Assembly: GCA_937921685.1 (NCBI GenBank)
Contig: CAKZUF010000020.1
Location: forward strand, 52 to 64,051
Direction of reading: 5' to 3'
DNA length: 64,000 nucleotides
Source of the DNA: an uncultured archaeon
GTDB lineage: Archaea; Thermoproteota; Nitrososphaeria_A; Caldarchaeales; Calditenuaceae
Shown here: positions 1-64,000 of the stretch, in pieces
How positions within the stretch are numbered: position 1 is the first letter of the stretch
How the letters are laid out: the number at the start of each line of letters is the position of its first letter
Made by a program: the position numbers and the translations under genes
Notes under the pieces: model-generated
Databases searched by the model: none
Seen by the model: the letters and a program-made list of their open reading frames with translations, nothing else
Told to the model about the DNA's origin: nothing

Positions 1-1
1 G

Positions 2-1168
2 AGTACGCTCTTCTCTGCCTTAACTATGGTGGATGTTCCGATCGCGAATTATCCCTTCACTACTAAAAGTCCTAATAGGGGAGTGACTTATCTCCGGTTT
101 AACTGTGTCTGTAAAGAGCTTGGCGTTAAGGATAATCCCAGAAACTCGCTATGTGTGGATGGTGTGAGACTTATTCCCATCCAGATCATTGATTGCCCGG
201 GTATTGTTCCTCAGGCTCATCTGGGGAGGGGGTTGGGTCTCCAGTTCCTTGATGAGATTAGGCAGGCCAGCGCCTTGATTGTTGTTGCTGATGCATCGGG
301 TGGGACGGATCTTGAGGGCAACATTGTTGAGCCTGGGACCCAGGACCCCGTAGAGGATGTGAGGCTGGTTGAGAGGGAGCTGGCCGAGTGGCTTCTCGGC
401 ATTCTATCGAGGGAGTGGCCTAGAATCGCCCGGGCCGTAGAGGCTAAACAGGCCTCCCTGTCGGACGAGATTGCACGAGTATTCTCCGGGCTTGGAATTA
501 ATAGAGAGGATGTCGATGCCGCCATAGGTAAGTCGGAGTTAAACCCGGCTCATCCGACGGGGTGGAAACAAGAGGAGCTCCGCCTGTTTGTAAACGAGCT
601 GAGAAGGTTGTCGAAGCCTATAATAGTCGCTGCGAACAAGGCTGATGTGCCGGGGGCGCAGAAAGGGGTTAAAAGGCTTATCGAGGCAGGGTATGAGACT
701 ATTCCATGTAGCGCGGAGGCTGAGCGGGCGCTGAGAATAGCTGCTGAGCGGGGGCTGATAAGCTATAGGCCAGGGGATAAGTCGTTCAGGGTATTAGACG
801 ATTCTCGGCTAAGCCCAGCCCAGAAAAAAGCCCTCGACAGGCTTGCAGGCTTTATGGAGAGGAATGGTGGAACAGGCGTCCAAGACCTGATAGACAGAGT
901 CTATCTAGGCGTTTTAGGCTACATTCCGGTATTCCCTGTAGAGGACCCTGCGAGGTTGACGGATAGGAACGGAAACGTCCTCCCCGACGTGTATCTTCTA
1001 AAGCCGGGCTCAGGCCCCAGAGACTTGGCATACAAGATCCATACTGAACTAGGGGAGGCCTACCTCTACGCCATAGACGCTCGGAGAAAGCTTAAGCTTT
1101 CATCCGATTATAAGCTGAGGCCTGGCGATATAATCTCCATCGTCTCAGCGGCTAAGAGGGGTGCCTAG
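2..1168 (+). CDS. GTP1/OBG(DRG-like) family GTPase with C-terminal TGS domain; the N-terminus (G1 P-loop) lies upstream of the window
   Basis: The frame is open from base 2. G2 'YPFTT', G3 'DCPG', G4 'NKAD' and a TGS-like C-terminus are present, but no P-loop is visible, so the gene is 5'-truncated. Confidence 0.6.
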   Translation, partial: STLFSALTMVDVPIANYPFTTKSPNRGVTYLRFNCVCKELGVKDNPRNSLCVDGVRLIPIQIIDCPGIVPQAHLGRGLGLQFLDEIRQASALIVVADASGGTDLEGNIVEPGTQDPVEDVRLVERELAEWLLGILSREWPRIARAVEAKQASLSDEIARVFSGLGINREDVDAAIGKSELNPAHPTGWKQEELRLFVNELRRLSKPIIVAANKADVPGAQKGVKRLIEAGYETIPCSAEAERALRIAAERGLISYRPGDKSFRVLDDSRLSPAQKKALDRLAGFMERNGGTGVQDLIDRVYLGVLGYIPVFPVEDPARLTDRNGNVLPDVYLLKPGSGPRDLAYKIHTELGEAYLYAIDARRKLKLSSDYKLRPGDIISIVSAAKRGA

Positions 1169-3690
1169 AGGAACTCATCTAGCGTCCGCTTAACGGCCTT
1201 GCCTCCGCTGATAATCTCGTCGAAGTCCATGTCTAAGCTATCCAGCACCTGTTGAAAAACGCCCTTCAGATACTCGACGTAGGCTTCCACGTCGACTTGG
1301 TTTTTGTTGATCTCTATTCGTGGGTGTAGTGGTGTGACTCCCAGTCTGTCCTTGGTCTTAACGTATTGGATTATGTCGCCTGAGCCTACCTTGACGCCTA
1401 TAGCTGCCAGTTTCTGAGCAGCCTTGACATGGGGAGGTGTCGTCTTGGTGTACTGCTCGGGGGATTTAGATAGCATGACGCTGAAGGCGAGGTCTGAGAC
1501 CTCGAACTCCCTGTTTATCAGCTTGTTGTAACTCTCCCTAATCAGCTTCACCAAGTCTGCCTTGAACTTCTCGAAGTCTTCAGGCTTCTTGATCTGTTTC
1601 AACCCCTCTATCATCTGCTCGAAGAGGTGGTGGGCTAGGTTGAAGATGTGTCTCTTTTTACCCGTAAGCCCCTTAACATCTACCACCCCCTTAACAGTAA
1701 GGCCTAGGTAGTTCTTCTTTCTCTGTGAAAGGACAACGTATACGTATTCTTTATCCACTTCAAGGTCCAGGCCGAGGCTCTCGTCAGCCCATCTGATAAG
1801 TGTTCTGAGCATTTCCTCGTCATAGCCTCTTAGGAACAGCGAGTCGGTGTCACCATAGATTATAGTTCCGCCGAGCCCTCTCACCTTTTCAATCGTCTCT
1901 GAAAAGACGTATCTACCGATAGCGGCAGTGCTCTCTGCGAGCGGTGGACAGTATAGTGGGAACTCCTCGAATCCGAAGACGCCGTAACTGGCGTTGAGGA
2001 AAACTTTGAGAGCCTTCTGTATCACATCGTACCATATCCTCTTTTCCCTCGGTATCGTCGGGTCTGAGCTTCTGGGCTTGTAGATTCCCACCCGTATGTC
2101 TCTTAGAGAGCCTATAATCTGGCTCTGGAGGCCTCGCCTCTTCGTACAGACCCAGTGCCCGGTCTCAGGAACGACATTGGACCTGCACTCTTCATGCGGG
2201 CAGCGTATGGTTTCGTAGCTCAGGTTCCACCTCTTCAGCGCCGAGGGGTAGAGGGAGGCGAAGTCAAGCACCTTAACACCGAAGTGAATCCCGGGAATAG
2301 GTTCAACCACTATGGCTCCCCTATATTTCTTCCCCTCTATAATCGCCTTCGTAGTGGTCATGCCCTTCTCCTGCAGTATCTCCTCAGGCCTAGGGATCAG
2401 CCACCCCCTCCGCCTATGCTCAAAGTAAATGAGGTTCTTTATCCAGCCGGAGACACCGTGCCTGCAGAGGTCTTCAACGGGCAGCCGGCTAATCCGGCAC
2501 AAGACAAGGATTAGTCTGATGATGAGCCTCTCATTGTTTGATAGGAGCTCGTAGACTAGCAAGGCGTCTCCGAAGCTGTATGTCGCGAGCTCGCGGGGTG
2601 AGAGCTCCGAGATCGGCCTCTCGATCTGGATCTTCCCCCTCCCCAGCAGAGCCTGTGAAATGGCCTCAAGGGTATATTCTCGGTACTTGTTGTCGAAGGC
2701 GTAGACTTGTATTGACTTGTTTAAGAAGAAGCTGTAGAGGTCGATGTGCGCGGCGTTCTGGAATGTCGCTCCCTCCCTCCCGATCACGATCATGTTCCTG
2801 CCGCGGTCGACCCCAAGTCTCTTGGCCCTGTTATGGAGGTAGGGTAGGTCAAACTGGTCGCCGTTGAAGGTTGCGATGATGGCGTAGTTGGAGAGGGTGT
2901 CGAAGACGTCTCCGAGCATCTTTTCCTCGGAGTCATACACTGAGACCTTGAAACCCAGTCCAGATGTATCAAGGGAGAAGTCACCCCTCCTCAGCATGAA
3001 GACCTCTCTCCGGCCATCAGACCCGCAGATAGAAACGGCGATGACTGGGTCTTCGGCCTTTGAAGGGTCAGGGAGGCGTGTCGAGACTGGGCTAAAAACC
3101 TCGATGTCGAGGGCGCAGTAGGGGGGTTCAAGCTGCTCCGCCTCCATCACGGTGATCCAACTGGCAACCTCGCTCAGGTCTTCCTCACCTAGCTTTTTGA
3201 TCTGGGATGCCAGCTTCCTCGCCTCATCTAGGCCCAGGGTCGCTGGAGTGAGACCATCCCTTGAGACATAGTAAGGCATTCCGCATATCAGGCCCTTGTC
3301 GTATAGGTAGTTGAGGTGGTAGGGGATGTCTGATTCCCACGTCCTTATCTGCTCCCTGACCGAGTTCTTCCTACCACCAATGGTGAGCGGGTCCTTCGCA
3401 ACTATTTTTGTAAGTTTGACCTTTCGTAGTCTTAGGGCGTCGAACTTCTCCTCCTCTTTCACCTCAACTATGCTGTCCCTTATGTCCTTAAGCGCTTCTA
3501 AGACTTCTTGTGGCGAGAGGTCGGTGTAGCAGTAGGGGAGATGCCCCGAGTCGTCATACCTAATCTCTACTCTCCCGGTGTCCTGTCTCAGAAGTTTAAG
3601 ATACGCAAGCCCCTTCTCGCCATCATATCCCGCCGAAAGGAGGAGAAGCTTACTATCCACCCCCTCGCCCTGGTCCAGTCTCAATTGCAT
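1165..3690 (-). CDS. polB: Family B DNA polymerase
   Basis: 841 aa with exonuclease motif 'YCALDIEV' (Exo I DxE) and polymerase motif C 'IIYGDTDSLF'. Internal short ORFs on both strands are treated as spurious. Confidence 0.85.
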   Translation of the reverse strand: MQLRLDQGEGVDSKLLLLSAGYDGEKGLAYLKLLRQDTGRVEIRYDDSGHLPYCYTDLSPQEVLEALKDIRDSIVEVKEEEKFDALRLRKVKLTKIVAKDPLTIGGRKNSVREQIRTWESDIPYHLNYLYDKGLICGMPYYVSRDGLTPATLGLDEARKLASQIKKLGEEDLSEVASWITVMEAEQLEPPYCALDIEVFSPVSTRLPDPSKAEDPVIAVSICGSDGRREVFMLRRGDFSLDTSGLGFKVSVYDSEEKMLGDVFDTLSNYAIIATFNGDQFDLPYLHNRAKRLGVDRGRNMIVIGREGATFQNAAHIDLYSFFLNKSIQVYAFDNKYREYTLEAISQALLGRGKIQIERPISELSPRELATYSFGDALLVYELLSNNERLIIRLILVLCRISRLPVEDLCRHGVSGWIKNLIYFEHRRRGWLIPRPEEILQEKGMTTTKAIIEGKKYRGAIVVEPIPGIHFGVKVLDFASLYPSALKRWNLSYETIRCPHEECRSNVVPETGHWVCTKRRGLQSQIIGSLRDIRVGIYKPRSSDPTIPREKRIWYDVIQKALKVFLNASYGVFGFEEFPLYCPPLAESTAAIGRYVFSETIEKVRGLGGTIIYGDTDSLFLRGYDEEMLRTLIRWADESLGLDLEVDKEYVYVVLSQRKKNYLGLTVKGVVDVKGLTGKKRHIFNLAHHLFEQMIEGLKQIKKPEDFEKFKADLVKLIRESYNKLINREFEVSDLAFSVMLSKSPEQYTKTTPPHVKAAQKLAAIGVKVGSGDIIQYVKTKDRLGVTPLHPRIEINKNQVDVEAYVEYLKGVFQQVLDSLDMDFDEIISGGKAVKRTLDEFL

Positions 3691-3783
3691 CTAAATGGTT
3701 ATTGATCCCTTAGCTGTATAAGCGTTTTTCTACGCTGGGAAAATTAACTTAAATAAGCCTATCCCGTGATATTCTGAAAAGTT

Positions 3784-6051
3784 TTGGGAAGAGGGGGAAG
3801 GCTGGCCGGCATAGTAGCCGTAGCCCTCGCCGCGAGGCTAGCCCCCTCAGCTTATACCGGGCACGGCTGGGACCTTTTCGTTTGGCTGAAAACCTCGGAA
3901 CTTTTTCTCAACGAGCAGATCAACATATACAGTTATCCACAGCTTGAGGGCTTTCCCTGGGGTTTTTACGCCTATCCACCCCCATGGTTATACCTTCTGG
4001 CAGGTACGAGATATATCGCATCGACGCTGGGTGGGAGTAGGGAGGTATCCATTCTTTTTTTGAAGCTGCCCATCATTGTGGCCGATGTACTCTGCGGGCT
4101 GATACTTTGGCTCACAGCCAAGCGGCTCGGCCTCGGCGAGGATGATGCCTACAAATTGGCCACAATATATCTCCTAAACCCTCTAACAATCTTTGTCTCA
4201 AGCATTTGGGGAATGTTTGACGCAATACCTGCCCTCTTCACAACGCTAGCAGTATACCTCCTATTATCGGGCAGGTGGTCGGCGGCCGCGGCCTCACTCG
4301 GCCTAGCAACCTCCTTTAAGATATATCCAGTCATCCTTCTGCCATCAATACTCCTGCTCCAGATCAAAAAGCATGGTCTCAGGCGCGTCATTACCAACCT
4401 AATCCTCCCATTCGCATGTATCCTCCTGATAGTCTCCCTTCCATTCCTGAGCGACCTACCCAGCTATCTAGACAAGCTCCTCTACCACAGGTCAAATGTC
4501 GGGCAATTCACCTACTGGACACTCTTAGGGATCTTTGTTGGAGGTGAGGTTGCTAGTGTTGTTGGGTGGGCATTATTCACAGCAGCCCTCGCCATAATAC
4601 TCTACAAACAACATACTGACCCCAACCGCAGTAGAAACTTGACTATGATGCTTGCAGGTATCTTCACCATATTCCTCGCAACCTCTCCCAAGATAAACGT
4701 CCAATACCTAGTGCTTGGGCTTCCACTCCTCTTACTGGCTGCCTGGATTCACGACGACCCGGAGTCGCGGAGGGAGATTAGGAGGAGGCTCACACTCCTC
4801 CACATGGCAGCCCTAACATTCATCGCTGGGAGCATCTTCATTATCGGATACGACCCCGCAAACATGGGGAAAGTATCCAATCTAAGCCTATTAGAGTCGG
4901 GGCTGGCAGGCTCCCTAGTCCTTGTAGCGGCTGGTGTTGCCGGTTGGGAGTCTGTAAAGCTCACACTTGCACTGAACAAGCTAACCCTTCTTAAAAGAAG
5001 GCTGGATGAGAGAGCTGGGATAGCATCGATTATAGTGGTCGCCCTGATAGTCGTCACCGTCCTCCCCAGCCCTGCGGGTGTAAGGCTGCCCGCACAGCCG
5101 GTCAGGGTCGCCATCATAGAGAGCCCCGACTCAATATTTCAAGTAGGTTCCACGAGCATACCTCCAGACCTGTACCGGAGCCTCGGCGAGCCCACACATG
5201 TAGTAATCCCCCTTTCTCCAGACTTCTTTATAGACTACCCTCAGCTGAGCCCGCGCAGCGAGGTCTCCAGATACTTTAGGTTCAGACTGGATTCGGGTGG
5301 ATGGACGCTCTTCGACCTTTTCAAACTTGTGAACGGGCTGAGATCGTCTGGGCTGAAGGTTTTAGTAGGAGTATTCACGAAGAGCAAGGACCTGCTAGTG
5401 TCGTATGGTATGCAGGGGTATGAGTCAAGCTGGTTTAGGGGGAATCAATACCTAGTAGATAAGAATGATAGAATGGCTTTTGGGTTGATGCTCTCCTCAA
5501 ACGTCAGTCTAGCTGAGTTCTATGCGCGGCGAGTCTCCACGGCAGTCTACTCTATAGGCTTCGACGGCGTATACGTGTTGTCCCCCCAAGAGGGCCTAGT
5601 CTCGATTGGAGACGTGGAGTGGATTGAGCCGTTGCTGGTTGAACTACGCGCCAATCTCGACAGTTCGAAGGAGGTTTTTGTCGATGGCGTAGACCCCTTA
5701 CTCGGAGGTGACGCCATAGAAAGGCTGATGAGCTACGCCGACTACATAGTTATTAGATCTCCAATTTGGCTCCGCGAGATAACCTCGGAGGAGCCACGGC
5801 TCGGCCCCGAATACATGGAGCAGCTAAGAAGTGTGCTGGACCAGCTGGGAGACCAGAGAAAGACACAGATACTTTACTCGGTGAATGTGATGGATTTCTC
5901 CAGCGGCTGGCTCATACCCGCGCTACAGGTTCAGCTCCAAGTAGATACATTCTCCTCCCTACTTAGTAGAGGGTTTGTGATCTACTTCGCCTCAAGATAC
6001 ATCCCCTACCGCCTAACCCTTGACTCAACAGCTTTGAGGAGCGTTGCGTAG
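3784..6051 (+). CDS. Multi-pass membrane protein with a large C-terminal soluble domain, candidate GT-C-like glycosyltransferase
   Basis: 755 aa with a TTG start. It has at least 10 predicted TM helices in the first ~430 aa followed by a hydrophilic C-terminal domain. No specific catalytic motif was recognised. Confidence 0.45.
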   Translation: MGRGGRLAGIVAVALAARLAPSAYTGHGWDLFVWLKTSELFLNEQINIYSYPQLEGFPWGFYAYPPPWLYLLAGTRYIASTLGGSREVSILFLKLPIIVADVLCGLILWLTAKRLGLGEDDAYKLATIYLLNPLTIFVSSIWGMFDAIPALFTTLAVYLLLSGRWSAAAASLGLATSFKIYPVILLPSILLLQIKKHGLRRVITNLILPFACILLIVSLPFLSDLPSYLDKLLYHRSNVGQFTYWTLLGIFVGGEVASVVGWALFTAALAIILYKQHTDPNRSRNLTMMLAGIFTIFLATSPKINVQYLVLGLPLLLLAAWIHDDPESRREIRRRLTLLHMAALTFIAGSIFIIGYDPANMGKVSNLSLLESGLAGSLVLVAAGVAGWESVKLTLALNKLTLLKRRLDERAGIASIIVVALIVVTVLPSPAGVRLPAQPVRVAIIESPDSIFQVGSTSIPPDLYRSLGEPTHVVIPLSPDFFIDYPQLSPRSEVSRYFRFRLDSGGWTLFDLFKLVNGLRSSGLKVLVGVFTKSKDLLVSYGMQGYESSWFRGNQYLVDKNDRMAFGLMLSSNVSLAEFYARRVSTAVYSIGFDGVYVLSPQEGLVSIGDVEWIEPLLVELRANLDSSKEVFVDGVDPLLGGDAIERLMSYADYIVIRSPIWLREITSEEPRLGPEYMEQLRSVLDQLGDQRKTQILYSVNVMDFSSGWLIPALQVQLQVDTFSSLLSRGFVIYFASRYIPYRLTLDSTALRSVA

Positions 6052-6093
6052 GGCTAAGGTTCTTAAGGCGGGTTTGGCAACTCGGATGGATAG

Positions 6094-6702
6094 ATGAGTA
6101 CAGGGTGGGAGCCGAGGACACTTGTTGGGAGGCTTGTCAAGGAGGGGAAAATAACCTCTATAGAGGAGTTATTCGCCAATAACTATAGAATAACAGAGCC
6201 AGAGATAGTTGATTTGCTTGTACCCAACCTCCAGCAGGAGGTCATAGACATCAAGCTGGTGCAGAGACAGACTGACGCAGGCGAGAAATCAAGGTATAAG
6301 GCGATAGTCGCGGTGGGCAACGGGGATGGTTTAGTCGGCCTCGGAACTGCCAAGTCAACCCAAGTAGTTATGGCCATTGAGAGGGCTGTTAACAGGGCTA
6401 AAATGAACCTGATATACGTACAGAGGGGGTGCGGTAGCTGGGAGTGTGCCTGCGGGGATCCACACAGCCTCCGAGTAACAGTTAAGGGCAGGTGCGGCAG
6501 TGTCGAGGTTCATCTCCTCCCCGCCCCCCGCGGGCTGGGCCTTGTAGCCGGCGACATCGCCAAGATTATGCTTAGACTTGCTGGAGTAAATGACTGCTGG
6601 CTAAGGAGCTTCGGCGAGACGCGAACGCCATTAAGCATGGCCGGGGCCGTATACGACGCGCTAAAGAGAACGAATTACATAGTTCTGCCTAGCATGTGGT
6701 GA
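6094..6702 (+). CDS. rps5: 30S ribosomal protein uS5
   Basis: The uS5 signature 'AIVAVGNGDGLVGLGTAKS...AIERAVNRAK' is present. It sits at the head of an spc-like cluster. Confidence 0.9.
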   Translation: MSTGWEPRTLVGRLVKEGKITSIEELFANNYRITEPEIVDLLVPNLQQEVIDIKLVQRQTDAGEKSRYKAIVAVGNGDGLVGLGTAKSTQVVMAIERAVNRAKMNLIYVQRGCGSWECACGDPHSLRVTVKGRCGSVEVHLLPAPRGLGLVAGDIAKIMLRLAGVNDCWLRSFGETRTPLSMAGAVYDALKRTNYIVLPSMW

Positions 6703-6709
6703 AGAGGCT

Positions 6710-7183
6710 TTGGATAGAGCCCCACCAGTGATAGTCATAAGGATTAGAGGTCCCTCCGGGATGGATTCTGAGACAGAGTATATGTTGAGGCTTCTAAACC
6801 TTAAGAGGGCAAACCACGCGGTACTACTACAGCTGAACACGAGCGTTAGAGGTGTTCTCAGGAAGGTTGGGTCTTATGTGACTTGGGGTGAGGCCACCCC
6901 CGAGATGCTGGTCAAATTATTCAGGAGAGCCGACCCCCAGCCCGGCGTAAAGGTTGAGGAGGAGCTCAGGAAGCTGGGAGTCGCAGACTACGAGGAGCTA
7001 GCTGAAAAGATCTGTAAAGGAGAGCTGGATGTAGGTGTGTTGAGGAGGATTTTCAAGCCCACCTTCAGGCTCCACCCACCCCGAGGAGGCTTCAAGGGGA
7101 GTATAAAGCGCCCTGTAGGTCAGAAGGGCGTTCTCGGATATGCGGGAGAGAGGATTGGAAGGCTTATAGAGGCTATGTGTTAG
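6710..7183 (+). CDS. rpl30: 50S ribosomal protein uL30
   Basis: The sequence 'VIVIRIRGPSG...TLRLLNLKR' is typical of archaeal L30P. It has a TTG start. Confidence 0.85.
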   Translation: MDRAPPVIVIRIRGPSGMDSETEYMLRLLNLKRANHAVLLQLNTSVRGVLRKVGSYVTWGEATPEMLVKLFRRADPQPGVKVEEELRKLGVADYEELAEKICKGELDVGVLRRIFKPTFRLHPPRGGFKGSIKRPVGQKGVLGYAGERIGRLIEAMC

Positions 7184-7239
7184 AGGGCGGTCGGGAGGAT
7201 ATATATCAGGGGTTGGTGTGAAAAGTTAGGGTGTCTCTG

Positions 7240-7674
7240 ATGCCCACGAGGCTCCGAAAGGTGAGGAAGAGGCGTGGGTCCCGCACGCATGGCTGGGGGC
7301 AGATAGGCCAGCATAGAAAGCATGGGGCTAAGGGAGGCCGGGGGATGGCAGGAGGCCATAAACACAAGTGGACATGGATTATAAAATATGCCCCCGAACA
7401 CTTTGGGGAGAAGGGGTTCCACCCACCCACCTCAAGGGAGGTTAAGGCGATAAATCTAGACCAAGTCTCACTGATTGCTGAGAAGCTTAAAACTAGTGGC
7501 ATGACAAAGAGTGAGGATGGAAAAATAGTAGTCGACCTCACGTCACTAGGCTATGATAAGGTTCTCGGCAAGGGCCGGCTTACCATCCCAGTAAAGATAG
7601 TTGCGAAGTCATGGACATCCAAGGCTGAGGAGAAGGTTTTAGCCTCAAACTCAGTGATAGTGGCGGCTGAATAG
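7240..7674 (+). CDS. rpl15: 50S ribosomal protein uL15
   Basis: The L15 N-terminus 'MPTRLRKVRKRRGSRTHGWG' is present. The ATG at 7240 is preferred over the GTG at 7231. Confidence 0.85.
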   Translation: MPTRLRKVRKRRGSRTHGWGQIGQHRKHGAKGGRGMAGGHKHKWTWIIKYAPEHFGEKGFHPPTSREVKAINLDQVSLIAEKLKTSGMTKSEDGKIVVDLTSLGYDKVLGKGRLTIPVKIVAKSWTSKAEEKVLASNSVIVAAE

Positions 7675-7678
7675 TGAG

Positions 7679-9109
7679 ATGAGCGAGGAGAGGAAGCGGC
7701 TCGGTGAGGTCCTTACAAAACTCCTGCCTCAGGCCGCTAAGCCGGTCAAGAAGCTGACGCTTTCAGAGCGGCTCATCTGGACCGCGCTAGTGCTGGTGAT
7801 CTACGAGGCCATGAGCAGTACTGCGCTCTATGGAGTATCAGTGTCGCCCACGCAGGCTAGCCCCCTGCTCCTTAACATAATCTTCGCATCTAACATCGGG
7901 ACGCTAACAACGCTCGGGATAGGCCCCATAGTCACCGGAGGCCTGATTCTCCAGCTCCTTGTAGGGGCTGAGATTCTGCGCCTAGACCTGAAGAAGAGTG
8001 AGGATAGGGCTCTATTCACGGCTCTCAGCAAGGTCTTCACACTGGTTATAGCGATATTCCAAGGAGCGGCCTATATTCTCGCAGGCTACTTCGGAACACT
8101 TACACCTACAACACAGCTGCTGGTGTTTGCACAACTCTTCTTCGCAACGATCGTGATAATGTTGATGGACGAGCTGGTGCAGAAGGGGTGGGGCTTGGGA
8201 AGCGGCATAAGCCTGTTCATAGCCGCGGGAGTAGCCGGCCAGATATTCTCAGACCTCTTCTCACCCCTCATCCTACAAGACGGATACTTTCACGGAGTCG
8301 TCCTTGCAATAATCCAAGGCTTATTCACCCCCGAAGGTATTGGGCCTCTCTTCATAAGACACGTGGCTCAGCGCGGAGACATACTAGGCCTCATATCAAC
8401 CGTCTCAATAATTCTGTCTCTAATCTATCTGGAGGGGGTTAGAGTCAATATCCCTATAAGCCACTCAAGGTATAGTGGGTTCAGAGGAACATATCCAATC
8501 AAGCTACTCTACGTCTCCAACGTCCCGGTCATCTTCGCCTCAACAATCTTCACAAACATCTACTACCTCTCCACAATAGTATGGTCAAGGTACAACACAG
8601 ATAACTCAAACCCAATCCTAAACCTACTAGGCACATTTACCGTTAGCGAGGGGGCAACCCAGCCCATCCCAACCGGCGGCCTAGCCTACTACACGCTTGG
8701 CCCATCAAACTTTACAGAAGCAGTGGCAGACCCCGTAAGATCCCTAGCTTTTGTGGGGCTGATGGTCGGGTTCTGCCTCATGCTGGGGCGGTTCTGGATA
8801 ACTGTGGGGGGACTATCTCCCGAGAGGGTTGCGGATCAACTTATAGCGGCAGGCATGCAGGTTCCAGGTTTCAGAAGATCGCCGGTCATTATCTCGTCAA
8901 TCCTCCGCCGCTACATCTACACGGTGGCCATCATAGGATCAATCATCGTAGGCCTCTTAGCAAGCACGGCAAACTACGTAAACGCCTTCGGGACAGGGAC
9001 TGGATTGCTACTAATGATCGGAATCCTCTACCAGTACTACCAGATACTGGTAAGGGAGCGCGTAGCCGAGACCTATCCCGCCCTTGCACGGCTAGTGGGT
9101 GAAGAGTAG
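7679..9109 (+). CDS. secY: Preprotein translocase subunit SecY
   Basis: 476 aa with 10 TM segments. It follows uL15 as in spc operons. Confidence 0.9.
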   Translation: MSEERKRLGEVLTKLLPQAAKPVKKLTLSERLIWTALVLVIYEAMSSTALYGVSVSPTQASPLLLNIIFASNIGTLTTLGIGPIVTGGLILQLLVGAEILRLDLKKSEDRALFTALSKVFTLVIAIFQGAAYILAGYFGTLTPTTQLLVFAQLFFATIVIMLMDELVQKGWGLGSGISLFIAAGVAGQIFSDLFSPLILQDGYFHGVVLAIIQGLFTPEGIGPLFIRHVAQRGDILGLISTVSIILSLIYLEGVRVNIPISHSRYSGFRGTYPIKLLYVSNVPVIFASTIFTNIYYLSTIVWSRYNTDNSNPILNLLGTFTVSEGATQPIPTGGLAYYTLGPSNFTEAVADPVRSLAFVGLMVGFCLMLGRFWITVGGLSPERVADQLIAAGMQVPGFRRSPVIISSILRRYIYTVAIIGSIIVGLLASTANYVNAFGTGTGLLLMIGILYQYYQILVRERVAETYPALARLVGEE

Positions 9110-9111
9110 GG

Positions 9112-9582
9112 ATGGTTGAGGCTGCTGTTTTCGAGATATTAGGCTTTTCAACGATGCTGGCACTAGTCTCCGCGGGCTTGAGGCGTGTAATCTTGAGCAA
9201 GGAGGACATGATAGCTATGCAGGAGGTTACCAAATATAATCGGGAGCTAATGAAGGCTCTCAGGGAGAAGGATATGAAAGCCGTGGAGAGGCTGGAGAAG
9301 AAGAAGGAATACATGCAGAGGGTTCAGGCCAAGATATTCGGAAAAAACATGATACTCATGTTAATCTCCATGGTAATCTTCTTTACATTCTTCTTCTTCG
9401 CAAATGCGCGATATGGTCACACACCGCTTCTAACCATGCCGCCCGGACTCGAGCTACCATTCATCTCGGTGGAGGGAAAGGTACAGTTTTTCGGATGGTA
9501 CCTCCTGACGTTCTTCGCTATTAGCCTGCCAATAAACAAGTTTTTAGGGATGAAGATTACTCCAAGCACCGTGAAGAAGTAG
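9112..9582 (+). CDS. DUF106-family membrane protein (Oxa1/EMC3-superfamily insertase-like)
   Basis: 156 aa with a TM - coiled-coil - TM - TM layout, placed immediately after secY. In archaea this position is characteristic of DUF106 proteins. Confidence 0.5.
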   Translation: MVEAAVFEILGFSTMLALVSAGLRRVILSKEDMIAMQEVTKYNRELMKALREKDMKAVERLEKKKEYMQRVQAKIFGKNMILMLISMVIFFTFFFFANARYGHTPLLTMPPGLELPFISVEGKVQFFGWYLLTFFAISLPINKFLGMKITPSTVKK

Positions 9583-9599
9583 GGGGGAGGTGAGATAGG

Positions 9600-9794
9600 T
9601 TGACCAGGAAGTGTGCGTGGTGTGGCCGGCCATTGGGTGGCGTCTCTGACGGGAGGAAGCTATCGGCTAGTGAGAAGCGGGTAGAGAGGCTGTATGGTGG
9701 ATATCTCTGCCACGCCTGCCTGAGAGAGGCGATACTTAGATGGGTTGTGAAGGGTGCTGCGGCAAGCAGCCCTACAGGTCAAAGTAGTGCCTGA
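9600..9794 (+). CDS. Small zinc-ribbon protein (CxxC...CxxC), hypothetical
   Basis: 64 aa starting at a TTG, with a strong SD 'GGAGGTGA' 8 nt upstream. It has the cysteine pairs 'CAWCG' and 'CHAC'. It overlaps the 3' end of the convergent cmk by 23 nt. Confidence 0.35.
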
Positions 9795-10347
9795 CTGCTA
9801 GGTATACTATATCAAAAACTTCCTCGCTGCTTAGCCGCGATGTATCTAGAATAAGGTGGAAGGGGGTGAAATCCTCGCCCAGCTTCAACCCATATAGCCG
9901 CCGGTAGAGTTCCACGTTTCTGGCATCACGCTCCTCAAGTATTCTGCGAGCAGTTTCTAGGCTGAGCCCAGCTCTCTTGGCAAGCCTCTCAGCCCTCACC
10001 TCTCTATCCGCCTTGAGCCATACCTTGAAACCGCTATCGAAGAGCCACGGTAAGACCCAGCTATCGATAACTACTCCGCCACGCCGAGCCAATCGGAGAA
10101 GCTCCTCATCAACCATCCTATCAAAGCTCTCATCCCTCTCCCTGAGGGCTAGGAACTGCATACCGGCCTCGCTCTCCCACCACCTGTTCCCAGAGGTGTC
10201 GAAGCCCTTCCTCTTAGCGATTGACTTCAAAGCCTCGCCCCCAGAATAGCGCTCAACACCAAGCCTCTCGGCGAGGAGTCGAGACAGTGTGCTCTTCCCC
10301 GAAGCCGCTAGACCACTCACTACTACCACGATGTCCTTCTTATGCAC
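9772..10347 (-). CDS. cmk: Cytidylate kinase (archaeal type)
   Basis: P-loop '[13 protein letters not shown]'. The longer ORF in the track (to 10656) has no matching N-terminus, so a GTG start near 10347 gives ~190 aa. Confidence 0.8.
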
Positions 10348-10438
10348 GGATATTGATTTGCACAGCGAGTTAAAAAGGGTAGAGACCGATGCGCGGCTGA
10401 GATTTATTACAGGGCAGTAGTGATAGGTGGATTCAGGT

Positions 10439-10720
10439 ATGGCGGCCGAGATTGGAAGAATAGTGGTGAAGGTTGCGGGGCGCGACGCCGGTCTAAAAGG
10501 CGTTGTTGTGAACGTCGTAGGAGGCAACCGGGTACTAGTGACAGGGCCGCCGAGCCTCACAGGGCTCAGGAGGCGGAACGTAAACATCCTCCACATCCTG
10601 CCAACACAGTACAGAGTCGAGGTGAAGCGGGACGCGAGTGACGAGGAAGTTGTCAAGGCCCTCGAGGAGAGCGGGCTTATCGACTACATGAAGAGGAGGG
10701 CTGAGATATCAAGGTGGTAG
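10439..10720 (+). CDS. rpl14e: 50S ribosomal protein L14e
   Basis: KOW-type sequence 'EIGRIVVKVAGRDAGLKGVVV'. The start could instead be 10427. Confidence 0.8.
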   Translation: MAAEIGRIVVKVAGRDAGLKGVVVNVVGGNRVLVTGPPSLTGLRRRNVNILHILPTQYRVEVKRDASDEEVVKALEESGLIDYMKRRAEISRW

Positions 10721-11771
10721 GCATACTCTTGCGGCACAGCGTCACCCCTTGGCCCGCCGAGCGAGAATTCGTGACAATTAAGGAGGCGGAAACAGACCCT
10801 CGTTACGGTTCAAGACCTGAAGACCGCCCAATCCACGACCTCCTCAACTACGGCTACGTCCCCTTGGACAAGCCTCGCGGCCCCACCAGCGGCGAGATAA
10901 CCGAGCGGGTTAGAAGACTGCTGGGAGTTGAGAGGGCCGGGCACGGCGGGACCCTAGAGCCCCGATGGGTGGGGGAGATCCCGCGGTCTCCGGGCTGCTT
11001 CCAGTCCTACTAGGAAGCGCTACCAAAGCCTCCGCAGAAATCCACACCTACCCGAAGGAGTACGTCTGCCTACTTAGGCTCCACGGAGATGTCGACGACG
11101 ACGCCCTCGAATGGGGGCTCTCACAGTTCATTGGAGAGTTCTATCAGACTCCACCAGTAAGATCCAACGTGGCCAGACAGGTCAGGAAAAAGGAGCTGTT
11201 CGAGGCAGAGGTGCTGGAGAGGGATGGGCGAGACGTCCTCTTAAGAATGATCGTGAGCGGCGGCACATACGTCCGTAAGCTCTGCCACGACTTGGGACTG
11301 GTCTTGGGTGTTGGAGCCCACATGGTTGAGCTGAGGCGTGTACGGATAGGCCCTAAGTCCGAGAGGGAGGCGGTCACAATCCAGCAGCTCCAGCGCGCAG
11401 CCTGGCAGTTCAGGGAGTGCGGGGATGAGAAGGGACTGCGGAGCCTCATAAGACCCATCGAAGAGCTCCTCGAATACATACCTAGAATAGTAGTCCTCGA
11501 CTCCGCCGTCGACGCCATCTGCCATGGCGCACCCCTAGCCAAGCCCGGAGTCGCACAAGCCGAGACAAGAATATCCAGAGGCGCAACAATTGGAATCTAC
11601 ACACTCAAGGGCGAAATAGTCGCAATAGCCAAAGCACTAAAATCCACGGAAGAAATACTGAGAGAAGAAGGAATCATAGCTAAGACCGACAGAGTCTTCA
11701 TGACACGCGGCACCTATCCTCCAAGATGGGGGAAGGGAAAATCTAAAACAAGCCAGCACACAAGATATTAG
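10714..11771 (+). CDS. cbf5: tRNA/rRNA pseudouridine synthase Cbf5 (TruB family); the coding sequence is join(10714..10957,10978..11771), interrupted by a 20-nt BHB intron
   Basis: Two overlapping ORFs in different frames (10714..11013 and 10965..11771) together give the full Cbf5. Removing 20 nt restores the conserved 'GHGGTLDPAVSGLLPV' motif. Confidence 0.85.
10958..10977 (+). other. 20-nt bulge-helix-bulge (BHB) pre-mRNA intron in cbf5
   Basis: Outer helix GGGA(10948-51)/UCCC(10979-82); 3-nt bulges AGA/AGA; central helix CCCU(10952-55)/GGGG(10972-75). The exact boundary is ambiguous by +/-1 nt because of AG repeats. Confidence 0.7.
11736..11755 (+). promoter_or_regulatory. Candidate promoter element (A/T-rich TATA-like) for tRNA-Ser(GGA), lying inside the cbf5 3' end. 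It is duplicated at 42047..42066.
   Basis: The 20-nt sequence 'GGAAAATCTAAAACAAGCCA' occurs 19-20 nt upstream of both tRNA-Ser genes. Confidence 0.45.
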
Positions 11772-11774
11772 CGG

Positions 11775-11860
11775 GCCGGGGTGGCAGAGAGGTCAATGCG
11801 CAGGCCTGGAGAGCCTGTGGCCCAATTCGGGCCGCGAGGGTTCGAATCCCTCCCCCGGCG
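11775..11860 (+). tRNA. tRNA-Ser(GGA), class II, no encoded CCA
   Basis: Acceptor GCCGGGG/CCCCGGC, anticodon loop CUGGAGA, long variable arm GGCCC-AAUUC-GGGCC, T-loop TTCGAAT. Confidence 0.9.
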
Positions 11861-12195
11861 TAACATGTAATATGGCGGTGCAGGTTTAAACACTGATATC
11901 ATATTGGTTATGAGGGGTGGATATGGTCGGGACCTTCGATTCCTTTCTGGATTCAAGAGAGTGGCGGGCTATACCGCATATTTTCTCACTATGCATAAGT
12001 AGGCCGGGAGTGTGAATGGCTTTTGGGGGAGGGTCTCGCCAGCTGAGCAAGAATACGGTGTAGCCCTAAGACTGAAACGTGTGAATGGTTTTAGCCCAAA
12101 CATTGGTATAGGGGTTTTTAATACCGAGAAGCCTCGAAAACGGTTACGCGTCTCCTTACTCGAACGTATTTTAGGTTGAGGAAAGGGCTGCGTTT

Positions 12196-12636
12196 GTGGG
12201 GTTGGCTGACAGGGCCTCGCTCTACCTCGTCATGACACTTGCGTTGTTGGGTGCCGAGGAGGGTGTAGCATTCGCGAGGAAGGTTGGAGCAGACTTTTCG
12301 GACTGTGATTTAAAATCTCTAAAGGCTTCCAGCGTACGGATGGACTATGACCCGGTAACCCGTAGCCTGTTGCCGAAAGCCATATCTCAATTCTATCAAG
12401 AGGCAGGGTTCGAGGCTCTGGAAGAGCCGGACAGTCTTGTGACCATGTTCGCATTCATGGCGCAGCTTGCGAGACAGGGTGGCATAGACTCTCTAAAAAT
12501 ACAGCACAGATTTCTTAGAGTCCATCTAATCCCAACACTGGCTTATGCAGTAGAGGTATGCAAGGGATTGAAACCATTCCTACAGATAGTTTCAGAGGAT
12601 GCCGACGACCTCAAACAAATACTAACAAAAAAATAG
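12196..12636 (+). CDS. TorD/DmsD-family molybdoenzyme maturation chaperone (redox enzyme maturation protein)
   Basis: 146 aa. 'EEPDSLVTMFAFMAQL' matches the TorD 'EPxDH...EFM' core. It lies directly upstream of the Tat-dependent molybdoenzyme genes. Confidence 0.55.
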   Translation: MGLADRASLYLVMTLALLGAEEGVAFARKVGADFSDCDLKSLKASSVRMDYDPVTRSLLPKAISQFYQEAGFEALEEPDSLVTMFAFMAQLARQGGIDSLKIQHRFLRVHLIPTLAYAVEVCKGLKPFLQIVSEDADDLKQILTKK

Positions 12637-12662
12637 CATACATTGATGTAAAATTGCGTAAC

Positions 12663-12686
12663 TATACAAAATCATAAATTTGTATA
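12663..12686 (+). promoter_or_regulatory. Perfect 8-nt inverted repeat TATACAAA-N8-TTTGTATA in the A/T-rich leader of the molybdoenzyme operon; candidate operator overlapping the TATA region
   Basis: Seen directly in the sequence. A second inverted repeat, TTGTG-N3-CACAA, lies at 12698..12710. Confidence 0.35.
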
Positions 12687-12754
12687 AACTATAACTATTT
12701 GTGTGGCACAAGGTATTTAACACGGATTTACAAAGTCTTCTTGGTGCTAGATGA

Positions 12755-13471
12755 ATGAACAATAATCAGAATGATTGTTATAATTATGCTGTAACGCGGC
12801 GTGACTTTGTTAAAAAGCTGGTGGCCTCTGCTACTGTTTCACCCATAGTATTAGGGGGGTTCTCCGGGTCTGCTGAGGCGCGTGGTGGTCGCAGGTGGGC
12901 CATGTACATCGATGTTGCCAAGTGTTATGGCTGTATGGCTTGCGTGGCGGCATGTGCGGCTGAGAATAACGTGCCAATAGGATCTTTCAGGACTCGGGTG
13001 GAGAGACATACACTCTACGATGGTGTTACGGCATTTGTCCCAATGCAGTGTAACCACTGTGTAAACCCATCCTGCGTCGAGGCTTGCCCCACAGGTGCCA
13101 TGCACAAGGGTGAAGATGGCCTCATACTTCTAGATCCTAATCTCTGTATCGCGTGTGGCGCGTGTATTCAGGCCTGCCCCTACAAGGCTGTATTTTTCAA
13201 CCCCATCAAGGGCATTCCCGACAAATGTACATTCTGCAATCACAGGATATATCAGGGTAAACTACCAGCATGTGTGGAAGTTTGCCCGACTGGGGCCAGA
13301 GTGTTTGGGGACCTTAACGACCCCAACTCTGAAATAGCCAAAATCCTGGCTAGGACGCCGACGCAGAGGCTTGGGAGGGCTACCGGAAACGAGCCGCAGA
13401 TCTATTATAGAATGGCCACTGGGGTCGTGCCGGAGATATACTACTATAAAAGGGGGAGGGGGAGCGTATGA
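12755..13471 (+). CDS. Molybdoenzyme electron-transfer subunit with 4x[4Fe-4S] (DmsB/PsrB-like) and a Tat signal
   Basis: Twin-arginine motif 'TRRDFVKKLVASA' and four Cys clusters (CxxCxxCxxxC(P)). Its stop overlaps the start of the next gene (ATGA). Confidence 0.85.
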   Translation: MNNNQNDCYNYAVTRRDFVKKLVASATVSPIVLGGFSGSAEARGGRRWAMYIDVAKCYGCMACVAACAAENNVPIGSFRTRVERHTLYDGVTAFVPMQCNHCVNPSCVEACPTGAMHKGEDGLILLDPNLCIACGACIQACPYKAVFFNPIKGIPDKCTFCNHRIYQGKLPACVEVCPTGARVFGDLNDPNSEIAKILARTPTQRLGRATGNEPQIYYRMATGVVPEIYYYKRGRGSV

Positions 13472-16400
13472 GTGCGAAAATCGATAGGAGAGAGTGCATA
13501 AAGGGCGGCGTAGCAACGGCGTCGCTTGCGGCTCTCCTAGTGGGGAACTGGGAGGCTGTAGACAGAATCATAAGACCCAAGGGGGAAAACTACGGCCCAG
13601 ATCCGCTGTACGGCGAGAATGTCAGGTACGTAAATACGTCCTGTCTAGGTTGTAACGTTAGATGCGGCATCACGGCACGTGTAGTGAGATACGGCGACAC
13701 CGAAGTTGTGGAGAGGATTGAGGGCAATCCATACCATATCTACAACAGAGCAGTGTCTTTTGAGAAACAGACTGAGAGATACGCCCCCCTTCCATATCAC
13801 ACACCCATTAAGGAAGCGATAGAGAGGTGGAGCGGAACGATATGCGCTAGAGGTGTCGACGGCATACATTACGTTTACGACCCCTACAGAGTCATTAAGC
13901 CCTTGAGGAGGGCTGGCCCTAGGGGTAGCGGCAAGTGGAAAGTAATAACTTGGGACGAATTAATCAAATATGTAACCGATGGTTGCGAAATTCCGGAAAC
14001 TGGAGAAAAGCTACCTGGACTCAAGGAATTCTTCACCTATGGCAGGTTGAGAGACGCCGGTTTCGAAGACCCCAACAAAATACTGTCAGAGATGAAGAAA
14101 GACATTGATGCCATTATATCTGTGGCTAAAGATGGTAAAAAGACTTATGACGAGCTTGTGAAATCCATAGAAGATTTCAAAACCAAATGGAGTAAGATTC
14201 TAGGTGAGAAGGGGGTAAGACTTGAAGATATACTGATAGACCCGGACAGGCCTGAATTAGGTACCAAGGCCAACATGGTGGTTTGGCTTAGAGGTAGAGG
14301 TCAAGACAACGCAGATATATTCTACAGGAGGTGGTTGTTTGCTCTAGGAAGTGTCAACTGGGCAAGACATACCTCGTCATGTCAATTAGGTTACTATGCT
14401 GGCAACTACCTCTGGTCTGGCTACTACGACATAAATCCCGACCAGAGCGCCAAAGTTCTCATAATGGCTGGTACGGAGATGGCAAGGATTCACCCCGGGG
14501 CGACGGGTCAAGGTCTCCTTATAGAGAAAGCCGCCAACGGCGAGTTGAAAATCTACTGGGTCAACCCATTGGCTCCAAGGACTCCTGCTAGAGGCAACAT
14601 TATCTGGGTGCCGGTGAAGCCTGGTGAAGATGGTGCTCTGGCTTTCGCCATGATCAGGTGGATTCTGGAGAACAAGCGATATGATGAGGCACTCCACTCG
14701 GCGCCAAACGCAGAGGCTGCTAAGAAGCTAGGCTATCCATACAGCAGTAATGCCACCTGGCTAGTGATCGTGGAGGAGGGTCATCCAAGATTTGGCGAGT
14801 TTCTAAAAGCCAAAGACATAGGGCTGGAAGACTCCGACAAATACGTGGTGTGGACTGGTGAAGGGTTTGCAGTATACGACGCGGTTGACAAAGCTGAACT
14901 CCTCTTCGAAAGCCGTGTTACGTTGGCTACTGGAGAAGTTGTAACTGTGAAAACGCCGTTCAAGATCCTTTATGATGAATCCCTAAGTCATAGTTTTGAA
15001 GAATGGGTAGCAGTCGCAAGCCCCTACGAGCGCGGCACTCCGGAGTTTACAAACTATGCCAAGACTGTGGAAGCAATGATTAGGGACTTTGTGGATGCCG
15101 CACCCATGTCTGCAACGTATCTCCACAGGGGTGTCTCTATGCATCCAAACGGGGAATACATAGTTTGGGCATACAGGACTTTAGACATTCTTATCGGCAA
15201 CTTCCACAGGAAGGGAGGTTTGCTGGGGCGGCCATCCACGACGAGCTATAACTCGCACCTGTATGATCTCAGAGATTCTGGTTTTGGTCAGCCAGTGAGG
15301 TGGGGGCCACCGATAGACAGACACAAGTACAGCTATGAAGATACTCTAGAGTACTGGCTTAGAGTTAAGCAGGCTATAAAGGAGGGCAAGAGTGGTAAGG
15401 AAGCAGTCAAGGCCGCGTTTCCAACGAAGAGGCCTTGGTTCCCCAACACGCCTGAGGAGATATATTCAGAGTTATTTGCCGGGATTGCTGAAAGGTATCC
15501 ATACCCGATAGGTGTTTTGATACTCTTTTACGCAAACCCAGTCATATCTGCCAACTACGGCCTCAAGTTTGTTGAAGTGCTTAAAGACACCAAGAAACTA
15601 CCTCTGTTTATAGGAATTACAACGACGATAAACGAGACCTATCTATACGCCGACTTTATCGTGCCTGATACGACGTACTTGGAGACCGGGCTTAGCGGGG
15701 TCCAGTTCCTGTATGCGGGCGGGCTCGGATACGTCAGAGCCGAGTCGTGGCGTTCCCCCGTCATAATGCCTCTTACACAGCAGATAGGCACATGTCCAAA
15801 CGGACACCCAAGGTATGCCTCCATGTGGGAGTTCCTCATAGACGTGGCTAAGACTTTAAAGATGCCGGGCTACGGTGAAAAGGCGTTCCGAGGCGTCGCC
15901 GAGAAAAAGTATGAGGGGCAATGGTTTGCCATGCACTGTTTCTGGGAATACATCATGAGAGTATACGCCAACGGCGCGCTACATGCCAAAGACCTCAAAA
16001 TAATACCCGAGAACGTGCCGGACGAGGAGGTGCGGTTTGTGGAGAGGAACTACCCCATTGCACAGTTCAGAGACATACTGCCGCCAGAGGAGTGGAGGTA
16101 CGTTGCCTATGCACTCGCTAGGGGTGGCGTCTTTACGAGATATGAAGACTCTTTCGATGAGAAGGGTTGGTCAAAGAGGTCTGTGCCAGGAGATAAGATT
16201 CTCAAGCTTTGGAACGATAAGCTGGCTAAGACTCGGAATAGCGTTACTGGAGAGAAGTTCTATGGAGGGCCTAAATACTTCCCACCGGCAACCTATGCCC
16301 CCGCCGCTCAGGCGCCTGAGAAGAGGGACAAGTGGCTTCCAGGCACGCCCTTGAGACAGATCTACAGGAAGGAGGAGTGGCCGCTAACACACGTATTCAG

Positions 16401-17181
16401 CTCCGGGCCTCTATTCACAAAACACAGAAGCCAGTTCTACTACTGGCTGAAGCAAATGATGCCAGAGAACTTCGTGGTGCTGAATCCCTTGGACGCAGCT
16501 AAGGCCGGCGTAGAGACTGGAGACATTGTCAAGATGGAGACTCCTTGGGGGTCTCTAGAGGCTCCGGCAGTGGTATCTCCCCTAGTTGCGCCAGGAGTGC
16601 TGTATATTCCCTATGGGATGGGTAGGTGGGTTGAAACGGTTGTATCTAAGCCCAAATTTGAGGCGAGGGGTTTCGAGAACTTCACCCAAGAGCTTCCAGA
16701 AAAGGTGGAAATACCTGAAGAGGCTGTGAACCCTGTGAGACATCTGCCTGCGCTTGCGAAGAAAATATTGTTTACCAAGAGCCCGGCAGAGTATTATGAG
16801 GGTGGCCTATCAGTCGACAGGTGGAGATTCAGTGGTATCACATCAAATCCCATACAGGCTACAGATCCATCGCTGGACAACTGGCCGATGGTGAGTTGGA
16901 TAGGTGGAGGCCAAGCATACTTCGACACCCCGGCACGTGTAGTCAAGACTGGAAAGAGGCACGAATTCGAGGGGCTCAGCGTCGAGTTTCATGAATATCC
17001 ACTACCTGAACCACCAACTTCACAAATAGGCTTAAATCTCTGGAAGAGGTTCAAACATGAATTCACCAAACCATTCATCTATGCCGCATCGACTGTAGCC
17101 CTTATACTAGGGATAGCTCACATTGTGAAGGAGAGGAAGGCCAGAAAAGCCTCTATCAAGGAGGTGGAGAGAAATGGCTGA
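13468..17181 (+). CDS. Molybdopterin oxidoreductase catalytic subunit (DMSO reductase/CISM family), unusually long with a C-terminal TM helix; substrate unknown
   Basis: 1237 aa. Tat motif 'DRRECIKGGVATASLAALL', N-terminal FeS0 motif 'CLGCNVRCG', and a hydrophobic C-terminal segment 'FIYAASTVALILGIAHIV'. Confidence 0.75.
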   Translation: MSAKIDRRECIKGGVATASLAALLVGNWEAVDRIIRPKGENYGPDPLYGENVRYVNTSCLGCNVRCGITARVVRYGDTEVVERIEGNPYHIYNRAVSFEKQTERYAPLPYHTPIKEAIERWSGTICARGVDGIHYVYDPYRVIKPLRRAGPRGSGKWKVITWDELIKYVTDGCEIPETGEKLPGLKEFFTYGRLRDAGFEDPNKILSEMKKDIDAIISVAKDGKKTYDELVKSIEDFKTKWSKILGEKGVRLEDILIDPDRPELGTKANMVVWLRGRGQDNADIFYRRWLFALGSVNWARHTSSCQLGYYAGNYLWSGYYDINPDQSAKVLIMAGTEMARIHPGATGQGLLIEKAANGELKIYWVNPLAPRTPARGNIIWVPVKPGEDGALAFAMIRWILENKRYDEALHSAPNAEAAKKLGYPYSSNATWLVIVEEGHPRFGEFLKAKDIGLEDSDKYVVWTGEGFAVYDAVDKAELLFESRVTLATGEVVTVKTPFKILYDESLSHSFEEWVAVASPYERGTPEFTNYAKTVEAMIRDFVDAAPMSATYLHRGVSMHPNGEYIVWAYRTLDILIGNFHRKGGLLGRPSTTSYNSHLYDLRDSGFGQPVRWGPPIDRHKYSYEDTLEYWLRVKQAIKEGKSGKEAVKAAFPTKRPWFPNTPEEIYSELFAGIAERYPYPIGVLILFYANPVISANYGLKFVEVLKDTKKLPLFIGITTTINETYLYADFIVPDTTYLETGLSGVQFLYAGGLGYVRAESWRSPVIMPLTQQIGTCPNGHPRYASMWEFLIDVAKTLKMPGYGEKAFRGVAEKKYEGQWFAMHCFWEYIMRVYANGALHAKDLKIIPENVPDEEVRFVERNYPIAQFRDILPPEEWRYVAYALARGGVFTRYEDSFDEKGWSKRSVPGDKILKLWNDKLAKTRNSVTGEKFYGGPKYFPPATYAPAAQAPEKRDKWLPGTPLRQIYRKEEWPLTHVFSSGPLFTKHRSQFYYWLKQMMPENFVVLNPLDAAKAGVETGDIVKMETPWGSLEAPAVVSPLVAPGVLYIPYGMGRWVETVVSKPKFEARGFENFTQELPEKVEIPEEAVNPVRHLPALAKKILFTKSPAEYYEGGLSVDRWRFSGITSNPIQATDPSLDNWPMVSWIGGGQAYFDTPARVVKTGKRHEFEGLSVEFHEYPLPEPPTSQIGLNLWKRFKHEFTKPFIYAASTVALILGIAHIVKERKARKASIKEVERNG

Positions 17182-17839
17182 ACTAGAAAGGGTCGTCAGG
17201 TGGGATAGGCTCGCACGCGCGATACACTGGTTGTTTGTCGTAAGTGTCGGCATCGGAATAATAACAGGGTTGCCTACCTTAGATGGTGAAAGGTTTAATG
17301 CATTGATTTATCTGGTTGGAGGGCGAGAGCTACGGGCAGTTCTTCACCACTACTTCATTACAGCGGCGCTGAGCGCGGCTTTCGTCCTTATACTGATCAG
17401 GTTCGCTATAGTTGTCAGAAGGCCCCTTGAGGAGACTGGGGAAGAATGGGTACCTACAACCAAAGATTTCAAAGACTCACTAACAATAGCCCTGAACTGG
17501 CTCGGATTCAAAAGGCCGAGGCCGCCGATAGGATTCCACCACCCTCTAGAGAAATACTACATCCACATAATGCATCTTGGATTGCTGCTACTTGGTATAA
17601 GCGGGATACCGCTAGCATTCTTAGACGTAGGGCCGTACAGGTGGTTGCTCCTGCTGACCCACGACCTAGGACTGGTAATTCTGATACCTCCTCTCGTAGG
17701 ACACATAATGCTTGCTGTAAACCCTGTCAACTGGGAAACATTGAAAGCGGTATTTATCGATGGTAAAGTTTCAGTCGCGTGGGCTAAAAAACACCATCCA
17801 GCATGGAAGGTAACAATAACTACTAAAGAAGAAAAATAA
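17174..17839 (+). CDS. Di-haem cytochrome b membrane anchor (FdnI/HybB-like)
   Basis: 221 aa with about 5 TM helices and conserved His residues in the TM helices (HWLF, LHHYF, HIMHLG, VGHIM). It overlaps the catalytic subunit gene by 8 nt. Confidence 0.6.
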   Translation: MAELERVVRWDRLARAIHWLFVVSVGIGIITGLPTLDGERFNALIYLVGGRELRAVLHHYFITAALSAAFVLILIRFAIVVRRPLEETGEEWVPTTKDFKDSLTIALNWLGFKRPRPPIGFHHPLEKYYIHIMHLGLLLLGISGIPLAFLDVGPYRWLLLLTHDLGLVILIPPLVGHIMLAVNPVNWETLKAVFIDGKVSVAWAKKHHPAWKVTITTKEEK

Positions 17840-17985
17840 ACTAAAAGTTCAGCTGCAAAACAACGGTACACAACATATTTGGCAGAAGCGTGAGATTGCG
17901 CACTCCCAAAAACAGAAGAAGCCAATCCACCAAACCCCTGCCTATTTCCCCCAAACCCCCTCAACACCCATTTGTAACATAAAAA

Positions 17986-18078
17986 TGCGGCGGGCGGGAT
18001 TTGAACCCGCGACCCCCAGCGTGGCAGGCTTCCACGCAGCTTTGTGCTTGGTGTCCTACCAGGCTAGACTACCGCCGC
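17986..18078 (-). tRNA. tRNA-Gly(GCC) with a 19-nt intron (18030..18048) at non-canonical position 29/30; no encoded CCA
   Basis: Removing the intron gives a mature 74-nt tRNA: acceptor GCGGCGG/CCGCCGC, anticodon stem CCAGC/GCUGG, loop CUGCCAC, T-loop UUCAAAU. ORF 17985..18167 overlaps it and is spurious. Confidence 0.85.
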
Positions 18079-18103
18079 TTCAATGTTTGTGGGGTTTGGC
18101 CTG

Positions 18104-18111
18104 TATAAAAA
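18104..18111 (-). promoter_or_regulatory. TATA box (TTTTTATA on the minus strand) 26 nt upstream of tRNA-Gly
   Basis: The spacing and sequence fit a canonical archaeal promoter. Confidence 0.5.
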
Positions 18112-18189
18112 TTCTAGAGCTGGTTGGTGGTGCTGAGGGGTTGTCATGTTTATTTGTTTGGGGTTAATGGGGGTTTTCGGTGCTTGGGT

Positions 18190-18912
18190 TTGGCTGTGGC
18201 TGTTGAGGCGGAGAGTGTCTGGAAGTTTTTCGGCGAGAAGGCGGCTTTGAAGGGGGTTAGCTTCAGGGTTGGCGTTGGAGAGGTTTTCGGCTTGATCGGC
18301 CCCAACGGTGCCGGCAAGACCACTTGTTTCCGGATCATCGCTACGATTTTGAGGCCTAGTAGGGGTGGTGCAAGGATATTCGGCCTCGACGTGGTGAAGG
18401 ATGCTCAGGCGGTGAGGCGTTTAATATCGTATCTTCCAGAGGAGGCTGGTGTGTATAGGGGCCTTAGTGGTGTGGAGTACATTCGATTCCTTGCGAGGGT
18501 CTATAACAGGGATGAGGGGGAGGCGCTGCGGGAGGCTGAGGAAGTCTCTGGGCTCGGTGAAGCGCTTCGGGCTAGAATGGGCTCGTACAGTCTAGGGATG
18601 AGGAGGCGTATTCTCCTGGCAGGGACACTGATCGCGCGTCCGAGGCTAGCCATCCTAGATGAGCCGACAGCTGGCTTAGATGTTATGCACGCGGTATATG
18701 TGAGAGGGGTGATAAGGAAGTATTCGCGCCAAGGTATGACTTTTCTTATCTCGAGCCATAACATGCTGGAGGTGGAGTATCTCTGTGATAGGATCGCATT
18801 TATCGATGGGGGAGTGATAATCGCGGAGGGTGAGCCGAAATCCCTGATGGAGCGCGCGGGAGCAGAGAATCTTGAAGAGCTCTTCCTATCACTGAGGGGG
18901 GGTGGTAGATGA
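18190..18912 (+). CDS. ABC transporter ATP-binding protein (ABC-2/exporter type)
   Basis: Walker A 'GPNGAGKTT', signature 'LSGGMRRR'-like 'YSLGMRRRILLA', Walker B 'ILDEPTAGLD'. A TTG/GTG start at 18190-18196 is preferred, because the longer ORF overlaps the tRNA-Gly promoter. Confidence 0.8.
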   Translation: MAVAVEAESVWKFFGEKAALKGVSFRVGVGEVFGLIGPNGAGKTTCFRIIATILRPSRGGARIFGLDVVKDAQAVRRLISYLPEEAGVYRGLSGVEYIRFLARVYNRDEGEALREAEEVSGLGEALRARMGSYSLGMRRRILLAGTLIARPRLAILDEPTAGLDVMHAVYVRGVIRKYSRQGMTFLISSHNMLEVEYLCDRIAFIDGGVIIAEGEPKSLMERAGAENLEELFLSLRGGGR

Positions 18913-20225
18913 GTTTTAGTGCCCTTGTTTGGAAAGAGTTGCGCGAGCTGCTAGCCGAGAAAACAATCCTTATAGGCGTTTTACTTATGCCACTCATTCT
19001 CTTCCCACTCCTCGGATTCACGATGAGCGCGGGATCCTCCGCAGCAGGGAGGGCACAGCCGGGATACGAGGTTGCAGTACTGGACAGAGATGGTGGATGG
19101 GCGTCCCACGAATTATTAGAGACCCTGGGTAGAACCGGCGTCAGATTAAAGCCCGCTCCGAGTGGAGGTGACCCGCGCGAGATTCTGGAGGGCCTAGATT
19201 CGGGGCTTCTCATAATCATTCCCGAGGGCTTCTCCCTGAACATCACCAACTACAGGCAAGCCTTAGTCCAACTATACTACCGCCTCGAGAGGCTCTCGAT
19301 TAGTGAGCTGCAAGGCCTCTCAAACTTCTTAGCCCTCTTCCACCGTTTATCAGCCAATCTCGGCGAGAGGCTTGCCAGCAGTGATGGAATCGATGTGAGT
19401 TTCTATAAGTCGCCATTCACGGTCTCAGAATTTATCGTCTATCAAGGTCAAGTGTTAGGCGGGGTGTCCACTGCGGTTCTCCAGCCCGTGCTCTATCTCT
19501 CCCTGATAATACCGCTCGGAATCTTCATACTCGCTGTAACAGCCGGTAGCGTCTCGGCCACGAGCATAGCTTTAGAGAAGGAAGCGAAAACTCTCGAGAT
19601 ACTTCTGACCCTGCCCATACACAGATTGAAGCTCCTTGCAGCTAAGCTTCTAGGCTCGGTCATCTTGGCGGCTCTTGGGGGAGCCTCATTCATGATAGGA
19701 TTCCTCCTCTACTTCCGGGGGATGATCTCTACAATGCGTCAACCCTTAGGTGACGGTGGTCAAACAAGTGCTGAAATGTTGGCTACGGTTTACAGCTTGT
19801 CTGCACCGGTCCTTATTCTCTTGGGCTTGATCGTGATAATTTCGCTTGCGCTGACGCTTGCGGTCGGAATTCTGGCAGGCATCCTGGCTGGGGACGTGCG
19901 TGGAGGGCAACAGCTCGCATCCCTCCTGCTAGCCCTACTCTTCCTCCCCCCATTCATCCTACAGCTGCTCGGCGGGGTTGGCGCCCTTGACTCCGCATCC
20001 CGCACTATAATGCTGTTGAACCCTGTGACACACGTGTTTCTAGCACTAGAGTCGGTCACATCCTCTGATTTACCAGCCGCCATAACACACATGCTGGTTA
20101 CCCTCGCTTGTCTCGTGTTATTGCTGAGCGTTGCGGCGTGGATCTTTAGCGGCGAGAGGCTGATATCACTGAGGGTCAGGCTGGTGCGGAAAGGTGTCCT
20201 CGATACCGCGCGGAGGGCGGGATAG
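18909..20225 (+). CDS. ABC-2 family transporter permease
   Basis: 438 aa. It has an N-terminal TM helix, a periplasmic-type loop and a C-terminal bundle of 5 TM helices. It overlaps the ATPase stop. Confidence 0.7.
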   Translation: MSFSALVWKELRELLAEKTILIGVLLMPLILFPLLGFTMSAGSSAAGRAQPGYEVAVLDRDGGWASHELLETLGRTGVRLKPAPSGGDPREILEGLDSGLLIIIPEGFSLNITNYRQALVQLYYRLERLSISELQGLSNFLALFHRLSANLGERLASSDGIDVSFYKSPFTVSEFIVYQGQVLGGVSTAVLQPVLYLSLIIPLGIFILAVTAGSVSATSIALEKEAKTLEILLTLPIHRLKLLAAKLLGSVILAALGGASFMIGFLLYFRGMISTMRQPLGDGGQTSAEMLATVYSLSAPVLILLGLIVIISLALTLAVGILAGILAGDVRGGQQLASLLLALLFLPPFILQLLGGVGALDSASRTIMLLNPVTHVFLALESVTSSDLPAAITHMLVTLACLVLLLSVAAWIFSGERLISLRVRLVRKGVLDTARRAG

Positions 20226-20269
20226 TAGAAGATATTTACTATCGCCAGCACCTACCTGAGACGGGACTC

Positions 20270-21865
20270 TTGCTGTGGGAGGTATTAGCGGCGGTAGCGC
20301 TATCTTGGGCTAGAATTGCTGCAGCCCTGGCCCTATCAGTCTTAGCCGCCATTATCGTTGGGATATATTCGGGGATGAGCAGGCGGGTTGATAGGGTTGC
20401 GATCCCCATCCTAGACGTTCTCCAGAGCGTGCCTATACTGGGCTTCTTCCCGCTGGCAGTCTATGTGCTGGCACGAGCCGTACCGATCCTAGGCTATGAG
20501 CTCGCATCGATCTTTCTCATATTTACCTGCACGTTCTGGAATCTGGCATTCGCTGTCTATGAAGGGGCTCGATCAATTCCACAGTCCATGATCGAGGTTG
20601 CGGAGCTCAGCAAGCTGTCACTGAGAGATCGGCTTGGGAAAATCTATGTGCCGGCTGTTTTCCCCAAGATTGTAGACCAGTTGCCCGCGAGTTTAGCAAA
20701 TGCTTTCTACTTCTTAGCAGCCAGCGAGGTAATAGCTCTCGGAGAGGCTGAGGTAAGGGTGGCGGGTATAGGGACGCTCATCCTGAGATATCTGGAGTTG
20801 GGATACCATGCAGGCATCGCGATCGGTCTACTTGCGACGGCCCTCAGCATTATCGCCGTATATCTCCTCATCCTGATGCCTCTCATCTCCTATTCAGACA
20901 GGTATAGGTTTGACATAGCTCAGCCTCCAGCGGGGCAGAGGACGCCGATGATCATGGAGCTCTATACCCGCATCAAGTCTATTCACGCCCCACTGAAACT
21001 GGAGCCTAGGCGTATTGCAGGGCTTACCCACCGCGTTTTCCCAACCCAGCTCGTCAACATAAGGTATGTGGGGAGCGACATCAAGCGGCTAATATTCATA
21101 GTCTTTATTATTGTTCTGCTCGTTTTCGCAGGGCCGAGGATATATGCTAACATAGGTGATGTGTGGACTGCGGTTTCCAGCGTGGCGGGTGCTGGTGTGA
21201 GGCTAGGGTTGCTGAGCATCGGCGAGGCACTCGCCTACTCCTTCTCCCGCGTATTAGTATGCTTAGCGCTTATGCTTGCAATCAGCCTACCCATAGCCTA
21301 TATCATTTCTGAGAAGCCACGTGTAAGAAATACTCTCCTCCCCGTACTCCAGATCGTCGCCTCTCTCCCCTCGCCGCTAATATTCCCAATCATCTCGGGC
21401 TTCTTCGAGGGCGGCACACTCTCAAGAGAGTTAGGGGCGATACTGCTGATGTCGCTTGGCTCGGTGTGGTATGTTTTCTACTCAACACTAGGCGGCTTCA
21501 ACAAGGTCCACGAAGAGTATCGAGAGCTTGCCAGACTGTATAAACTCTCAGGGTTCAACAAGTTCAGGTATATTTACCTCCCATTCGCGACCCCATCGAT
21601 GGTGACGGGGTTGATAACTGCTACGGGTGGTGCATGGAACACTGTGATAGTTGCGGAGAGGCTCGGTGAGGGGGGGAGAATATTTGAGATCCAAACTCCG
21701 GGTCTAGGTAAGCTGATGTCCACGCTAGCGGAAATGGCAGACACCCCGGGCCTAGTGTTCACAGTTATAGTTATGACGGTCTTCGTGATACTCGTCAACA
21801 GAATATTGTGGCGAAACCTCTACGACTATTCTATAAAGGCGCTGAGGATCCATGAGCAACTCTGA
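20270..21865 (+). CDS. Fused (duplicated) ABC permease, binding-protein-dependent type (NitT/TauT-like)
   Basis: 531 aa with two EAA-like loops ('EVAELSKLSLRDRLGKIYVPAVFP' and 'EYRELARLYKLSGFNKFRYIYLPFATP'). Confidence 0.7.
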   Translation: MLWEVLAAVALSWARIAAALALSVLAAIIVGIYSGMSRRVDRVAIPILDVLQSVPILGFFPLAVYVLARAVPILGYELASIFLIFTCTFWNLAFAVYEGARSIPQSMIEVAELSKLSLRDRLGKIYVPAVFPKIVDQLPASLANAFYFLAASEVIALGEAEVRVAGIGTLILRYLELGYHAGIAIGLLATALSIIAVYLLILMPLISYSDRYRFDIAQPPAGQRTPMIMELYTRIKSIHAPLKLEPRRIAGLTHRVFPTQLVNIRYVGSDIKRLIFIVFIIVLLVFAGPRIYANIGDVWTAVSSVAGAGVRLGLLSIGEALAYSFSRVLVCLALMLAISLPIAYIISEKPRVRNTLLPVLQIVASLPSPLIFPIISGFFEGGTLSRELGAILLMSLGSVWYVFYSTLGGFNKVHEEYRELARLYKLSGFNKFRYIYLPFATPSMVTGLITATGGAWNTVIVAERLGEGGRIFEIQTPGLGKLMSTLAEMADTPGLVFTVIVMTVFVILVNRILWRNLYDYSIKALRIHEQL

Positions 21866-22622
21866 AATACTATTGGAACTCAGGAATGTGACACACGGGT
21901 ATAGCCTGAGGGCTGGGTCGACGCTCAAGGTTATAGAGAACCTGAACATACAGGTGGGGTATGGAGAGTTTCTGGGGATAGTGGGTCCGAGTGGATGCGG
22001 GAAGAGCACTATACTCCGGATTATGGCCGGACTCATCAAGCCCCTCTCAGGAGCCGTGATATTTCGCGGCGAGGTTTTGAACGGCACTACACCGCGCATA
22101 TCCCTAATGCATCAGATCCCGACGCTGCTCCCCTGGCTTACAGTTAGAGAGAACATATACCTCGCCCTAACGTCTAGGAGGGATTTGTCTGAGCGCGAGA
22201 AGCAGTTAAAAGTTTCTGAACTTCTTGAGCTTGTTGAGCTTAGCGGCTACGGATCTGCTTACCCCTATGAGCTGAGCGGGGGTATGAGGCAGAGGGTTGC
22301 GCTTGCCAGAGCGCTTGTCACAGACCCCGACCTCCTCCTCTTGGACGAGCCTTTCAGCAACCTAGACCCACTGACCTCGCTCAGCTTAATTCGCGAGATA
22401 GAGGGTATGTGGTTTGACACGACACTTCCGCCTATCTCTGTAGTGATGGTGTCTCACAACATTGAGGAGGTTGTCATGCTTGCCGACAGGGTGATTGTGC
22501 TGGGGGGTGGGCGGCCTGCAAAGATTCTAGCTGAGGTTCCCATAGAACTCCCACGGCCGAGGAACAAGAAGTCGGAGGAGTTCTATAGGCTTGTCGACGA
22601 GCTTTTCTCCCTGATTAGCTAG
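21852..22622 (+). CDS. ABC transporter ATP-binding protein (NitT/TauT family)
   Basis: Walker A 'GPSGCGKST', signature 'LSGGMRQRVALARAL', Walker B 'LLLDEPFSNLD'. It overlaps the permease gene by 14 nt. Confidence 0.85.
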   Translation: MSNSEILLELRNVTHGYSLRAGSTLKVIENLNIQVGYGEFLGIVGPSGCGKSTILRIMAGLIKPLSGAVIFRGEVLNGTTPRISLMHQIPTLLPWLTVRENIYLALTSRRDLSEREKQLKVSELLELVELSGYGSAYPYELSGGMRQRVALARALVTDPDLLLLDEPFSNLDPLTSLSLIREIEGMWFDTTLPPISVVMVSHNIEEVVMLADRVIVLGGGRPAKILAEVPIELPRPRNKKSEEFYRLVDELFSLIS

Positions 22623-23118
22623 CCTTTACCCCGCGCCTAGCCTTGAATAAGCCTCCCTCCCCATTATACTCCAAGTAACCGGTCGTGACCAGCCAGTCGA
22701 GGAGGAAAGACTTCGCCATGGCGGCGCTCTCGGGGCTGTCGTCGCAGAGGTTGAGTTCTCTGCAGATCTGCTCGACTGGGATAGGGTCCTTCTTTTCAGC
22801 CATATATCGGATTATTGATTTGAAGGGCTCAGCGTTTTTTGTCAACTCGCGGAGCATCTTGATTTTACCGGAGTGCCTCCGTCTCGAGAAGGATCGACCC
22901 AATTCAGTCAGTATTGCGTCACCCTCATCAACCCTAACCAAGCCGAGAGCTTCGCAGGCCTCGAGTATCTCTAGCACAACCCCCGACTCCATTCCAACCT
23001 CGCTTACAAGCGTGGCTACATCTGCCCTACCATTCAGCAGCTCTAGGACCTCAACCAACCCCGAAACCATTGCAGGAGTAACGCGGAGGGGGCATCTTGG
23101 CCCCTGTTGGTCCAACAC
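22615..23118 (-). CDS. Hypothetical protein (possible winged-helix-like domain), convergent with the ABC ATPase and overlapping it by 8 nt
   Basis: 167 aa. The ORF is clean and acidic, and I recognised no motifs. Confidence 0.4.
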   Translation of the reverse strand: MLDQQGPRCPLRVTPAMVSGLVEVLELLNGRADVATLVSEVGMESGVVLEILEACEALGLVRVDEGDAILTELGRSFSRRRHSGKIKMLRELTKNAEPFKSIIRYMAEKKDPIPVEQICRELNLCDDSPESAAMAKSFLLDWLVTTGYLEYNGEGGLFKARRGVKAS

Positions 23119-23213
23119 CCTATCGCATATTTTATCTCAATTCTCATATATAACCATGCGGATTTATATTTGGCAGATTCTCCAGAAAAACGAGGATAGG
23201 GTCCTTGCTTCCA

Positions 23214-24353
23214 TCAAGGGCTCAGAATCATTTCGAGTATTCTTTCAACTGGCCTAACATTGGCGGCAAAACTAGAGTACCTTCGGAGGGCCGCGGCTTC
23301 TATCTCGTCTAAAGCCCTCTTAACAGATGCTGAGAGGTTCTCAACACTTAAATCCCCCTCTTTGAGGATGATAGCCACCCTGTTTTCGGCCAGTGATTTT
23401 GCGTTTGATTCCTGCTCCGTCTGCCTCGGTATAGGGACCACGACGAGTCTACAGTTAAAGGCTAGGGCCTTGGCTGCGAGTGTCTGGCCTGCGCGCGTCA
23501 CTACAACATCTGAGGCCGCCAGCAGCTCATACTCGTCCTCATACCACTCCACAAGCCTCACACCCTCTTTTATCTGACCTCCGACAACGCCTGTCATTAT
23601 GGCTTGAAAGTCTTTTTGGCGATGGAGGAGAGGCATCATGAGGTCTCTGAAGCGTATGCGGTCCGGGTAAGGGCCTGTGGGGATTACCGCTACTAGTGGG
23701 ATTGAAGGGTCGAATCCTAGCTTCTCCTTGAGCTTACCGCGAGGGGGGTAGTCGCCCGGTAGCCTCTCCAGTATCGGGCCTACATACTCTGCACGCGGTT
23801 CATCCACCTCGCGCATCCTTAGATTCTCTTTGGAGATTATGAGGGGGGGTGGGTAGTCGGCTATTAGTAACCTATGTGAGAGGCTCCAGGCAACTGTGAA
23901 CGAGTTTATGATGTCTTCGAAAAATGCGGCTAGTCTGGGTAGGCGGTCCTTCTGCAACAGGACGTTGTATTGGTTGAGTATAAGGGTGCTTGGGATGCCG
24001 GTTAGGCGGGAGGCTAGGACAGCCGAGGCCCTAGTGTCTGAAACTACTGCATCTGCTCCCGATTCCTCAATGATTCTAGCTTCAATGAGTGTCTGGGCAA
24101 CAACTTTTAACGGTAGGAAGACATTGTGTAGTATTGTTGCTTTTATGCTCACCGCTCCCTGCGCATCACGTCCATAATCTATTGAGGGCACCTTCAAGAC
24201 GCTCAGACCCAGCCTCTCAAAATAGCCGACCGCATCACCATAGGTGGAGATCGATACTTCATGCCCCCTCTTGATGGCCTCGAAGATTATTGGCCGGCAC
24301 CTAGACGCATGCCCAAGCCCTATACCGCATACGCTGAAGTGGACGCGCGCCAT
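23214..24353 (-). CDS. GT1-family (MGT/UDP-glycosyltransferase-like) glycosyltransferase
   Basis: 379 aa. N-terminal 'HFSVCGIGLGHASRCRPI' resembles a GT-B fold, and C-terminal 'TRAGQTLAAKALAFNCRLVVVP' resembles a nucleotide-sugar binding site. Confidence 0.6.
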   Translation of the reverse strand: MARVHFSVCGIGLGHASRCRPIIFEAIKRGHEVSISTYGDAVGYFERLGLSVLKVPSIDYGRDAQGAVSIKATILHNVFLPLKVVAQTLIEARIIEESGADAVVSDTRASAVLASRLTGIPSTLILNQYNVLLQKDRLPRLAAFFEDIINSFTVAWSLSHRLLIADYPPPLIISKENLRMREVDEPRAEYVGPILERLPGDYPPRGKLKEKLGFDPSIPLVAVIPTGPYPDRIRFRDLMMPLLHRQKDFQAIMTGVVGGQIKEGVRLVEWYEDEYELLAASDVVVTRAGQTLAAKALAFNCRLVVVPIPRQTEQESNAKSLAENRVAIILKEGDLSVENLSASVKRALDEIEAAALRRYSSFAANVRPVERILEMILSP

Positions 24354-24378
24354 AGAGTCGGCTCCCTTATATCGTGCT

Positions 24379-24993
24379 TTAAGCGTGTGATGCCTTGAGT
24401 GTTATTCTCTTGACAGTGCCCCGCGGTGTCTCTTCTGCGAAGATATCCGCGTTAAACCTGTAGATCTTTACGTCTCCCCTCAGCCAGTCCGTGGGCCTCA
24501 ATCCAGCCTTTAGACAGAGGTGCATAAGGAACTCTTCCGCATCCCAACCATATTCCACGGGGACTTGGGGGAGTAGTAGGCCGGCGCCCTCATCTGCCTC
24601 TATGATTAGGCCGTCGAGGCCTATCCTGATGTGTCCAGGGAGTGAGGACCGCGGCACGGCTGTGATCTCTTCGGGCTCTGTGAGTAGTGTCAGCTCTACA
24701 ACCACTTCATCAGCCTCGGACTGGGTTAGGGGCGGGAACCGTGGGTCGTAGAAGGCTGCAAGCCTAGCCGCCGTGATCGTGTCGTCGACGATATTGGAGC
24801 GGGGGAGTGGCAGGCCCATACACCCCCTCAACTCCTTTGATTCGTGTCGATAGAGTGTGACGAAGACTCCTCTGCGGATGGTCAAGCCTCTGAGTGGGCT
24901 CTCCAAATTCAATTCCTTCTCCAGCCCCAGATCTTTCATAATCGCGGACCTGGCAAGCCTTACCAGCCCCATACCCACCTCTTCACTTATCAT
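24379..24993 (-). CDS. AMMECR1-domain protein
   Basis: 204 aa with the characteristic 'LRGCMGLPLP' motif. Confidence 0.8.
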   Translation of the reverse strand: MISEEVGMGLVRLARSAIMKDLGLEKELNLESPLRGLTIRRGVFVTLYRHESKELRGCMGLPLPRSNIVDDTITAARLAAFYDPRFPPLTQSEADEVVVELTLLTEPEEITAVPRSSLPGHIRIGLDGLIIEADEGAGLLLPQVPVEYGWDAEEFLMHLCLKAGLRPTDWLRGDVKIYRFNADIFAEETPRGTVKRITLKASHA

Positions 24994-25020
24994 TCCAGCA
25001 ACATATGTGGAAACACTCTT

Positions 25021-25497
25021 TTATTCCTTGCTCAAACCCACTACCAGTCTTTTCACCCTCTCCAGAGTTCGTGAAATGTTCCTCCAGTGCCCACCAACCC
25101 AATATTCCTGACCGCACGAACCGCATTTCCACCTATTGTTAGAGGATGGTTGGAGTTGCCCATTGCAGAGGGAGCAGAGCCTAAACTTAACGGCTAAGAA
25201 CTCGTCATAAGATATGCCATACTCGTTCTTTAGGTGTATGGCGATGTGTGAGAGCTGGTCCTCAGTCCCGCTTAGCGGAAGGAGGATGGATTGTCCCCCT
25301 TTAGACAATATCCGCCTGTAGAGCTCGGTGTCTGAGGTGAGGACTATACGCCTCTCCTCAGACGCCTTATGAATGATCTCGTCATCCGCTCGGGGATAGT
25401 AGATGGTGTCGTATCCGAGCATTCTAAGCCAGCGCGTGAGTTTACCGTGCATCGAGTCTGTGAGGAATTTAAGTTCCCGCGACGCTTCCCTTCTCAA
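25021..25497 (-). CDS. Mut7-C RNase domain (PF01927/DUF82) protein with a C-terminal Zn ribbon
   Basis: N-terminal 'LKFLTDSMHGKLTRWLRMLGYDT' and C-terminal 'CSLCNGQ...CGSCGQEYW'. Confidence 0.7.
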   Translation of the reverse strand: MRREASRELKFLTDSMHGKLTRWLRMLGYDTIYYPRADDEIIHKASEERRIVLTSDTELYRRILSKGGQSILLPLSGTEDQLSHIAIHLKNEYGISYDEFLAVKFRLCSLCNGQLQPSSNNRWKCGSCGQEYWVGGHWRNISRTLERVKRLVVGLSKE

Positions 25498-26047
25498 GTT
25501 CTAGCCGGCACTCCTCGCAGAGATACTGGTCATCAATTCTTACAAGCATGTCACTCCACTCACCGCACGAGTCGCAGTATCCCTCGAGGTAGGACTCCCT
25601 CTTCACGATGGGCCCACCGCTGAGCCTGAACTGCTCCTTGATGATGGATATGATGTCTGGCGTAATCTTGAGGACATCTTTAAGGCTTATAATTCCTTGT
25701 ACATTCCCCTTGTAGCTTACTATCAGCCTGCTAATTCCGAGCCTGCTCATCAGCCTGACGGCGTCCTCCAGCGTCGCGGAGGGGTCTACTGTTACGAGGG
25801 GGGAGGACATGATCTCCTCAAGCCTCACCTCGCTGGGCCTTCTATCCCGAGCCACAACCTTCTCTACTAGGTCCCTCTTAGTCACTATCCCCACTGGCCG
25901 CCCATCCTTCCTTACAAGTATGCTGCTTATCTTGTACCTGGCCATTACCTCGGCGGCGACGTTGGCTGTGCTCTCCCCTCCCAACTCTATGACTGGGCTT
26001 GTCATTACTTCCCGGACTGTTATCTCCTCGCTTAGGAATGGGCCCAT
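25469..26047 (-). CDS. Tandem CBS-domain protein with a C-terminal zinc ribbon
   Basis: Two CBS repeats plus 'CDSCGEW...CEEC'. Confidence 0.75.
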   Translation of the reverse strand: MGPFLSEEITVREVMTSPVIELGGESTANVAAEVMARYKISSILVRKDGRPVGIVTKRDLVEKVVARDRRPSEVRLEEIMSSPLVTVDPSATLEDAVRLMSRLGISRLIVSYKGNVQGIISLKDVLKITPDIISIIKEQFRLSGGPIVKRESYLEGYCDSCGEWSDMLVRIDDQYLCEECRLELEKGSVAGT

Positions 26048-26428
26048 CCAATGAATCCCTGAACACAGCCTGATAAAAACGTATTGGGTAGTACCCAGCC
26101 ATCGTAAAGACCTTCAGCTTCCCACTACCCACAGCGTCTTAAACAACTCCTCCTCCCTTCACGGCCCCCCACACAGTCGTATCTAATTTGAATGTGCAGC
26201 CACGATTTGTGTTAGGTGAACAAATGGCTAAGAGGGGTAAATCGCAGGTGAGCCTTGTATCCCTCAGACAGGTTTGGCCACCCCAAGCGTATCTATGAAT
26301 ACAACACATCTCTCATAATTTCTTTTTCCCCATATACCCCATAACGATAGATGTAGCTCGGATTCTCAGAACTCCTACCCCCTTCACGGCCACTTGACAT
26401 GAACTGTTTCGGAATATCACCGATTTAA

Positions 26429-27259
26429 CTATCTTCTCCTGTCTTCTGATTCCCACGGTAGGGAAATTTTGAGGCTTCGTGAGTAAAGCCCCTCTACCCC
26501 TACCAGCATATTCAGAGCCATGCGATTTGCCTCGACCTCCAGTCCAGGCGGTTCGTTTCTGAAATCCCAACTGTGCTTTCTTATGAATTCTGAGAGATAA
26601 TTATTTACCAGCTGAAGGTGTTTGATCTCTACTTCCATAAGCGTATATACCACGTCAAGCGGGCTCTTGAGCTTGCTCTGACTGGCTATTCTTATGGCGG
26701 ATATAAAGTGTGGAAGACATAGACCCCTTGAGGCTTTGAAGTCTTCACGAAAGTCTTTATCGTCTAGCATCCTGACGAGCGTCTCCAAATATCCCTTCTC
26801 CGATGACCATAGAGATTCGCATGCTGGGCATGGTTTTTCCCCCACTATTGCCCGCTCTAACCGGCTGCTGAGCAGGACGAGTGCCTGTCTTTGCCTTCTC
26901 CTACGAGCAATGGCACTGCCACCACTCGATTTTCCGAGGGCACTTAAATTGTCAGGGTTTAAGGATGCAAGTGCCTTAATGATACTTTCAACGACCCCTT
27001 GAATATAGAGTGCGTAGCCTAAGCCATCCTCGGTACCGCCTCCATCAGCAGTCTTGAGAAGTAAGTGCATGTGCCGGTTGCAGAAGCCCCTAGCTGCCAA
27101 AACCCTCTCCCTGAACTCCGGGCTCATAGTTACTTCGTTCTTAAGCAGATACTCCATAAGACGTTTCTCACTCTTAATCCAGAGATAACATAGCGGACAC
27201 CTATCTGACCTCTCGATCCCTTCAAGAATGGCTATCGTCAATATGTTCTTTTCTATCAA
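26429..27259 (-). CDS. Hypothetical protein with an internal tandem duplication of a CPxC...F/L-C-x-x-H metal-binding module
   Basis: 276 aa. The two repeats are 'RCPLCY..EYLL..FRERVLAARGFCNRHMHLL' and 'PCPACES..ETLV..FREDFKASRGLCLPHFISA'. Confidence 0.5.
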   Translation of the reverse strand: MIEKNILTIAILEGIERSDRCPLCYLWIKSEKRLMEYLLKNEVTMSPEFRERVLAARGFCNRHMHLLLKTADGGGTEDGLGYALYIQGVVESIIKALASLNPDNLSALGKSSGGSAIARRRRQRQALVLLSSRLERAIVGEKPCPACESLWSSEKGYLETLVRMLDDKDFREDFKASRGLCLPHFISAIRIASQSKLKSPLDVVYTLMEVEIKHLQLVNNYLSEFIRKHSWDFRNEPPGLEVEANRMALNMLVGVEGLYSRSLKISLPWESEDRRR

Positions 27260-27709
27260 CTATCACACCTCCTCAGCATGGATACTTCGCAACCAAAGTA
27301 GCCGAATTGATCGAAATACATTTGCAAACAGTAGCATGGCAGGCTACAGCCCGGCGCGACATTGTCTTTCTAGCATTTTTCCCATATTTAAGACTGGGTC
27401 TCGACTTATGTGTGGGCCATGGTTTATATTTGGTCGGCCTCATCTCCCAAGGCAGGCCATCTTCTTCACAAAAGGGGCGGACACTATTCACTCCCGTCCC
27501 TCCCAGGGATCCACGACCACTGGGCTATCAATGTTAGTCAGATAGGTGATTGCGAGCAGTGTCAGTAGATTGTAGTGTGAAGCGCGGGGCGTAGTGGTTT
27601 AAACCGGAGCCCCGTTGGATAAGAGATATGGGGTTGGGTTAAGAATGCTTCTGACTCTTCCCACTCTCTCGCATCATTACAAATCTGGAGAGGGACACTG
27701 CTATATACA

Positions 27710-29608
27710 TCAGGGTGACCAGCTGAGTACGCGGCACTTCCCATAGGGTATGAGGGCCTCGAAATCGCTTGGCCTGAGATGGCCTTCGGGTAGCCCTAGT
27801 ATTTCCCTGACCTTAGCTACGAGGGCTTTAGCCACATTAGAGGCATCTTCTTGGCCAGGAGATAATGCGGCGTAGACGACTGCCTCTCTCTTCACCCAGG
27901 ACTCTACGCCCATAATCGGGCCGAGCCTCTCAGAATACCCTATACATATTTGGAGGGGTACGTGGATGTAGTTTTTGGGCGGCTTGACGATAAAGGAGCC
28001 CCGGGGGAGGTACATCCCCTGCGGGGGGGTGAAGCTTATCTGATCCGGTGCGACCCAGTATACGGACATTGTTGAGAGCCCCTCCCGCCATGCACGGCTG
28101 AAAGATGCGCAGAGTATGGCGGCCTCGCGCAGCTCCTCTTCTCCCGCTCCCGCCCCGCCCTTCAGGATGGTGACAGGTGATCCCCTAACCTCTGCGTGTA
28201 AAACAATGTCGCCATTTTCCAAGTGTTTCTTCAGTAGCCGGATATTTGAGCTGGCATCTCTTCCGAGGACGATGAGTCTGCCCCCGCTCGTCATTGACCA
28301 TCGATACCTATGAAACCATTCTGTTTTCCGCCTCCTTATCTCAACAACCTCTACGACTTGAGGGGCTGGGATTGTGGATTTTAGGTGTATAGCCTTCGCT
28401 TCAAGCTCTGAGATCTCTCTGAGCAGGTTCTCTACACCCTTCATCGTCGTTTTAGCGTTTTTGAAGAGCCTGTCGATCTGGTCTGTGACAGGTTCCCTGA
28501 TGCTTAGTTGCACAGTCCTTCCATCGAGCTCGAGTATAGCTATGCCTGTGCTCTTGTCTAGAGACTTCACGACTCCACTTGGCGAGCCGCCCGCCTTAAT
28601 CTCCGCCCACAAATCCTTCAACTCGGCCAATCGCATATGAAGCAGGGATGCCAGCTCTCTGAGCTCCTGAGCCCTGAGCCTCAACTGGTTGGCAAGGGTC
28701 TTCTTCTCCGCGATCTCCTTTTCAATCCTCCGAACCTCCTCCTCTACTTTTTGTCTCTGCTCGGAGGCTTCAACCGCCCGGAGATAGGACTCGTAAACCA
28801 GGCTAACCGCTTCATTCAGACTGGTCGTGTGAACCTCCTCGAGGCCCTGCCTGCCTAGGTGGATGAGTGGGAATGGTGCAAACGCTACATATACGTCACC
28901 GGCCCGGTATGCTGTGGGTCTTGGGTTTTCAAGCAGCTTGAAGAGATATTCTACACCATCCGCAATCTTCTCTCTCTCCCAGGCGTCTAGTTCTGCAACC
29001 TTTTTCGACGGGTCGATCCCGGCCCTCGCCAAAACCTCGTTGGAGTATTTCGTACCCAGCCCGAGCTCTCTCGCAAGAGCCACCCCCACTTTTGTCCTCC
29101 CCTCCACACTCGAGAGCAGTGCAAGGGCGTCCTCACGACCTGAAACAGTGGCCTTCCTAGCAGGCCAAGAGTAGGGCTCACCCCTCCGCAGACTAGTTGA
29201 TAGAAGTACAACGTCCTTCTCATCCAAGAGGCTTACCCCCCCTCCGGGAAAGACCTCTACGATAAAGCCGTACACCGCCCCACCCCCCTCGAAGCGGAGC
29301 CTAGCTATCCTCTCACCTGTAACCTGCTCGAAAGACCTCAACATACAGCCCCTGAGATACTTTCTGAGGGAGGATGTGAAGTCGTCCAGCGGGCCGTGTG
29401 TCCGGTATACACCCGGAGCGAGGAAGATAGCCCTGCCGGGGACTATCTTTAGGTCCCTTACATCCTCCGGCCCCTTGAGCCTGAGGATATATGATGAGTC
29501 CACGCCTCTGTAGACCTGCGAGACGTACCTTGGCTGAGAACCACTAATCTCCCTCAGCAGGACGGATAGGTCTAGGCTGTTCATCTCGAATCTAGGCTTC
29601 TCTTGCAC
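27710..29608 (-). CDS. NFACT-family protein (archaeal RqcH/Rqc2/NEMF homolog, FbpA-like N-terminus plus DUF814)
   Basis: 632 aa with an N-terminal NFACT-N like region, a long central coiled coil, and a C-terminal NFACT-R/DUF814-like region ('YWVAPDQISFTPPQGMYLPRGSFIVK'). Confidence 0.7.
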   Translation of the reverse strand: MQEKPRFEMNSLDLSVLLREISGSQPRYVSQVYRGVDSSYILRLKGPEDVRDLKIVPGRAIFLAPGVYRTHGPLDDFTSSLRKYLRGCMLRSFEQVTGERIARLRFEGGGAVYGFIVEVFPGGGVSLLDEKDVVLLSTSLRRGEPYSWPARKATVSGREDALALLSSVEGRTKVGVALARELGLGTKYSNEVLARAGIDPSKKVAELDAWEREKIADGVEYLFKLLENPRPTAYRAGDVYVAFAPFPLIHLGRQGLEEVHTTSLNEAVSLVYESYLRAVEASEQRQKVEEEVRRIEKEIAEKKTLANQLRLRAQELRELASLLHMRLAELKDLWAEIKAGGSPSGVVKSLDKSTGIAILELDGRTVQLSIREPVTDQIDRLFKNAKTTMKGVENLLREISELEAKAIHLKSTIPAPQVVEVVEIRRRKTEWFHRYRWSMTSGGRLIVLGRDASSNIRLLKKHLENGDIVLHAEVRGSPVTILKGGAGAGEEELREAAILCASFSRAWREGLSTMSVYWVAPDQISFTPPQGMYLPRGSFIVKPPKNYIHVPLQICIGYSERLGPIMGVESWVKREAVVYAALSPGQEDASNVAKALVAKVREILGLPEGHLRPSDFEALIPYGKCRVLSWSP

Positions 29609-29642
29609 TGATAGTGATGTGTGGGCTCGTTTTTATCAAGAT

Positions 29643-30290
29643 TTAGGAGAGAGCCTGGAGAACGTGTTCGATGTAGTGTATTTCGGGGAGAGCGCCTTCA
29701 AACTCTATAATATCGTTAACTACCGTTTTAGGCACAGCCATCACCCGATACTTCTGAGCCAAATGTGGGAACTCTATGACCTCCACCATGTCGGCGACTA
29801 TTTTCGGATTCTCTAGGGCCATTTGGTGTGCGATTCTAACGGCGCGTGGGCAGTAGGGACATGTGGGGGTTACGAAGACCTGTATGTGTAGGGGCTTATC
29901 CACCGACTTGACCATCTCGAGGGCCCGGGGCGAGAGCCTAGACCTACCCCTCGAGACGTCCACGATGTCTTCCAGTAGGGTGGTAAACTCGTATCCGCTG
30001 GGGACCCCGAAGAAGCGTATCCACGACTCCCTCTCACCTAGGAGGATTGTTGCCGGTATCTTGTCAACACGCCACCTCTCAGCCAAGTCTCTGTCACGCT
30101 CCAAGTCGTATACCTCTAAGCTCAGATTTCCATTAAGCTCTGCCACCTCGCTCAAGAGACGCCTAGTGACCTCGCAATACTCACACTCTATCTCCTGCGT
30201 GAAGTACAGTATCCGGACATTTGAAACCACTTCTTCGCTTAGCTTCCTCTTCACAAATTCCCTGTCGCGCGGCTTGAGAATCGAGCTCAC
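29643..30290 (-). CDS. Protein disulfide oxidoreductase (two thioredoxin-fold units)
   Basis: Two CxxC active sites, 'CEYC' and 'CPYC', in a ~215-aa protein. Confidence 0.8.
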   Translation of the reverse strand: MSSILKPRDREFVKRKLSEEVVSNVRILYFTQEIECEYCEVTRRLLSEVAELNGNLSLEVYDLERDRDLAERWRVDKIPATILLGERESWIRFFGVPSGYEFTTLLEDIVDVSRGRSRLSPRALEMVKSVDKPLHIQVFVTPTCPYCPRAVRIAHQMALENPKIVADMVEVIEFPHLAQKYRVMAVPKTVVNDIIEFEGALPEIHYIEHVLQALS

Positions 30291-30383
30291 GGCATAGACA
30301 CCCTACTACAAGCCTATAACCATTATCTAGGACCTCAACATTGGAGCCAAGGATTAAATTATGACGAGAATATCCAATTTCGA

Positions 30384-32423
30384 ATGGTTGTAGAACGGCT
30401 GCTGAAGGCGACTGTGGTGGCGCCGTCGAGTAGGGCGCAAGACCTTTTAAAGGCACTGGTCCGTTTCGGAGAGTTTCACCCCGCCTCACACGAGGACCAA
30501 AAACTTGCAAGGAGGCTTGAGCCGCTATATGAGCGGGCGAGAAGGGTCTTCCTTGAACTCGAGGCTGCGGCTAGGGAGCTGGAGGTGGAGGCTGGAGGCG
30601 GTGTAATAGAGGTTCTCCTAAAGGGAGAGCCTGAGCCCGAGAGTATAAGTGTCAAGGATCTGGAGGATCTTTTGGACTCCCTCTCAAACCGAGCCCAGCC
30701 CATCCTCTCAGAGCTGAAAGAGCTTAACAAGAGGATGGAGGAGATTAGGCCGGAGATTGAGAGGCTGGAGAGGGAGAGGGCCAGGCTCTCCATATACGTC
30801 CAGCTAGGCCTAGATCTTTCAAGAATATCGCGGCTCAGACACATATATGCTGCGGCATTCATAGCCTCGACTCGAGACATAGATGAGATAACGAAGTCGC
30901 TTGAGGAGGCGACGGTCGCCTTTAAGCCAATACAGAAAGACACGACACTCATACTCGTTGTGTCAAAACCCCTGCATCGAGAGAGGGTGGAGAGGGTTCT
31001 GAGGACATTTAACCTTACACCAGTCGATGTGAGGGTTGATGAGCCTCTCGAGAAGCTCTCTGAGAAGCTTAGGGATGTTGAGGGGAGGCTTGTTGGGCTG
31101 AGAGCTGAGGCCGAGAGTGTAGAGGTGAGGAAGAGATGGATCAGGGAGGAGAGGGGGCGGGAGATTGCCACACTGAGGATGCTTGCGCAGAGCATAATCG
31201 ACTCTGTCCAGAGGATTAGGGGGGAGAGAGGCAGGCTGATGGTCCTGGAGGGTTATGTCCCTGAGAGGCTGAGCGGAGACTTCATCCGAGAGGTAGGTGG
31301 CATGGCTTACGTCCAATTGTCTCCAACCACCCATCACCATGGCTCGGAGGAAAAAATGCCTCCAACCCGCCTCAAGAATAACTGGATTACAGAGTCTTTC
31401 AGGCCTGTAACACTCATCCAAGGACCACCATCCTACTACGAGGTAGACCCAACGCCGTTCGTCTCAATCTTCCTATCAGTGTTCTATGGAATCATGTTCG
31501 CAGACTTGGGGCAGGGCCTAGTCCTAACCCTCCTCGGCCTCATTCTCTCCATAAGGGCTAAGAGCGGCTTGAGGCTCTGGGGTCGCCTCATAATGATGCT
31601 GGGGATATCGTCATCGGTTGCTGGCTTCTTTATACAAGAGGCGTTCGGGTTCAAGCTCTCGCCGGTAACCGGGATGAAGCCTATACTAGAGCTGATTGAA
31701 CATCATGGCGAGTCAGCAGCTATCAGCTCGGAAGCCGTAATCAAGCTCTTCACATTCGCCCCACTCTTAGGTTTCATTCACGTCTCAATCGGCCTAGCTG
31801 TCTCAGCCTATATTCTATTTAAGCACGGCGAGGTGGGGGAGGTCATCTTCTCCAAGGTAGCATCACTCGGAATGTATGTGTGCGGCCTCCTCTTCGCTCT
31901 CGCATTCATCACTACACGCGGCTTCGAGACCCTACTCACGAGTAGCCAGCCAGTCCCACTTCTGGGGCTTCCAGCCAGCATCGTAGGAGCCGTAGGAGTT
32001 TACGGCCTGTTGACCGCCATGGCACTAATCGCGGGGGGTAGAATTATAGGATCATTCATAGGCCTCTTTCCGCGGGGAAGCCTTCTCGGGCATTTCGGAA
32101 CAGGGCTTCTTGAAATACTTGAAAACATAATCCACTTCATGTCGAACACCCTCAGCTATCTCAGGATCTCTATACTCATGATAATTCACGTGGCTTTGAT
32201 GCTTTTGATTAACTCGGCCTGGGAGGCGCTAGGCCTAGCCTCTATAGGAATCCTCGTGATCGGTAACATAGGGGTGATGGGTCTTGAGGGGCTGCTCGTC
32301 TTCATACAGGCGCTGAGGCTCCACCTCTACGAGTTCTTCACCAAATTCTTCACCGGTGAGGGTGTACTCTTTAAACCACTCTCACTTAACTCTGAGAGGG
32401 TGAGGGTGGTTTTCAGAGACTAG
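30384..32423 (+). CDS. atpI: A/V-type ATP synthase subunit I (a-subunit)
   Basis: 679 aa with an N-terminal hydrophilic coiled coil and a C-terminal TM domain ending 'LRLHLYEFFTKFF' (the conserved Arg region). Confidence 0.8.
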   Translation: MVVERLLKATVVAPSSRAQDLLKALVRFGEFHPASHEDQKLARRLEPLYERARRVFLELEAAARELEVEAGGGVIEVLLKGEPEPESISVKDLEDLLDSLSNRAQPILSELKELNKRMEEIRPEIERLERERARLSIYVQLGLDLSRISRLRHIYAAAFIASTRDIDEITKSLEEATVAFKPIQKDTTLILVVSKPLHRERVERVLRTFNLTPVDVRVDEPLEKLSEKLRDVEGRLVGLRAEAESVEVRKRWIREERGREIATLRMLAQSIIDSVQRIRGERGRLMVLEGYVPERLSGDFIREVGGMAYVQLSPTTHHHGSEEKMPPTRLKNNWITESFRPVTLIQGPPSYYEVDPTPFVSIFLSVFYGIMFADLGQGLVLTLLGLILSIRAKSGLRLWGRLIMMLGISSSVAGFFIQEAFGFKLSPVTGMKPILELIEHHGESAAISSEAVIKLFTFAPLLGFIHVSIGLAVSAYILFKHGEVGEVIFSKVASLGMYVCGLLFALAFITTRGFETLLTSSQPVPLLGLPASIVGAVGVYGLLTAMALIAGGRIIGSFIGLFPRGSLLGHFGTGLLEILENIIHFMSNTLSYLRISILMIIHVALMLLINSAWEALGLASIGILVIGNIGVMGLEGLLVFIQALRLHLYEFFTKFFTGEGVLFKPLSLNSERVRVVFRD

Positions 32424-32481
32424 GACGGCGCGGCCCTGTTTAATCTTTAGACAAGATTTCTTCTAATCTTGGAAATGAGGC

Positions 32482-33714
32482 ATGCAAATATACTCCTGGG
32501 TTAGGATTGTAGTAGGTGCCTTGCTGGCGCTCAAGGGTGGAAAACCGGTCCGCTCAGAGCCGTTTCCCGGCTGGCCGGTCTGGGGTAGGGAGGAAGAGGA
32601 GATGCTCCTATCGGTACTGAGGTCAGGGGTTTGGGGGCTGGGCGGCCAGATGGTGAAGCGATTCGGAGAGGAATTTGCAGGCTATGTAGGATGCAGATAC
32701 GGCGTCTCCTGCATGAACGGGACCACGGCCTTGAAGATAGCTCTGAGAGCACTCGGCGTGGGCCCCGGCGACAGAGTTGTGACCACGCCCTACACGTTCC
32801 TCGCAACCTCTTCAGTAGTATTAGAGCTTGGGGCTATACCACTCTATGTCGACGTGGTGGAGGGCGGGGTGAACATAGACTCCAGACTTGTATGGGAGTC
32901 GGTTGACGACGGCGTCAAGGCCATCCTGCCAGTCCATGTAGGGGGGCATCCTGTGGAGATGGATCTGATTGTAAAGGCCTCGGAGAGCATGGGCGTGCCT
33001 GTGGTCGAGGATGCCGCTGAGGCTCATGGTGCTGAGTGGAGGGGTAGGAGAGTGGGGAGCCTAGGTGTTATGGGGTGTTTTAGCTTCCAGTCCAGCAAAG
33101 TCATGACTAGCGGTGAGGGTGGGATAATCACGCTGAACGACCCGGAGCTTGCAGAGACCTGCAACTCACTTGTAAACTGTGGACGGGCCCCTAACAGGGA
33201 CTGGCACGAGGGCGACCTTCTAGGCTATAATTACAGGATGACAGAGTTCCAAGCAGCCATACTCTTAGCCCAGCTAAGGAGGCTGGACGAGCAGATTGAG
33301 AGGCGTCAGAGAAACTTTGAGGAGCTGACTAGACTCTGCAGGGACTTGGAGGGGTTCAGGCTAATTAAGCCGCCAGAAGGGACTGATAGGACCCCCCACT
33401 ACCTCGTAATTATTCAGGCAGAAAGAGAGTACTTTAAGAATGTCTCCAAGCAGAAAATTGTGGAGGCACTCCGCGCCGAGGGGATACCTGCCTCGGTCGG
33501 ATGGCCCGTACCACTATACCGCTTTCCACCAATCAAGAGGTATCTCGAGCATCACGGTATCAGAATCAGCCCGGACGAGTTTCCCAACACGGAGAGAGCG
33601 GCAGCCGAGTATCTCTTCGTGCACCACAGGGTGCTGTTAGGTGGTCATAGAGAGGTGGAGGATGTTTACAAGGCCTTAAAGAAGGTTGAGCAGCATGCCG
33701 GTGATATGGCGTGA
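32482..33714 (+). CDS. DegT/DnrJ/EryC1/StrS-family PLP-dependent sugar aminotransferase (WbpE-like)
   Basis: 'SFQSSKVMTSGEGG' is the PLP-lysine motif. 410 aa. Confidence 0.85.
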   Translation: MQIYSWVRIVVGALLALKGGKPVRSEPFPGWPVWGREEEEMLLSVLRSGVWGLGGQMVKRFGEEFAGYVGCRYGVSCMNGTTALKIALRALGVGPGDRVVTTPYTFLATSSVVLELGAIPLYVDVVEGGVNIDSRLVWESVDDGVKAILPVHVGGHPVEMDLIVKASESMGVPVVEDAAEAHGAEWRGRRVGSLGVMGCFSFQSSKVMTSGEGGIITLNDPELAETCNSLVNCGRAPNRDWHEGDLLGYNYRMTEFQAAILLAQLRRLDEQIERRQRNFEELTRLCRDLEGFRLIKPPEGTDRTPHYLVIIQAEREYFKNVSKQKIVEALRAEGIPASVGWPVPLYRFPPIKRYLEHHGIRISPDEFPNTERAAAEYLFVHHRVLLGGHREVEDVYKALKKVEQHAGDMA

Positions 33715-34961
33715 ATCTTCTAGTCTTCGAGGATGAGGCTTGGCGTAACTTTAAACAGCTCACGTATATGAGACCCGTCTACCGGATATTCACGCCCAAC
33801 GGCCCCATCATAGGAAGCATTTTGAAAAACTTCAGGGATGTCAAGGTATACGCCTATGCGAGGGAATACTTGTCGAGGGTGGAGAATGAGCGCAACCCCC
33901 ACATGAAATTCAATTCAAGACCTGACCAAGATGATGAAGCCCTAATGATCAACGGTCTGGCGAGGAGGCCTGAGCTAGTAGCTTCGCTTACAGAGAAAAC
34001 CGCAGGGCGCGAGTTTATACTCTTAGCCAAGGGCAGGTTTTTAGCAGCTAGGCTTAGGGGTGAGAGGGTTGCAGGGGTTGAGAAGCCCGGCGACATTCTG
34101 GAGAGGCTGGCCTCGCTAGTGGGCGTCGTCGAGACACTCGAAGCCCCTGCCGATAGCATATACCAGTATCCCTGGGAGGTTTTAGACGACCAGCAGGTAT
34201 CGGTTCCTCGTGTGGTTGAAACGCTTCAGCTTGACAATCGGGTTGCAGTCCTCGGCGACCCTGCAAACATGTCTATTCCGGCAAGCTGTGAGATTGAGCC
34301 CTTCACCGTAATCGATACGCGGAGGGGGCCTGTCATTCTGGGCGAGGGCGTGAAGGTTGAGTCGGGGACTAAGTTGATAGGACCGTGCGTGATTGGTGAG
34401 GACTCGATAGTCTATGGCGGGAGGGTGGGGCCGCATATCTACACCGGCCCAGTCTGCCGCATATCAGCAGAGATAGAATACACCATAATGTATGGCTACA
34501 GCAATAAGCACCACTACGGATACATTGGACACTCCATTATCGGGGAGTGGGTCAACATAGCTGCTGGAACTACTACGTCAAACCTCAAAACGACATATGG
34601 TGAGATAAAAGTAGTCATGGGCGACGAGACCATACACACGGGGAGACAATTCCTAGGTGCAGTGATAGGTGACCATGTACGGACGATGATCGACACGTCC
34701 ATAATGACGGGAAAGCTGGTCGGGCCCTTCAACGTCCTGAGCGGCGTAGTCGCCAAAAATATTCCACCCTTCACAGGCATCAGTTTCACTAGAGAGATGT
34801 ATGAGCTTGAGCTGGAGGCGGAGCTTAGAGTCGTGGGGAGAATGATGAAGAGGAGGGGCTTAAAGCCTAGTGAAAATTACCTCGAGCTTATAAGGTATCT
34901 CTACGAGCTAACTAGGCCTGAAAGGCTGGGTCATCTGGGGCACCGAAGCGACCACCCTTGA
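33711..34961 (+). CDS. Left-handed beta-helix (hexapeptide-repeat) acyltransferase with an N-terminal nucleotidyltransferase-like domain (WbpD/GlmU-like)
   Basis: Hexapeptide repeats occupy aa ~230-350. It has a GTG start and overlaps the preceding stop. Confidence 0.55.
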   Translation: MNLLVFEDEAWRNFKQLTYMRPVYRIFTPNGPIIGSILKNFRDVKVYAYAREYLSRVENERNPHMKFNSRPDQDDEALMINGLARRPELVASLTEKTAGREFILLAKGRFLAARLRGERVAGVEKPGDILERLASLVGVVETLEAPADSIYQYPWEVLDDQQVSVPRVVETLQLDNRVAVLGDPANMSIPASCEIEPFTVIDTRRGPVILGEGVKVESGTKLIGPCVIGEDSIVYGGRVGPHIYTGPVCRISAEIEYTIMYGYSNKHHYGYIGHSIIGEWVNIAAGTTTSNLKTTYGEIKVVMGDETIHTGRQFLGAVIGDHVRTMIDTSIMTGKLVGPFNVLSGVVAKNIPPFTGISFTREMYELELEAELRVVGRMMKRRGLKPSENYLELIRYLYELTRPERLGHLGHRSDHP

Positions 34962-36235
34962 GAGGCAGGCCCCGCTTCATACTGGTCGGATGCGGCCTAA
35001 TGGGTAAGAGACACATAGGGGGGCTGGCAGAGGCTAGGCGGCACGGTCTTTGCGATGCGAGACTTACAGGCGTTATAGATAAGGTACCAGAGAGGGCCTC
35101 CGAAGCCGCAGAGCTTGCTGAGAGGCTGCTTGGTGAAAGACCGGTGGCTTTCAACTCGTTGGAGGATGCCGTGAAAGGCGTCGAGTTCGAGGCCGCCGAC
35201 GTATGTACGGAGCCCGCCTCGCACCACTTAGTCGCGGAGCCTCTCCTAGAGGCTGGGGTTAGCTGTCTAGTGGAAAAGCCCCTCTCAGTAACTGTGAGGG
35301 GTTGTCGGCGAATCTTGGACGCCTCGCTTAAGGGTGGAGCAGTACTGGCAGTTGCCGAGAATTATAGGAGAGACCCCGTCAACAGGCTTGCCAAGGCCGT
35401 CATAGATGGTGGCGAGCTGGGCGGTTGGATTGGCGCGCTGCAGATAATCGCTGGTGGAGGGGATGCCGTGCTATTATCGCCATGGCGGCATAGGCTATCG
35501 GGAGGAATATTAATCGACCTTTGCTGCCACTATATGGACCTCTACAACTATTTTTTCGGGACACCTGAGAGAGTATCTGGGTTCGCCACACTCCTCAGAA
35601 AGGTGAGATACGTGAGGGAGGTAGGAGGTGAGGTGGTTAAGAAGACTCCAGTTGAGGCTGAGGCTGAAGACTTCCTTGACGCAATCCTCCACTACGGGGA
35701 CAATCGCGTTGCTAAGTTTGTCACAAACCTTGCCGTCTCAGGCGATGGTATTTGGCGCAGGTTCATCTTCTTTGAGGGTGGATCATTGGAGATACCCATG
35801 GAGAGGACGGGGGAGCCGCTGAAAATCTCCAAGCCTCTTGACGAAGACTATCTAGCATTGATGCCCCATACAGCCTTCCTAGGCCAGAAGCCGGGTGAGC
35901 CCTACAAGGTCCCACCAGCCGCGGCAGAGGAGATCTATGACAGGGAGACTAGAATCCTCTTTCCCGGGATACTTAACGGATACAGAATGAGCTTCTGGGA
36001 GGCGGACAGCAGACTTATAGCGCTGGAGCTCGTCGACTTCTTCCGCTGCGTGGAGGAGGGAGGAGTTCCAGAGACTGGTGGAAGGGAGGGAATGCTCTCA
36101 GTAGCTATGGTTGCTGCCGCCCTAGAATCATCCTATATGGGGAGAAGCATCAGGCTCGAGGATGTTTTGAGCCTCGGAGTTGAGGGCTATCAGGCTAGGA
36201 TAAACCGGGAAATAGGGCTAATTTCAGATAAATAG
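34958..36235 (+). CDS. Gfo/Idh/MocA-family NAD(P)-dependent oxidoreductase (WbpB-like)
   Basis: Rossmann N-terminus 'RFILVGCGLMGKRH'. It has a TTG start and overlaps the preceding stop. Confidence 0.8.
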   Translation: MRGRPRFILVGCGLMGKRHIGGLAEARRHGLCDARLTGVIDKVPERASEAAELAERLLGERPVAFNSLEDAVKGVEFEAADVCTEPASHHLVAEPLLEAGVSCLVEKPLSVTVRGCRRILDASLKGGAVLAVAENYRRDPVNRLAKAVIDGGELGGWIGALQIIAGGGDAVLLSPWRHRLSGGILIDLCCHYMDLYNYFFGTPERVSGFATLLRKVRYVREVGGEVVKKTPVEAEAEDFLDAILHYGDNRVAKFVTNLAVSGDGIWRRFIFFEGGSLEIPMERTGEPLKISKPLDEDYLALMPHTAFLGQKPGEPYKVPPAAAEEIYDRETRILFPGILNGYRMSFWEADSRLIALELVDFFRCVEEGGVPETGGREGMLSVAMVAAALESSYMGRSIRLEDVLSLGVEGYQARINREIGLISDK

Positions 36236-36255
36236 AGGAGGATGGACCGTAAAGT

Positions 36256-36882
36256 ATGGTTATGGAGATAACAGTAGGTGTGGCGTCTTTTCAGGGAGAC
36301 GTTGAAGAACATCTAGCCGCGTTGAGAGAGGCTTTGAAGAAAACGGGGGTCAGAGGCACCGTATCCACTACGAGGCTGCCGGAAGAGGTTGAGAGCGTGG
36401 ACGCCGTGGTGATCCCAGGTGGTGAGAGCACGGTTATAGCGAAGCTCTCAAGCTACAAAAAATCCCTAGACGTGCTTAAGAGCAGGATTAGTGAGGGGCT
36501 GCCGGTGCTCGGGACGTGTGCAGGCCTGATAATGCTCGCCAGTAGGGTTTACGACCGCGTCGTCGGGGAGACTGGACAGCCGGTCCTCGGAGTCCTAGAC
36601 ATACTTGTCGAGCGCAACACCTATGGTAGGCAGAGAGACTCCTTCGAGGCTCAGATCGATATCCCTGCCCTGGGGTTGAAGTCGTTCAGGGCAGTCTTCA
36701 TAAGGGCGCCCGCAATACTCGAGACAGGCCCCGGTGTAGAGGTTCTTGCCAGCCTAGCAAACAGGCCCGTAGCGGTGAGACAGGGAAACATATTGGGGAC
36801 AACATTCCACCCCGAGCTATCGGGAAGCACAGCGTTCCACGAGGAGCTTATAAGGCTCGCAACCGTCTACAAGTCTCGATGA
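36256..36882 (+). CDS. pdxT: Pyridoxal 5'-phosphate synthase glutaminase subunit PdxT
   Basis: 'GTCAGLIML' (catalytic Cys) and 'GTTFHPELS' (His/Glu). No pdxS is adjacent. Confidence 0.85.
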   Translation: MVMEITVGVASFQGDVEEHLAALREALKKTGVRGTVSTTRLPEEVESVDAVVIPGGESTVIAKLSSYKKSLDVLKSRISEGLPVLGTCAGLIMLASRVYDRVVGETGQPVLGVLDILVERNTYGRQRDSFEAQIDIPALGLKSFRAVFIRAPAILETGPGVEVLASLANRPVAVRQGNILGTTFHPELSGSTAFHEELIRLATVYKSR

Positions 36883-36930
36883 GCCGCATCATGGTAAAAT
36901 AAAGGGAGTAGGCGAGGGTCATTAGAGAGG

Positions 36931-37251
36931 TTGGGAATAAAGATGCTTGAGAAGCTGTCAGAGAAGAGAAACGACGTGATCGGTAGAAGCGAGCTTAAGC
37001 TCTCGGCCACGGTTGAGGGCGGCACCCCGAGCAAAGGGGATGTCCTCAAGGCTGTCTCAGATTGGCTGAGAGTCGAGGCCAACAGGATATCTGTCGTGAA
37101 GATAGAGCCTAGCTTCGGCTCATCGAGAGCACTCATACATGTCAGGGTATACGACTCACCACAGACATTGACGTATTTCGAGCCTCGCTATAGGCTTGTC
37201 AGACAGGGCGTGATTCAGGGTGATAAAGTCAAGGGAAAGGCAGCGGCATAA
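36931..37251 (+). CDS. rps24e: 30S ribosomal protein S24e
   Basis: ~106 aa, 'LIGRSELKL...FEPRYRLVRQG'. Confidence 0.8.
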   Translation: MGIKMLEKLSEKRNDVIGRSELKLSATVEGGTPSKGDVLKAVSDWLRVEANRISVVKIEPSFGSSRALIHVRVYDSPQTLTYFEPRYRLVRQGVIQGDKVKGKAAA

Positions 37252-37323
37252 AAGGCTGCAGACACGTAATCATTGGATATGTATTTAAGTAATCGCCATT
37301 TTTCATAGGTCAGGTGACCTCAG

Positions 37324-37671
37324 TTGGCAATGCCTGAGCCGGAGGACGAGGAGCTTGAGGAGATTCGGAGGAGGAAGATGGCTGAGCTACAGGCTCGTGC
37401 AGCACAGGAGGAGGCTAGAAGGAGAGCTGAGGCGGAGAAGGCAGCCATACTACGCGTAGTCTTGACGCAGGAGGCCCGGCAGAGGCTTGCAAACATCAAG
37501 ATGGCGCGGCCAGATGTGGCTGAGGCGGTGGAAAATTATCTGGTAAACCTCGCCCGGTCAGGTAGCATTAAGTCCCAGATCACCGACGACCTCCTCAGAC
37601 AGATTCTAGAAAAGGTGATGCCTCCAAAGAGGGAGACTAGGATAGTGAGGATGAGCAGGGACGAGTTGTAG
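37324..37671 (+). CDS. PDCD5/TFAR19-family dsDNA-binding protein
   Basis: 115 aa with a charged N-terminus; '[32 protein letters not shown]' resembles PF01984. Confidence 0.6.
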
Positions 37672-37720
37672 TCTCTAATACTCATATAGAGCTGGCTTAC
37701 AAGCTAATAGGTGAGTAGGG

Positions 37721-37873
37721 ATGGCTAAGACTCTTCCGCTTAAGAAGCGTCTCGCCTCAGCTCTGAAGAGGGCCGAGAATGTCCCTGCCTGGATAATCCT
37801 TAGGACTGGGGGGGAGATCAGGGCAAGCCGTAGGCGGAGAAACTGGCGTCACTCAAGCCCCATTAAGCCATAG
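37721..37873 (+). CDS. rpl39e: 50S ribosomal protein L39e (a small gene, 50 aa, absent from the ORF track)
   Basis: The translation is MAKTLPLKKRLASALKRAENVPAWIILRTGGEIRASRRRRNWRHSSPIKP. Confidence 0.8.
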   Translation: MAKTLPLKKRLASALKRAENVPAWIILRTGGEIRASRRRRNWRHSSPIKP

Positions 37874-37884
37874 GTGATGACTAC

Positions 37885-38169
37885 ATGTCTCAACTCCGTA
37901 AGGAGGTAACATTAAACTTGAGGGAGGCTTACGAGGCCCCCAAGCTCCGCCGAGCAAAACGGGCCCTCAACATTATACGCGAAAAGGCGGCTAGGATAGC
38001 TAGGGCTGAGAGGGTGAGGATCTCGGAGGAGTTGGCTCGGTTCATCTACTCGAGAAGTATTGAACGGCCTCCAAGGAAGGTGACGATAGTCGTGGAGAAG
38101 GATGAGGAGGGTGAAGTCGTTGTGAGGCTTGGGGGTGAGGGTGCTGCCGAGCAGGGCTCAGACCAATAG
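37885..38169 (+). CDS. rpl31e: 50S ribosomal protein L31e
   Basis: 94 aa; 'LREAYEAPKLRRAKRALNIIREKAARI' is the L31e pattern. Confidence 0.8.
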   Translation: MSQLRKEVTLNLREAYEAPKLRRAKRALNIIREKAARIARAERVRISEELARFIYSRSIERPPRKVTIVVEKDEEGEVVVRLGGEGAAEQGSDQ

Positions 38170-38833
38170 TGTACTCTTCGTCGACGTTTTTGGCACGCCT
38201 CATATAGGTCTCTTCGCAGCGAACAGTGAAAACCTCTTAATAGTGCCGCCAGGCCTCCCCTCGAAGAAGGTTGGACTCATGGCAGGCATTCTGGGCTCAG
38301 AGCCCGTCCAAACATATATTGCGGGATCCATCCTAATAGGCCCACTCGTCTGCATTAATAGCATTGGCGTCATTCTGCCAAAAACTGTCCTAGACGATGA
38401 AGTATCGCAAATAAGGTCTGTGGCTCCTGATTTAAATGTCTACATCTACAGGGGCAGGGAGACCGCGATGGGTAATTTGGTGAGCGCCAACGATTATTGT
38501 GCCGTAATATCTCCCGAGGTCCAGTCCAGCGAGGTGAGGGCCATAGCCGATACCTTGGGCGTCGAGGCCATATCCATGACCATAGCGGGTAGAAAGCATG
38601 TAGGCTCAATTTGTCTACTCACCAATCGTGGGGGATTAATCCACGTAGAGGCGACTGACGAGGAGGTTAGAGTTGTTGAAGAATACTCGAAGGTTAGGGT
38701 CCTGAGGGCTACGGTGAACAATGGGAACATGTTCGTAAAGAGCGGTGTGCTGGCTAACACTAAAGGGGCCCTGATAGGGGCGAGGACTGTTGGGCCAGAG
38801 TTAATGACAATATCGACCGCTCTGGGACTATAG
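38141..38833 (+). CDS. eif6: Translation initiation factor 6 (aIF6)
   Basis: The 'VFGTPHIGLFAANSENLLIVPP' repeat architecture is present. No ATG is available, so a GTG/TTG start between 38129 and 38141 is used, overlapping the end of L31e. Confidence 0.8.
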   Translation: MLPSRAQTNSVLFVDVFGTPHIGLFAANSENLLIVPPGLPSKKVGLMAGILGSEPVQTYIAGSILIGPLVCINSIGVILPKTVLDDEVSQIRSVAPDLNVYIYRGRETAMGNLVSANDYCAVISPEVQSSEVRAIADTLGVEAISMTIAGRKHVGSICLLTNRGGLIHVEATDEEVRVVEEYSKVRVLRATVNNGNMFVKSGVLANTKGALIGARTVGPELMTISTALGL

Positions 38834-38917
38834 TATACCCTTAAAGGGCTATGTAGGAATTCTGACGCTGCAGAAACTGTATTTATATTATAGGCACACG
38901 CTATTTGCCCTGAGGAA

Positions 38918-39370
38918 ATGAGTCTCAAGATAACCCGCGAGGACGTTGAAAGGGCACTTTCAGAGCTGACCATTTTAGAGAGAATTGTGCGCGAGCTTCA
39001 GGCCCGGCTCCTAGCTTTGGAGAGCTCAATAGGCGAGCACAATAGATGCTTAGAGCTTCTCGACGAGATTGCGAAGTCCCAGGGTGAGGTCAGGGGGCTA
39101 ATGCCGATAGGGGGAGGCGTCCTAGTGGAGGGTATCATAACGAATCCAGACATCTTCAAGGTAAACATCGGCGATAACGTGTTTATCGAGATGTCGCTGG
39201 ATAAGTGTAGGGGTTGGCTACTCGCTAGGAAGCAGAGGCTTGAACAGGCGAGAGCAGAGGCTGGCCGGGCTTTGCAGTCATATTCCGAGAGGATTGAGGC
39301 GATTAGAAGGTTTCTCGCCTCTGTAGAGAGGGCGGCGGGCGCGGGGCAAGCTGGTGAGGGTGGAACATAG
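38918..39370 (+). CDS. pfdA: Prefoldin alpha subunit
   Basis: 150 aa with a coiled coil - beta hairpin ('MPIGGGVLVEGII') - coiled coil layout. Confidence 0.75.
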   Translation: MSLKITREDVERALSELTILERIVRELQARLLALESSIGEHNRCLELLDEIAKSQGEVRGLMPIGGGVLVEGIITNPDIFKVNIGDNVFIEMSLDKCRGWLLARKQRLEQARAEAGRALQSYSERIEAIRRFLASVERAAGAGQAGEGGT

Positions 39371-40279
39371 ATGCTGGAGGGCCTCAAGAAGGCCTTCCAA
39401 ACACTTACTGAAAGGGTTTCCAAGACTAGGCTCTCTGAAAAGGAGCTCAGAAATGCGTTAGAAGACTTCAAAATCCAGCTAGTAAGCAGTGACGTCTCGA
39501 TCGAGACAGCCGAGTATATTGTTGAACTTCTGAGGCCTAAGCTTGCGGAGGTTCAAGTTCCTAGATTTGGCGATAGCGAAGAGGCCATATTGAAGGTCTA
39601 CCGGGACGTGCTTTCGGAGATTTTGTTACACGCTTCCCCCGAAAAGCTGCTCGAAGAGATTAGATTGAAGAAGAATACGAGCGGAGAACCCTACGTCATA
39701 CTCTTCGTCGGGCCCAATGGAGGGGGGAAAACAACGACAATAGCAAAGATTGCTTGGTGGCTAAAGAAGAACAGTTTAATTCCTGTCCTAGCATGCGCCG
39801 ACACGTTCAGGGCTGCCGCTATAGAGCAGGCGAAGAACTTGGCGGCACAGGTTGGGATTCGAGCCATCAGTCAGCGATATGGGGCCGATCCGGCTGCTGT
39901 GGCCGTGGACACCATAATATCCGCTAAGGCTGGACGGGAGCCAGTGGTGCTCATTGATACTGCTGGTAGGAGTGAGGCTAAAAAGAACCTTCTCGAGGAA
40001 ATGAAGAAGATAAAGAGGACCTCAAACCCCGACCGCGTTATACTTGTACTTGACTCCTTAACCGGCTCCACGGCCCGCGAGCAGGCGCGGATATTCCATA
40101 ACGATGTTGGGGTAGACTATGTTATACTCACTAAGATGGATAGTGATTCTAGAGGTGGTCTGGCCTTGACAGTCTGCCACGAGATAAAGAGGCCGATACT
40201 ATTTATCGGAGTTGGACAAGGTCTTGACGATCTGATACCGTTCCAAAAAGAGTTCTTAATAGAGAGAGTTCTAGCCTAG
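39371..40279 (+). CDS. ftsY: Signal recognition particle receptor FtsY
   Basis: SRP GTPase motifs 'GPNGGGKTTTIAKIA', 'DTAGR' and 'TKMD'. Confidence 0.9.
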   Translation: MLEGLKKAFQTLTERVSKTRLSEKELRNALEDFKIQLVSSDVSIETAEYIVELLRPKLAEVQVPRFGDSEEAILKVYRDVLSEILLHASPEKLLEEIRLKKNTSGEPYVILFVGPNGGGKTTTIAKIAWWLKKNSLIPVLACADTFRAAAIEQAKNLAAQVGIRAISQRYGADPAAVAVDTIISAKAGREPVVLIDTAGRSEAKKNLLEEMKKIKRTSNPDRVILVLDSLTGSTAREQARIFHNDVGVDYVILTKMDSDSRGGLALTVCHEIKRPILFIGVGQGLDDLIPFQKEFLIERVLA

Positions 40280-41839
40280 GCTCCTCCTCATAATGGCTGA
40301 CCTTTGAAGCTCTTCGTTCGCCTCTTCCTCCCTCCCCTCAATCAGGGAGATTAGGAAGTTCTCCACAGTGTTTACATATTTCCGGTCTGAGAGTGTGCGT
40401 GGACCGCATTTAATTCCGAGCATCTCCTCTGCAGTGGCTATATCCTCCATGTAGCTCGGTATGAAGCGTTCCAGAAAATTGGCTCCAAAGACTTTCTGGA
40501 CTTGCTGTTCCCTCTCTGCGAGAATTGAGAGGTTCTCCCAGCTGAAATGTCTCGCGGCGAGGCTCAGGTCATGGACCAAGTTGACATGAAGCTCTCTAAC
40601 GGAGCTATATTCCTCCTCTCCCAGCTCTCTCAGGGCTCTTAACCCGATTAGCTCGGGGGGTAGGCCGAGTGAGTAGAAGAACGCGGTAAAGGGTATGGCC
40701 CTGGGGAGTGTTGTCCGCCTAAACGACCTAGAATAGCTGAATAGACCTATGTGGAGTTTCCTAGCCCGCCTCTGCGGTATGAAACGGGACTTCGAATTTA
40801 CTTCTTCAGCAGCATTCTCAAGCGAGTCCCCGTAGATTTTCATGAGTGTCGAGATGCCCTTCAATACTGTCTCTTCATGCTCCCTCTCTATCAAAATTGG
40901 GCTGCCGCTCGGCAGGTGTGTATTTAGTCTTTCAATTGCTCTGACGGCAAGTTCTCTTGGATGGTCATATCTGAATGCGGATTGGATGGTGACTGTCCAA
41001 ACTCCGGCGTATTCTTCGATGAACTTCTCCACATTTGTGGGTGAGTTGTGGCCCCGGAAGGGTAGGCATCCTGCACCTATGATCGGATATATTGGTATAC
41101 CGAGCCTCTCTGTGAGGGTCCCACATTTTGAGAGAGCTATTTTAGCCAAGACTGTCGCGGTTATGAACCCGTAGGTTAGGGCGGGGTCAGACCGCGCTAT
41201 GAAGACCCTGAGATAAGGTGGAGCAAAGAGCTCAACATATTTGGTAATAATGTCGTCGATTTTAATAATAGTGTCTGCGTCCTCGAAGAGGGGAATTATC
41301 TCCAAGTCCCCCGGCGTAACGTCTCCCAACAGGTCCCTAAGCGTGAATCCTCTAAAGTCTATGGAGGCGCTGAAAGGCTCCACGACGCACCGCCTATACA
41401 CCTCCCTTACCCGAACCATGTCCGTGTGACTGGCTGTAAACGGGAGTATGACCTCAAAGACTGCGGCCCTGTCACCGTTGTAGAAGATTCGGGCCACGTC
41501 GTTGTGGCGGGGAATTGCTTGAAGGGACTCTAAGAAGACCTTCCTCTCAGCTATCTCTATCAGAGGATTAGGGACCCTAAAAGTGAGGAATACATCGCGG
41601 CCTAGAATCTTTTCGCGGAAGTATTCCGGGTAGGTGCTTAGTAGCTTCCTGACGACGTAGGGGTCTATATCCTTCCCCTCAGCATCCCACATGACCTCCT
41701 GGCAACCATACTCGGAGTAGGCGAGGTATGCCTCCCTAACCTCGTCCTCCCCAGCTATCATTTCTCCACTACACCAAGGAGGGAGAACCGCGTTATCGGG
41801 GTGCTGAGACGCCATAGTCCTCGGAATCAGCCTCTCCAA
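40271..41839 (-). CDS. ppcA: Archaeal-type phosphoenolpyruvate carboxylase
   Basis: The N-terminus 'IPRTMASQHPDN' is diagnostic of the archaeal PEPC family. 522 aa. Confidence 0.8.
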   Translation of the reverse strand: MERLIPRTMASQHPDNAVLPPWCSGEMIAGEDEVREAYLAYSEYGCQEVMWDAEGKDIDPYVVRKLLSTYPEYFREKILGRDVFLTFRVPNPLIEIAERKVFLESLQAIPRHNDVARIFYNGDRAAVFEVILPFTASHTDMVRVREVYRRCVVEPFSASIDFRGFTLRDLLGDVTPGDLEIIPLFEDADTIIKIDDIITKYVELFAPPYLRVFIARSDPALTYGFITATVLAKIALSKCGTLTERLGIPIYPIIGAGCLPFRGHNSPTNVEKFIEEYAGVWTVTIQSAFRYDHPRELAVRAIERLNTHLPSGSPILIEREHEETVLKGISTLMKIYGDSLENAAEEVNSKSRFIPQRRARKLHIGLFSYSRSFRRTTLPRAIPFTAFFYSLGLPPELIGLRALRELGEEEYSSVRELHVNLVHDLSLAARHFSWENLSILAEREQQVQKVFGANFLERFIPSYMEDIATAEEMLGIKCGPRTLSDRKYVNTVENFLISLIEGREEEANEELQRSAIMRRSLG

Positions 41840-42046
41840 CCCGTGGAGAGCGGGAAAACCCCCTATTTATCTTAGTAACCAAGACGGCTTGTCGGTGGCT
41901 ACTATTGGGCCTAGCGCTGAGGGGTATGACGGAGGGTAAAGAGGGCTTAACCGTGGGCGCGGCTTTAAGCCCTTATGCTTCTTTTTCCCGTCCACACGCT
42001 CTGCTGTTAAGACAGAGTAGAGTGGGGGCAAATGGAGCCAGTGAGA

Positions 42047-42066
42047 GGAAAATCTAAAACAAGCCA
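42047..42066 (+). promoter_or_regulatory. Duplicate of the 20-nt 'GGAAAATCTAAAACAAGCCA' promoter/cbf5-tail element, 20 nt upstream of tRNA-Ser(UGA)
   Basis: It is an exact 20/20 match to 11736..11755. Confidence 0.45.
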
Positions 42067-42086
42067 AGGTTGTAAAATATCAACGG

Positions 42087-42172
42087 GCCGGGGTGGCAGA
42101 GAGGATAATGCGCAGGCCTTGAGAGCCTGTGGCCCACTTCGGGCCGCGAGGGTTCGAATCCCTCCCCCGGCG
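42087..42172 (+). tRNA. tRNA-Ser(UGA), class II, no encoded CCA
   Basis: It is nearly identical to the tRNA at 11775..11860 apart from the D-loop, anticodon loop (CUUGAGA) and variable loop. Confidence 0.9.
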
Positions 42173-42232
42173 CACCTTGTAGACAGTCTGGCTGTGTCCG
42201 TCTTCTCGGAAAACTCGCCATTATTTCGACGT

Positions 42233-44551
42233 CTACCGTCTATGCTGGGAAGACTTTAGGGCTGCTATTGCCGCCTGCCCTAATGCTATACCCCCATCGC
42301 CCGCCGGCACCTCTTCAGGCATAAGAACATCCACGCCCCTCCCCTCGAGAGCCTCCATCACGCCCTGAACTAGGTACTCGTTTACAGCAGCTCCACCTGA
42401 CAGGACCAAGAGCCTGCACCCCCCTAATATTCGGCCAGCCACTAGTCCTAGACCATATCCTACGGCGTGCTGCACCATGTAGCCTATCATTCGCCTATCA
42501 GTGCCGCATCTCAAGAGGTCTAGGGCCTGCAGAAGTATCTCGGCTGTATCTACGACGTATAGGCCATTGTCTCTGATGTGCACCTTGAGCCTCTCTGTGG
42601 TTGGCTTTGAATTGTCCTCGAGCATGATTGCCGGCTCACCCTCATAGGTCCGCCGGCTGCAGAAGCCCAGCATTACAGATGCGGCATCTAGCACCCTTCC
42701 GGTGCTCGAAGTGAGTGGTGGGGCACCTTCAAGCTGATTCAGCACGATGTTAAACTCCTCCCACCCCCTCCTAAACACTCTCTCCACGATTTTCAGCTCG
42801 CGAAAGATTTCTGTGAGCTCCTCTCTTTGCAGCTTGTCAGAGAGTATCCCTGCCAACATTCTTGCAGGATATTCGACTGCTAGGTCCCCTCCGGGCATTT
42901 TATGGGGCTTGAGGCATCCCACCCTCCTGAACCCGTTTAGACTCGCGAGAAGTACCTCACCACCCCATGCTGTACCATCCTCTCCAAGCCCGACACCGTC
43001 AACCGCAACCCCTACAACCTCCTCCTCACAGATGCCATGCTCTGCCAGGACGGCGGCTATGTGGGCCCAGTGGTGTTGAATCTTAAGCAATTCTGCACCG
43101 TATTTTCTAGCCCACTCTTCTGCGAGGAGGGTTGAGGGGTAGAGTGGGTGTAGGTCGGCAGCAATGACCGACGACTCGACAGGTATCTGATAGGTACTTA
43201 TCAGCAGTCCCAGATATTTTTCGAGGTCGAGGAAGGATCCATACTCGTCCACGTCGCCTATAAACTGTGTCAGAACAACCTTGTCGTCAAAAGCCACTGC
43301 CCCGGCGCTCTGCAGCATGGCACCAAACGCCACAACCTCCTTGGCGGCGCGGAATGGTAGCTGAAGCCACTTGGGCGCGTAGCCCCTCCCCCTTCTCAGC
43401 ATCGTAACCCGGCCTGCCGTGAACCGTACCACGCTATCATCCACCCTATTCACGATCACTCTATTGTGCGTGAGGAAATAGTCGACTATTCCGCGGAGCC
43501 TGTCGAGGGCCTCGTCGTCTCTGGTGCACATCGGCTCGTTGTGGGGGTTACCGCTCGTCATTATGGCGTACTTATCCCTTATCCGTGAGAGGAGGAGGTA
43601 GTGTAGGCCGGTGTAGGGGAGGAAGACTCCGAGCTTCCTCAGATTAGGGGCGACTAGACGTGATATGGGCGCGTCCTCAAGCAGGGGCAAAAGAAGTATA
43701 GGCTTCTCAGGCGAGTCAAGTATTCTGACAGCCTCAGGACCCAGTTCTACGAGGCGCGACACAGTATCTATGTCTAAGCACATGACGGCGAAGGGCTTAG
43801 TGGGTCTCCTCTTCCTCGAGCGAAGCTCCGCCACGACTCTATCATCTGTAGCCAAGGCTGCAATGTGGAATCCGCCCAACCCCTTCACGGCCACGATGTT
43901 TCCAGAGTCGATCAGCCCCGCAGCCTCCTCCACAGCATCTATACCATCGGCCAAGACCTCCCCCCTACTACTCAGGAGACGGACACGCGGGCCGCAGGCT
44001 GGGCAGCTGATCCCCTGAGCGTGAAACCTCCTCTCATTCTCAGGGTCAGAGTATTCTCTAAGACAGTCCGGGCATAGGGGGAAGTCCCTCATTGCCGTGT
44101 TATCCCTGTCGTATGGTATACTGTATATCATGGAGTACCGCGGCCCACAGAAGGCGCACGAGTTGAAAGGATATAGATGCCAACGCGTCTCCGAGAGTAT
44201 TTCCTCTAGACAGTCCCTGCATATCGAGAAGTCTGGTGGAATAATTGATCTAAAGTACGCCGACGAGTCGCTCTGCTCAATCCTAAAATCAGAGTAGCCC
44301 TTAGGGGTTGTCTGCATAATAGAGTACTCGTCTATTCGCGCCTTGTCAGGCTTAGACTCCCACAGCAGTTTGATAAACTCCTCCAACCTCTCAGACTCAC
44401 CTTCCACGTGAATCTCGACACCGCTTCCGCCCACGTTCTTAACATAACCAGTTACACCGGCCCGCCTAGCAATCCTAAAAACGAAAGGTCTAAACGCGAC
44501 GCCCTGCACAATCCCTGAGAGCCTCAGCCTGACGGCCTTCAAGAGACCCAC
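42233..44551 (-). CDS. hypF: [NiFe]-hydrogenase maturation carbamoyltransferase HypF
   Basis: Acylphosphatase N-terminus, two Zn-finger pairs (CRDCLEE...CAFCGPRY; CPDCLRE...CPACGPR), plus YrdC- and Kae1-like domains. 772 aa. Confidence 0.9.
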   Translation of the reverse strand: MGLLKAVRLRLSGIVQGVAFRPFVFRIARRAGVTGYVKNVGGSGVEIHVEGESERLEEFIKLLWESKPDKARIDEYSIMQTTPKGYSDFRIEQSDSSAYFRSIIPPDFSICRDCLEEILSETRWHLYPFNSCAFCGPRYSMIYSIPYDRDNTAMRDFPLCPDCLREYSDPENERRFHAQGISCPACGPRVRLLSSRGEVLADGIDAVEEAAGLIDSGNIVAVKGLGGFHIAALATDDRVVAELRSRKRRPTKPFAVMCLDIDTVSRLVELGPEAVRILDSPEKPILLLPLLEDAPISRLVAPNLRKLGVFLPYTGLHYLLLSRIRDKYAIMTSGNPHNEPMCTRDDEALDRLRGIVDYFLTHNRVIVNRVDDSVVRFTAGRVTMLRRGRGYAPKWLQLPFRAAKEVVAFGAMLQSAGAVAFDDKVVLTQFIGDVDEYGSFLDLEKYLGLLISTYQIPVESSVIAADLHPLYPSTLLAEEWARKYGAELLKIQHHWAHIAAVLAEHGICEEEVVGVAVDGVGLGEDGTAWGGEVLLASLNGFRRVGCLKPHKMPGGDLAVEYPARMLAGILSDKLQREELTEIFRELKIVERVFRRGWEEFNIVLNQLEGAPPLTSSTGRVLDAASVMLGFCSRRTYEGEPAIMLEDNSKPTTERLKVHIRDNGLYVVDTAEILLQALDLLRCGTDRRMIGYMVQHAVGYGLGLVAGRILGGCRLLVLSGGAAVNEYLVQGVMEALEGRGVDVLMPEEVPAGDGGIALGQAAIAALKSSQHRR

Positions 44552-44687
44552 CGATAAGCCGGGACAGGAGATTGTCTACCAATATTATCAAGTGTTGCGG
44601 TATATTAGGATGATAACCTTATTAAATATTAGAGATGTTGTTATATCTGTGGGACAGCAAGCAGACTTAAGATATCTCACAAAGAAG

Positions 44688-45818
44688 TTGTTTAGAGATA
44701 AAGCACTTGCATCCCAGATCATTAAGATAATCAGGGAGTATTGGGAGGTATTGCGCACCAGAAAGGGTGTCGAAGAGGTTAAGATAATGAATTTTTGTGG
44801 CACCCACGAATACACGACAACCCACTACGGGATTAGGAGTGTTCTCCCCCCTGGCGTTAACCTTGTGGCGGGGCCTGGATGCCCCGTCTGCATCACGCCT
44901 TCTTTCTACGTGGAGGCTGCTGTGAGGCTTGCTTTGGAGGGTTTAACCCTCTACACTTATGGTGATGCGTATAAGCTCCCGGCTGTAAAGGAGGTTGGGG
45001 GGTGCAGGAGCCTCTCAGATGCCAGGATGACGGGTGCTGATGTCAGGGTAGTGTACAGCTTCTTAGACGCGGTAAGAGACGCGGCTAGGCACGACAAGCC
45101 CTCCGTGTTTCTAGCAGTTGGCTTCGAGACCACCTGCCCTGCCTATGCCTCCAGCATCGCCAACAAGCTGGTACCCAAAAATCTAACACTCATCATGGCT
45201 GGTAGGCTGACCCCCCCGGCGGCAAGGTTTGCAGTGGAGAGGGTGGGAACAGTCTCAGGCGTTATAGCTCCTGGACACGTATCTACAATTACTGGCGCCG
45301 GAGTCTGGAGGTTCTTACCCGAGGAGTTCGGCATCCCCACCGTGGTCTCTGGGTTCGAGCCCCTCGACGTGCTGATAGCCATCACTCTCATCCTCAAACA
45401 GTTAGTGGAGGGTGAGCCTAAACTCATGATAGAGTATTCTCGAACGGTAACGATGGAGGGGAACAGACACGCCAAGAGGCTCCTGGCAGAAGTCTTCGAT
45501 ACGGTTGACGCTGCTTGGAGGGGGATAGGGTTTATCGAGAAGAGCGGGTACACTCTAAACGAAAATCTCAGCCAATACGATGCATTCAAAGTATATGGCA
45601 TCAGGGAACCGAGTAGGGAGGAGTGGAGACACGACCTCCTCCCCGGCTGTATGTGTGGGCAGGTGATACTGGGGGCGGCTAAACCCACCGACTGCAGGCT
45701 CTTCATGAAGCGGTGTACACCCGGCACTCCATATGGTCCTTGTATGGTGTCTGTTGAGGGGGCATGCTCGATCTGGGCTAGGATGGGTGGCCGGGAGTCT
45801 CTCGTAGAGGTGGTGTGA
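44688..45818 (+). CDS. hypD: Hydrogenase maturation factor HypD
   Basis: 'FCGTHE' (CGxH) and 'GPGCPVC' motifs. The TTG at 44688 is preferred because it leaves a 137-nt A/T-rich region shared with the divergent hypF. The start could be as early as 44592. Confidence 0.8.
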   Translation: MFRDKALASQIIKIIREYWEVLRTRKGVEEVKIMNFCGTHEYTTTHYGIRSVLPPGVNLVAGPGCPVCITPSFYVEAAVRLALEGLTLYTYGDAYKLPAVKEVGGCRSLSDARMTGADVRVVYSFLDAVRDAARHDKPSVFLAVGFETTCPAYASSIANKLVPKNLTLIMAGRLTPPAARFAVERVGTVSGVIAPGHVSTITGAGVWRFLPEEFGIPTVVSGFEPLDVLIAITLILKQLVEGEPKLMIEYSRTVTMEGNRHAKRLLAEVFDTVDAAWRGIGFIEKSGYTLNENLSQYDAFKVYGIREPSREEWRHDLLPGCMCGQVILGAAKPTDCRLFMKRCTPGTPYGPCMVSVEGACSIWARMGGRESLVEVV

Positions 45819-45819
45819 C

Positions 45820-46116
45820 TTGTGTCTAGGAGTTTATGGTAAGGTGTTGAGAGTTGAGGGAGAGTTAGCAGTCGTAGACTTTGGAGGCGGGTTGACTAGG
45901 GATGCACTTGTGGGCGTGGAGGAGGTTAGAGAAGGAGACTACGTGGTGGTTCACGCAGGAATTATAGTCTCGCGACTTAGCGAGGAAGAATTTGAAGAGG
46001 TCTTCCGATATGTCGAGGAGGCCGTTAAACAGTTGGCTATGATAGAGAGCAGGGCGGCAGAATACTTAGAGAGCATGAAGATGAGGCTCGAGGAAAACCT
46101 TTCTGGACAAAAGTGA
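45820..46116 (+). CDS. hypC: Hydrogenase maturation factor HypC
   Basis: The N-terminus 'MCLGVYGKV' has the essential Cys2. Confidence 0.85.
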   Translation: MCLGVYGKVLRVEGELAVVDFGGGLTRDALVGVEEVREGDYVVVHAGIIVSRLSEEEFEEVFRYVEEAVKQLAMIESRAAEYLESMKMRLEENLSGQK

Positions 46117-47150
46117 AAGGCACCTTGAGCAAGATTTCCCTCGCACATGGATCGGGGGGAATAGAAACCTCCAGCCTGCTAACGAGGCTGATACTTAACA
46201 GGCTCCCCGAGTGGATGAAGAGTCTCGACGGGGGCCTAGGCCTAGACTTCCCAGATGACTCAGCAGCAATCCCTGTACGGGAGGGCTACATTGTAACAAC
46301 GATAGACGCCTACACGGTAAGCCCAATCTTTTTCCCAGGAGGAGACTTAGGGAAGCTCGCTGCGGCCGGGACGATCAACGACATCCTTATGCTTGGGGGG
46401 AGGCCTATCGCTGTTCTCGACGCAATAGTAGTCGAGGAGGGGACTACTATGGACGATCTCTCAAGGATTGTTGAGTCTATGATCAGTGTTTTGGGGGAGG
46501 AAAAGGTCTGCCTAGTGGGTGGAGACATTAAGGTTATGCCGAGGGGGCAGCTAGACGGGATCCTAATAACTACAGCCGGGATAGGGGTCGCCTTGAGGAT
46601 TATAGTGGATAGAAACGTCAGGCCAGGCGATAAGATAATTGTTTCAGGGAATATCGGTGAACACGGAGCGGCGATCCTAGCTGCCCAGCAGGGGATTAAG
46701 TCAGATGAGTTTAGGAGCGATGTATCGCCATTGACCAAGCTCATGCTTCCCCTAATCGAGGACTATGCCGAAGACATTCACGCTGCTAGGGACCCGACGC
46801 GGGGCGGGATAGCCATGGCATTGAACGACTGGGCTAAGGGCTCCCAGACAATGATCGTGATCTACGAGTCGGAGCTCCCAATAAGGGAGCCGGTGGTAAA
46901 CCTTTGCGAGATGATGGGGGTGGACCCTTTGAACCTAGCCTCTGAAGGTACGGCATTACTTGCCGTGTCGCCGGACAAGGCAGATGAAGTGCTGTCCCGT
47001 ATGCATGAGCTGGGATATAGGGAGGCGCGTATAATCGGAGAGGCTAGGGAGAGAACTTCTAGCATTGGGTTGGTCGTCCTAAAAACATTGATTGGGGGTG
47101 CGAGGATACTTGAGCCGCCCAGCGGGGAGTTGGTTCCACGTATCTGCTGA
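46113..47150 (+). CDS. hypE: Hydrogenase maturation factor HypE
   Basis: AIR-synthase-like fold ending in the C-terminal 'PRIC'. Confidence 0.9.
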   Translation: MKGTLSKISLAHGSGGIETSSLLTRLILNRLPEWMKSLDGGLGLDFPDDSAAIPVREGYIVTTIDAYTVSPIFFPGGDLGKLAAAGTINDILMLGGRPIAVLDAIVVEEGTTMDDLSRIVESMISVLGEEKVCLVGGDIKVMPRGQLDGILITTAGIGVALRIIVDRNVRPGDKIIVSGNIGEHGAAILAAQQGIKSDEFRSDVSPLTKLMLPLIEDYAEDIHAARDPTRGGIAMALNDWAKGSQTMIVIYESELPIREPVVNLCEMMGVDPLNLASEGTALLAVSPDKADEVLSRMHELGYREARIIGEARERTSSIGLVVLKTLIGGARILEPPSGELVPRIC

Positions 47151-47167
47151 GTATTTGACACCGTCAG

Positions 47168-48871
47168 TTATTTGCCCCCGGCTAAGCGGGCTTTCTCCTC
47201 CTCCCTGAGCACCCTTCTCAAAACCTTGCCAACCATGGTTGTCGGGAGCTCTTTTCTGAACTCAACCTCCCTTATCGCCTTGTAAGGCGCGACACGCTCA
47301 TTCACAAACTTCATAATCTCCTCCTCGGTCGCTGTCGCCCCCTCTTTCAAGACGACGAAAGCCTTAGGGATCTCGCCTGCGACTGGGTCCGGCTTCCCCA
47401 CCACTGCAGCAAGCTTCACGGCCGGGTGCTCATAAAGAATATCCTCGAGCTCGCGCGGATAGACGCTGTATCCCTTATACTTGATCAGGTCCTTCTTCCG
47501 GTCGGTAATGTAGAAGTAGCCGTCCTCATCCATCTTGCCGAGGTCTCCGGTGTAGAGCCACCCGTCGCGAAGAACCATGCTTGTCTCTTCAGGCCTCTTC
47601 CAGTATCCCTTCATGACCTGTGGACCCTTCACCACGAGCTCACCGACCTCACCGACCGGCAGCTCCCTTGTTCCCGTCTCAGCGTCCACTATCTTGGCGT
47701 CTGTGCTGGGCCATGGTATCCCTATTGAACCTATCTTGACGGTTTTCATCGTGGGGTCTAATGGGTTACAGTGTGTGACTGGAGCCGCCTCTGTTAAACC
47801 ATACCCCTCCACCAAAACCGCTCCTGTTAGCTCCATGAATCTTTTCTGAACCTCTGGTGGGAGTGGCGCCGCACCTGAGATGCAGAACTTTACCGATCTG
47901 AGATTGTACTTCGTAACTTGTGGATGGTTCACTATCATTGCGTATAGTGTCGGGACACCTGGGAATAGTGTGACTTTATACTTTTGAATCGACTTTAACA
48001 CCTCGAGGACGTCGAACCGCGGCAAAACAACCATCGTCCCCCCCGAGTATAATGTGAAGTTCATAACGACTGTCATGCCGTATATGTGGAAGAAGGGTAG
48101 GACGGCGAGCCCAACATCAACCCCTTTCTCAGCTTTAAGCCAGGCCGCACACCCAACCGCATTGGCCACTAGGTTCTCATGCGTCAGCATGGCGCCCTTC
48201 GGCAAGCCTGTCGTACCGCCTGTATATTGGAGCACGGCGAGGTCCTCCTTGGGGTTAATCTCTACTGTAGGCGGCTCTGGAGGAGTCTTCTCGACCAAGT
48301 CTCTGAAGAAGTAGATGTTCGGCCTCGACGGAACCTTAGCCGTGGGTATCTTCTTAAGTAGGCTTCCCAGAACTGCCTTAATCCTGGGCATATATTCACC
48401 TAACCTCGCCACCACTGCAAACTTGACCTGGGTCTTCTCCCAAACCTTCTCAAACCTCGGATAGAGGGCATCGAGCAGGACGATAGCCTTCGCCTCGGAG
48501 TCTGTAAGCTGGAACTCGAGCTCTCTCTCAACGACTAGGGGACTAACCCCGGACACGATACCTCCCAGCTTCAGAACGGCATAGTAGGCGATCACGAACT
48601 GGGGCATGTTTGGGAGGTAGAGGGCGACTACATCTCCCTTCCTGATTCCCAGACGGTGGAGAGCAGTTGCGAAACGGTCTACAAGGTTGCTCAGCTCACT
48701 ATACGTGATTCTCTTTCCAAAGAAGATGATGCAGGTCTTTTTTGGAAATTCTTTCGCGCTCCCCTCTAGGAGAGTGTGTAATGGAACGTTCGGGTAATCG
48801 AGTGTCTTAGGAACACCTTCAGGCCAAAACTTAAACCAAGGCCTTTCCAGAAAGCTACTTCTTTCCTCCAT
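47168..48871 (-). CDS. Long-chain acyl-CoA synthetase (AMP-forming)
   Basis: AMP-binding motif 'LQYTGGTTGLPKGAMLTH' and a C-terminal conserved Lys region. Confidence 0.85.
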   Translation of the reverse strand: MEERSSFLERPWFKFWPEGVPKTLDYPNVPLHTLLEGSAKEFPKKTCIIFFGKRITYSELSNLVDRFATALHRLGIRKGDVVALYLPNMPQFVIAYYAVLKLGGIVSGVSPLVVERELEFQLTDSEAKAIVLLDALYPRFEKVWEKTQVKFAVVARLGEYMPRIKAVLGSLLKKIPTAKVPSRPNIYFFRDLVEKTPPEPPTVEINPKEDLAVLQYTGGTTGLPKGAMLTHENLVANAVGCAAWLKAEKGVDVGLAVLPFFHIYGMTVVMNFTLYSGGTMVVLPRFDVLEVLKSIQKYKVTLFPGVPTLYAMIVNHPQVTKYNLRSVKFCISGAAPLPPEVQKRFMELTGAVLVEGYGLTEAAPVTHCNPLDPTMKTVKIGSIGIPWPSTDAKIVDAETGTRELPVGEVGELVVKGPQVMKGYWKRPEETSMVLRDGWLYTGDLGKMDEDGYFYITDRKKDLIKYKGYSVYPRELEDILYEHPAVKLAAVVGKPDPVAGEIPKAFVVLKEGATATEEEIMKFVNERVAPYKAIREVEFRKELPTTMVGKVLRRVLREEEKARLAGGK

Positions 48872-49029
48872 ACACCCCCAATATATTTTCCTTTGTATAA
48901 AAACTTTTTATGCGGCCCAATTACGGTTGAAAATCACGTGAATGAGAAGACCTGATTCTGACGAATTCGAGGAAAGTGTTCACTTAACGCTTATATAACC
49001 CTGAACGTAATTTGTTATATTGAGCCTTT

Positions 49030-50181
49030 ATGGATTTTAGTCTTAGTGAGGAGCAGTTAGAGATTAAGAGGGCTGTAAGAGAATTTTGTGAGAAGGAGTT
49101 TAAGCCTGAACTGGCGATGGAGCTAGACCAGAAAGAGGAGTTTCCAATAGAGCTGTATAAGAAGGCTGCGAGCCTCGGTTTTGTTGGCATCGCCATTCCA
49201 GAGCAATATGGTGGGCAGGGCTATGGATACCTCGAGGCCTGCCTCGTGGTCGAGGAGATGTGTAGGGCGGACTCTTCCCTCGGCTTGGCAACCATGATCG
49301 GGTCTTTTGGAAGCGAGCTAATACTTGTGCATGGAACAGAGGAGCAGAAGGAGAAGTACATACCTAAGGTTGCGAGGGGAGAGTACATTTCGGCCGCAGC
49401 ATTTACAGAGCCTGCGAGAGGTAGTGATCTTACCAAGATGGACACGACCGCCGTCAAATATGGTGACGAGTGGAGGATAAACGGGACCAAGACATTTATA
49501 ACAAATGCGCCTATAGCAGATTTCATCATAGTTCTTTGCCAGACAGATACTCGTGTCAGGCCGACCTATCGTGGACAGACCCTCTTCGTAGTCGATAGAG
49601 GGACTCCTGGCCTCGAGGTGACGAAACAGAAGAATAAGCTCGGCATAAGGTGTACCGCCACTGGGGAGGTCTCACTCAGGGACGTAAAGGTCTCTGATGC
49701 GAATATAGTGGGCCAGCTTAATCGCGGATTCTACCACTCGCTAGAGTTTTTCGACCGGAGCAGGACTATTGTAGCAGCTCAAGCGGTTGGAACGGCCCAA
49801 GGAGCCTTTGAGATAGCGCTTAGATATTCTAAGACTAGGGAGGCTTTCGGCCAGCCTATAGTGCAGTTTGAAGAGATTGGGTGTAGGCTCGCCGAGATCG
49901 CGACCAAAATAGAGGCGGCGAGACTCCTCACCTACAAGGCTGCGTCACTGATTGATAAGGGGCAGATGGACCCCATGATGACATCGATGGCGAAGCTCTA
50001 CGCGAGTAGGGTTGCCGTGGAGGCTGCCGACGCGGCAATCCAGACGCTTGGAGGCTACGGATATATGGGTGAGTACAGGGTGGAGAAGTATTTCAGGGAC
50101 GCTAAGATTACGGAGATATATGAGGGGACTTCAGAGATACAGAAGCTCACAATATTGAAATATCTGCTGCAGAAATATTAG
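49030..50181 (+). CDS. Acyl-CoA dehydrogenase
   Basis: 383 aa with ACAD N/M/C domains and a catalytic-Glu region 'YEGTSEIQ'. Confidence 0.9.
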   Translation: MDFSLSEEQLEIKRAVREFCEKEFKPELAMELDQKEEFPIELYKKAASLGFVGIAIPEQYGGQGYGYLEACLVVEEMCRADSSLGLATMIGSFGSELILVHGTEEQKEKYIPKVARGEYISAAAFTEPARGSDLTKMDTTAVKYGDEWRINGTKTFITNAPIADFIIVLCQTDTRVRPTYRGQTLFVVDRGTPGLEVTKQKNKLGIRCTATGEVSLRDVKVSDANIVGQLNRGFYHSLEFFDRSRTIVAAQAVGTAQGAFEIALRYSKTREAFGQPIVQFEEIGCRLAEIATKIEAARLLTYKAASLIDKGQMDPMMTSMAKLYASRVAVEAADAAIQTLGGYGYMGEYRVEKYFRDAKITEIYEGTSEIQKLTILKYLLQKY

Positions 50182-50195
50182 GGGTGTGGTGAACG

Positions 50196-50987
50196 TTGTC
50201 CCGGTCTTCTTATGAGACTATTAAACTCGAGCGGGAAGACAGTGTAGCTTGGATAATACTGAACAGGCCACACAGACTGAACGCTTTTAATGAGGACATG
50301 ATTTTGGAGCTACTTGATGCCTTGAACACTGTTGAGAACGACCCGGGGGTCAGGTGTGTGGTTATTACTGGGGAGGGTGACAGGGCCTTCAGCGCAGGCG
50401 CTGACATCACAGCCTTTCCGAAAGCCACCCCTACGCTTGCGGAGGAGCTGTCAAGGAAGGGGCAGAAGGTCTTTTCTACTATAGAGGAGATGTCTAAGCC
50501 AGTTATTGCTGCCATTAACGGATACGCCCTTGGAGGAGGGCTTGAGCTGGCAATCTCTTGCGACTTCAGGATAGCGTCTGAGCATGCCGAGCTGGGCTCC
50601 CCCGAGATTAACCTGGGGATAATACCGGGCTGGGGTGGGACTCAGAAGCTTGTGAGGCTTATTGGGCTGAGGAATGCTAAGAGGTTAGTATTCCTCGGTG
50701 AGAGGATAAAGGCTGACGAGGCTCTCCGAATAGGGCTGGTGGACAAGGTGGTGCCTTTCGAAAACCTCAGAGAGGAAACAATGTCTCTGGCTAGGAAACT
50801 GGCGGAGGGGCCGCCTATAGCGTTGAGGTATGCAAAGTATGCCCTGAACTTCGGCAGTCAAGTTCCGCTTGAGGTGGGGCTGAGGCTGGAGTCCGCGCTG
50901 ATGGGCCTACTATTTTCCACGAACGATGTGAAGAGGGGGATAGAGGCGTTCATGTCGAGGTCGAAGCCAGAGTTTAAAGGTGACTGA
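50196..50987 (+). CDS. Enoyl-CoA hydratase (crotonase family)
   Basis: 'AAINGYALGGGLELAISCDFRIA' is the crotonase signature. Confidence 0.85.
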   Translation: MSRSSYETIKLEREDSVAWIILNRPHRLNAFNEDMILELLDALNTVENDPGVRCVVITGEGDRAFSAGADITAFPKATPTLAEELSRKGQKVFSTIEEMSKPVIAAINGYALGGGLELAISCDFRIASEHAELGSPEINLGIIPGWGGTQKLVRLIGLRNAKRLVFLGERIKADEALRIGLVDKVVPFENLREETMSLARKLAEGPPIALRYAKYALNFGSQVPLEVGLRLESALMGLLFSTNDVKRGIEAFMSRSKPEFKGD

Positions 50988-51004
50988 GACGCGGGAGGGC
51001 AGGC

Positions 51005-52171
51005 ATGAGGCGGGTCGCAGTTATTGGTGTGGGGCAAAGCCGGTTTGGTGACAGACAGGATGTCAACGTTAAAGAGCTCGCATTCGAGTCCGTTAAGCCC
51101 GCTCTCGAGGATGCGGGGCTAACTCCCAAAGACATACCGTATGTTACTGTCGGGTCTATCGGGGTCTGGTATGAGGAGCCCCTGCCGGCTGTTGCTATTG
51201 CTGAGTACTGTGGCCTGACAGGGGCGGGTCTTGTGAGGGTTGAGGCGGCATGTGCGACTGGTAGCGCGGCTGTATACTCTGCATACACTGCTATAGCGAG
51301 TGGTGCGGTGGATTTAGCGCTGGTTGTTGGGGTTGAGAAGATGAGGGAGGTGGAGACCCCTCTGGCAGTCGAGTTGATTGGGCGCGCGGGCTCGTATCTG
51401 TGGGAGTTTGAATACTTTGGCATGACCTTTCCGAGCTATTACGCGCTGTACGCCACGGCCTACATGAACAAGTATGGCGCAACAGAGGAGGACCTCGCAC
51501 TAGTCGCTGTTAAGAATCACAAGTATGCTGCTCTAAACCCTCTAGCGCACCTTCAGAAGGAAATCAGTGTGGAAGATGTCTTATCGTCCTACATGATTTC
51601 TTGGCCGCTGAAGCTCTATGACTGCTCCCCAATCACCGATGGAAGTGCCGCACTAGTACTCGCTTCAGATGAGAAGGTGAGGGAGCTCAGGGTTGACACC
51701 CCCGTCTGGATAGCCGGTATTGGATATTCTTCAGGGTCCAGCACCCTCTCCCAGAGGAGTGACTTCATAGGCTTAGACGCGGCCGTAAAGGCTTCTCAAA
51801 TGGCTTACAAGATAGCTGGTGTCAGCCCAGACCAGATAGACTCAGCCAACGTGCATGACTGTTTCACGATAGCTGAGCTCCTAGCATATGAGGACTTGGG
51901 ATTCTGTAGAAGGGGCGAGGGGGTGAAGATGATTAGGGAGGGTGAGACCGAGATAGGGGGTAGGATTCCTGTCAACGTGGATGGGGGGTTGAAGGCGAAG
52001 GGGCATCCGATAGGTGCTACAGGGGTCTCGATGATAGCGGAGCAGACTAAGCAGTTGAGGGAGGAGGTTAAACCATCTGCACGCCAAGTACCCATGAAGA
52101 ACTATATAGCCCTGACACATAACGTAGGTGGGACTGGACATTACTGCTATGTGACCATCCTGAGGAGATGA
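51005..52171 (+). CDS. Thiolase (archaeal SCP-x-type 3-ketoacyl-CoA thiolase)
   Basis: Active-site region 'VEAACATGSAAVY'. It is immediately followed by its DUF35 partner. Confidence 0.8.
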   Translation: MRRVAVIGVGQSRFGDRQDVNVKELAFESVKPALEDAGLTPKDIPYVTVGSIGVWYEEPLPAVAIAEYCGLTGAGLVRVEAACATGSAAVYSAYTAIASGAVDLALVVGVEKMREVETPLAVELIGRAGSYLWEFEYFGMTFPSYYALYATAYMNKYGATEEDLALVAVKNHKYAALNPLAHLQKEISVEDVLSSYMISWPLKLYDCSPITDGSAALVLASDEKVRELRVDTPVWIAGIGYSSGSSTLSQRSDFIGLDAAVKASQMAYKIAGVSPDQIDSANVHDCFTIAELLAYEDLGFCRRGEGVKMIREGETEIGGRIPVNVDGGLKAKGHPIGATGVSMIAEQTKQLREEVKPSARQVPMKNYIALTHNVGGTGHYCYVTILRR

Positions 52172-52621
52172 GTGAGAAGTATGTCTGAGCTCCCCGTAAT
52201 AAAATCGCGCAAGCTCGAAATAACATACAATATTCCCATCAGCAAGACTCTACGGTTCTGGGAAGGTTTGAAGGAGGGTAAGATCTTGGCGACGAAGTGT
52301 AGAAACTGCGGCAAGCTCCACTTCCCCCCCGCAGCGGACTGCGGCGAGTGCCTCTCCTCTGATATGGAGTGGATAGAGCTGAGCGGGGAAGGAAGGCTCG
52401 TCACCTATACTCACGTCATAGTTAGGCCCAAGAGCTTCCAAGAGGAGCAGCCCTACACGGTCGCTGTAGCCGAGCTCAAGGAAGGGATAAAGGCGCTGGC
52501 ATGGCTCACCGATGTGAAGAAGAAGGATATCAAGATAGGCATGGAGCTGAAAATGGTCCCAAAACAGTTCCCAGACGGGAGAATAGCTTACGTCTTTAAG
52601 CCGTTGACAGCGAGTGTGTAG
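52172..52621 (+). CDS. DUF35 OB-fold/zinc-ribbon protein (thiolase partner)
   Basis: Zn ribbon 'CRNCGKLHFPPAADCGEC' plus an OB-fold. Its start abuts the thiolase stop. Confidence 0.7.
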   Translation: MRSMSELPVIKSRKLEITYNIPISKTLRFWEGLKEGKILATKCRNCGKLHFPPAADCGECLSSDMEWIELSGEGRLVTYTHVIVRPKSFQEEQPYTVAVAELKEGIKALAWLTDVKKKDIKIGMELKMVPKQFPDGRIAYVFKPLTASV

Positions 52622-52683
52622 TTGAGTGGTTAGACTAAGACGTATATATTTGTACGCGTTTCTCCTTACTGCGGTGAGCATTA

Positions 52684-53874
52684 TTGTCGCATGAGATCAG
52701 GAGAGTAGCTGTTGTTGGAGCTGGGATGATGGGGCATGGCATAGCTCAAGTTTTCGCCATGAGGGGGTATGACGTGAACCTGGTAGACATTAGTGAGGAT
52801 ATTTTGAGGAAGGCTATGCAGAATATAGAGTGGAGCCTTGGAAAGTTTGTAGAAAAGAAGAGGATTAGGAAGGAGGATGCCGATACAGCGCTGTCGAGGA
52901 TCAAGCCAACCACCTCCTACGAGACGGCTGCAGGCGATGTTGACCTTGTCATCGAGGCAGTGCCTGAGAAGATGGATTTAAAGAAGAAGATATTCAGTAC
53001 AGTGGACAAGATCGCACCCCCACACACGATTTTAGTATCCAACACCTCCACCCTCAGCATAAGCGAGATGGGCGAGGCAACTGGCAGGCCTGACAAGGTC
53101 GCAGGGATGCACTGGTTTAACCCGCCCCAGCTCATGAACCTCATCGAGGTCATTAAAGGCGACAAGACTAGCCAAGAAACCGTCGATAAGATAATTGCCC
53201 TGAGTAGGGCGCTGGGTAAGACGCCCATCCTGTGTAAGAAGGATGCACGCGGGTTTATTGTAAACAGGGTCCTTGGCCAGGTCTTCAATGAGGCTTTCTG
53301 GGCCTATTATAGGGGTGAGGCGAGTATTGAGGGGATAGACGCCTCCATAAAATATACTGGAGGGTTTCCTATGGGCTGGTTTGAGCTCTGCGACTTCGTC
53401 GGGCTTGACATCGCATACGAGGTCGGAAATGTGCTTTACCAAGCGTATGGTGAGAGGTTTAAGCCATGCCAAGAAGTTATTGAACCCCTCGTCAAGCAAG
53501 GGAAGCTAGGCCAGAAGACTGGTGGAGGGTTTTATGACTGGTCAAAGGGCAGGCCTCGCATCCGCTTTGAGCTTTCCGATGAGTATGACGTGGAGAGGTC
53601 TTGGGCGGTTGCTGTTAATGAGGCGGCCTGGCTTGTCCATGAGGATGTAGCAGACCCTGAAAGCATCGATACGGGAATGAAGCTAGGGACGGGGTGGCCG
53701 ATGGGGCCTTGTGAGTATGCCGATAAAAAGGGGATAGACCTGGTGGTCCAGAAATTAGAGGAGCTCTACAAGAAATTTGGGTTGGTGATGTATTCGCCCT
53801 GCCCACTTCTTAGGGATTATATCTCCAAGGGCTGGCTGGGAAAGAAAACAGGTAGAGGATTCTACCAGTACTAG
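52684..53874 (+). CDS. 3-hydroxyacyl-CoA dehydrogenase
   Basis: NAD-binding 'VAVVGAGMMGHGIA' and a C-terminal 3HCDH domain duplication. Confidence 0.85.
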   Translation: MSHEIRRVAVVGAGMMGHGIAQVFAMRGYDVNLVDISEDILRKAMQNIEWSLGKFVEKKRIRKEDADTALSRIKPTTSYETAAGDVDLVIEAVPEKMDLKKKIFSTVDKIAPPHTILVSNTSTLSISEMGEATGRPDKVAGMHWFNPPQLMNLIEVIKGDKTSQETVDKIIALSRALGKTPILCKKDARGFIVNRVLGQVFNEAFWAYYRGEASIEGIDASIKYTGGFPMGWFELCDFVGLDIAYEVGNVLYQAYGERFKPCQEVIEPLVKQGKLGQKTGGGFYDWSKGRPRIRFELSDEYDVERSWAVAVNEAAWLVHEDVADPESIDTGMKLGTGWPMGPCEYADKKGIDLVVQKLEELYKKFGLVMYSPCPLLRDYISKGWLGKKTGRGFYQY

Positions 53875-53890
53875 GCAGCAAAGCAGTCCA

Positions 53891-54871
53891 TTATTTCATG
53901 CCCTTAACTTCCTTGATCTTTTTTATTAGTGCTGGAGTTATCTTGAAGAGGTCGTCAACCACGCCGTAGTGGGCTACGTTGAATATTGGTGCGTTAGGGT
54001 CCTTGTTTACTGCGATTATTAGCTGGGAGTTCATCATACCCATTATGTGTTGGAAGGCTCCGCTGATGCCCAGGGCGATGTAGAGCTTTGGTTTAACAGT
54101 CTTCCCCGAGGAGCCTACTTGTCTGTCTGGTGGGAGCCAGCCCTTATCCACTATCGGCCTCGAACAAGCGACTACGCCGCCAAGTAGCCTAGCCAACTCC
54201 TCAGCCAGAGGTATGTTTATCTTTTCACCTATCCCGCGCCCTACAGCTACTATGACGTCTGCGGACTCTATCGAGACCCCAGACTCTGCGGGGGCGACCA
54301 CCCCCTTAACCCTCATCCTCGCCTCCCCTACTAGGTCCGGTGGAGCCACCCTCGCGACGACGCCCCTGCCGGCAGCCTTGCCTGGGCGGAAGGCACCTGC
54401 CCTCACAGTTACGATATAGCCCTCAGCCCTTCTGGCACTGACCCTAGCGTTAAGCTTTCCTCCATACATCTGGCGTGTGGCATAGATACGCCCATCCGCG
54501 AACTCCACGTCGATGCAGTCAGTGATAAGTGGGAATCCCAGTTCTACGGCCAGTCTGGGCGCTAGGTCCATCCCCAACGAGGTGTGTCCCATTATCAAGA
54601 CCCTGGGCCTCCTCTCCCGGACAATGTGGGATATGACCCGTTGATAGTTCTCGGAGTGGTATTGTGCGAGCCTCTCATCCTCGGTCAGTAATACCGTGTC
54701 GCAGTACTCGGATAGCTGCTCCGCAACTCTTTCAACCACGGAGCCGAGGACTAGCGCGGCTACCTTCAAGCCAGTCCTCTCGGCAATCTTCCGCCCCGCT
54801 GCAAGCGCCTCGAGCGTAATCTCCCGTGCCTCACCGCCTCTATGCTCTGCAAGAACAATAACCTCGCCCAT
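53891..54871 (-). CDS. etfA: Electron transfer flavoprotein alpha subunit
   Basis: FAD-binding C-terminal domain 'YIALGISGAFQHIMGM'. Confidence 0.85.
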   Translation of the reverse strand: MGEVIVLAEHRGGEAREITLEALAAGRKIAERTGLKVAALVLGSVVERVAEQLSEYCDTVLLTEDERLAQYHSENYQRVISHIVRERRPRVLIMGHTSLGMDLAPRLAVELGFPLITDCIDVEFADGRIYATRQMYGGKLNARVSARRAEGYIVTVRAGAFRPGKAAGRGVVARVAPPDLVGEARMRVKGVVAPAESGVSIESADVIVAVGRGIGEKINIPLAEELARLLGGVVACSRPIVDKGWLPPDRQVGSSGKTVKPKLYIALGISGAFQHIMGMMNSQLIIAVNKDPNAPIFNVAHYGVVDDLFKITPALIKKIKEVKGMK

Positions 54872-55702
54872 CTACAGCAGCCCCCTCCCCCTTAAAACCT
54901 CGATGATTTTTGAAGCCACCTCCTCAGGGCTCCCTCTGACATACTCGACACGCCTCTCGACCCTCGGAGCATATAGCTCCTCGACAAGTATCCAAGGCTC
55001 GCCAACCTCCTCTAAACTCAAGCCGAGATCGTCGAGAGACATGACCCTAACCTCCCTCCTCATCGCCATCCTAATCCCGAGCACCGAGACATACCTAAGC
55101 TCAACAATGCCTGTCTGTACCGTGATCACAGCCGGCAGGTCAAGCTCCACGACCTCCTCAACCCCGCCCTCCAGCTCCCTGTTAACGACAGCCCGGCCGT
55201 CCAAGATTTCGATCTTCTTCGCAAGGGTGGCGTGTGGGAGGTTGAGGTGTTGTGCTATGGCTGGGCCGGTTATGGCGTATCCGTCGTCGTTCGCCTGGAC
55301 CCCTGTGAGTATTAGGTCGAAGGGCATCTTCCTTGCAGCTGCTGAGAGTACTTTGGCGACTGTGAAGGGGTCGTAGAGGTTGATTCTAGGGTCTCCTATC
55401 CTGACGGCCTTGTCTGCTCCTTTAGCGAGACATCTTCTAAGTATCCTGTCTGCCTCCTCGCCGCCGATAGAAACCGCGGTCACACTTCCACCATGCTTCT
55501 CCCTCAACATGAGCGCGGCCTCCAAAGCATAGTCATCCCACTCGTTTATGTCGTAACTCAGCCCCCGCCTATCTATGTCCCTCCCACTGCTATCGACCTT
55601 CAACTCTGCAGAGGATACGTCGGGAACATACTTCACACACACTATAATATCCAAAGCGAGCCACAACCCCGGCACGGCCACTACCCGTGCCAATAAACTC
55701 AC
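54872..55702 (-). CDS. etfB: Electron transfer flavoprotein beta subunit
   Basis: N-terminal 'DIIVCVKYVPD'. Its start abuts the stop of etfA. Confidence 0.85.
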   Translation of the reverse strand: MSLLARVVAVPGLWLALDIIVCVKYVPDVSSAELKVDSSGRDIDRRGLSYDINEWDDYALEAALMLREKHGGSVTAVSIGGEEADRILRRCLAKGADKAVRIGDPRINLYDPFTVAKVLSAAARKMPFDLILTGVQANDDGYAITGPAIAQHLNLPHATLAKKIEILDGRAVVNRELEGGVEEVVELDLPAVITVQTGIVELRYVSVLGIRMAMRREVRVMSLDDLGLSLEEVGEPWILVEELYAPRVERRVEYVRGSPEEVASKIIEVLRGRGLL

Positions 55703-55757
55703 AAATTTCCATTTGATATAAACTTTAGATCATAGGGTGTTTGGGGAGGATTGGATT

Positions 55758-56840
55758 CTATTCCGTCGTAACCGCGACCCCCATGGCCTTAAGTTTCTCG
55801 AGGAAGGGGCGGGGCTCTATGATGGCTTCAGGTGGAAATACGCCACTTTCCACCACCTGGTCTTTGAGGATTAGGTATGCGCCTAGGGCCGCTGGGGCGG
55901 TGGTGAGTTTTCGCATTCTGTTCACAGATGCATAGTTAACCCTCTTCTCACCCCGTTCGACAGCTACTTTTACCCCGCTCAAAGCTACCCCACCCGTCCT
56001 GAACACGTCTTCTATCCTGTTGATGAACCTCGAAAGCCTCTCGATCCTTTTCCCAGTAGACGTCAACCCTAGTCTGACGAACAGCTTCGCAAGTCCGGTC
56101 TGCCACTCCGGTATCAGACAGCCGCGAATAGTCACCCGCTTCAAGATCCTGAGGTGTCGGGGTATTGTTAAAGGCTCGGGATGCCCCACGTAGTATAGCT
56201 TCAGCTTACCAACAACTGGAAACTCGAAAACCATCCCTGAAGAACCCGCCTTGACCATCGCCATATGACCGTCAAGAAACATTGGGACCTCACCTGTCAT
56301 GGTGTGGAAAAGATGCATGATTACGGCCAGACCCCTAGAGTCCGCGGCTGAGCCGAACCATCCTATATCGATAGAGTCAGCCTCGCCCCCAAGCTCCTCA
56401 ACACCCATCTTGGCCAGTATGTTGGAGAGACCCGGCGTCCACCCAAGTCCAGTTATGTATGTCACCCCATTCTTTACGGCCTGCTCGGAAAGTCCGAGGA
56501 TCTGATCGGCCGCGTCATGGTCGTCACACAGGTCTACCCCGTTTTTGCCAGAGGCTATCAGCGTCTCTGCGACAACATAGCCATACTTGTAGAAGGGGCC
56601 GATAGCATTGACTACCACGTCATACCCCTTAACAATATCGGTTAACTCTTCCCTAGATGACGCATCCACCCTGACCACCCCCACCTCACCAGTATCCCTG
56701 AGCGACTGGGCTATGCTCTTGGCCCTCGCTATGTTGATATCCCCGATATCGACCCGAACCCCCAGCTTCACCAACTCCTCCACCACCCCGCTTCCCATGT
56801 CACCCGCACCTCCTAAGACCAAGGCTGAGCCATCGGTCAT
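55758..56840 (-). CDS. Saccharopine-dehydrogenase-like NAD(P)-binding protein
   Basis: Rossmann 'ALVLGGAGDMGSGVV'; ~360 aa, typical of the Sacchrp_dh family. Confidence 0.65.
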   Translation of the reverse strand: MTDGSALVLGGAGDMGSGVVEELVKLGVRVDIGDINIARAKSIAQSLRDTGEVGVVRVDASSREELTDIVKGYDVVVNAIGPFYKYGYVVAETLIASGKNGVDLCDDHDAADQILGLSEQAVKNGVTYITGLGWTPGLSNILAKMGVEELGGEADSIDIGWFGSAADSRGLAVIMHLFHTMTGEVPMFLDGHMAMVKAGSSGMVFEFPVVGKLKLYYVGHPEPLTIPRHLRILKRVTIRGCLIPEWQTGLAKLFVRLGLTSTGKRIERLSRFINRIEDVFRTGGVALSGVKVAVERGEKRVNYASVNRMRKLTTAPAALGAYLILKDQVVESGVFPPEAIIEPRPFLEKLKAMGVAVTTE

Positions 56841-56931
56841 TTAATAGTCACCAAGGCTTAGGCCCCTACAACTCTAATAAGCCTTTGCAAGGACATTATT
56901 AATATACCTGCTAAATGATAAATAGAGGCGG

Positions 56932-58707
56932 GTGAACCGTTTGGCGAGACTCTCTGGCGGAGAGATACTGGTCGAGTGTCTCCTGAAGGAGGGTGTGGAG
57001 TATGTATTCGGAATTCCCGGAGACAGGTGTATTCCCTTCTACGACGCGATCTACAGGATAGGTACCAAGCGTGGAATGAAATTTGTGATGACTCGACATG
57101 AACAGGCCGCGGCACACATGGCAGATGCCTACTACCGTGTCACTGGAAAAGTAGCGGTTTGTACCGGGACTGTCGGTCCGGGGGCGGCGGACATGGTGCC
57201 TGGTGTCTACGCCGCGTTCGCCGATAGCATACCGATGGTCATAATCTCTGCACAGAACCAGAGCTTCAGAATCTATCCCGAGCACGGGAGTATGCAGTCG
57301 CTTGACCAGCACGGCCTTTTCAAGCCAATCACTAAGTGGAGCGCCGTTATAAATCACATTTCTAGGATTCCCGAACTGGTTCAAAGGGCTTTTAGAACGG
57401 CGTTGTCCGGTAGGCCGGGGCCTGTCCACCTAGACGTCCCATCTGATGTCGTATTCAGCGAGATGGAGATTGAGCCTGAGAAGAGCATCCACCCGCCTCA
57501 CATGTACAGGCCTACCCACAGGATCCAAGCTGACACTGCCCTAGTCAAGGAGGCCGCGGTGATGCTAGCCCACGCCAAGCTTCCGCTGATACACGCGGGG
57601 GCTGGAGTGCTTAGGAGTGGAGCATCTGAGGAGATTAAGGTTCTGGCTGAGCTTCTGAAAGCTCCTGTCGTGACGAGCCTCTCAGGTAGAGGTGCGGTCC
57701 CTGAGGATTCAGAGTACTGCCTGATTCCTGGTAGCCCGGGAGCGCTTGCTGCACAGTCGATGGCGGACGTCGTGCTGCATGTTGGAGGCAAGCTGGGGGA
57801 CACAGATATGTGGGGGCGCTCACCCCCCTGGGGAGAGATTGGGGTTCAAAGGTGGATACAGATAGACATCGACCCCGAGATGATTGGGTTGAATAGGGCG
57901 GTTGACCTCGCGCTCGTCGGAGACGCAAAGGCTGTACTCCGCCAGCTAATTGAGGAGCTCCGGGCTATGCGTATCGAGCCTGTGAGAGACCTGTCGGAGC
58001 TTAGGAAGCTGACCGAGGAGTGGGAGAGGGGCTTCCTCGAGATTGCACTAAAGAGCTCCCATCCGATACACCCGCTCAGGGTCGTCTACGAGGCTAGGAG
58101 ATTCTTCCCCCGCGACGCTATCAGTGTGGTGGACGGAGGAAACACAGCAGTCTGGGCACACTACCTCAACAGGATCTACGAGCCCAACACCTTCCTATGG
58201 GCTGCAGACTCAGGCCACCTCGGCTCAGGCCTCCCATACGCCATCGCAGCAAAAATCGCTAAGCCAGAGAGATCCGTCTACCTTTTAACCGGAGACGGCG
58301 CATTCATGCTCAATGTACAAGAGCTCGAGACCGCCGCGAGGCTCAAAGCCGAGATAGTCGCAATAGTCTTCAACGATGCTCAGTGGGGAATGATAAAGGG
58401 TGCCCAGAAACTATACTTCGGCTCCAGATACATCGGTGTAGACTTTACGGATGTGCGGCACGACCTTGTCGCCGAGGCTATGGGCTGCATGGGCATACGA
58501 GTCGAGAGGGCGGAGGACCTTAGAGGGGCGCTTGAGGAGGCTGCGACGGCCGGGAGACCGGCTGTCGTAGACGTGAAGGTTGACAGCGAGGCAAACCTAA
58601 CCCCACCGGACCTCGAGACCCTTGCTGCCATATGGCTGGAGGGCTGCGAGCCGCCTGAGAGGGAGTATAAAGAGGAGATAGAGGTACCGACGCAGACCCA
58701 GCGCTAA
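56932..58707 (+). CDS. Thiamine-pyrophosphate-dependent enzyme of the acetolactate synthase large-subunit family
   Basis: TPP motif 'LLTGDGAFMLNVQELETA' and an N-terminal Pyr domain 'FGIPGDRCIPFYDA'. Confidence 0.8.
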   Translation: MNRLARLSGGEILVECLLKEGVEYVFGIPGDRCIPFYDAIYRIGTKRGMKFVMTRHEQAAAHMADAYYRVTGKVAVCTGTVGPGAADMVPGVYAAFADSIPMVIISAQNQSFRIYPEHGSMQSLDQHGLFKPITKWSAVINHISRIPELVQRAFRTALSGRPGPVHLDVPSDVVFSEMEIEPEKSIHPPHMYRPTHRIQADTALVKEAAVMLAHAKLPLIHAGAGVLRSGASEEIKVLAELLKAPVVTSLSGRGAVPEDSEYCLIPGSPGALAAQSMADVVLHVGGKLGDTDMWGRSPPWGEIGVQRWIQIDIDPEMIGLNRAVDLALVGDAKAVLRQLIEELRAMRIEPVRDLSELRKLTEEWERGFLEIALKSSHPIHPLRVVYEARRFFPRDAISVVDGGNTAVWAHYLNRIYEPNTFLWAADSGHLGSGLPYAIAAKIAKPERSVYLLTGDGAFMLNVQELETAARLKAEIVAIVFNDAQWGMIKGAQKLYFGSRYIGVDFTDVRHDLVAEAMGCMGIRVERAEDLRGALEEAATAGRPAVVDVKVDSEANLTPPDLETLAAIWLEGCEPPEREYKEEIEVPTQTQR

Positions 58708-59744
58708 TACTTTACAAGAACCTTCAAGGCCTTCTTCTTCTCAAAGAGCTCAAAGCCCTTGGGAACATCCTCCAAGCCGACCCTATGTGATATTATCTTG
58801 CTCGGGTCAATCCTTCCGCTCGCTATGAGCCTGGTTAGCCTCTCTCCGCATCTTATCGGGTTGCCGATGGAGAAAACGACCCTCTTCTCAGTCAGCCACA
58901 GCCCCCCCACTGGAATATTATAATCTTGGAGATGGAAGCCGACGACCGAGACTGTCCCCTTCTTCCTCACCATATCGATAGCCGTGCGTAGCGGTTCCAC
59001 AGTCCTTCCAACAGCTTCTACAACGATGTCAGCCCCCCGCCCATCAGTCATATTCCGAACCTCCTCAGCAGGGTCCACCTCCGATGCATTGATCGTGGTG
59101 AATCCGAGAGACTTAGCCGCGTCCAGCCTCTCCTCCACCATGTCGATAGCTATCACCTGAGAGGCTCCGAAAGCGGCTGCACACATGCCGCTCAACAATC
59201 CGATAGGACCACATCCCAGAACGGCCACTATGTCGCCATGTTCCATGCCGGCGTTGACAATTGCGTCGTGACCTGTTGGCAGTGCGTCACTCACCATAAC
59301 TAGCTTCTCGTCAGGGACACCTTCTGGAGCCTTAATCATCACGGTGTCGGCGTATGGAACCCTGACAAGCTCTGCGAAAGCACCGTCAAGACTCTCACCA
59401 TAGACAGGGCCCATTCCAAAGATGTTCGTATTCTCACACTGGGTATGCAATTGTCTGCGGCAGAACCAGCAAGTCCCATCAGCAATCCAGGCAGATACTA
59501 TTACCCTGTCACCCTCTCTGAAGCGCTTGACACCCCTGCCGACCCTCTCCACCACACCCATAAACTCATGCCCTAAAACCCCTCCAGGCACAACCGTCAG
59601 AGCTCCAGTGTAGACGTGTAAATCCGTTCCGCAGATAGCCGCTGCCGTAGGCCTTACCAATGCGTCTTCATCCTGCCTGATGGCTGGCTCAGGCGCCTCC
59701 TCAACCCTCAGGTCGAAGGGGCCATACCACTTAACTGCCCGCAT
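58704..59744 (-). CDS. Zinc-dependent alcohol dehydrogenase (MDR family)
   Basis: 'GHEFMGVV' Zn ligands and 'VLGCGPIGL' Rossmann motif. Confidence 0.85.
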   Translation of the reverse strand: MRAVKWYGPFDLRVEEAPEPAIRQDEDALVRPTAAAICGTDLHVYTGALTVVPGGVLGHEFMGVVERVGRGVKRFREGDRVIVSAWIADGTCWFCRRQLHTQCENTNIFGMGPVYGESLDGAFAELVRVPYADTVMIKAPEGVPDEKLVMVSDALPTGHDAIVNAGMEHGDIVAVLGCGPIGLLSGMCAAAFGASQVIAIDMVEERLDAAKSLGFTTINASEVDPAEEVRNMTDGRGADIVVEAVGRTVEPLRTAIDMVRKKGTVSVVGFHLQDYNIPVGGLWLTEKRVVFSIGNPIRCGERLTRLIASGRIDPSKIISHRVGLEDVPKGFELFEKKKALKVLVKY

Positions 59745-59753
59745 AGAGACACC

Positions 59754-60188
59754 TCAAGCCAGGAACTCGGTAGGCACCTTCTTGATAGCGTTGACGAAGG
59801 CGGAGGAGGCCGCCGCATTAGAGAGGAGCTTGGCTACATTACCCTTAACCTTCAGCTGTCCAGTCATCACCGCCACCGTGGGACTCAGCTTGCCTAATGC
59901 TACTTTTTTCATGACATCATAAGAGCCCATAATCACAATGGGGGCCTCCTTCTCCTCGGCCCTCGACAATATCTCAAAACCGCGACACTTCCCGTGGTAG
60001 AGGTCAAGCCAAACAGCAACCTGCTCCGCCTTAAAGTGCTCTTTAACCGGCGGCGGGAGGCTAGTTATCGCAAGGATAATAGGGTCCTCCCAACCCCTCG
60101 CAGCAGACTCATACTCCTTATCACTGTTCAATATGTTTACAAAAGCCTGAACCCACTCTCTAGAACCAAAAATATAACGCTCACTCAC
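59754..60188 (-). CDS. SCP2 sterol-carrier-like domain protein
   Basis: 144 aa. The composition and position beside lipid-metabolism genes support this call weakly. Confidence 0.45.
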   Translation of the reverse strand: MSERYIFGSREWVQAFVNILNSDKEYESAARGWEDPIILAITSLPPPVKEHFKAEQVAVWLDLYHGKCRGFEILSRAEEKEAPIVIMGSYDVMKKVALGKLSPTVAVMTGQLKVKGNVAKLLSNAAASSAFVNAIKKVPTEFLA

Positions 60189-60411
60189 ATAATGAGAGGT
60201 GAAGTTGCTTACATATAAGTCTTAAATATAAAACAGATATCTTAGCAACAAAGCGGCTAGACCACACTTGCCCACCGTCTTGAAAATGTGCCACAAACTA
60301 TAGATTGAGAGTCGCAGGTTTTTGAAAGTGGGCGTGCAAACTGGATGACGGTAACGTAATCGTCGCCCTCATGTATAAGTCAGAGCCTTAGGAAGAATAC
60401 CTGGAGGAGCC

Positions 60412-60957
60412 TTGCATCCTGGGTTGGATCTATTGTTCTCGTCTTTGCCCCAGCCTACCGCTTTTATAGCTTTTGCCCTGTTGGTCGTGGTTTCTCTAGC
60501 TCTGATCTTCATTGGTAGGAAGATGGCGAAGACTTTAGTATTCGTGGCAGGCGGATTGGTAGTTGCCCTTATCACTGCAGCACTTCTCTACCCTTATTTA
60601 GGCGGTCCACTGACCCTAATTGCGGCAATATTGGGCTTCGTCTTAGGAGGGTTGTTAGCAATCTTCATGCTCAGGCTCGGTATTGGGGTTGCCCTCGGCA
60701 TACTGGGATACACTCTGGGATTGAGTCTAGGGGCACCCATGGCTCTCGGCATAGTTGTAGGCATGATTCTATTCATTATAGGCCTGTTACTCTCCGACCA
60801 GATCCTAGCCTTCACAACAGTCCTCTTGGGAAGCCTCATCCTCATACAAACATTCAACATCCTCGGCATACCCCTACTCATCACCACCACCTTAACAGCC
60901 GTTATAGCAGCCCTAGGGCTTTATACACAGTTGCGGAGGGGTAAGACGCAGATCTAA
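60412..60957 (+). CDS. Hypothetical integral membrane protein (5-6 TM)
   Basis: Very hydrophobic, G/L/I-rich. The start could be the ATG at 60523. Confidence 0.5.
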   Translation: MHPGLDLLFSSLPQPTAFIAFALLVVVSLALIFIGRKMAKTLVFVAGGLVVALITAALLYPYLGGPLTLIAAILGFVLGGLLAIFMLRLGIGVALGILGYTLGLSLGAPMALGIVVGMILFIIGLLLSDQILAFTTVLLGSLILIQTFNILGIPLLITTTLTAVIAALGLYTQLRRGKTQI

Positions 60958-60991
60958 TCTTGATGCCCTTAAGTTGTGATTTCTCTAGCTC

Positions 60992-61351
60992 TTAGTAGGT
61001 TGTTGTCTTTTGACTCAACGCTGGTCTCTCCACTAAATACTCCTTTAAGATCCGCTTTACTGCGCGTCGCAATCTAACGGAAAGTGCCCGGGGTGAGAGG
61101 CCAAGCTCCTTAGCCAGCCTATGAGAGTCAGTCCCCCTAGGAGTGTCAAAGTAGCCCTCCCTCAGAGCAGTCATGAGTAGTGCTTCCTGCTTTGCAGTCA
61201 AGACCCCGCGAGCCTCATGTATATTGACCACGCCCTCTATGCGGAATTCGATGCCCTCACTTGATAGTGCGTTCAAGAGTTGGGAGAAGTATTTAGGAAT
61301 TGCTGAGAGACCTCCATGCACTAGCAGCCACAATCCTAATTTGGCTGACAA
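60992..61351 (-). CDS. HTH_10 (bacterio-opsin-activator-type) DNA-binding domain protein
   Basis: C-terminal 'GYFDTPRGTDSHRLAKELGLSPRALSVRLRRAVKRIL'. It may be the C-terminal part of a longer, frameshifted gene (see findings). Confidence 0.5.
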   Translation of the reverse strand: MSAKLGLWLLVHGGLSAIPKYFSQLLNALSSEGIEFRIEGVVNIHEARGVLTAKQEALLMTALREGYFDTPRGTDSHRLAKELGLSPRALSVRLRRAVKRILKEYLVERPALSQKTTTY

Positions 61352-61731
61352 TGGTGGTGGTCTACGAACTCCTAGTCATGGGCTCCGCGATAATGGCTGG
61401 GCTGCGCATGACAGAAATCACAGCCCTGCTGCTGGCCAACCCTGTGGAAAGCGCCCGAATCCTAATGATACACTCACTAGACCCTACCCTGCTGGTCCTA
61501 GGGCCGACGGGGATATATTTGGCAAGGAGCCTCGGCCCACTGATACCTGTCTTATGCATAGGAAGCCTCGTCGCGTTGGCCTTTTTATCTCTCGCCTTTG
61601 CTAAAAAATCTTCGCACAACAAGACCTCTAATAGCCCCCTGAACGCTATACTACTAGCGTGGGATGGTCCCATGTATGCTGATAGGCCTACAAGAAAACG
61701 CCTTGTGCTGGACACCATACTCATGCCATAA
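61300..61731 (+). CDS. Hypothetical membrane protein (alternative to the minus-strand ORF 61362..61736)
   Basis: Two clear hydrophobic helices. It overlaps the HTH gene by 52 nt. The coding-strand assignment is uncertain. Confidence 0.3.
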   Translation: MLRDLHALAATILIWLTMVVVYELLVMGSAIMAGLRMTEITALLLANPVESARILMIHSLDPTLLVLGPTGIYLARSLGPLIPVLCIGSLVALAFLSLAFAKKSSHNKTSNSPLNAILLAWDGPMYADRPTRKRLVLDTILMP

Positions 61732-61824
61732 TACACACCACGACAGGATGCAATCGCTTCTATAGCTGGATAACTATAGAGTTATGTTATGGAGGTCAAT
61801 TGTCCAAGAATTGCTGAGAGATCA

Positions 61825-63012
61825 TTATTCTACTATACGCGCATCCATTAACTCTCTTATTTCTTCATCCGTGAAGCCAAGCTCTTTAAGGATCTCATAT
61901 GTGTGCTGGCCTCTAATTGGTGGTGGTGCTCTGACTCTGCCAGGCGTCTCGGATAGCTTAAAAGGTGTTCCAAGCATCTTGATGAGACCTGCCTCTTGAT
62001 GCTCTATTTCGACCACCATCCCACGGTATCTTACATGCTCATTATTTAATGCCTGTCCAACAGTTAGGACAGGGGCAGCTGGTACTCCAGCTTTCTCCAA
62101 TACTTCCAGCCAGAAGCTTGTAGGCTTAGATCTAAACATCCTGCTTAACTCCTCTACAAGTTCTTCTCGATTGACTACTCTGTCCGCGTTTGTTCTGAAT
62201 TTTGGGTTGTCAAGGAAGTCAGTTCTCTCCACAGCCCTGCAGAATTTCTCCCATAACTTCTCGCTTCCAACCGTAATCACGATGTATCCATCACTGGTCT
62301 CGAATGCTTGATATGGCACGATATTTGGATGTGCCGAGCCCATTCTCTTTGGCTCCTCACCCGTTGCGAAATAGTTGAATGCTTGATGGCTTAGCAATAG
62401 GATCTGGACATCTAGTATGGCCATGTCTATGTATTGACCTTTACCAGTCTTCTCTCTCCAATAGAGTGCTGAGAGTATTGAGATGACTGCGAACAATGCT
62501 GTGGTTAAATCTGCTATCGGCACCCCGAACTTTACCGGAGGCCTATTAGCCTCGCCCGTAATACTCATAAGTCCGCTCATCGCCAGAGCTACCAAATCGT
62601 ATCCAGGCCTATCGCGATATGGACCGCTCTGCCCGAACCCAGATATGCTGCAATATATTATGCGGGGGTTTATTCTCGAAAGCTTGTCATAGCTTATGCC
62701 TAGCTCCTCTGCCACTCCGGGCCTAAAGTTTTCTAAAACCACATCTGCCCTCTTAACAAGCCTCTCTACTACCTCCCTACTCCTGGGATTCTTCAAGTCG
62801 ATGATTATGCTTCTCTTGTTTCTATTAGTGCTCATGAAGTATGCGGAATCCCTACCTATCCATGGCGGCCCCCAGCTCCTGGTATCATCTCCTCCAGGAG
62901 GTTCAATCTTGATAACATCCGCGCCAAGATCTCCTAAAAGCATTGTTGCAAATGGGCCAGCCATAACTCTTGTAAAGTCTAATACTTTAACATCTTCGAG
63001 GGGAAGAGCCAC
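61825..63012 (-). CDS. Family III CoA-transferase (CaiB/BaiF/Frc type)
   Basis: N-terminal 'LEDVKVLDFTRVMAGPFATMLLGDLGADVIKIEPP' and catalytic Asp region 'AMSGLMSITG'. Confidence 0.85.
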   Translation of the reverse strand: MALPLEDVKVLDFTRVMAGPFATMLLGDLGADVIKIEPPGGDDTRSWGPPWIGRDSAYFMSTNRNKRSIIIDLKNPRSREVVERLVKRADVVLENFRPGVAEELGISYDKLSRINPRIIYCSISGFGQSGPYRDRPGYDLVALAMSGLMSITGEANRPPVKFGVPIADLTTALFAVISILSALYWREKTGKGQYIDMAILDVQILLLSHQAFNYFATGEEPKRMGSAHPNIVPYQAFETSDGYIVITVGSEKLWEKFCRAVERTDFLDNPKFRTNADRVVNREELVEELSRMFRSKPTSFWLEVLEKAGVPAAPVLTVGQALNNEHVRYRGMVVEIEHQEAGLIKMLGTPFKLSETPGRVRAPPPIRGQHTYEILKELGFTDEEIRELMDARIVE

Positions 63013-63405
63013 AATATAATCCTCTTGGAGAATATCTATTTAAGCCTCTTCGTTGAGCAACTATCCCACTAAGTATCGGTACAGGCCCCTCAACTCGGCT
63101 ATAGACCATCCATTACTCCCCTTTTTCACTAAATCATTCTCAAAGCATTCCTGTACAAACTATAGCCCATCCTTCGGGACCATACTTGCTGCATGACACT
63201 TATAAAGAAGAATGTATACTATATCCATATCAAAGCGGGGACAGCTGAGATTCTACCGGCCAATAGGGTTCACGATTCTAAGAAAGCAGCGGCAACTCGA
63301 AGACTATCTCAGAAGACGCGGACTACTAGACACGCCATCCAACCAAACCCTCCCTCAATCCTCTCCCCCACCACTAACTTCTTATTATTACAATGATTAA
63401 AAATG

Positions 63406-63479
63406 CGGGCCCGGAGGGATTTGAACCCTCGGCCTACGGGTTAAAAGCCCGTCGCTCTTCCTGCCTGAGCTACGGGCCC
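63406..63479 (-). tRNA. tRNA-Lys(UUU), 74 nt, no intron, no encoded CCA
   Basis: Acceptor GGGCCCG/CGGGCCC, anticodon loop CUUUUAA, T-loop UUCAAAU. A TTAAAT box lies at -27..-32 (63506..63511). Confidence 0.9.
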
Positions 63480-63621
63480 ACATGTATTGGTATGGTTTTC
63501 CGTGGATTTAACGTTATGTATTTGCGGTAGTTGCATGTCAGCTTTGCTTCTTTTCCGAGCCTGTCGTGGGGTTTCATGGGTGGTCTTTTATATGGTGGTT
63601 TTTGTTTCTCTGCATGGATGG

Positions 63622-64000
63622 TTGGTGAAGGTCCCGCTGACTCCTCCCCGGGGAATGGATGACATCCTTCCTGAGGAGATTCCCCTGCATAGGAGGCTAG
63701 TGGAGACAGTGAGGCTTCTCTTCCGGCTCTACGGGTACAGGGAGGTTGAGACCCCGCCGGTCGAGTATTATGAGCTCTTCGCCGTCAAGTCTGGTGAGGA
63801 GATTCTCAGCCACATGTATGTCTTCGAGGATGCACACGGCCGCAGGCTCGCCCTCAGACCGGAGATGACCGCCCCGATAGCGCGTCTGGTGGCGGGTAAG
63901 CTGAGTAGGAGCCCGCAGCCCATAAGGCTGGGATACGTTGCGGATTGCTATAGGCTGGATGAGCCCCAGTGGGGTAGGAGGCGGAGGTTTTATCACGGCG
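63622..64000 (+). CDS. hisS: Histidyl-tRNA synthetase, N-terminal part (continues beyond the window end)
   Basis: 'PRGMDDILPEE' matches the HisRS start ('RGMxDxLP'), and the class II motif 'LRPEMTAPIAR' is present. A TTG start is used. The opposing ORF 63697..63996 is spurious. Confidence 0.8.
   Translation, partial: MVKVPLTPPRGMDDILPEEIPLHRRLVETVRLLFRLYGYREVETPPVEYYELFAVKSGEEILSHMYVFEDAHGRRLALRPEMTAPIARLVAGKLSRSPQPIRLGYVADCYRLDEPQWGRRRRFYHG

Follow-up and report, generated by a model that had tools for sequence, protein, structure and literature searches.

The cbf5 gene of an archaeon of the Caldarchaeales is interrupted by 20 nt (10958..10977) that most probably form a bulge-helix-bulge (BHB) intron, removed from the pre-mRNA by the splicing endonuclease EndA, with Cbf5 restored by splicing. 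We place the probability of this reading at about 0.9. All positions refer to the window, the whole stretch of 64,000 nt of DNA analysed here, unless another locus is named. Cbf5 is a pseudouridine synthase of the TruB family and the catalytic subunit of the H/ACA pseudouridylation complex, and cbf5 is a universal and essential RNA-modification gene. The case rests on the exact register of the cut sites, on purifying selection acting on both exons, and on introns at the same codon in relatives. The initial annotation had taken the 20 nt as a BHB intron for the tRNA-splicing endonuclease rather than a frameshift, a reading that the register, the gapless Cbf5, selection and the relatives together make highly probable.

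As initially described, the cbf5 region of the forward strand holds two overlapping ORFs in different frames (Table 1). The GTG start of the gene overlaps the stop of an L14e-like ORF upstream. The proposal that a 20-nt deletion fuses the two frames into the TruB motif holds as well: removal of 10958..10977 (AGCCCCGATGGGTGGGGGAG) produces a 1038-nt open frame that encodes a 345-aa Cbf5 with an unbroken GHGGTL|DPAVSG. Deletion of 10957..10976 gives the identical product because a G flanks both ends. The predicted spliced junction reads GGGACCCUAG|AUCCCGCG, or GGCGGGACCCTAG|ATCCCGCGGTCTCC in longer context. It falls inside the codon of the catalytic Asp (G|AU) of the TruB motif GTLD, a codon that becomes contiguous, and an Asp that takes its place in the motif, only after the 20 nt are taken out. 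No second copy of the intron was found in the window.

The spliced protein contains the Pfam domains DKCLD (residues 17-62), TruB_N, TruB_C_2 and PUA. It scores 384.6 bits against NF003280, the NCBIfam equivalog model of Cbf5 (cut-off 242), and 368.4 bits against TIGR00425 (cut-off 238). Alignment with Cbf5 orthologs, one of the in-silico checks proposed with the initial annotation, is equally consistent with the spliced form. The PDB entries for Cbf5 match with E-values between 1e-86 and 1e-93. Among them, 2apo_A from M. jannaschii (E=1.8e-93) aligns with no gap across AGHGGTLDPAVSG, and GHGGTL|DPAVSG aligns gap-free with solved Cbf5 structures.

Table 1. Coordinates of cbf5, its predicted BHB elements and neighbouring features in the window, and of features at the cbf5 loci of other archaea.
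Feature	Position	Strand	Remarks
cbf5, upstream ORF	10714..11013	+	
cbf5, downstream ORF	10965..11771	+	
cbf5 exon 1	10714..10957	+	residues 1-81 and first base (G) of the catalytic Asp codon
20-nt BHB intron AGCCCCGAUGGGUGGGGGAG (predicted)	10958..10977	+	single copy in window; 16-22 nt homologues in relatives
cbf5 exon 2	10978..11771 (including stop codon)	+	AU completes the Asp codon; DPAVSG... through the PUA domain
Outer helix h, 5' strand GCGGGA	10946..10951	+	exon 1 Gly-Gly-Thr codons; minimum-energy fold; 6/6 paired in all Caldarchaeales relatives
Central helix H (4 bp), 5' strand CCCU	10952..10955	+	exon 1 Thr/Leu codons; minimum-energy fold; paired in 25/25 core sequences
Bulge 1, AGA	10956..10958	+	predicted 5' cut between G10957 and A10958 (rule of PMC2738675)
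Intronic inner hairpin h', GCCC/loop CGAU/GGGU	10959..10970 (stem 10959-62/10967-70)	+	minimum-energy fold
Central helix H, 3' strand GGGG	10972..10975	+	intron; minimum-energy fold
Bulge 2, AGA	10976..10978	+	predicted 3' cut between G10977 and A10978 (rule of PMC2738675)
Outer helix h, 3' strand UCCCGC	10979..10984	+	exon 2 Asp-Pro-Ala codons; minimum-energy fold
Gene cluster downstream of tRNA-Ser	12196..17839	+	
tRNA with 18-nt insertion	17986..18078	-	
LAGLIDADG_3 ORF, relative L002	4823..5872		family match
LAGLIDADG_3 ORF, relatives L006 and L008	3898..4644	-	family match
LAGLIDADG_3 ORF, relative L007	4208..4600	-	family match
13-nt insertion, Brockarchaeota and related MAGs L036, L040, L042, L043, L044, L069	about 3180-3215 each		same Asp codon
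12-nt insertion, ARMAN-5 Parvarchaeum L021	about 3189-3240		same phase
16-nt insertions, Parvarchaeota L039 and L045	about 2966-3020		same phase
Intronless cbf5, Wolframiiraptor L134 (GCA_003660635.1)	301..1317		

A further check proposed at the outset, folding of 10940..10990, returned the BHB as the minimum-energy structure in RNAfold. The same fold is obtained in a 131-nt context (10900..11030) and in the 39-nt core. Two 3-nt bulges lie on opposite strands at the exon-intron borders with a 4-bp helix between them. This central helix, CCCU/GGGG, includes one U-G pair, and G10971 is left unpaired directly after the inner hairpin. The structure drawn in the initial annotation is this same BHB, although it gave the outer helix as its inner 4 bp instead of 6 and did not mention G10971. 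In cbf5 introns, cleavage occurs between the second and third residues of each bulge (PMC2738675). Applied here, it places both cuts as AG|A, delimits exactly 10958..10977, restores the frame and leaves Cbf5 uninterrupted.

Folding energy by itself does not set the motif apart. Compared with shuffles, the folding energy gives z=-0.77 for the 51-nt context and z=-2.0 for the 39-nt core, and the z-scores of the 51-nt and 131-nt contexts are not significant. The window was also scanned for the pattern of helix, 3-nt bulge, 4-bp helix, 3-nt bulge and helix, with dinucleotide shuffles as controls. With a 6-bp outer helix, 58 (+) and 63 (-) patterns were found against 58 expected per strand; with a 4-bp outer helix, the two strands gave 644 and 598 against 680 expected. 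A BHB-like pattern by itself is thus at chance level in the window and is not used as evidence. A filter for BHB-like motifs that join two frames of at least 60 codons was unspecific as well, passing 18 candidates per strand, mostly at gene boundaries. The exact placement of both cut sites so that the frame is restored has, from the scan densities, a chance of about 1e-5 to 1e-4 per site.

The nearest relatives of this Cbf5 belong to the Caldarchaeales/Calditenuaceae ('Aigarchaeota', phylum Nitrososphaerota) and not to the Crenarchaeota, to which the initial annotation had essentially confined such introns. All best protein matches are cut to about 262 aa. An exact-sequence search for the 268-aa ORF of the window gave no identical entry, and its closest match is that of relative L010, with 94% amino acid identity. 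On the contigs of these relatives the same gene order is seen: SecY, an EMC3/TMCO1-like protein, L34e, an opposite-strand cmk, L14e and then cbf5. Their cbf5 is called as two ORFs, a separate DKCLD ORF and a 262-268-aa 'Cbf5' without its N-terminus; a pseudogene call by automated annotation had been anticipated, whereas these assemblies carry two ORFs and no pseudogene flag.

Further relatives came from a scan that took one genome per species. The 10 distinct sequences from Caldarchaeales relatives all carry an intron in this codon and in the same phase, with lengths of 16, 17, 19, 20 or 22 nt, and no intronless allele of the window's junction was found among the fetched loci. All 10 sequences pair the outer helix at 6/6 and the central helix at 4/4 positions, and the BHB core is the minimum-energy structure in most of them. 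The stem of the inner hairpin is kept in the closest relatives while its loops differ; some relatives lack the hairpin. Relative L005 has the central helix CCUU/GAGG in place of CCCU/GGGG: CUA has become UUA in the exon, which is synonymous, and GGGG has become GAGG in the intron, so that U-A replaces C-G in a compensatory way.

In the proposed course of events, cbf5 would be transcribed as a pre-mRNA that carries the 20-nt intron within the catalytic aspartate codon, GAU. Exon and intron bases would fold into a canonical hBHBh' structure, with a 6-bp exon-exon helix, AGA bulges, exon CCCU paired to intron GGGG, and the hairpin. EndA, the archaeal splicing endonuclease, would then cut each bulge behind its second base, and an RtcB-type ligase would join ...CUAG to AUCCC..., recreating GAU and the 345-aa protein. 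We infer cleavage and ligation from published work in Sulfolobales and Desulfurococcales, where cDNA and in-vitro EndA data cover an intron at this very site. The aigarchaeon C. subterraneum is reported to possess 13 tRNAs with BHB introns and a heterotetrameric EndA (PMC3082918). Among the 10 ORFs neighbouring cbf5 in the window, an ORF scan found neither EndA nor RtcB.

Expression of Cbf5 without RNA splicing, either by programmed ribosomal frameshifting or bypass over the 20 nt or as two separate polypeptides, is highly unlikely. Such a scheme could draw on an in-frame ATG (10965) within the intron, which gene callers use, and on the complete DKCLD domain of the N-terminal ORF. The intron lengths found in relatives differ modulo 3, however, so that no single shift direction would serve, and frameshifting would add 5-7 residues to the GTLD active-site loop. 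Nor is the start of the C-terminal fragment conserved: L005 lacks a start in the exon 2 frame near the junction, and its called gene begins after the catalytic Asp. At the same site in Crenarchaeota, cDNA shows splicing (PMC2738675). A search for take-off and landing codons suited to translational bypass returned no frame-changing match, the sole repeated codon pair, GAG...GAG, being in the same frame.

A frameshift mutation that left cbf5 a pseudogene, or a pair of decaying ORFs, would fit what a gene caller sees, namely just two overlapping frames, and the 262-268-aa truncated products that databases hold for relatives. Against this, both exons are under strong purifying selection. Compared with relatives at dS of 0.4-2, dN/dS is 0.08-0.14 for exon 1 and 0.06-0.15 for exon 2. 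The interruption of the same codon in 10 distinct sequences, at the various lengths given above, likewise argues against decay, as does the complete spliced ORF of 330-350 aa at every intron-bearing locus, with no other stops or shifts. The probability of a pseudogene is accordingly very small. That of a sequencing or assembly artefact is negligible: nothing specific speaks for one, and assemblies made independently by different groups from different samples carry homologous insertions at the same site; selection, complete spliced ORFs and the comparison with relatives exclude both.

An EndA-spliced intron in cbf5 has precedents. In the literature, the cbf5 intron is confined to Desulfurococcales and Sulfolobales, measures 16-44 bp, disrupts the codon of a catalytic residue, and is stated to be absent from Thermoproteales, Thaumarchaeota and Korarchaeum. 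Its proposed origin is a single gain in the common ancestor of these two orders where it occurs. In-vitro cleavage by EndA has been published for the crenarchaeal intron. Work by Watanabe in 2002 and Yoshinari in 2006 reportedly also deals with this pre-mRNA intron of Sulfolobales and Desulfurococcales. Sequencing of cDNA shows splicing at the same site in Crenarchaeota (Yokobori 2009, PMC2738675), and published evidence of splicing is limited to Sulfolobus, Aeropyrum, Desulfurococcus, Staphylothermus, Acidianus and Ignisphaera (PMC2738675).

Sulfolobales-like metagenome loci were retrieved with a fragment of S. solfataricus Cbf5 taken from the supplement of that paper. Their introns are 19-34 nt long, with identical phase in 16 distinct loci. 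The window intron shares with the crenarchaeal one the gene, the catalytic Asp codon, the phase (G|AY) and the cut rule. Its 20 nt fall within the published 16-44 nt, so that it is not the unusually compact copy it was first taken for. The exon context is GGGACCCUAG|AYCC in the Sulfolobales-like loci and GGGACCCUAG|AUCC in the window, and the intron ends are similar (AGCCC...GGGYGGGGAG). The outer helix differs: it is canonical in the window (6/6) and relaxed in the crenarchaeal-like loci (2-4/6), whose BHBs the literature calls 'unconventional' or relaxed. The initial impression of an unusually symmetric BHB is therefore a fair one. The host differs too, being a member of the Caldarchaeales ('Aigarchaeota', Nitrososphaerota), and splicing, shown by cDNA and in-vitro cleavage for the crenarchaeal intron, is predicted for that of the window. 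Judged by these shared features, the window intron is of the same kind as the crenarchaeal cbf5 intron, with a more canonical BHB and in a new lineage.

With the BHB introns of archaeal tRNA and rRNA, the window intron shares the hBHBh' geometry, 3-nt bulges, 4-bp helix and symmetric cuts, and the same enzymes (EndA, RtcB) are presumed to act on it. Unlike in those introns, the cbf5 substrate is an mRNA whose codons form the helices, and the same bases are therefore under constraint from both the protein sequence and the pairing. The BHB intron of HVO_1309 in Haloferax volcanii is likewise an EndA substrate in an mRNA, but it lies in the 5' UTR, outside the coding frame, of an unrelated gene (PMC7714728).

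Insertions in cbf5 extend beyond these groups, which considerably broadens their known range. Brockarchaeota and related MAGs carry 13 nt in the same Asp codon (GGGACCCUUG|AAGAAAUGGGGAG|AUCCC), with outer and central helices and both bulges; there is no inner helix, and the sequence folds as a BHB core. Within the DPANN, ARMAN-5 Parvarchaeum has a 12-nt insertion and two other Parvarchaeota have 16-nt insertions, all in the same phase; in the latter two, tblastn matched exon 2 only. The central helix of the Parvarchaeota is CUUU/GAAG or CUUU/AAAG, its intron bases covarying with AT-rich Thr-Leu codons. In Wolframiiraptor, cbf5 is intronless and reads contiguously GGG ACT TTA GAT CCA. This empty site means that intron-bearing and intronless lineages coexist within Caldarchaeales.

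In a rough neighbour-joining tree, bootstrapped by a distance method, the Cbf5 clade of the window (bootstrap 99) is sister (83) to the intronless Cbf5 of Nitrososphaerota and Wolframiiraptor, and the crenarchaeal intron clade is separate from it (92). Deep nodes are not resolved, so the tree decides neither for one ancient gain nor for several gains. The searchable literature, which is not exhaustive, yielded no report of a cbf5 intron outside Desulfurococcales and Sulfolobales and no paper that ties one to Aigarchaeota, Thaumarchaeota, Brockarchaeota, Micrarchaeota or ARMAN; nothing of relevance was found in PMC3608112. We give even odds that a distribution of the cbf5 intron over at least four deep lineages (Sulfolobales/Desulfurococcales, Caldarchaeales, Brockarchaeota and Parvarchaeota), with intronless sisters such as Wolframiiraptor between them, is both real and previously unreported. 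On this reading, the introns would be a single element, or would share an insertion site that is used again and again, always splitting the Asp codon in the same phase. If so, the intron would be far older than the proposed gain in the Desulfurococcales and Sulfolobales ancestor and lost repeatedly, or site-specific re-insertion or transfer of BHB introns into a protein gene would be possible.

Covariation was assessed on 25 distinct core sequences pooled from all intron-bearing lineages. The central helix is paired in all of them, and two of its pairs have changed on both sides (C-G to U-A). None of 500 shuffles reached the covariation score, a comparison that overstates significance because the sequences are related; controls with a slid register all fell below the observed score. 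Intron-bearing genes keep the wobble bases that the helices require (GGG, ACC/ACU, GAU, CCC), whereas 31 intronless archaeal cbf5 genes show an outer complementarity of 1-4/6 and never use ACC for this Thr.

The outermost BHB pair (10946/10984 in the window) is G-C in Caldarchaeales and C-G in Brockarchaeota, and the protein residues swap with it, from GHGGTLDPAV to GHAGTLDPGV. This RNA pair and two amino acid positions appear, from the sequences compared, to change together.

The practical consequence concerns annotation. An essential, universal gene is mis-called across a whole order, where the assemblies of relatives list a DKCLD stub and a 262-268-aa 'Cbf5', and such calls matter to marker-gene and completeness analyses. 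On the evolutionary side, the cbf5 intron is the only well-studied intron of an archaeal protein gene and had been taken to have arisen once; the Caldarchaeales copy reopens the question of when and how it arose. Together, the introns of Caldarchaeales, Brockarchaeota and Parvarchaeota offer a larger comparative set on the question of whether BHB introns move. Finally, the hBHBh' structure of the window is built largely from codons, with Gly-Gly pairing with Pro-Ala, and provides a clean case of selection on RNA structure at synonymous sites, possibly also at two amino acid positions.

Several observations concern the surroundings of cbf5. Several relatives have, some 0.1 to 1 kb downstream of the gene, ORFs that match the LAGLIDADG_3 homing-endonuclease family (Table 1); the window has a tRNA-Ser and a different gene set in that place. 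Another tRNA of the window, on the reverse strand, contains an 18-nt insertion and has the lowest Rfam score of the four tRNAs (49 bits). ARAGORN with intron search reads it as tRNA-Gly(GCC) with a non-canonical intron beside the anticodon stem, and without intron search as tRNA-Leu(CAA); no strict BHB was found around the insertion. The cluster downstream of the tRNA-Ser encodes a TorD/NarJ-like chaperone (a weak match, below the Pfam cut-off) and a 4Fe-4S dicluster protein, followed by ORFs of 1237 and 221 aa, and looks like a molybdopterin oxidoreductase operon.

Follow-up and report, generated by a model that had tools for sequence, protein, structure and literature searches.

The published hallmarks of tetrathionate reductase (Ttr) are a ttrB gene placed before ttrA and Tat signals on both subunits (Duval 2008; 2026 Shewanella study), and its membrane subunit TtrC carries no cofactor according to the literature. 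The canonical TtrC-containing enzyme probably takes its electrons from quinol on the outer side of the membrane, and, by a criterion that the source gives in a figure legend, bona fide Ttr lacks a GR motif in the substrate pocket. An archaeal Ttr-like clade has been described (Duval 2008; Wells 2020/2023; Haja 2020); its P. aerophilum member is reported as a respiratory arsenate reductase, and P. aerophilum is said to have one Ttr-type enzyme. Other relatives use a different membrane anchor: PhsC has five transmembrane (TM) helices and two haems b, and a C-tail FeS subunit paired with an FdnI-like cytochrome b constitutes a recurrent module (Gallego-Parrilla et al. 2024). The Tat tail-anchored set consists of FeS or hydrogenase small subunits, with no molybdopterin protein in the survey (Gallego-Parrilla et al. 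2024).

The window analysed here is a 64,000-nucleotide stretch of DNA from an uncultured archaeon (GCA_937921685.1, CAKZUF010000020.1:52-64051). Four ORFs on the plus strand occupy 5.6 kb of it and translate without a frameshift or internal stop: ttrD (12196..12636, 146 aa), for a TorD/NarJ-family Tat-proofreading chaperone; ttrB (12755..13471, 238 aa), for a Tat-signal-bearing 4x[4Fe-4S] subunit; ttrA (13468-17181, 1237 aa), for a MopB catalytic subunit; and a gene for an FdnI/PhsC-type dihaem cytochrome b (17174..17839, 221 aa). An initial annotation had reported the four ORFs, both Tat motifs, the FS0 motif, the C-terminal helix, and both gene overlaps, each of which was recovered, and its gene identities (chaperone, Tat-bearing FeS subunit, Tat-bearing MopB protein, and dihaem cytochrome b) are backed by Pfam and NCBIfam and by a chaperone profile search. 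The translational coupling that it proposed is borne out by an ATGA overlap between ttrB and ttrA (13468-13471) and an 8-nt overlap between ttrA and the cytochrome b gene (17174-17181). It did not contain the loss of an NrfD-type TtrC, the import of the ttrA tail and cytochrome b, or the tRNA-flanked island that are described below. The four genes probably form a single operon for an outward-facing, quinone-coupled archaeal Ttr-like Mo/W-bisPGD oxidoreductase whose membrane module has been exchanged. The catalytic core is of the ordinary tetrathionate/arsenate-reductase type; the membrane part is the unusual portion.

Catalytic Core and Dedicated Chaperone

The ttrA core (residues 1-1172, 13468..16983, plus strand) opens with the Tat motif DRRECIKG, its arginine pair at residues 7-8, and continues with the FS0 motif C59-x2-C62-x3-C66, whose fourth cysteine, C126, is invariant across the clade alignment, the motif RGRGQ at residues 275-279 (nt 14290-14304), and Cys305 (nt 14380-14382), a candidate Mo/W ligand. 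Every clade-invariant column of the alignment is kept. Pfam and NCBIfam identify the product as a MopB catalytic subunit; the top NCBIfam model is TtrA (E = 4.7e-126) and the second is PhsA (2e-38). All equivalog cut-offs lie far above the scores obtained: against the TtrA equivalog NF011567, with a cut-off of 1750 bits, the window protein reaches 421.9 bits and the P. aerophilum protein, also under it, 445 bits. Salmonella Ttr is correspondingly distant, although Salmonella TtrBCA shares with the window ttrB before ttrA, Tat signals on both subunits, and a cysteine metal ligand (candidate Cys305 in the window).

Homologues of TtrA number 91 at 50-82% identity, including proteins from Pyrobaculum, Aeropyrum, Caldarchaeum, and Archaeoglobus. 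Identity to the archaeal Ttr-like clade is 69-80%, and in a neighbour-joining tree the window TtrA nests among Thermoprotei sequences; by NCBIfam, homologues, and tree, it groups with TtrA and not with Psr/Phs, Arr, Dms, or Nar. The P. aerophilum IM2 protein AAL63359.1, presumably PAE1265 since a single Ttr-type enzyme is given for P. aerophilum in the literature, is 69% identical across 1167 aa and has RGRGQ and HTS(A/S)CQ in common with the window TtrA; its system likewise includes a Tat-bearing TtrB and a nearby TtrD-type chaperone. This identity and the RGRGQ motif would assign the window enzyme to the archaeal Ttr-like arsenate reductases. The alignment places L-R275-G-R277-G-Q over ArrA R163-G-R165-Y166, and the GR motif is invariant in the clade; its presence sets the window TtrA apart from bona fide Ttr as defined in the figure legend. 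Of the ArrA arsenate ligands R165, Y166, H189, S190, and K198, the window TtrA keeps R165 and H189, has T in place of S190, and does not keep Y166 and K198. The best fold match of the TtrA model is ArrA (target-normalised TM-score 0.68), and the match to NarG (TM-score 0.43-0.45) is poorer than that to ArrA or PsrA.

These comparisons revise several earlier impressions. The protein was said to be 30-50% longer than related enzymes; it exceeds a ~1020-aa TtrA (the NCBIfam model has 1022 positions) by ~21%, but most of the extra length is common to the clade, whose members measure 1133-1178 aa, the full-length ones among the 91 homologues spanning 1114-1178 aa, so that only the final ~64 aa are peculiar to the window ttrA. 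[quoted passage not shown] The idea of an under-described CISM clade gives way to a tight placement (69-80% identity) in a published one. The initial annotation held that idea to be incompatible with clustering in a characterised family with conserved substrate-pocket residues; the clustering was found, and the pocket residues were compared in part only, because no Ttr structure exists.

TtrB is a four-cluster ferredoxin (Pfam, NCBIfam); its four ferredoxin motifs hold 16 Cys, every one of which is invariant among the aligned sequences, and it is 71% identical to TtrB of locus L002. Its best NCBIfam matches are DsrO, TtrB, and NrfC, and with 238 aa compared to ~500 aa for NarH, it is indeed the small type of FeS partner. 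Its Tat motif, VTRRDFVKK, has R15-R16 at nt 12797-12802. Tat signals on both subunits (DRRECIK in TtrA, TRRDFVKK in TtrB) also occur in L002 and L003, and far from being unusual, as had been suggested, are a published Ttr hallmark. A dedicated TtrD chaperone is also present: the single sequence scores 21 bits against Nitrate_red_del, just under the cut-off of 22.2, PF02613 is matched by 9 of 11 chaperone homologues, and a profile of these 11 matches A. fulgidus TtrD (PDB 2xol_A / 2idg_A, AF0160; E = 6.5e-17). Identity to the partner genes in L002 and L003 is 67-72%. The AT-rich spacer between ttrD and ttrB contains a perfect palindrome, TATACAAA-N8-TTTGTATA (12663..12686), a candidate promoter or regulator site, one half of which is kept in L002. 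A scan for sigma-70 promoters and intrinsic terminators, which is ill-suited to archaea, gave counts equal to those of shuffled controls.

Loss of TtrC and Probable Origin of the Membrane Module

Of the related loci, 45 include the sequence upstream of ttrA; in every one an NrfD-type ttrC lies between ttrB and ttrA, and an ORF of at least 317 aa abuts ttrA. The window departs from the order ttrB-ttrC-ttrA, with B and A adjacent and overlapping, and a cofactor-less NrfD-type TtrC with nine TM helices was not found within the 64 kb: an HMM built from the 45 relatives' sequences gave nothing at E <= 10 in the 64-kb window, and tblastn gave no TtrC match there. The Pyrobaculum loci L016 and L017, in contrast, have an NrfD-type TtrC between ttrB and ttrA, lack a cytochrome b, and encode a TtrA ending in ...IVW, and Salmonella TtrC has no cofactor, whereas haems are predicted in the window's anchor. 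The last codons of ttrB (13448..13471, plus strand) read KRGRGSV*, resembling the 3′ ends of the relatives' ttrC (KRGERV* / KREGRV*), and the ATGA overlap of ttrC with ttrA is kept at the ttrB/ttrA junction. The alignments thus show ttrC as deleted, with a remnant of ~7 codons of its 3′ end left on ttrB.

At the other end, the ttrA ORF carries a C-tail (residues 1173-1237, 16984..17181, plus strand) composed of a linker of ~30 residues, one predicted TM helix spanning residues 1202-1221 (nt 17071-17130), with KERKARK after it, and an end that is basic and cytoplasmic. Residues 1202-1221 are the only part of TtrA with Kyte-Doolittle values >= 1.6 (19-residue window), which bears out the C-terminal helix noted previously, an atypical feature of a catalytic subunit. 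The tail is absent from all homologues examined (12 sequences and 30 complete ORFs from related loci), which end in ...xPxI(I/V)W or close variants, and at the DNA level canonical ttrA can be followed as far as ~16985, the point at which its stop codon has disappeared. Bacterial Ttr-like proteins of ~1400 aa were considered as a precedent for a C-terminal membrane part and rejected: their NrfD domain is N-terminal, making them TtrC-TtrA fusions.

The origin of the tail was traced with searches whose significance is confined to restricted genomic contexts. By phmmer against 7112 six-frame ORFs, the tail matched only FeS subunits encoded beside homologues of the cytochrome b, with E-values of 6e-7 to 2e-4; reciprocally, an HMM of seven FeS-subunit tails searched against 7394 ORFs recovered only the window TtrA, at residues 1171-1227 (E = 1.7e-9). 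When 1.84 billion representative proteins were searched by phmmer with 69 aa of the tail, the one match was a junk repeat protein, so that at this scale the homology has no unbiased support. The tail is colinear with those of Psr/Phs-like FeS subunits at 29-37% identity and keeps the family motif W..K...KP...LG..H..(K/R)ER. By these alignments, it is a putative homologue of the FeS-subunit tail anchor from Psr/Phs-like operons, and ttrA, its stop lost, is shown to read into what appear to be the last ~64 codons of a Psr/Phs-like FeS-subunit gene.

The neighbouring cytochrome b points to the same source. It scores 45.9 bits against PF01292 (cut-off 30.1), has four hydrophobic helices by hydropathy, and aligns over its full length with E. 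coli FdnI; its predicted haem ligands H18, H58, H163, and H177, invariant in an alignment of nine sequences, correspond to FdnI H18, H57, H155, and H169. The AF2 model has 1kqf_C as its best fold match (TM-score 0.68) and hydrogenase-1 cytochrome b as its second. The protein is accordingly predicted to be a four-helix dihaem cytochrome b of the FdnI/PhsC type. Its loop GFHHPLEK aligns with FdnI GKYNAGQK, and the C-terminal GKVS..WAKKHHP.W is common to FdnI; the quinone-site residues of FdnI fall in this GKYNAGQK segment. Its relatives, 46-54% identical, occur solely in Psr/Phs-like operons (L004, L007, L010, L013, L097, L099, and L100-L102); a gene for a tail-anchored FeS subunit lies directly 5′ of the cytochrome b homologue at 10/10 loci with context, preceded by a Psr/Phs-like MopB gene at nine of them. 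As in the window, the tail-coding region of these operons directly precedes the cytochrome b gene, but there the tail is on an FeS subunit without a Tat signal rather than on TtrA, the catalytic subunit is a Psr/Phs-type protein of ~830 aa, and the order is A-B-C; by the membrane-subunit criterion, they are closest to the Salmonella PhsABC thiosulfate reductase. Tail and cytochrome b are, on this homology, a putative module imported from a Psr/Phs-like operon. With ttrC missing and both of these parts traced to Psr/Phs-like operons, the operon is by all appearances a chimera in which ttrD-ttrB-ttrA is joined to a borrowed tail and followed by a cytochrome b gene.

The design has parallels among known enzymes. 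E. coli FdnGHI (PDB 1kqf) has the same cytochrome b fold with four haem histidines at the same positions, and a Tat-exported partner bound to the cytochrome via one C-terminal TM helix; in contrast to the window enzyme, the helix belongs to FdnH, the FeS subunit, and Fdn acts as a dehydrogenase, its catalytic subunit being a Sec/Cys-type FdhG. The FdnH tail has no sequence similarity to the window tail family, limiting the parallel to design. The window TtrA has the predicted features of Tat-dependent tail-anchored proteins such as HyaA, HybO, FdnH, and HybA, namely a twin-arginine motif, one C-terminal TM helix, and a positive end, and association with an FdnI-related cytochrome b is common to both (Gallego-Parrilla et al. 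2024).

Genomic Island and Host

The whole operon lies on an inserted island of 6.12 kb (11866..17985), delimited by synteny comparison. Its left border is tRNA-Ser(GGA) (11775..11860, plus strand), homology with related genomes ending at 11865, and its right border is tRNA-Leu(CAA) (17986..18078, minus strand); the syntenic relatives L095 and L096 have 111 bp in its place. GC3 is mosaic, at 0.44-0.56 for the island genes compared to 0.618 +/- 0.021 for host genes. Neither att-like direct repeats nor a duplicated tRNA end was found at the borders, and no integrase was found at the island. That search turned up only a weak 21-nt imperfect inverted repeat. Host SecY is 95% identical to that of Ca. 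Calditenuaceae HR02, which places the host chromosome in the Calditenuaceae (Caldarchaeales). L007, where HypF, a protein also encoded in the window, adjoins the donor-type operon, was considered as a close host relative and discarded; the HypF proteins are only 51% identical and therefore uninformative on kinship. The architecture is a single case, represented by one MAG contig and one Logan contig of the same sequencing run, and was not found in a second organism in any sequence collection searched.

Proposed History and Alternative Readings

The comparisons indicate that the operon descends from a ttr(D)BCA cluster of canonical form, such as the Pyrobaculum/Thermoproteales type. It has lost ttrC, the gene for an NrfD-type anchor that oxidises quinol and has no haem, apart from a few 3′ codons now fused to ttrB; ttrA has lost its stop and is followed by FeS-subunit tail codons and the donor operon's FdnI-like cytochrome b gene. 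In the product, TtrD would hold the TtrA signal peptide until cofactor insertion, TtrA and TtrB would each be exported folded via Tat, and the TtrA C-tail would be left in the membrane (N-out, C-in) and, on the model of the E. coli FdnH tail against FdnI, pack on the four-helix cytochrome b. Quinol bound on the cytoplasmic side would give up electrons to haem bC, from where they would travel via haem bP, the four clusters of TtrB, and FS0 to Mo/W (Cys305), a quinone-site position and direction modelled solely on E. coli FdnI and Salmonella PhsC. The acceptor reduced outside the cell would most likely be arsenate, with tetrathionate or a related S-S compound next. Since this path would lead electrons across the membrane, turnover would be electrogenic, as proposed for PhsABC. 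Against this reading, a pmf-consuming anchor brings no evident gain when the acceptor, like arsenate or tetrathionate, has a high potential. It is tentatively suggested that this is the first molybdopterin catalytic subunit on a Tat-inserted C-tail, and that the swap of NrfD for dihaem cytochrome b turns an electroneutral quinol:acceptor reductase into a membrane-potential-coupled one.

An architecture met once, in a MAG, with its closest canonical ttrBCA (L002, 80% identical) in the same sequencing run, could be an assembly or sequencing artefact, either a chimeric ttrA-tail or ttrB-ttrA join of two organisms or a frameshift through the stop. The Logan assembly of the run, however, repeats the structure over 8.3 kb at 99.9% identity with 8 SNPs, and is thus not the same consensus. 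L002 is ~75% identical in DNA, too distant for a k-mer join, and no 100%-identical donor copy was found, the nearest cytochrome b being 54% and the nearest tail 37% identical. The join keeps the reading frame and leads into the coupled 8-nt overlap, and two separate, function-compatible rearrangements would both need to be errors; an artefact is very improbable. Scarcely more credible is the initial annotation's own reading of a novel CISM clade, under-described and with an unassigned oxidant, for which the size, the tail, and the Tat signals on two subunits would be diagnostic. The NCBIfam scores far under the equivalog cut-offs and a best fold match to ArrA of 0.68, no Ttr structure having been solved, speak for it; but the clade is well-populated and published as archaeal Ttr or Ttr-like arsenate reductases, functional work exists on a member ~69% identical, Ttr is itself defined by two Tat signals together with ttrB ahead of ttrA, and the tail occurs in none of the relatives examined.

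Two further readings are unlikely, to a similar degree. The operon may be a decaying leftover: the enzyme would have stopped working once ttrC was gone, and on a recently acquired island ttrA would have come to read through into tail and cytochrome b by neutral accident. It is a singleton, the two closest genomes are without the island, and TtrB would have to dock on a foreign cytochrome. Against decay, the cofactor ligands are intact (the 16 Cys of TtrB, FS0, Cys305, and the four haem His), the reading frames are open across 5.6 kb, both coupling overlaps and the tail family motif are kept, and none of the four ttrA SNPs that separate the two assemblies changes an amino acid. Tail and cytochrome b have diverged by 30-54% from any donor and show no decay, suggesting that the module has been long maintained. 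Alternatively, the complex could run in reverse, oxidising external arsenite, thiosulfate, or similar and reducing quinone at the cytoplasmic face as a pmf-generating half redox loop modelled on formate dehydrogenase-N. FdnI-type cytochromes classically serve periplasmic dehydrogenases, the closest sequence and fold match is FdnI itself, with hydrogenase-1 cytochrome b next in fold, and both the GFHHPLEK/GKYNAGQK alignment and the shared C-terminal motif fit such a role; Arr and Arx illustrate that the same enzyme class can run in either direction. The nearest cytochrome b relatives, however, are in reductase-type Psr/Phs-like operons, the studied TtrA relative is a reductase, and with menaquinone-type quinones, the oxidation of arsenite or thiosulfate is strongly uphill. 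The preferred reading thus remains an outward-facing Ttr-like reductase with an exchanged membrane module.

Implications

The modularity of CISM enzymes (catalytic subunit, four-cluster ferredoxin, and anchor) is usually inferred from deep phylogeny, while here the seams of a swap are legible: a ttrC scar, a lost stop, a tail shifted from the FeS to the catalytic subunit, three compositional layers, and an empty site in sister genomes. Annotation pipelines would label this enzyme a tetrathionate reductase, yet its nearest studied relative is a reported arsenate reductase and its anchor is Phs-like. If the complex works, tail and cytochrome b would be a portable membrane module, indifferent to which exported subunit bears the tail, and the L002-type and window enzymes would form a matched pair differing in anchor type and energetics around the same core. 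If the proposal is true, an anchor swap would alter the substrates or the direction open to the same catalytic dimer.

Results

Re-reading of the sequence reproduced exactly the four plus-strand ORFs of the initial annotation, namely a chaperone (12196-12636; 146 aa), the four-cluster FeS subunit TtrB (12755-13471; 238 aa), the catalytic subunit TtrA (13468-17181; 1237 aa), and a cytochrome b (17174-17839; 221 aa), together with the 4-nt (ATGA) and 8-nt overlaps. Pfam and NCBIfam upheld the identities of the large subunit (MopB catalytic subunit), of TtrB (four-cluster ferredoxin with a twin-arginine leader), and of the last product (PF01292 cytochrome b). The first gene alone gave a weak match to the TorD/NarJ family; a profile of 11 chaperone homologues from related loci matched the solved A. 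fulgidus TtrD (2xol, 2idg; E = 6.5e-17), bearing out the proposed TorD-like chaperone and assigning the gene, by homology, as ttrD. The AT-rich ttrD-ttrB spacer contains a perfect palindrome (TATACAAA-N8-TTTGTATA) at 12663-12686, a possible regulator or promoter site, one half of which (AACTATATAAATCCATCAATTTGTAT) is kept in the corresponding spacer of L002, one of the two closest ttrBCA loci.

For the large subunit, TtrA surpassed every other NCBIfam model by a wide margin (E = 4.7e-126), yet its score of 422 bits fell well short of the equivalog cutoff of 1750 bits. A homologue search covering 5.8 billion proteins found a dense TtrA family, the full-length members of which (1114-1178 aa, 50-80% identity to the window protein) come from Pyrobaculum, Thermoproteales, Sulfolobales, and Fervidicoccaceae MAGs, Aeropyrum, Caldarchaeales, Archaeoglobus, Hydrogenivirga, and Calditerrivibrio. 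In the literature, such enzymes are regarded as the archaeal branch of Ttr (Duval 2008). Instead of an under-described CISM clade, as initially proposed, the core therefore belongs to a known archaeal Ttr-like family, sharing 69% identity over 1167 residues with the P. aerophilum IM2 protein (AAL63359.1); it groups among Thermoprotei sequences, far from the TtrAs of Caldarchaeales (57-61% identity). Similarly, the twin-arginine signals on both large subunits, which had been called unusual, are a hallmark of Ttr, since the family is defined by the ttrBCA order and a Tat signal on A and B alike (Duval 2008; 2026 Shewanella paper). Most of the extra length of the catalytic subunit also proved to be clade-wide, so that only some 64 C-terminal residues beyond the clade remain unusual. 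Among bacterial Ttr-like proteins, P0094 and P0102 (also P0096, P0103, and P0110 by Pfam; ~1400-1430 aa) are N-terminal NrfD(TtrC)-TtrA fusions with a Tat-like hydrophobic segment between both parts.

The AF2 model of TtrA residues 38-1237 (pLDDT 87, pTM 0.88) has Shewanella ArrA as its closest solved structure; no Ttr structure exists. Alignment with the ArrA sequence matched Cys305 to the Mo-ligand Cys and R275-G-R277-G-Q to the RGRY motif, both of which are invariant across the clade. A 'GR' motif is said to distinguish enzymes that bind arsenic from bona fide Ttr. Published work describes the P. aerophilum TtrA (PAE1265) as arsenate-induced and, when expressed heterologously in Pyrococcus furiosus, as a respiratory arsenate reductase. 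The core is probably an arsenate or tetrathionate reductase, with arsenate at least as likely as tetrathionate.

In L002 (80%) and L003 (75%), the closest loci, the gene order is ttrB, an NrfD-type ttrC (377 aa), and ttrA. Across 185,579 scanned species-representative genomes, each of the 45 clade loci with upstream sequence available had a ttrC-like ORF abutting ttrA, and none of these 45 had a cytochrome b or tail homologue. Within the 64 kb of the window, TtrC was matched neither by tblastn nor by a 45-sequence TtrC HMM. The last codons of ttrB (KRGRGSV, then stop) match the ttrC 3' end of relatives (KRGERV or KREGRV, then stop), as does the DNA ahead of the ttrA start (AAGGGGGAGGGGGAGCGTATGAGTGCGAAA, versus AAGAGAGA-GGGGAGGGTATGAGCGCGAAA in relatives). 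This ttrC remnant on ttrB indicates, from sequence comparison, loss of ttrC by deletion from a BCA ancestor, with retention of the ttrC/ttrA coupling overlap.

The predicted C-terminal transmembrane helix of TtrA was confirmed as the sole strongly hydrophobic stretch of the protein (residues 1202-1221, followed by KERKARK). An xPxI(I/V)W motif forms the C-terminus in 12/12 homologues whose sequences were read, and 30 complete ORFs from related loci of the archaeal/thermophile clade end in the same way or nearly so, while the window protein runs ~64 residues further; DNA homology to canonical ttrA extends to about 16985, where the ancestral stop was lost. The extension is colinear with the C-termini of FeS proteins encoded upstream of cytochrome b homologues (window, SVEFHEYPLPEPPTSQIGLNLWKRFKHEFTKPFIYAASTVALILGIAHIVKERKARK; family consensus, alelvkyPvrkedq-lityetwslikksivkPlleaaalaavvLGliHiiRErrkek). 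Used as a query against 7112 six-frame ORFs from all fetched loci, the tail matched only cytochrome-b-adjacent FeS subunits (E = 6e-7 to 2e-4); reciprocally, an HMM of seven FeS tails had a single non-training match among 7394 ORFs, TtrA residues 1171-1227 (E = 1.7e-9).

Relatives of the cytochrome b are few (eight at 46-54% identity). In all ten cytochrome b loci with context, seven found by protein look-up and three by scanning JGI metagenomes, a 259-277-aa four-cluster FeS gene lies directly upstream, its product ending in a C-terminal transmembrane helix, and in nine of them this gene is preceded by an ~830-aa MopB with best matches to PhsA (NCBIfam) and T. thermophilus PsrA (PDB). The tail ends the FeS subunit in these Psr/Phs-like operons, whereas it ends TtrA in the window; operons of this kind are the probable source of both the tail and the cytochrome. 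In bacteria, a recent study describes a recurring Tat-dependent module that pairs a C-tail FeS protein with an FdnI-related cytochrome b (Gallego-Parrilla et al. 2024). L098, a hot-spring metagenome locus, encodes this stand-alone two-protein module (616-2138): the FeS protein carries both a Tat signal of its own and the same C-tail, the cytochrome b comes next, and no MopB gene is adjacent.

The window cytochrome b has four hydrophobic helices and aligns over its full length with E. coli FdnI (E = 9e-6), H18, H58, H163, and H177 falling on the four FdnI haem-ligand positions and being invariant in 9/9 family members. Its AF2 model (pLDDT 79) matches 1kqf_C with a TM-score of 0.68, hydrogenase-1 cytochrome b being a distant second fold match. 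It shares with FdnI a C-terminal GKVS..WAKKHHP.W, and its cytoplasmic-loop motif GFHHPLEK aligns with FdnI GKYNAGQK, a segment holding the FdnI quinone-site residues.

The operon is flanked by tRNA-Ser(GGA) (11775-11860) and tRNA-Leu(CAA) (17986-18078). In two genomes with 95% identical SecY, both flanks are syntenic (85-87% DNA identity) and only 111 bp separate the tRNAs, which marks 11866-17985 (6.12 kb) as an island in a Calditenuaceae/Caldarchaeales host (SecY 95% to Ca. Calditenuaceae HR02). GC3 is layered: 0.618 ± 0.021 in host genes (n = 16), 0.52-0.56 in ttrD, ttrB, and ttrA, similar to L002, 0.49 in the cytochrome b, and 0.44 in the tail. The island borders show no att-like repeats, and no integrase was found; a 21-nt inverted repeat, imperfect at 76% complementarity, just inside the ends (12010-12030 and 17947-17967) may be due to chance.

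Outside the island, the ABC transporter genes to its right (18124-22622) are host backbone, syntenic in the island-free relatives L095 and L096, and lie outside the ttr cluster. The cbf5 pseudouridine-synthase gene (10714-11771) is broken into two overlapping ORFs that lie in different reading frames, likewise in L095 and L096; dropping 20 nt (GAGCCCCGATGGGTGGGGGA) at the junction (10957-10976) yields a single 346-aa ORF with a canonical GHGGTLDPAVSGLLPV motif. A short mRNA intron is known in crenarchaeal cbf5, and the split is probably such an archaeal intron. Genes for HypF (42233-44551, minus strand) and HypD (44592-45818, plus strand), involved in [NiFe]-hydrogenase maturation, adjoin a second tRNA-Ser (42087-42173); judged from these genes, the organism probably has a hydrogenase, which could feed the quinone pool.

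In a second assembly of run ERR9287632 (Logan), the whole operon recurs on an 8.3-kb contig with eight differing positions, all four of those in ttrA being synonymous. Moreover, the ttrA-tail fusion is in frame and closes in a coupled overlap, and no identical donor was found anywhere, making an assembly chimera unlikely. Nor is decay evident, since cofactor ligands and clade-invariant positions are all intact in the three structural proteins. Against this, the evidence comes from one organism in one sample. One of the eight differences is nonsynonymous (12776; Cys8 to Arg) and falls within the TtrB signal peptide, in its n-region ahead of the RR motif; the true TtrB start codon may lie further downstream.

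Discussion

A working model can be drawn from the Tat motifs, the match to TtrD, and the precedents of FdnGHI and tail-anchored proteins: TtrD would act as chaperone of TtrA, and TtrA and TtrB would be exported separately by Tat, leaving the TtrA C-tail embedded in the membrane, its basic end on the inner side, and tethering the complex to the cytochrome b. No precedent was found for such a tail-anchored catalytic subunit, and molybdopterin proteins are absent from a survey of tail-anchored Tat substrates (Gallego-Parrilla et al. 2024). Electrons would pass between a quinone site of the cytochrome and the Mo/W center by way of the two haems, the four clusters, and FS0.

With an FdnI/PhsC-type anchor, electrons would cross the membrane, so that membrane potential would be consumed in the reductase direction and generated in the opposite direction, as in Fdn-N. 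The former corresponds to the reverse loop reportedly put forward for PhsABC by Stoffels and coworkers in 2012. Two haems have been predicted for PhsC. The sequence is compatible with either direction, and with a swap either selected for energetics or merely tolerated. The operon, a singleton known from sequence alone, is more aptly seen as a known archaeal Ttr-like core whose membrane module has undergone a unique exchange that can be traced, and is of moderate interest for specialists in bioenergetics and enzyme evolution.

What the first reader, a model, noticed from the sequence alone, without database searches (positions are those of the whole stretch)
17986..18078. tRNA-Gly(GCC) carries a 19-nt intron inside the anticodon stem (position 29/30), hidden under a spurious 60-aa ORF
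The 93-nt minus-strand gene only folds as a tRNA if 19 nt (18030..18048, 'AGCACAAAGCUGCGUGGAA') are removed. That yields a perfect anticodon stem CCAGC/GCUGG, loop CUGCCAC with U33 and A37, variable loop GGGUC and a canonical T-arm. The intron is not at the canonical 37/38 site. Its 3' part pairs with exon-2 loop nucleotides (GCGUGG/CCACGC), placing the 3' splice site in a 7-nt loop, i.e. a relaxed bulge-helix-loop-type substrate. This is typical of Thermoprotei but easy for tRNA finders to miss. A canonical TATA box (TTTTTATA) sits 26 nt upstream.
Basis: partly seen in the sequence, partly recalled or inferred. Interest (0 to 1): 0.6.

Follow-up and report, generated by a model that had tools for sequence, protein, structure and literature searches.

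The report
Intron-split glycine tRNA gene, archaeal type
This is a real glycine tRNA gene interrupted by a 19-base intron in its anticodon stem, an already well-known kind of archaeal tRNA intron that is also present in related hot-spring archaea, so it is correct but ordinary.

Summary
Window 17986..18078 (-) is a tRNA gene, and removing 18030..18048 gives a perfect 74-nt tRNA-Gly(GCC).

The splice junction at position 29/30 is supported by comparison, not only by folding:
- Intron-less orthologues carry exactly the predicted junction.
- Nine further distinct orthologous genes have an intron at the same site.
- Their exons are 72-74/74 identical, while the intron interior varies in length and sequence.

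- The organism is a Calditenuaceae/Caldarchaeales ("Aigarchaeota") archaeon, not a member of Thermoprotei.
- The likely substrate is a near-canonical bulge-helix-bulge (BHB) motif. The D-arm 3' strand pairs with the intron 3' end and with anticodon-loop bases. It is not the proposed GCGUGG/CCACGC hairpin.
- Free-energy folding prefers a register shifted by 3 nt, so the BHB form is inferred, not shown.

The TATA box is confirmed and conserved. The 60-aa ORF is spurious. Position 29/30, non-canonical introns in Aigarchaeota and their broad-specificity endonuclease are all published, so interest is low.

Seen in passing and more interesting: the cbf5 gene at 10714..11771 carries a 20-nt BHB intron in the catalytic Asp codon. 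That is the position of the crenarchaeal cbf5 intron. Public gene calls miss it.

The parts
17986..18078 (-). tRNA-Gly(GCC) gene, 93-nt precursor coding region; no encoded CCA
   Evidence: Rfam RF00005 at 49.3 bits. ARAGORN. The spliced product is a perfect cloverleaf. Orthologues found.
18049..18078 (-). Exon 1 (tRNA positions 1-29): acceptor 5' strand, D-arm, A26, C27 C28 A29
18030..18048 (-). 19-nt intron AGCACAAAGCUGCGUGGAA at position 29/30
   Evidence: Deleting it restores stem CCAGC/GCUGG. Intron-less orthologues read ACCAGCCUGCCACGCUGG at this point. Same-site introns of 16-23 nt occur in relatives.
17986..18029 (-). Exon 2 (tRNA positions 30-73): G30 C31, anticodon loop CUGCCAC, 3' stem, variable loop GGGUC, T-arm, acceptor 3' strand, discriminator A73
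18055..18061 (-). BHB outer helix h, 5' strand UGGUAGG (D-loop and D-stem 3' strand); pairs with 18022..18028
   Evidence: 7/7 pairs in all 10 aligned genes, but invariant, so no covariation.
18051..18054 (-). BHB central helix H, 5' strand ACAC (positions 24-27); pairs with GUGG at 18032..18035 (3 pairs plus an A.G mismatch)
   Evidence: Rule-based scoring gives 3/4 here. It gives 4/4 in L035 (GUGU) and L028 (ACGC/GCGU).
18048..18050 (-). 5' bulge B1 = C28 A29 | A(intron 1); predicted cut after A29
   Evidence: The rule 'cut after the 2nd base of each 3-nt bulge' comes from PMC2738675. It was calibrated on 32 canonical introns of the same gene family, with H 4/4 in 30.
18036..18047 (-). Inner hairpin h': GCA (18045..18047) pairs with UGC (18036..18038); loop CAAAGC
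   Evidence: Compensatory changes at two pairs across orthologues (G-C/A-U/G-U/C-G and A-U/C-G/U-G). Stem length is 3-6 bp.
18032..18035 (-). BHB central helix H, 3' strand GUGG (intron bases 14-17)
18029..18031 (-). 3' bulge B2 = A A | G30; predicted cut before G30
   Evidence: In L011 and L039 the intron ends in U, which fixes the junction at 29/30 unambiguously.
18022..18028 (-). BHB outer helix h, 3' strand CCUGCCA (positions 31-37)
18099..18117 (-). Promoter block CTAGAATTTTTATACAGGC. TATA box TTTTTATA is at 18104..18111; the purine-rich BRE-like CTAGAA is at 18112..18117
   Evidence: The block is conserved at a fixed distance from the tRNA 5' end in L020, L044, L039, L011, L027 and L035, while the surrounding spacer diverges.
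17981..17985 (-). T5 run directly after the discriminator base; probable transcription stop
   Evidence: Read from the sequence. Its function is inferred from the known oligo-T termination of archaeal RNA polymerase.
17985..18167 (+). Mechanical 60-aa ORF antisense to the tRNA and its promoter; spurious
   Evidence: No Pfam match. Not called as a gene in the 99.9%-identical contig L067. In L044 and L020 only the part overlying the tRNA and promoter is conserved; the start codon and the C-terminus differ.

Best explanation
The locus is a functional tRNA-Gly(GCC) gene of a Calditenuaceae (Caldarchaeales, 'Aigarchaeota') archaeon. A 19-nt protein-spliced intron interrupts it between tRNA positions 29 and 30.

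Proposed mechanism:
1. Transcription starts a few nucleotides upstream of G1, from a conserved BRE/TATA promoter, and ends at the T-run after A73. The start and stop sites are inferred.
2. In the precursor the D-arm 3' strand and A26-C27 leave the cloverleaf. UGGUAGG pairs with CCUGCCA (outer helix h). ACAC pairs with the intron 3' segment GUGG (central helix H, with one A.G mismatch). The intron forms a small hairpin h'.
3. This gives an hBHBh' motif with two 3-nt bulges, CA|A and AA|G. This fold is inferred from geometry and comparison.
4. The archaeal splicing endonuclease, the (alpha-beta)2 type reported for Aigarchaeota, cuts after the second base of each bulge. An RtcB-type ligase joins A29 to G30. 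The 19-nt intron is released, probably as a circle, and CCA is added. This step rests on established knowledge and was not tested here.

What is shown: the gene, the junction and the conservation of the intron. What is inferred: the substrate conformation and the enzymology.
For: - Rfam tRNA hit at exactly these coordinates.
- The spliced product is a perfect 74-nt cloverleaf with U33, A37, anticodon GCC, A73, C2:G71 and G3:C70.
- Only the 28/29 and 29/30 deletions (identical product) give a 5/5 stem with a proper loop.
- Intron-less orthologues L010, L017, L036, L054 and L055 are 72/74 identical to the predicted mature tRNA and read ACCAGCCUGCCACGCUGG. They score 65.8-69.3 bits against 47-52 bits for intron-bearing genes.
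- The same-site intron occurs in L044, L020, L035, L039, L011, L027, L057, L062, L066 and L028. Exons are 72-74/74 identical where lengths allow the comparison (L028 and L035 not reported), although flanking DNA is only 66-87% identical. Intron interiors differ in length (16-23 nt) and sequence.
- Helix h' shows changes on both sides at two pairs. Covariation exceeds all 500 shuffles and all slid controls.
- The BHB cut rule was calibrated on 32 canonical introns of the same gene family, with H 4/4 in 30. It picks 29/30 here with H 3/4, h 7 and h' 3. L035 and L028 reach 4/4.
- Only 5 of 20000 shuffled introns do as well.
- The promoter block is conserved.
- Literature: 29/30 is a listed non-canonical site (PMC4090602). 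C. subterraneum has non-canonical BHB introns and a heterotetrameric endonuclease (PMC3082918, PMC3293823, PMC5829648). Cuts fall between the 2nd and 3rd bulge residues (PMC2738675).
- A second BHB intron, in cbf5, lies 7 kb away in the same window. This suggests the splicing system acts on non-standard substrates in this genome.
Against: - There are no RNA data. Splicing, the exact cut sites and the fate of the intron are not observed.
- The BHB register is not the predicted free-energy minimum. A register shifted by 3 nt (CCA/UGG) is 5.7 kcal/mol more stable at 37 C, and RNAalifold also chooses it.
- Helix H has an A.G mismatch in 8 of the 10 aligned genes.
- Helices h and H are almost invariant, so covariation cannot choose between the two registers. 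The L028 change fits both.
- No endonuclease or ligase gene was identified in the window. Their presence rests on literature for the phylum.
- Ten sequences from one clade is a small sample, and relatedness inflates the shuffle controls.
Confidence: 0.88

Rival explanations
1. Same gene and same junction, but the endonuclease substrate is the first reader's relaxed bulge-helix-loop. The intron 3' part GCGUGG pairs with exon-2 CCACGC, and the 3' splice site sits in a 7-nt hairpin loop.
For: The hairpin exists and is stable (-8.7 kcal/mol). Its pairs are compatible in all orthologues if the second intron is assumed to be removed first (98% of cells paired). It lets the D-arm stay folded.
Against: - No pair changes on both sides.
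- It competes with helix h', which does covary.
- It leaves the 5' site in no defined bulge. The two sites are not 4 bp apart on opposite strands, so it does not fit the BHB/BHL geometry described in PMC6379350.
- In 6 of the 9 distinct genes aligned for this test, the canonical intron follows A37 and replaces the CGC partner.
- L035 (GUGU) breaks one of its pairs, whereas the same change creates a pair in the BHB model.
Confidence: 0.06
2. Same gene and same junction, but the precursor is recognised in its minimum-energy fold. That fold has CCA(27-29)/UGG, a 3x3 internal loop and an A.G mismatch. It would be a strongly relaxed motif without a 5' bulge.
For: This is the minimum-energy fold at 37, 70 and 85 C and the RNAalifold consensus. 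96% of cells are paired. (alpha-beta)2 endonucleases accept relaxed motifs (PMC6379350, PMC3241643).
Against: - Applying the fixed 4-bp, two-bulge ruler to this register would put the 5' cut after intron base 2-3 and give a non-functional exon join. This is my own geometric argument.
- The G-to-U change in L035 and L028 breaks C27:G in this register but makes A24:U in the BHB register.
- 30 of 32 canonical introns of the same gene family obey the strict rule.
Confidence: 0.12
3. The gene is a tRNA-Leu(CAA) with a long variable arm, or with an intron at 40/41, as ARAGORN calls it by default.
For: ARAGORN default output. A 19-nt deletion at 40/41 also gives a 5/5 stem, CCAAG/CUUGG, with anticodon CAA.
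Against: - The loop would be CACAAAG, with A33 instead of the universal U33.
- The 'anticodon' segment varies in length and sequence among orthologues, while CUGCCAC is invariant.
- The acceptor stem, discriminator and all other arms equal those of intron-less tRNA-Gly(GCC) genes.
Confidence: 0.01
4. The intron lies in the anticodon loop (18 nt at 33/34, as ARAGORN -i reports) or at the canonical 37/38 site.
For: ARAGORN -i output.
Against: - That product is 75 nt with an A.G mismatch in the anticodon stem.
- Deletions at 33/34 to 37/38 give only 3/5 stem pairs, and from 33/34 on also lack U33.
- Intron-less orthologues have stem CCAGC.
- Relatives that do have a 37/38 intron have it in addition to the 29/30 intron.
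Confidence: 0.01
5. The locus is a decaying pseudogene, and the insertion is not removed.
For: No expression data are available.
Against: - Exons are 100% identical to those of species whose flanking DNA is only about 66-71% identical.
- The promoter is conserved.
- The BHB elements are conserved while the loop is free to vary.
- Archaeal genomes normally carry one gene per anticodon (statement in PMC3293823).
Confidence: 0.02

Closest known systems
Non-canonical BHB introns of crenarchaeal, especially Thermoproteales, tRNA genes (Marck & Grosjean 2003; Sugahara et al. 2008; reviewed in PMC4090602, PMC4033280)
   Same: A short protein-spliced intron lies outside 37/38, flanked by a bulge-helix-bulge motif built partly from exon sequence. 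Position 29/30 is explicitly listed among known sites. Relatives carry it together with a canonical intron.
   Different: The host is a Calditenuaceae/Caldarchaeales archaeon, not a member of Thermoproteales. I could not check whether tRNA-Gly(GCC) at 29/30 is in existing catalogues such as GtRNAdb.
Caldiarchaeum subterraneum intron-containing tRNAs, e.g. tRNA-Thr(GGU) with introns at 24/25 and 45/46 (PMC3082918, PMC3293823)
   Same: Same order-level lineage. Non-canonical positions, BHB at the junctions, and a heterotetrameric endonuclease is reported.
   Different: A different tRNA and a different position. Caldarchaeum tRNA-Gly(GCC) genes in my sample are intron-less or carry 37/38 or about 46/47 introns instead.
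Split tRNA-Ala genes of Caldivirga maquilingensis, broken at 29/30 (cited in PMC4090602)
   Same: Same break point in the anticodon stem, and the halves are processed by the same BHB machinery.
   Different: Those are trans-spliced from separate genes. Here the two exons are contiguous in cis.
Crenarchaeal cbf5 pre-mRNA BHB intron (Watanabe 2002; PMC2738675). This concerns the item noticed in passing.
   Same: The cbf5 gene of this window has a 20-nt insert between the 1st and 2nd letter of the catalytic Asp codon, with a relaxed (hBH-type) BHB. That is the position described for Desulfurococcales and Sulfolobales.
   Different: It is found here in Calditenuaceae. PMC2738675 lists Thermoproteales, Cenarchaeum, Nitrosopumilus and Korarchaeum as lacking the intron, and its sample contained no Aigarchaeota.

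Membership tests
tRNA (Rfam RF00005), isoacceptor Gly(GCC) | Match to the tRNA covariance model above the gathering score | tested here: met
   49.3 bits against a threshold of 29, E 1.5e-07, full model 1-71 with a 30-nt local skip in the anticodon arm.
tRNA (Rfam RF00005), isoacceptor Gly(GCC) | Complete cloverleaf after intron removal: 7-bp acceptor, 4-bp D stem, 5-bp anticodon stem, 7-nt loop with U33 and R37, 5-bp T stem with UUCAAAU loop | tested here: met
   The 74-nt product has all stems paired (one G-U in the D stem). ARAGORN calls it Gly(GCC).
tRNA (Rfam RF00005), isoacceptor Gly(GCC) | Orthology to uninterrupted tRNA-Gly(GCC) genes | tested here: met
   72/74 identity to the intron-less genes L010, L017, L036, L054 and L055; 74/74 to the predicted spliced products of L011, L044 and L057.
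tRNA (Rfam RF00005), isoacceptor Gly(GCC) | Mature, aminoacylated tRNA present in the cell | not testable with these tools
   No RNA data are available.
Archaeal BHB (bulge-helix-bulge) intron, substrate of splicing endonuclease EndA | Two 3-nt bulges on opposite strands separated by a 4-bp helix at the exon-intron borders (PMC6379350) | tested here: met
   B1 = CA|A and B2 = AA|G. H = ACAC/GUGG has 3 pairs plus an A.G mismatch here, and 4/4 in L035 and L028. This is a near-canonical rather than strict motif, and it is not the minimum-energy fold.
Archaeal BHB (bulge-helix-bulge) intron, substrate of splicing endonuclease EndA | Cuts between the 2nd and 3rd bulge residues give the functional exon join (PMC2738675) | tested here: met
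   The rule reproduces the A29|G30 junction seen in intron-less orthologues. It was calibrated on 32 canonical introns of the family, with H 4/4 in 30.
Archaeal BHB (bulge-helix-bulge) intron, substrate of splicing endonuclease EndA | Flanking helices h and h' supported by comparison | tested here: met
   h' has compensatory changes at two pairs. h is 7 bp and 100% paired but invariant.
Archaeal BHB (bulge-helix-bulge) intron, substrate of splicing endonuclease EndA | A broad-specificity endonuclease ((alpha-beta)2 or epsilon2) and an RtcB ligase encoded in the genome | not tested
   Only 64 kb of the genome is available, and no such gene was looked for systematically. The literature reports (alpha-beta)2 EndA in Aigarchaeota (PMC5829648, PMC3082918).
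Archaeal BHB (bulge-helix-bulge) intron, substrate of splicing endonuclease EndA | Excision observed (spliced tRNA, free or circular intron) | not testable with these tools
   No RNA data are available.
   The GCGUGG/CCACGC hairpin puts the 3' site in a loop, but its helix pairs intron with downstream exon. The 5' site is not in a bulge 4 bp away. The hairpin also conflicts with the covarying helix h'.
Canonical 37/38 tRNA intron | Insert immediately 3' of position 37 | tested here: not met
   CUGCCAC is contiguous in the window. A 37/38 deletion gives a 3/5 stem and no U33. Relatives L011, L027, L035, L039, L057, L062 and L066 have a separate 37/38 intron in addition.

The most novel reading that the evidence does not exclude
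The 29/30 intron may be more than a passive insert. Its productive BHB can form only by unfolding the D-arm, and it competes with a more stable register that hides the 5' site. Splicing could therefore act as a folding or temperature checkpoint for tRNA-Gly maturation. In relatives with two introns it would impose an obligatory order, 29/30 first and 37/38 second. In those genes the outer helix of the 37/38 motif is only 2-3 bp while the 29/30 intron is present, against 5-7 bp in single-intron genes. The intron, together with the cbf5 intron 7 kb away, would mark a lineage-specific and long-maintained expansion of BHB introns in Calditenuaceae.
Probability: 0.12. Interest if true: 0.4.

Novelty: new member of a known kind. 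Interest (0 to 1): 0.22.

Why it matters
For annotation:
- A default bacterial-mode tRNA finder mislabels this gene as tRNA-Leu(CAA). A genome annotated that way would seem to lack tRNA-Gly(GCC).
- The comparative set shows that one tRNA gene in Caldarchaeales and their relatives has been hit by introns at six or more positions (25/26, 29/30, 37/38, 38/39, 40/41 and about 46/47). This adds a data point for the known dynamics of intron gain and loss outside Thermoproteales.

Biologically the finding itself is expected.

The by-product matters more. A BHB intron sits in the catalytic Asp codon of cbf5 in Calditenuaceae and is missed by public gene calls. If it is homologous to the crenarchaeal intron, the origin of that intron moves well before the Desulfurococcales/Sulfolobales ancestor. 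As of a 2020 paper (PMC7714728), the cbf5 intron was the only BHB intron reported inside an archaeal coding sequence. If it is not homologous, the site is a recurrent insertion hot-spot.

Tried and rejected
- ARAGORN default and -i modes both gave wrong structures.
- An Rfam scan at E<=1 found no further tRNA-like or other RNA families in the window.
- tRNA-Leu(CAA), 33/34 and 37/38 intron placements were rejected by enumerating all 19-nt deletions and by orthologues.
- Covariation could not separate the BHB register from the 3-nt-shifted register. Both score alike, and the L028 change fits both.
- Exact-protein look-ups for two window proteins found nothing.
- No att-like direct repeats flank the 6.1-kb segment next to the tRNA.
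- Marck & Grosjean 2003 (PMC1370505) is not held in the library. The BHB definition and cut rule were therefore taken from PMC6379350 and PMC2738675.
- I did not scan all window proteins for EndA or RtcB. The chance of finding them in 64 kb is low.
- I did not test whether the 29/30 intron is related in sequence to the canonical intron of the same gene in relatives (intron transposition). By eye only the functionally constrained ends look alike.
Full report
OBSERVATION. The minus strand of window 17986..18078 reads GCGGCGGUAGUCUAGCCUGGUAGGACACCA-AGCACAAAGCUGCGUGGAA-GCCUGCCACGCUGGGGGUCGCGGGUUCAAAUCCCGCCCGCCGCA. The Rfam tRNA model matches exactly these coordinates at 49.3 bits (E 1.5e-07) and skips 30 nt in the anticodon arm. 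Removing the 19 nt at 18030..18048 gives a 74-nt sequence that fits the standard cloverleaf with every stem paired. It has loop CUGCCAC (U33, A37, anticodon GCC), variable loop GGGUC and discriminator A73, and ARAGORN calls it tRNA-Gly(GCC). I enumerated all 18 possible 19-nt deletions within the 36-nt anticodon-arm region. Only 28/29 and 29/30 give 5/5 stem pairs with U33 and R37, and these two give the same product because of a repeated A. A 37/38 deletion gives a 3/5 stem and no U33.

WHAT TOOLS DO WITH IT. ARAGORN in its default mode calls the gene tRNA-Leu(CAA). With introns allowed it finds Gly(GCC), but it places an 18-nt intron at 33/34, which leaves a 75-nt product with an A.G mismatch. 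An Rfam scan at E<=1 finds no other hidden tRNA in the window.

COMPARATIVE EVIDENCE FOR THE JUNCTION. I scanned one genome per species with a pattern that allows 0-30 extra bases on either side of the anticodon. This returned 61 tRNA-Gly(GCC) loci. A metagenome scan with a narrower pattern, specific for the ACCA|A 5' junction, added five. All 67 genes, the window's included, resolve to a perfect anticodon arm and T stem once the inserts are removed.
- Twenty-three have no intron. Those closest to the window (L010, L017, L036, L054, L055) are 72/74 identical to the predicted mature tRNA and read ACCAGCCUGCCACGCUGG across the predicted junction.
- Fourteen genes (ten distinct) have an insert at 29/30: the window, L044, L020, L035, L039/L065, L011, L027/L063, L057/L064, L062, L066 and L028.
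- Their predicted spliced products are 72-74/74 identical to the window's where the lengths allow the comparison (L028 and L035 are not in the identity list). The flanking DNA is only 66-87% identical.
- The intron interior differs in length (16-23 nt) and in sequence.
- In L011 and L039 the intron ends in U, which fixes the junction at 29/30 without ambiguity.
- Intron-less orthologues score 65.8-69.3 bits against the tRNA model. Intron-bearing ones score 47-52 bits.
Invariant exons with a variable insert that has conserved ends are the expected signature of a spliced intron. This excludes the Leu(CAA), 33/34 and 37/38 readings.

ORGANISM. The window is 87% identical over 7.5 kb to a Nitrososphaerota MAG (L044), 85% to 'Archaeon HR02' (L020) and 83% to L035. 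NCBI names HR02 'Candidatus Calditenuaceae archaeon HR02'. That family belongs to Candidatus Caldarchaeales, the former Aigarchaeota. A contig from run ERR9287632 is 99.9% identical to the window and carries the identical tRNA gene. The lineage is therefore not Thermoprotei.

SUBSTRATE STRUCTURE. The BHB motif is two 3-nt bulges separated by a 4-bp helix (PMC6379350), with cuts between the second and third bulge residues (PMC2738675). I coded this as a rule and calibrated it on the 32 canonical 37/38 introns in my own sample. The central helix (positions 32-35 with intron bases -6 to -3) is 4/4 paired in 30 of them and 3/4 in 2. Applied to the window, the rule selects 29/30 and gives these elements:
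- outer helix h: UGGUAGG/CCUGCCA, 7 bp (D-loop and D-stem 3' strand with positions 31-37);
- central helix H: ACAC (positions 24-27) with GUGG, 3 pairs plus an A.G mismatch;
- bulges C28 A29|A and A A|G30;
- inner hairpin h': GCA/UGC.
L035 (GUGU) and L028 (ACGC/GCGU) have 4/4 in H. Only 5 of 20000 shuffled introns do as well at this junction. On a padded alignment of the ten distinct genes, h' shows changes on both sides at two pairs (G-C, A-U, G-U, C-G and A-U, C-G, U-G). The covariation score exceeds all 500 shuffles and all slid controls. The sample is small and the sequences are related, so the shuffle numbers are indicative only.

COMPETING FOLDS.
It shows no two-sided change and uses two bases of the covarying h' helix. 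It defines no environment for the 5' site. In 6 of the 9 genes of the first alignment the canonical intron interrupts it.
- The free-energy minimum is a third structure. It keeps the same h and h', but the 5' strand is slipped by 3 nt (CCA/UGG). It is 5.7 kcal/mol more stable than the BHB register at 37 C, and RNAalifold also chooses it.
- Covariation cannot separate the two registers, because ACACCA and GUGG are nearly invariant and the L028 change fits both.
I prefer the BHB register for two reasons. Only that register places both cuts, under the fixed two-bulge ruler, at the bonds that give the conserved mature tRNA. And the G-to-U change in L035 and L028 makes a pair in it but breaks one in the slipped register. 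This preference is an inference. I put it at about 0.7-0.75 given that the gene and junction are right.

EXPRESSION SIGNALS. The block CTAGAATTTTTATACAGGC (18117..18099) is conserved at a fixed distance from the tRNA 5' end in L020, L044, L039, L011, L027 and L035, while the spacer to the tRNA diverges. This supports a BRE/TATA promoter and a very short leader. A T5 run follows A73. CCA is not encoded.

THE 60-aa ORF. It is antisense to the tRNA and its promoter and has no Pfam match. It is not called as a gene in the near-identical contig L067. In L044 and L020 it keeps only the residues that overlie the tRNA and the TATA block, with different start codons and different C-termini. It is spurious.

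COMPARISON WITH WHAT IS KNOWN.
- Non-canonical BHB introns are well described, and position 29/30 is explicitly listed (PMC4090602).
- C. subterraneum has 13 intron-containing tRNAs with non-canonical positions, BHB junctions and a heterotetrameric endonuclease (PMC3082918). Its tRNA-Thr(GGU) has introns at 24/25 and 45/46 (PMC3293823).
- (alpha-beta)2 EndA is conserved in Aigarchaeota (PMC5829648).
- tRNAscan-SE 2.0 searches for such introns by default (PMC8450103).
The finding is therefore a new member of a known kind.

In relatives with both introns, the outer helix of the 37/38 motif is only 2-3 bp while the 29/30 intron is present, against 5-7 bp in single-intron genes. This fits ordered removal, with 29/30 first.

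SEEN IN PASSING.
(a) The cbf5 gene at 10714..11771 is split into two mechanical ORFs in different frames.
- Removing 10958..10977 (AGCCCCGAUGGGUGGGGGAG) joins ...AGHGGTL|DPAVSGLLPV....
- The 345-aa product aligns without a gap to M. jannaschii and P. abyssi Cbf5 across the catalytic motif (E 1.8e-93).
- The junction falls between the first and second letter of the catalytic Asp codon. PMC2738675 places the crenarchaeal cbf5 intron there.
- The BHB rule gives H = CCCU/GGGG (4/4), h of at least 6 bp, and bulges AG|A and AG|A.
- Relatives have inserts of 19, 19, 16, 16 and 17 nt at the same place. L070 shows an exon C-to-U change matched by an intron G-to-A change in H.
- Every database homologue at or above 64% identity is a truncated exon-2-only call. 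Every homologue at or below 56% identity is full length.
- I found no paper reporting this intron outside Crenarchaeota.
(b) The 6.1 kb between tRNA-Ser(GGA) and tRNA-Gly (11866..17985) is a molybdoenzyme operon. It is absent from that position in L044, L020 and L027.

VERDICT. The gene and the junction are right. The substrate model and the taxon need correction. The finding is ordinary for this lineage.

Noticed in passing
window 10714..11771 (+); intron 10958..10977; relatives L044:6356-7403, L020:947-2000, L027:1629-2664, L068/L069:1260-2289, L070:1196-2220: The cbf5 (H/ACA pseudouridine synthase) gene is split by a 20-nt BHB-type intron between the 1st and 2nd letter of the catalytic Asp codon (GGTL|DP). 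This is the position of the crenarchaeal cbf5 pre-mRNA intron (PMC2738675). The spliced 345-aa protein aligns without a gap to solved Cbf5 structures (E 1.8e-93). H = CCCU/GGGG is 4/4 and the outer helix is at least 6 bp. Inserts of 16-20 nt occur at the same site in five relatives, with one exon/intron compensatory change (L070). All public gene calls at or above 64% identity are exon-2-only truncations. I found no report of this intron outside Crenarchaeota. It deserves its own evaluation.
   Followed up: partly
window 11866..17985: A 6.1-kb segment lies between the convergent tRNA-Ser(GGA) and tRNA-Gly(GCC) genes. In relatives L044, L020 and L027 the two tRNA genes are 0.1-1 kb apart, so the segment is absent from that position there. 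It encodes a molybdoenzyme operon: a NarJ/TorD-like chaperone, a 4x[4Fe-4S] subunit with a Tat-like leader, a 1237-aa Mo-bisPGD catalytic subunit and a cytochrome b561-type anchor. GC is slightly lower than in the flanks (0.47-0.52 against 0.54-0.59). There is no integrase and there are no att-like repeats. The same arrangement is present in contig L067 (ERR9287632).
   Followed up: partly
loci L001-L066 (tRNA-Gly(GCC) genes of Nitrososphaeria, Caldarchaeales and other archaeal MAGs): The same tRNA gene carries introns at six or more positions in different lineages: none (23 loci), 37/38 (32), 29/30 (14), 25/26 (6, H = UAGG/CCUA), 38/39 (2), about 46/47 (4, Caldarchaeum spp.) and 40/41 (1). 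Thirteen genes carry two introns. In genes with both 29/30 and 37/38 introns, the outer helix of the 37/38 motif is only 2-3 bp until the 29/30 intron is removed. This suggests ordered splicing.
   Followed up: partly
window 11775..11860 (+) and 42087..42173 (+): The two tRNA-Ser genes (GGA and UGA) are nearly identical apart from the anticodon and a few variable-arm bases. Sequence upstream of both matches the same L044 segment, which suggests a local duplication.
   Followed up: no
window 18079..18183: The tRNA-Gly promoter shares a 105-nt intergenic region with a divergently transcribed ABC-transporter ATPase gene. That gene is called from 18184 in L067, not from the upstream TTG at 18124. 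The A/T-rich TATA element could serve both directions.
   Followed up: no
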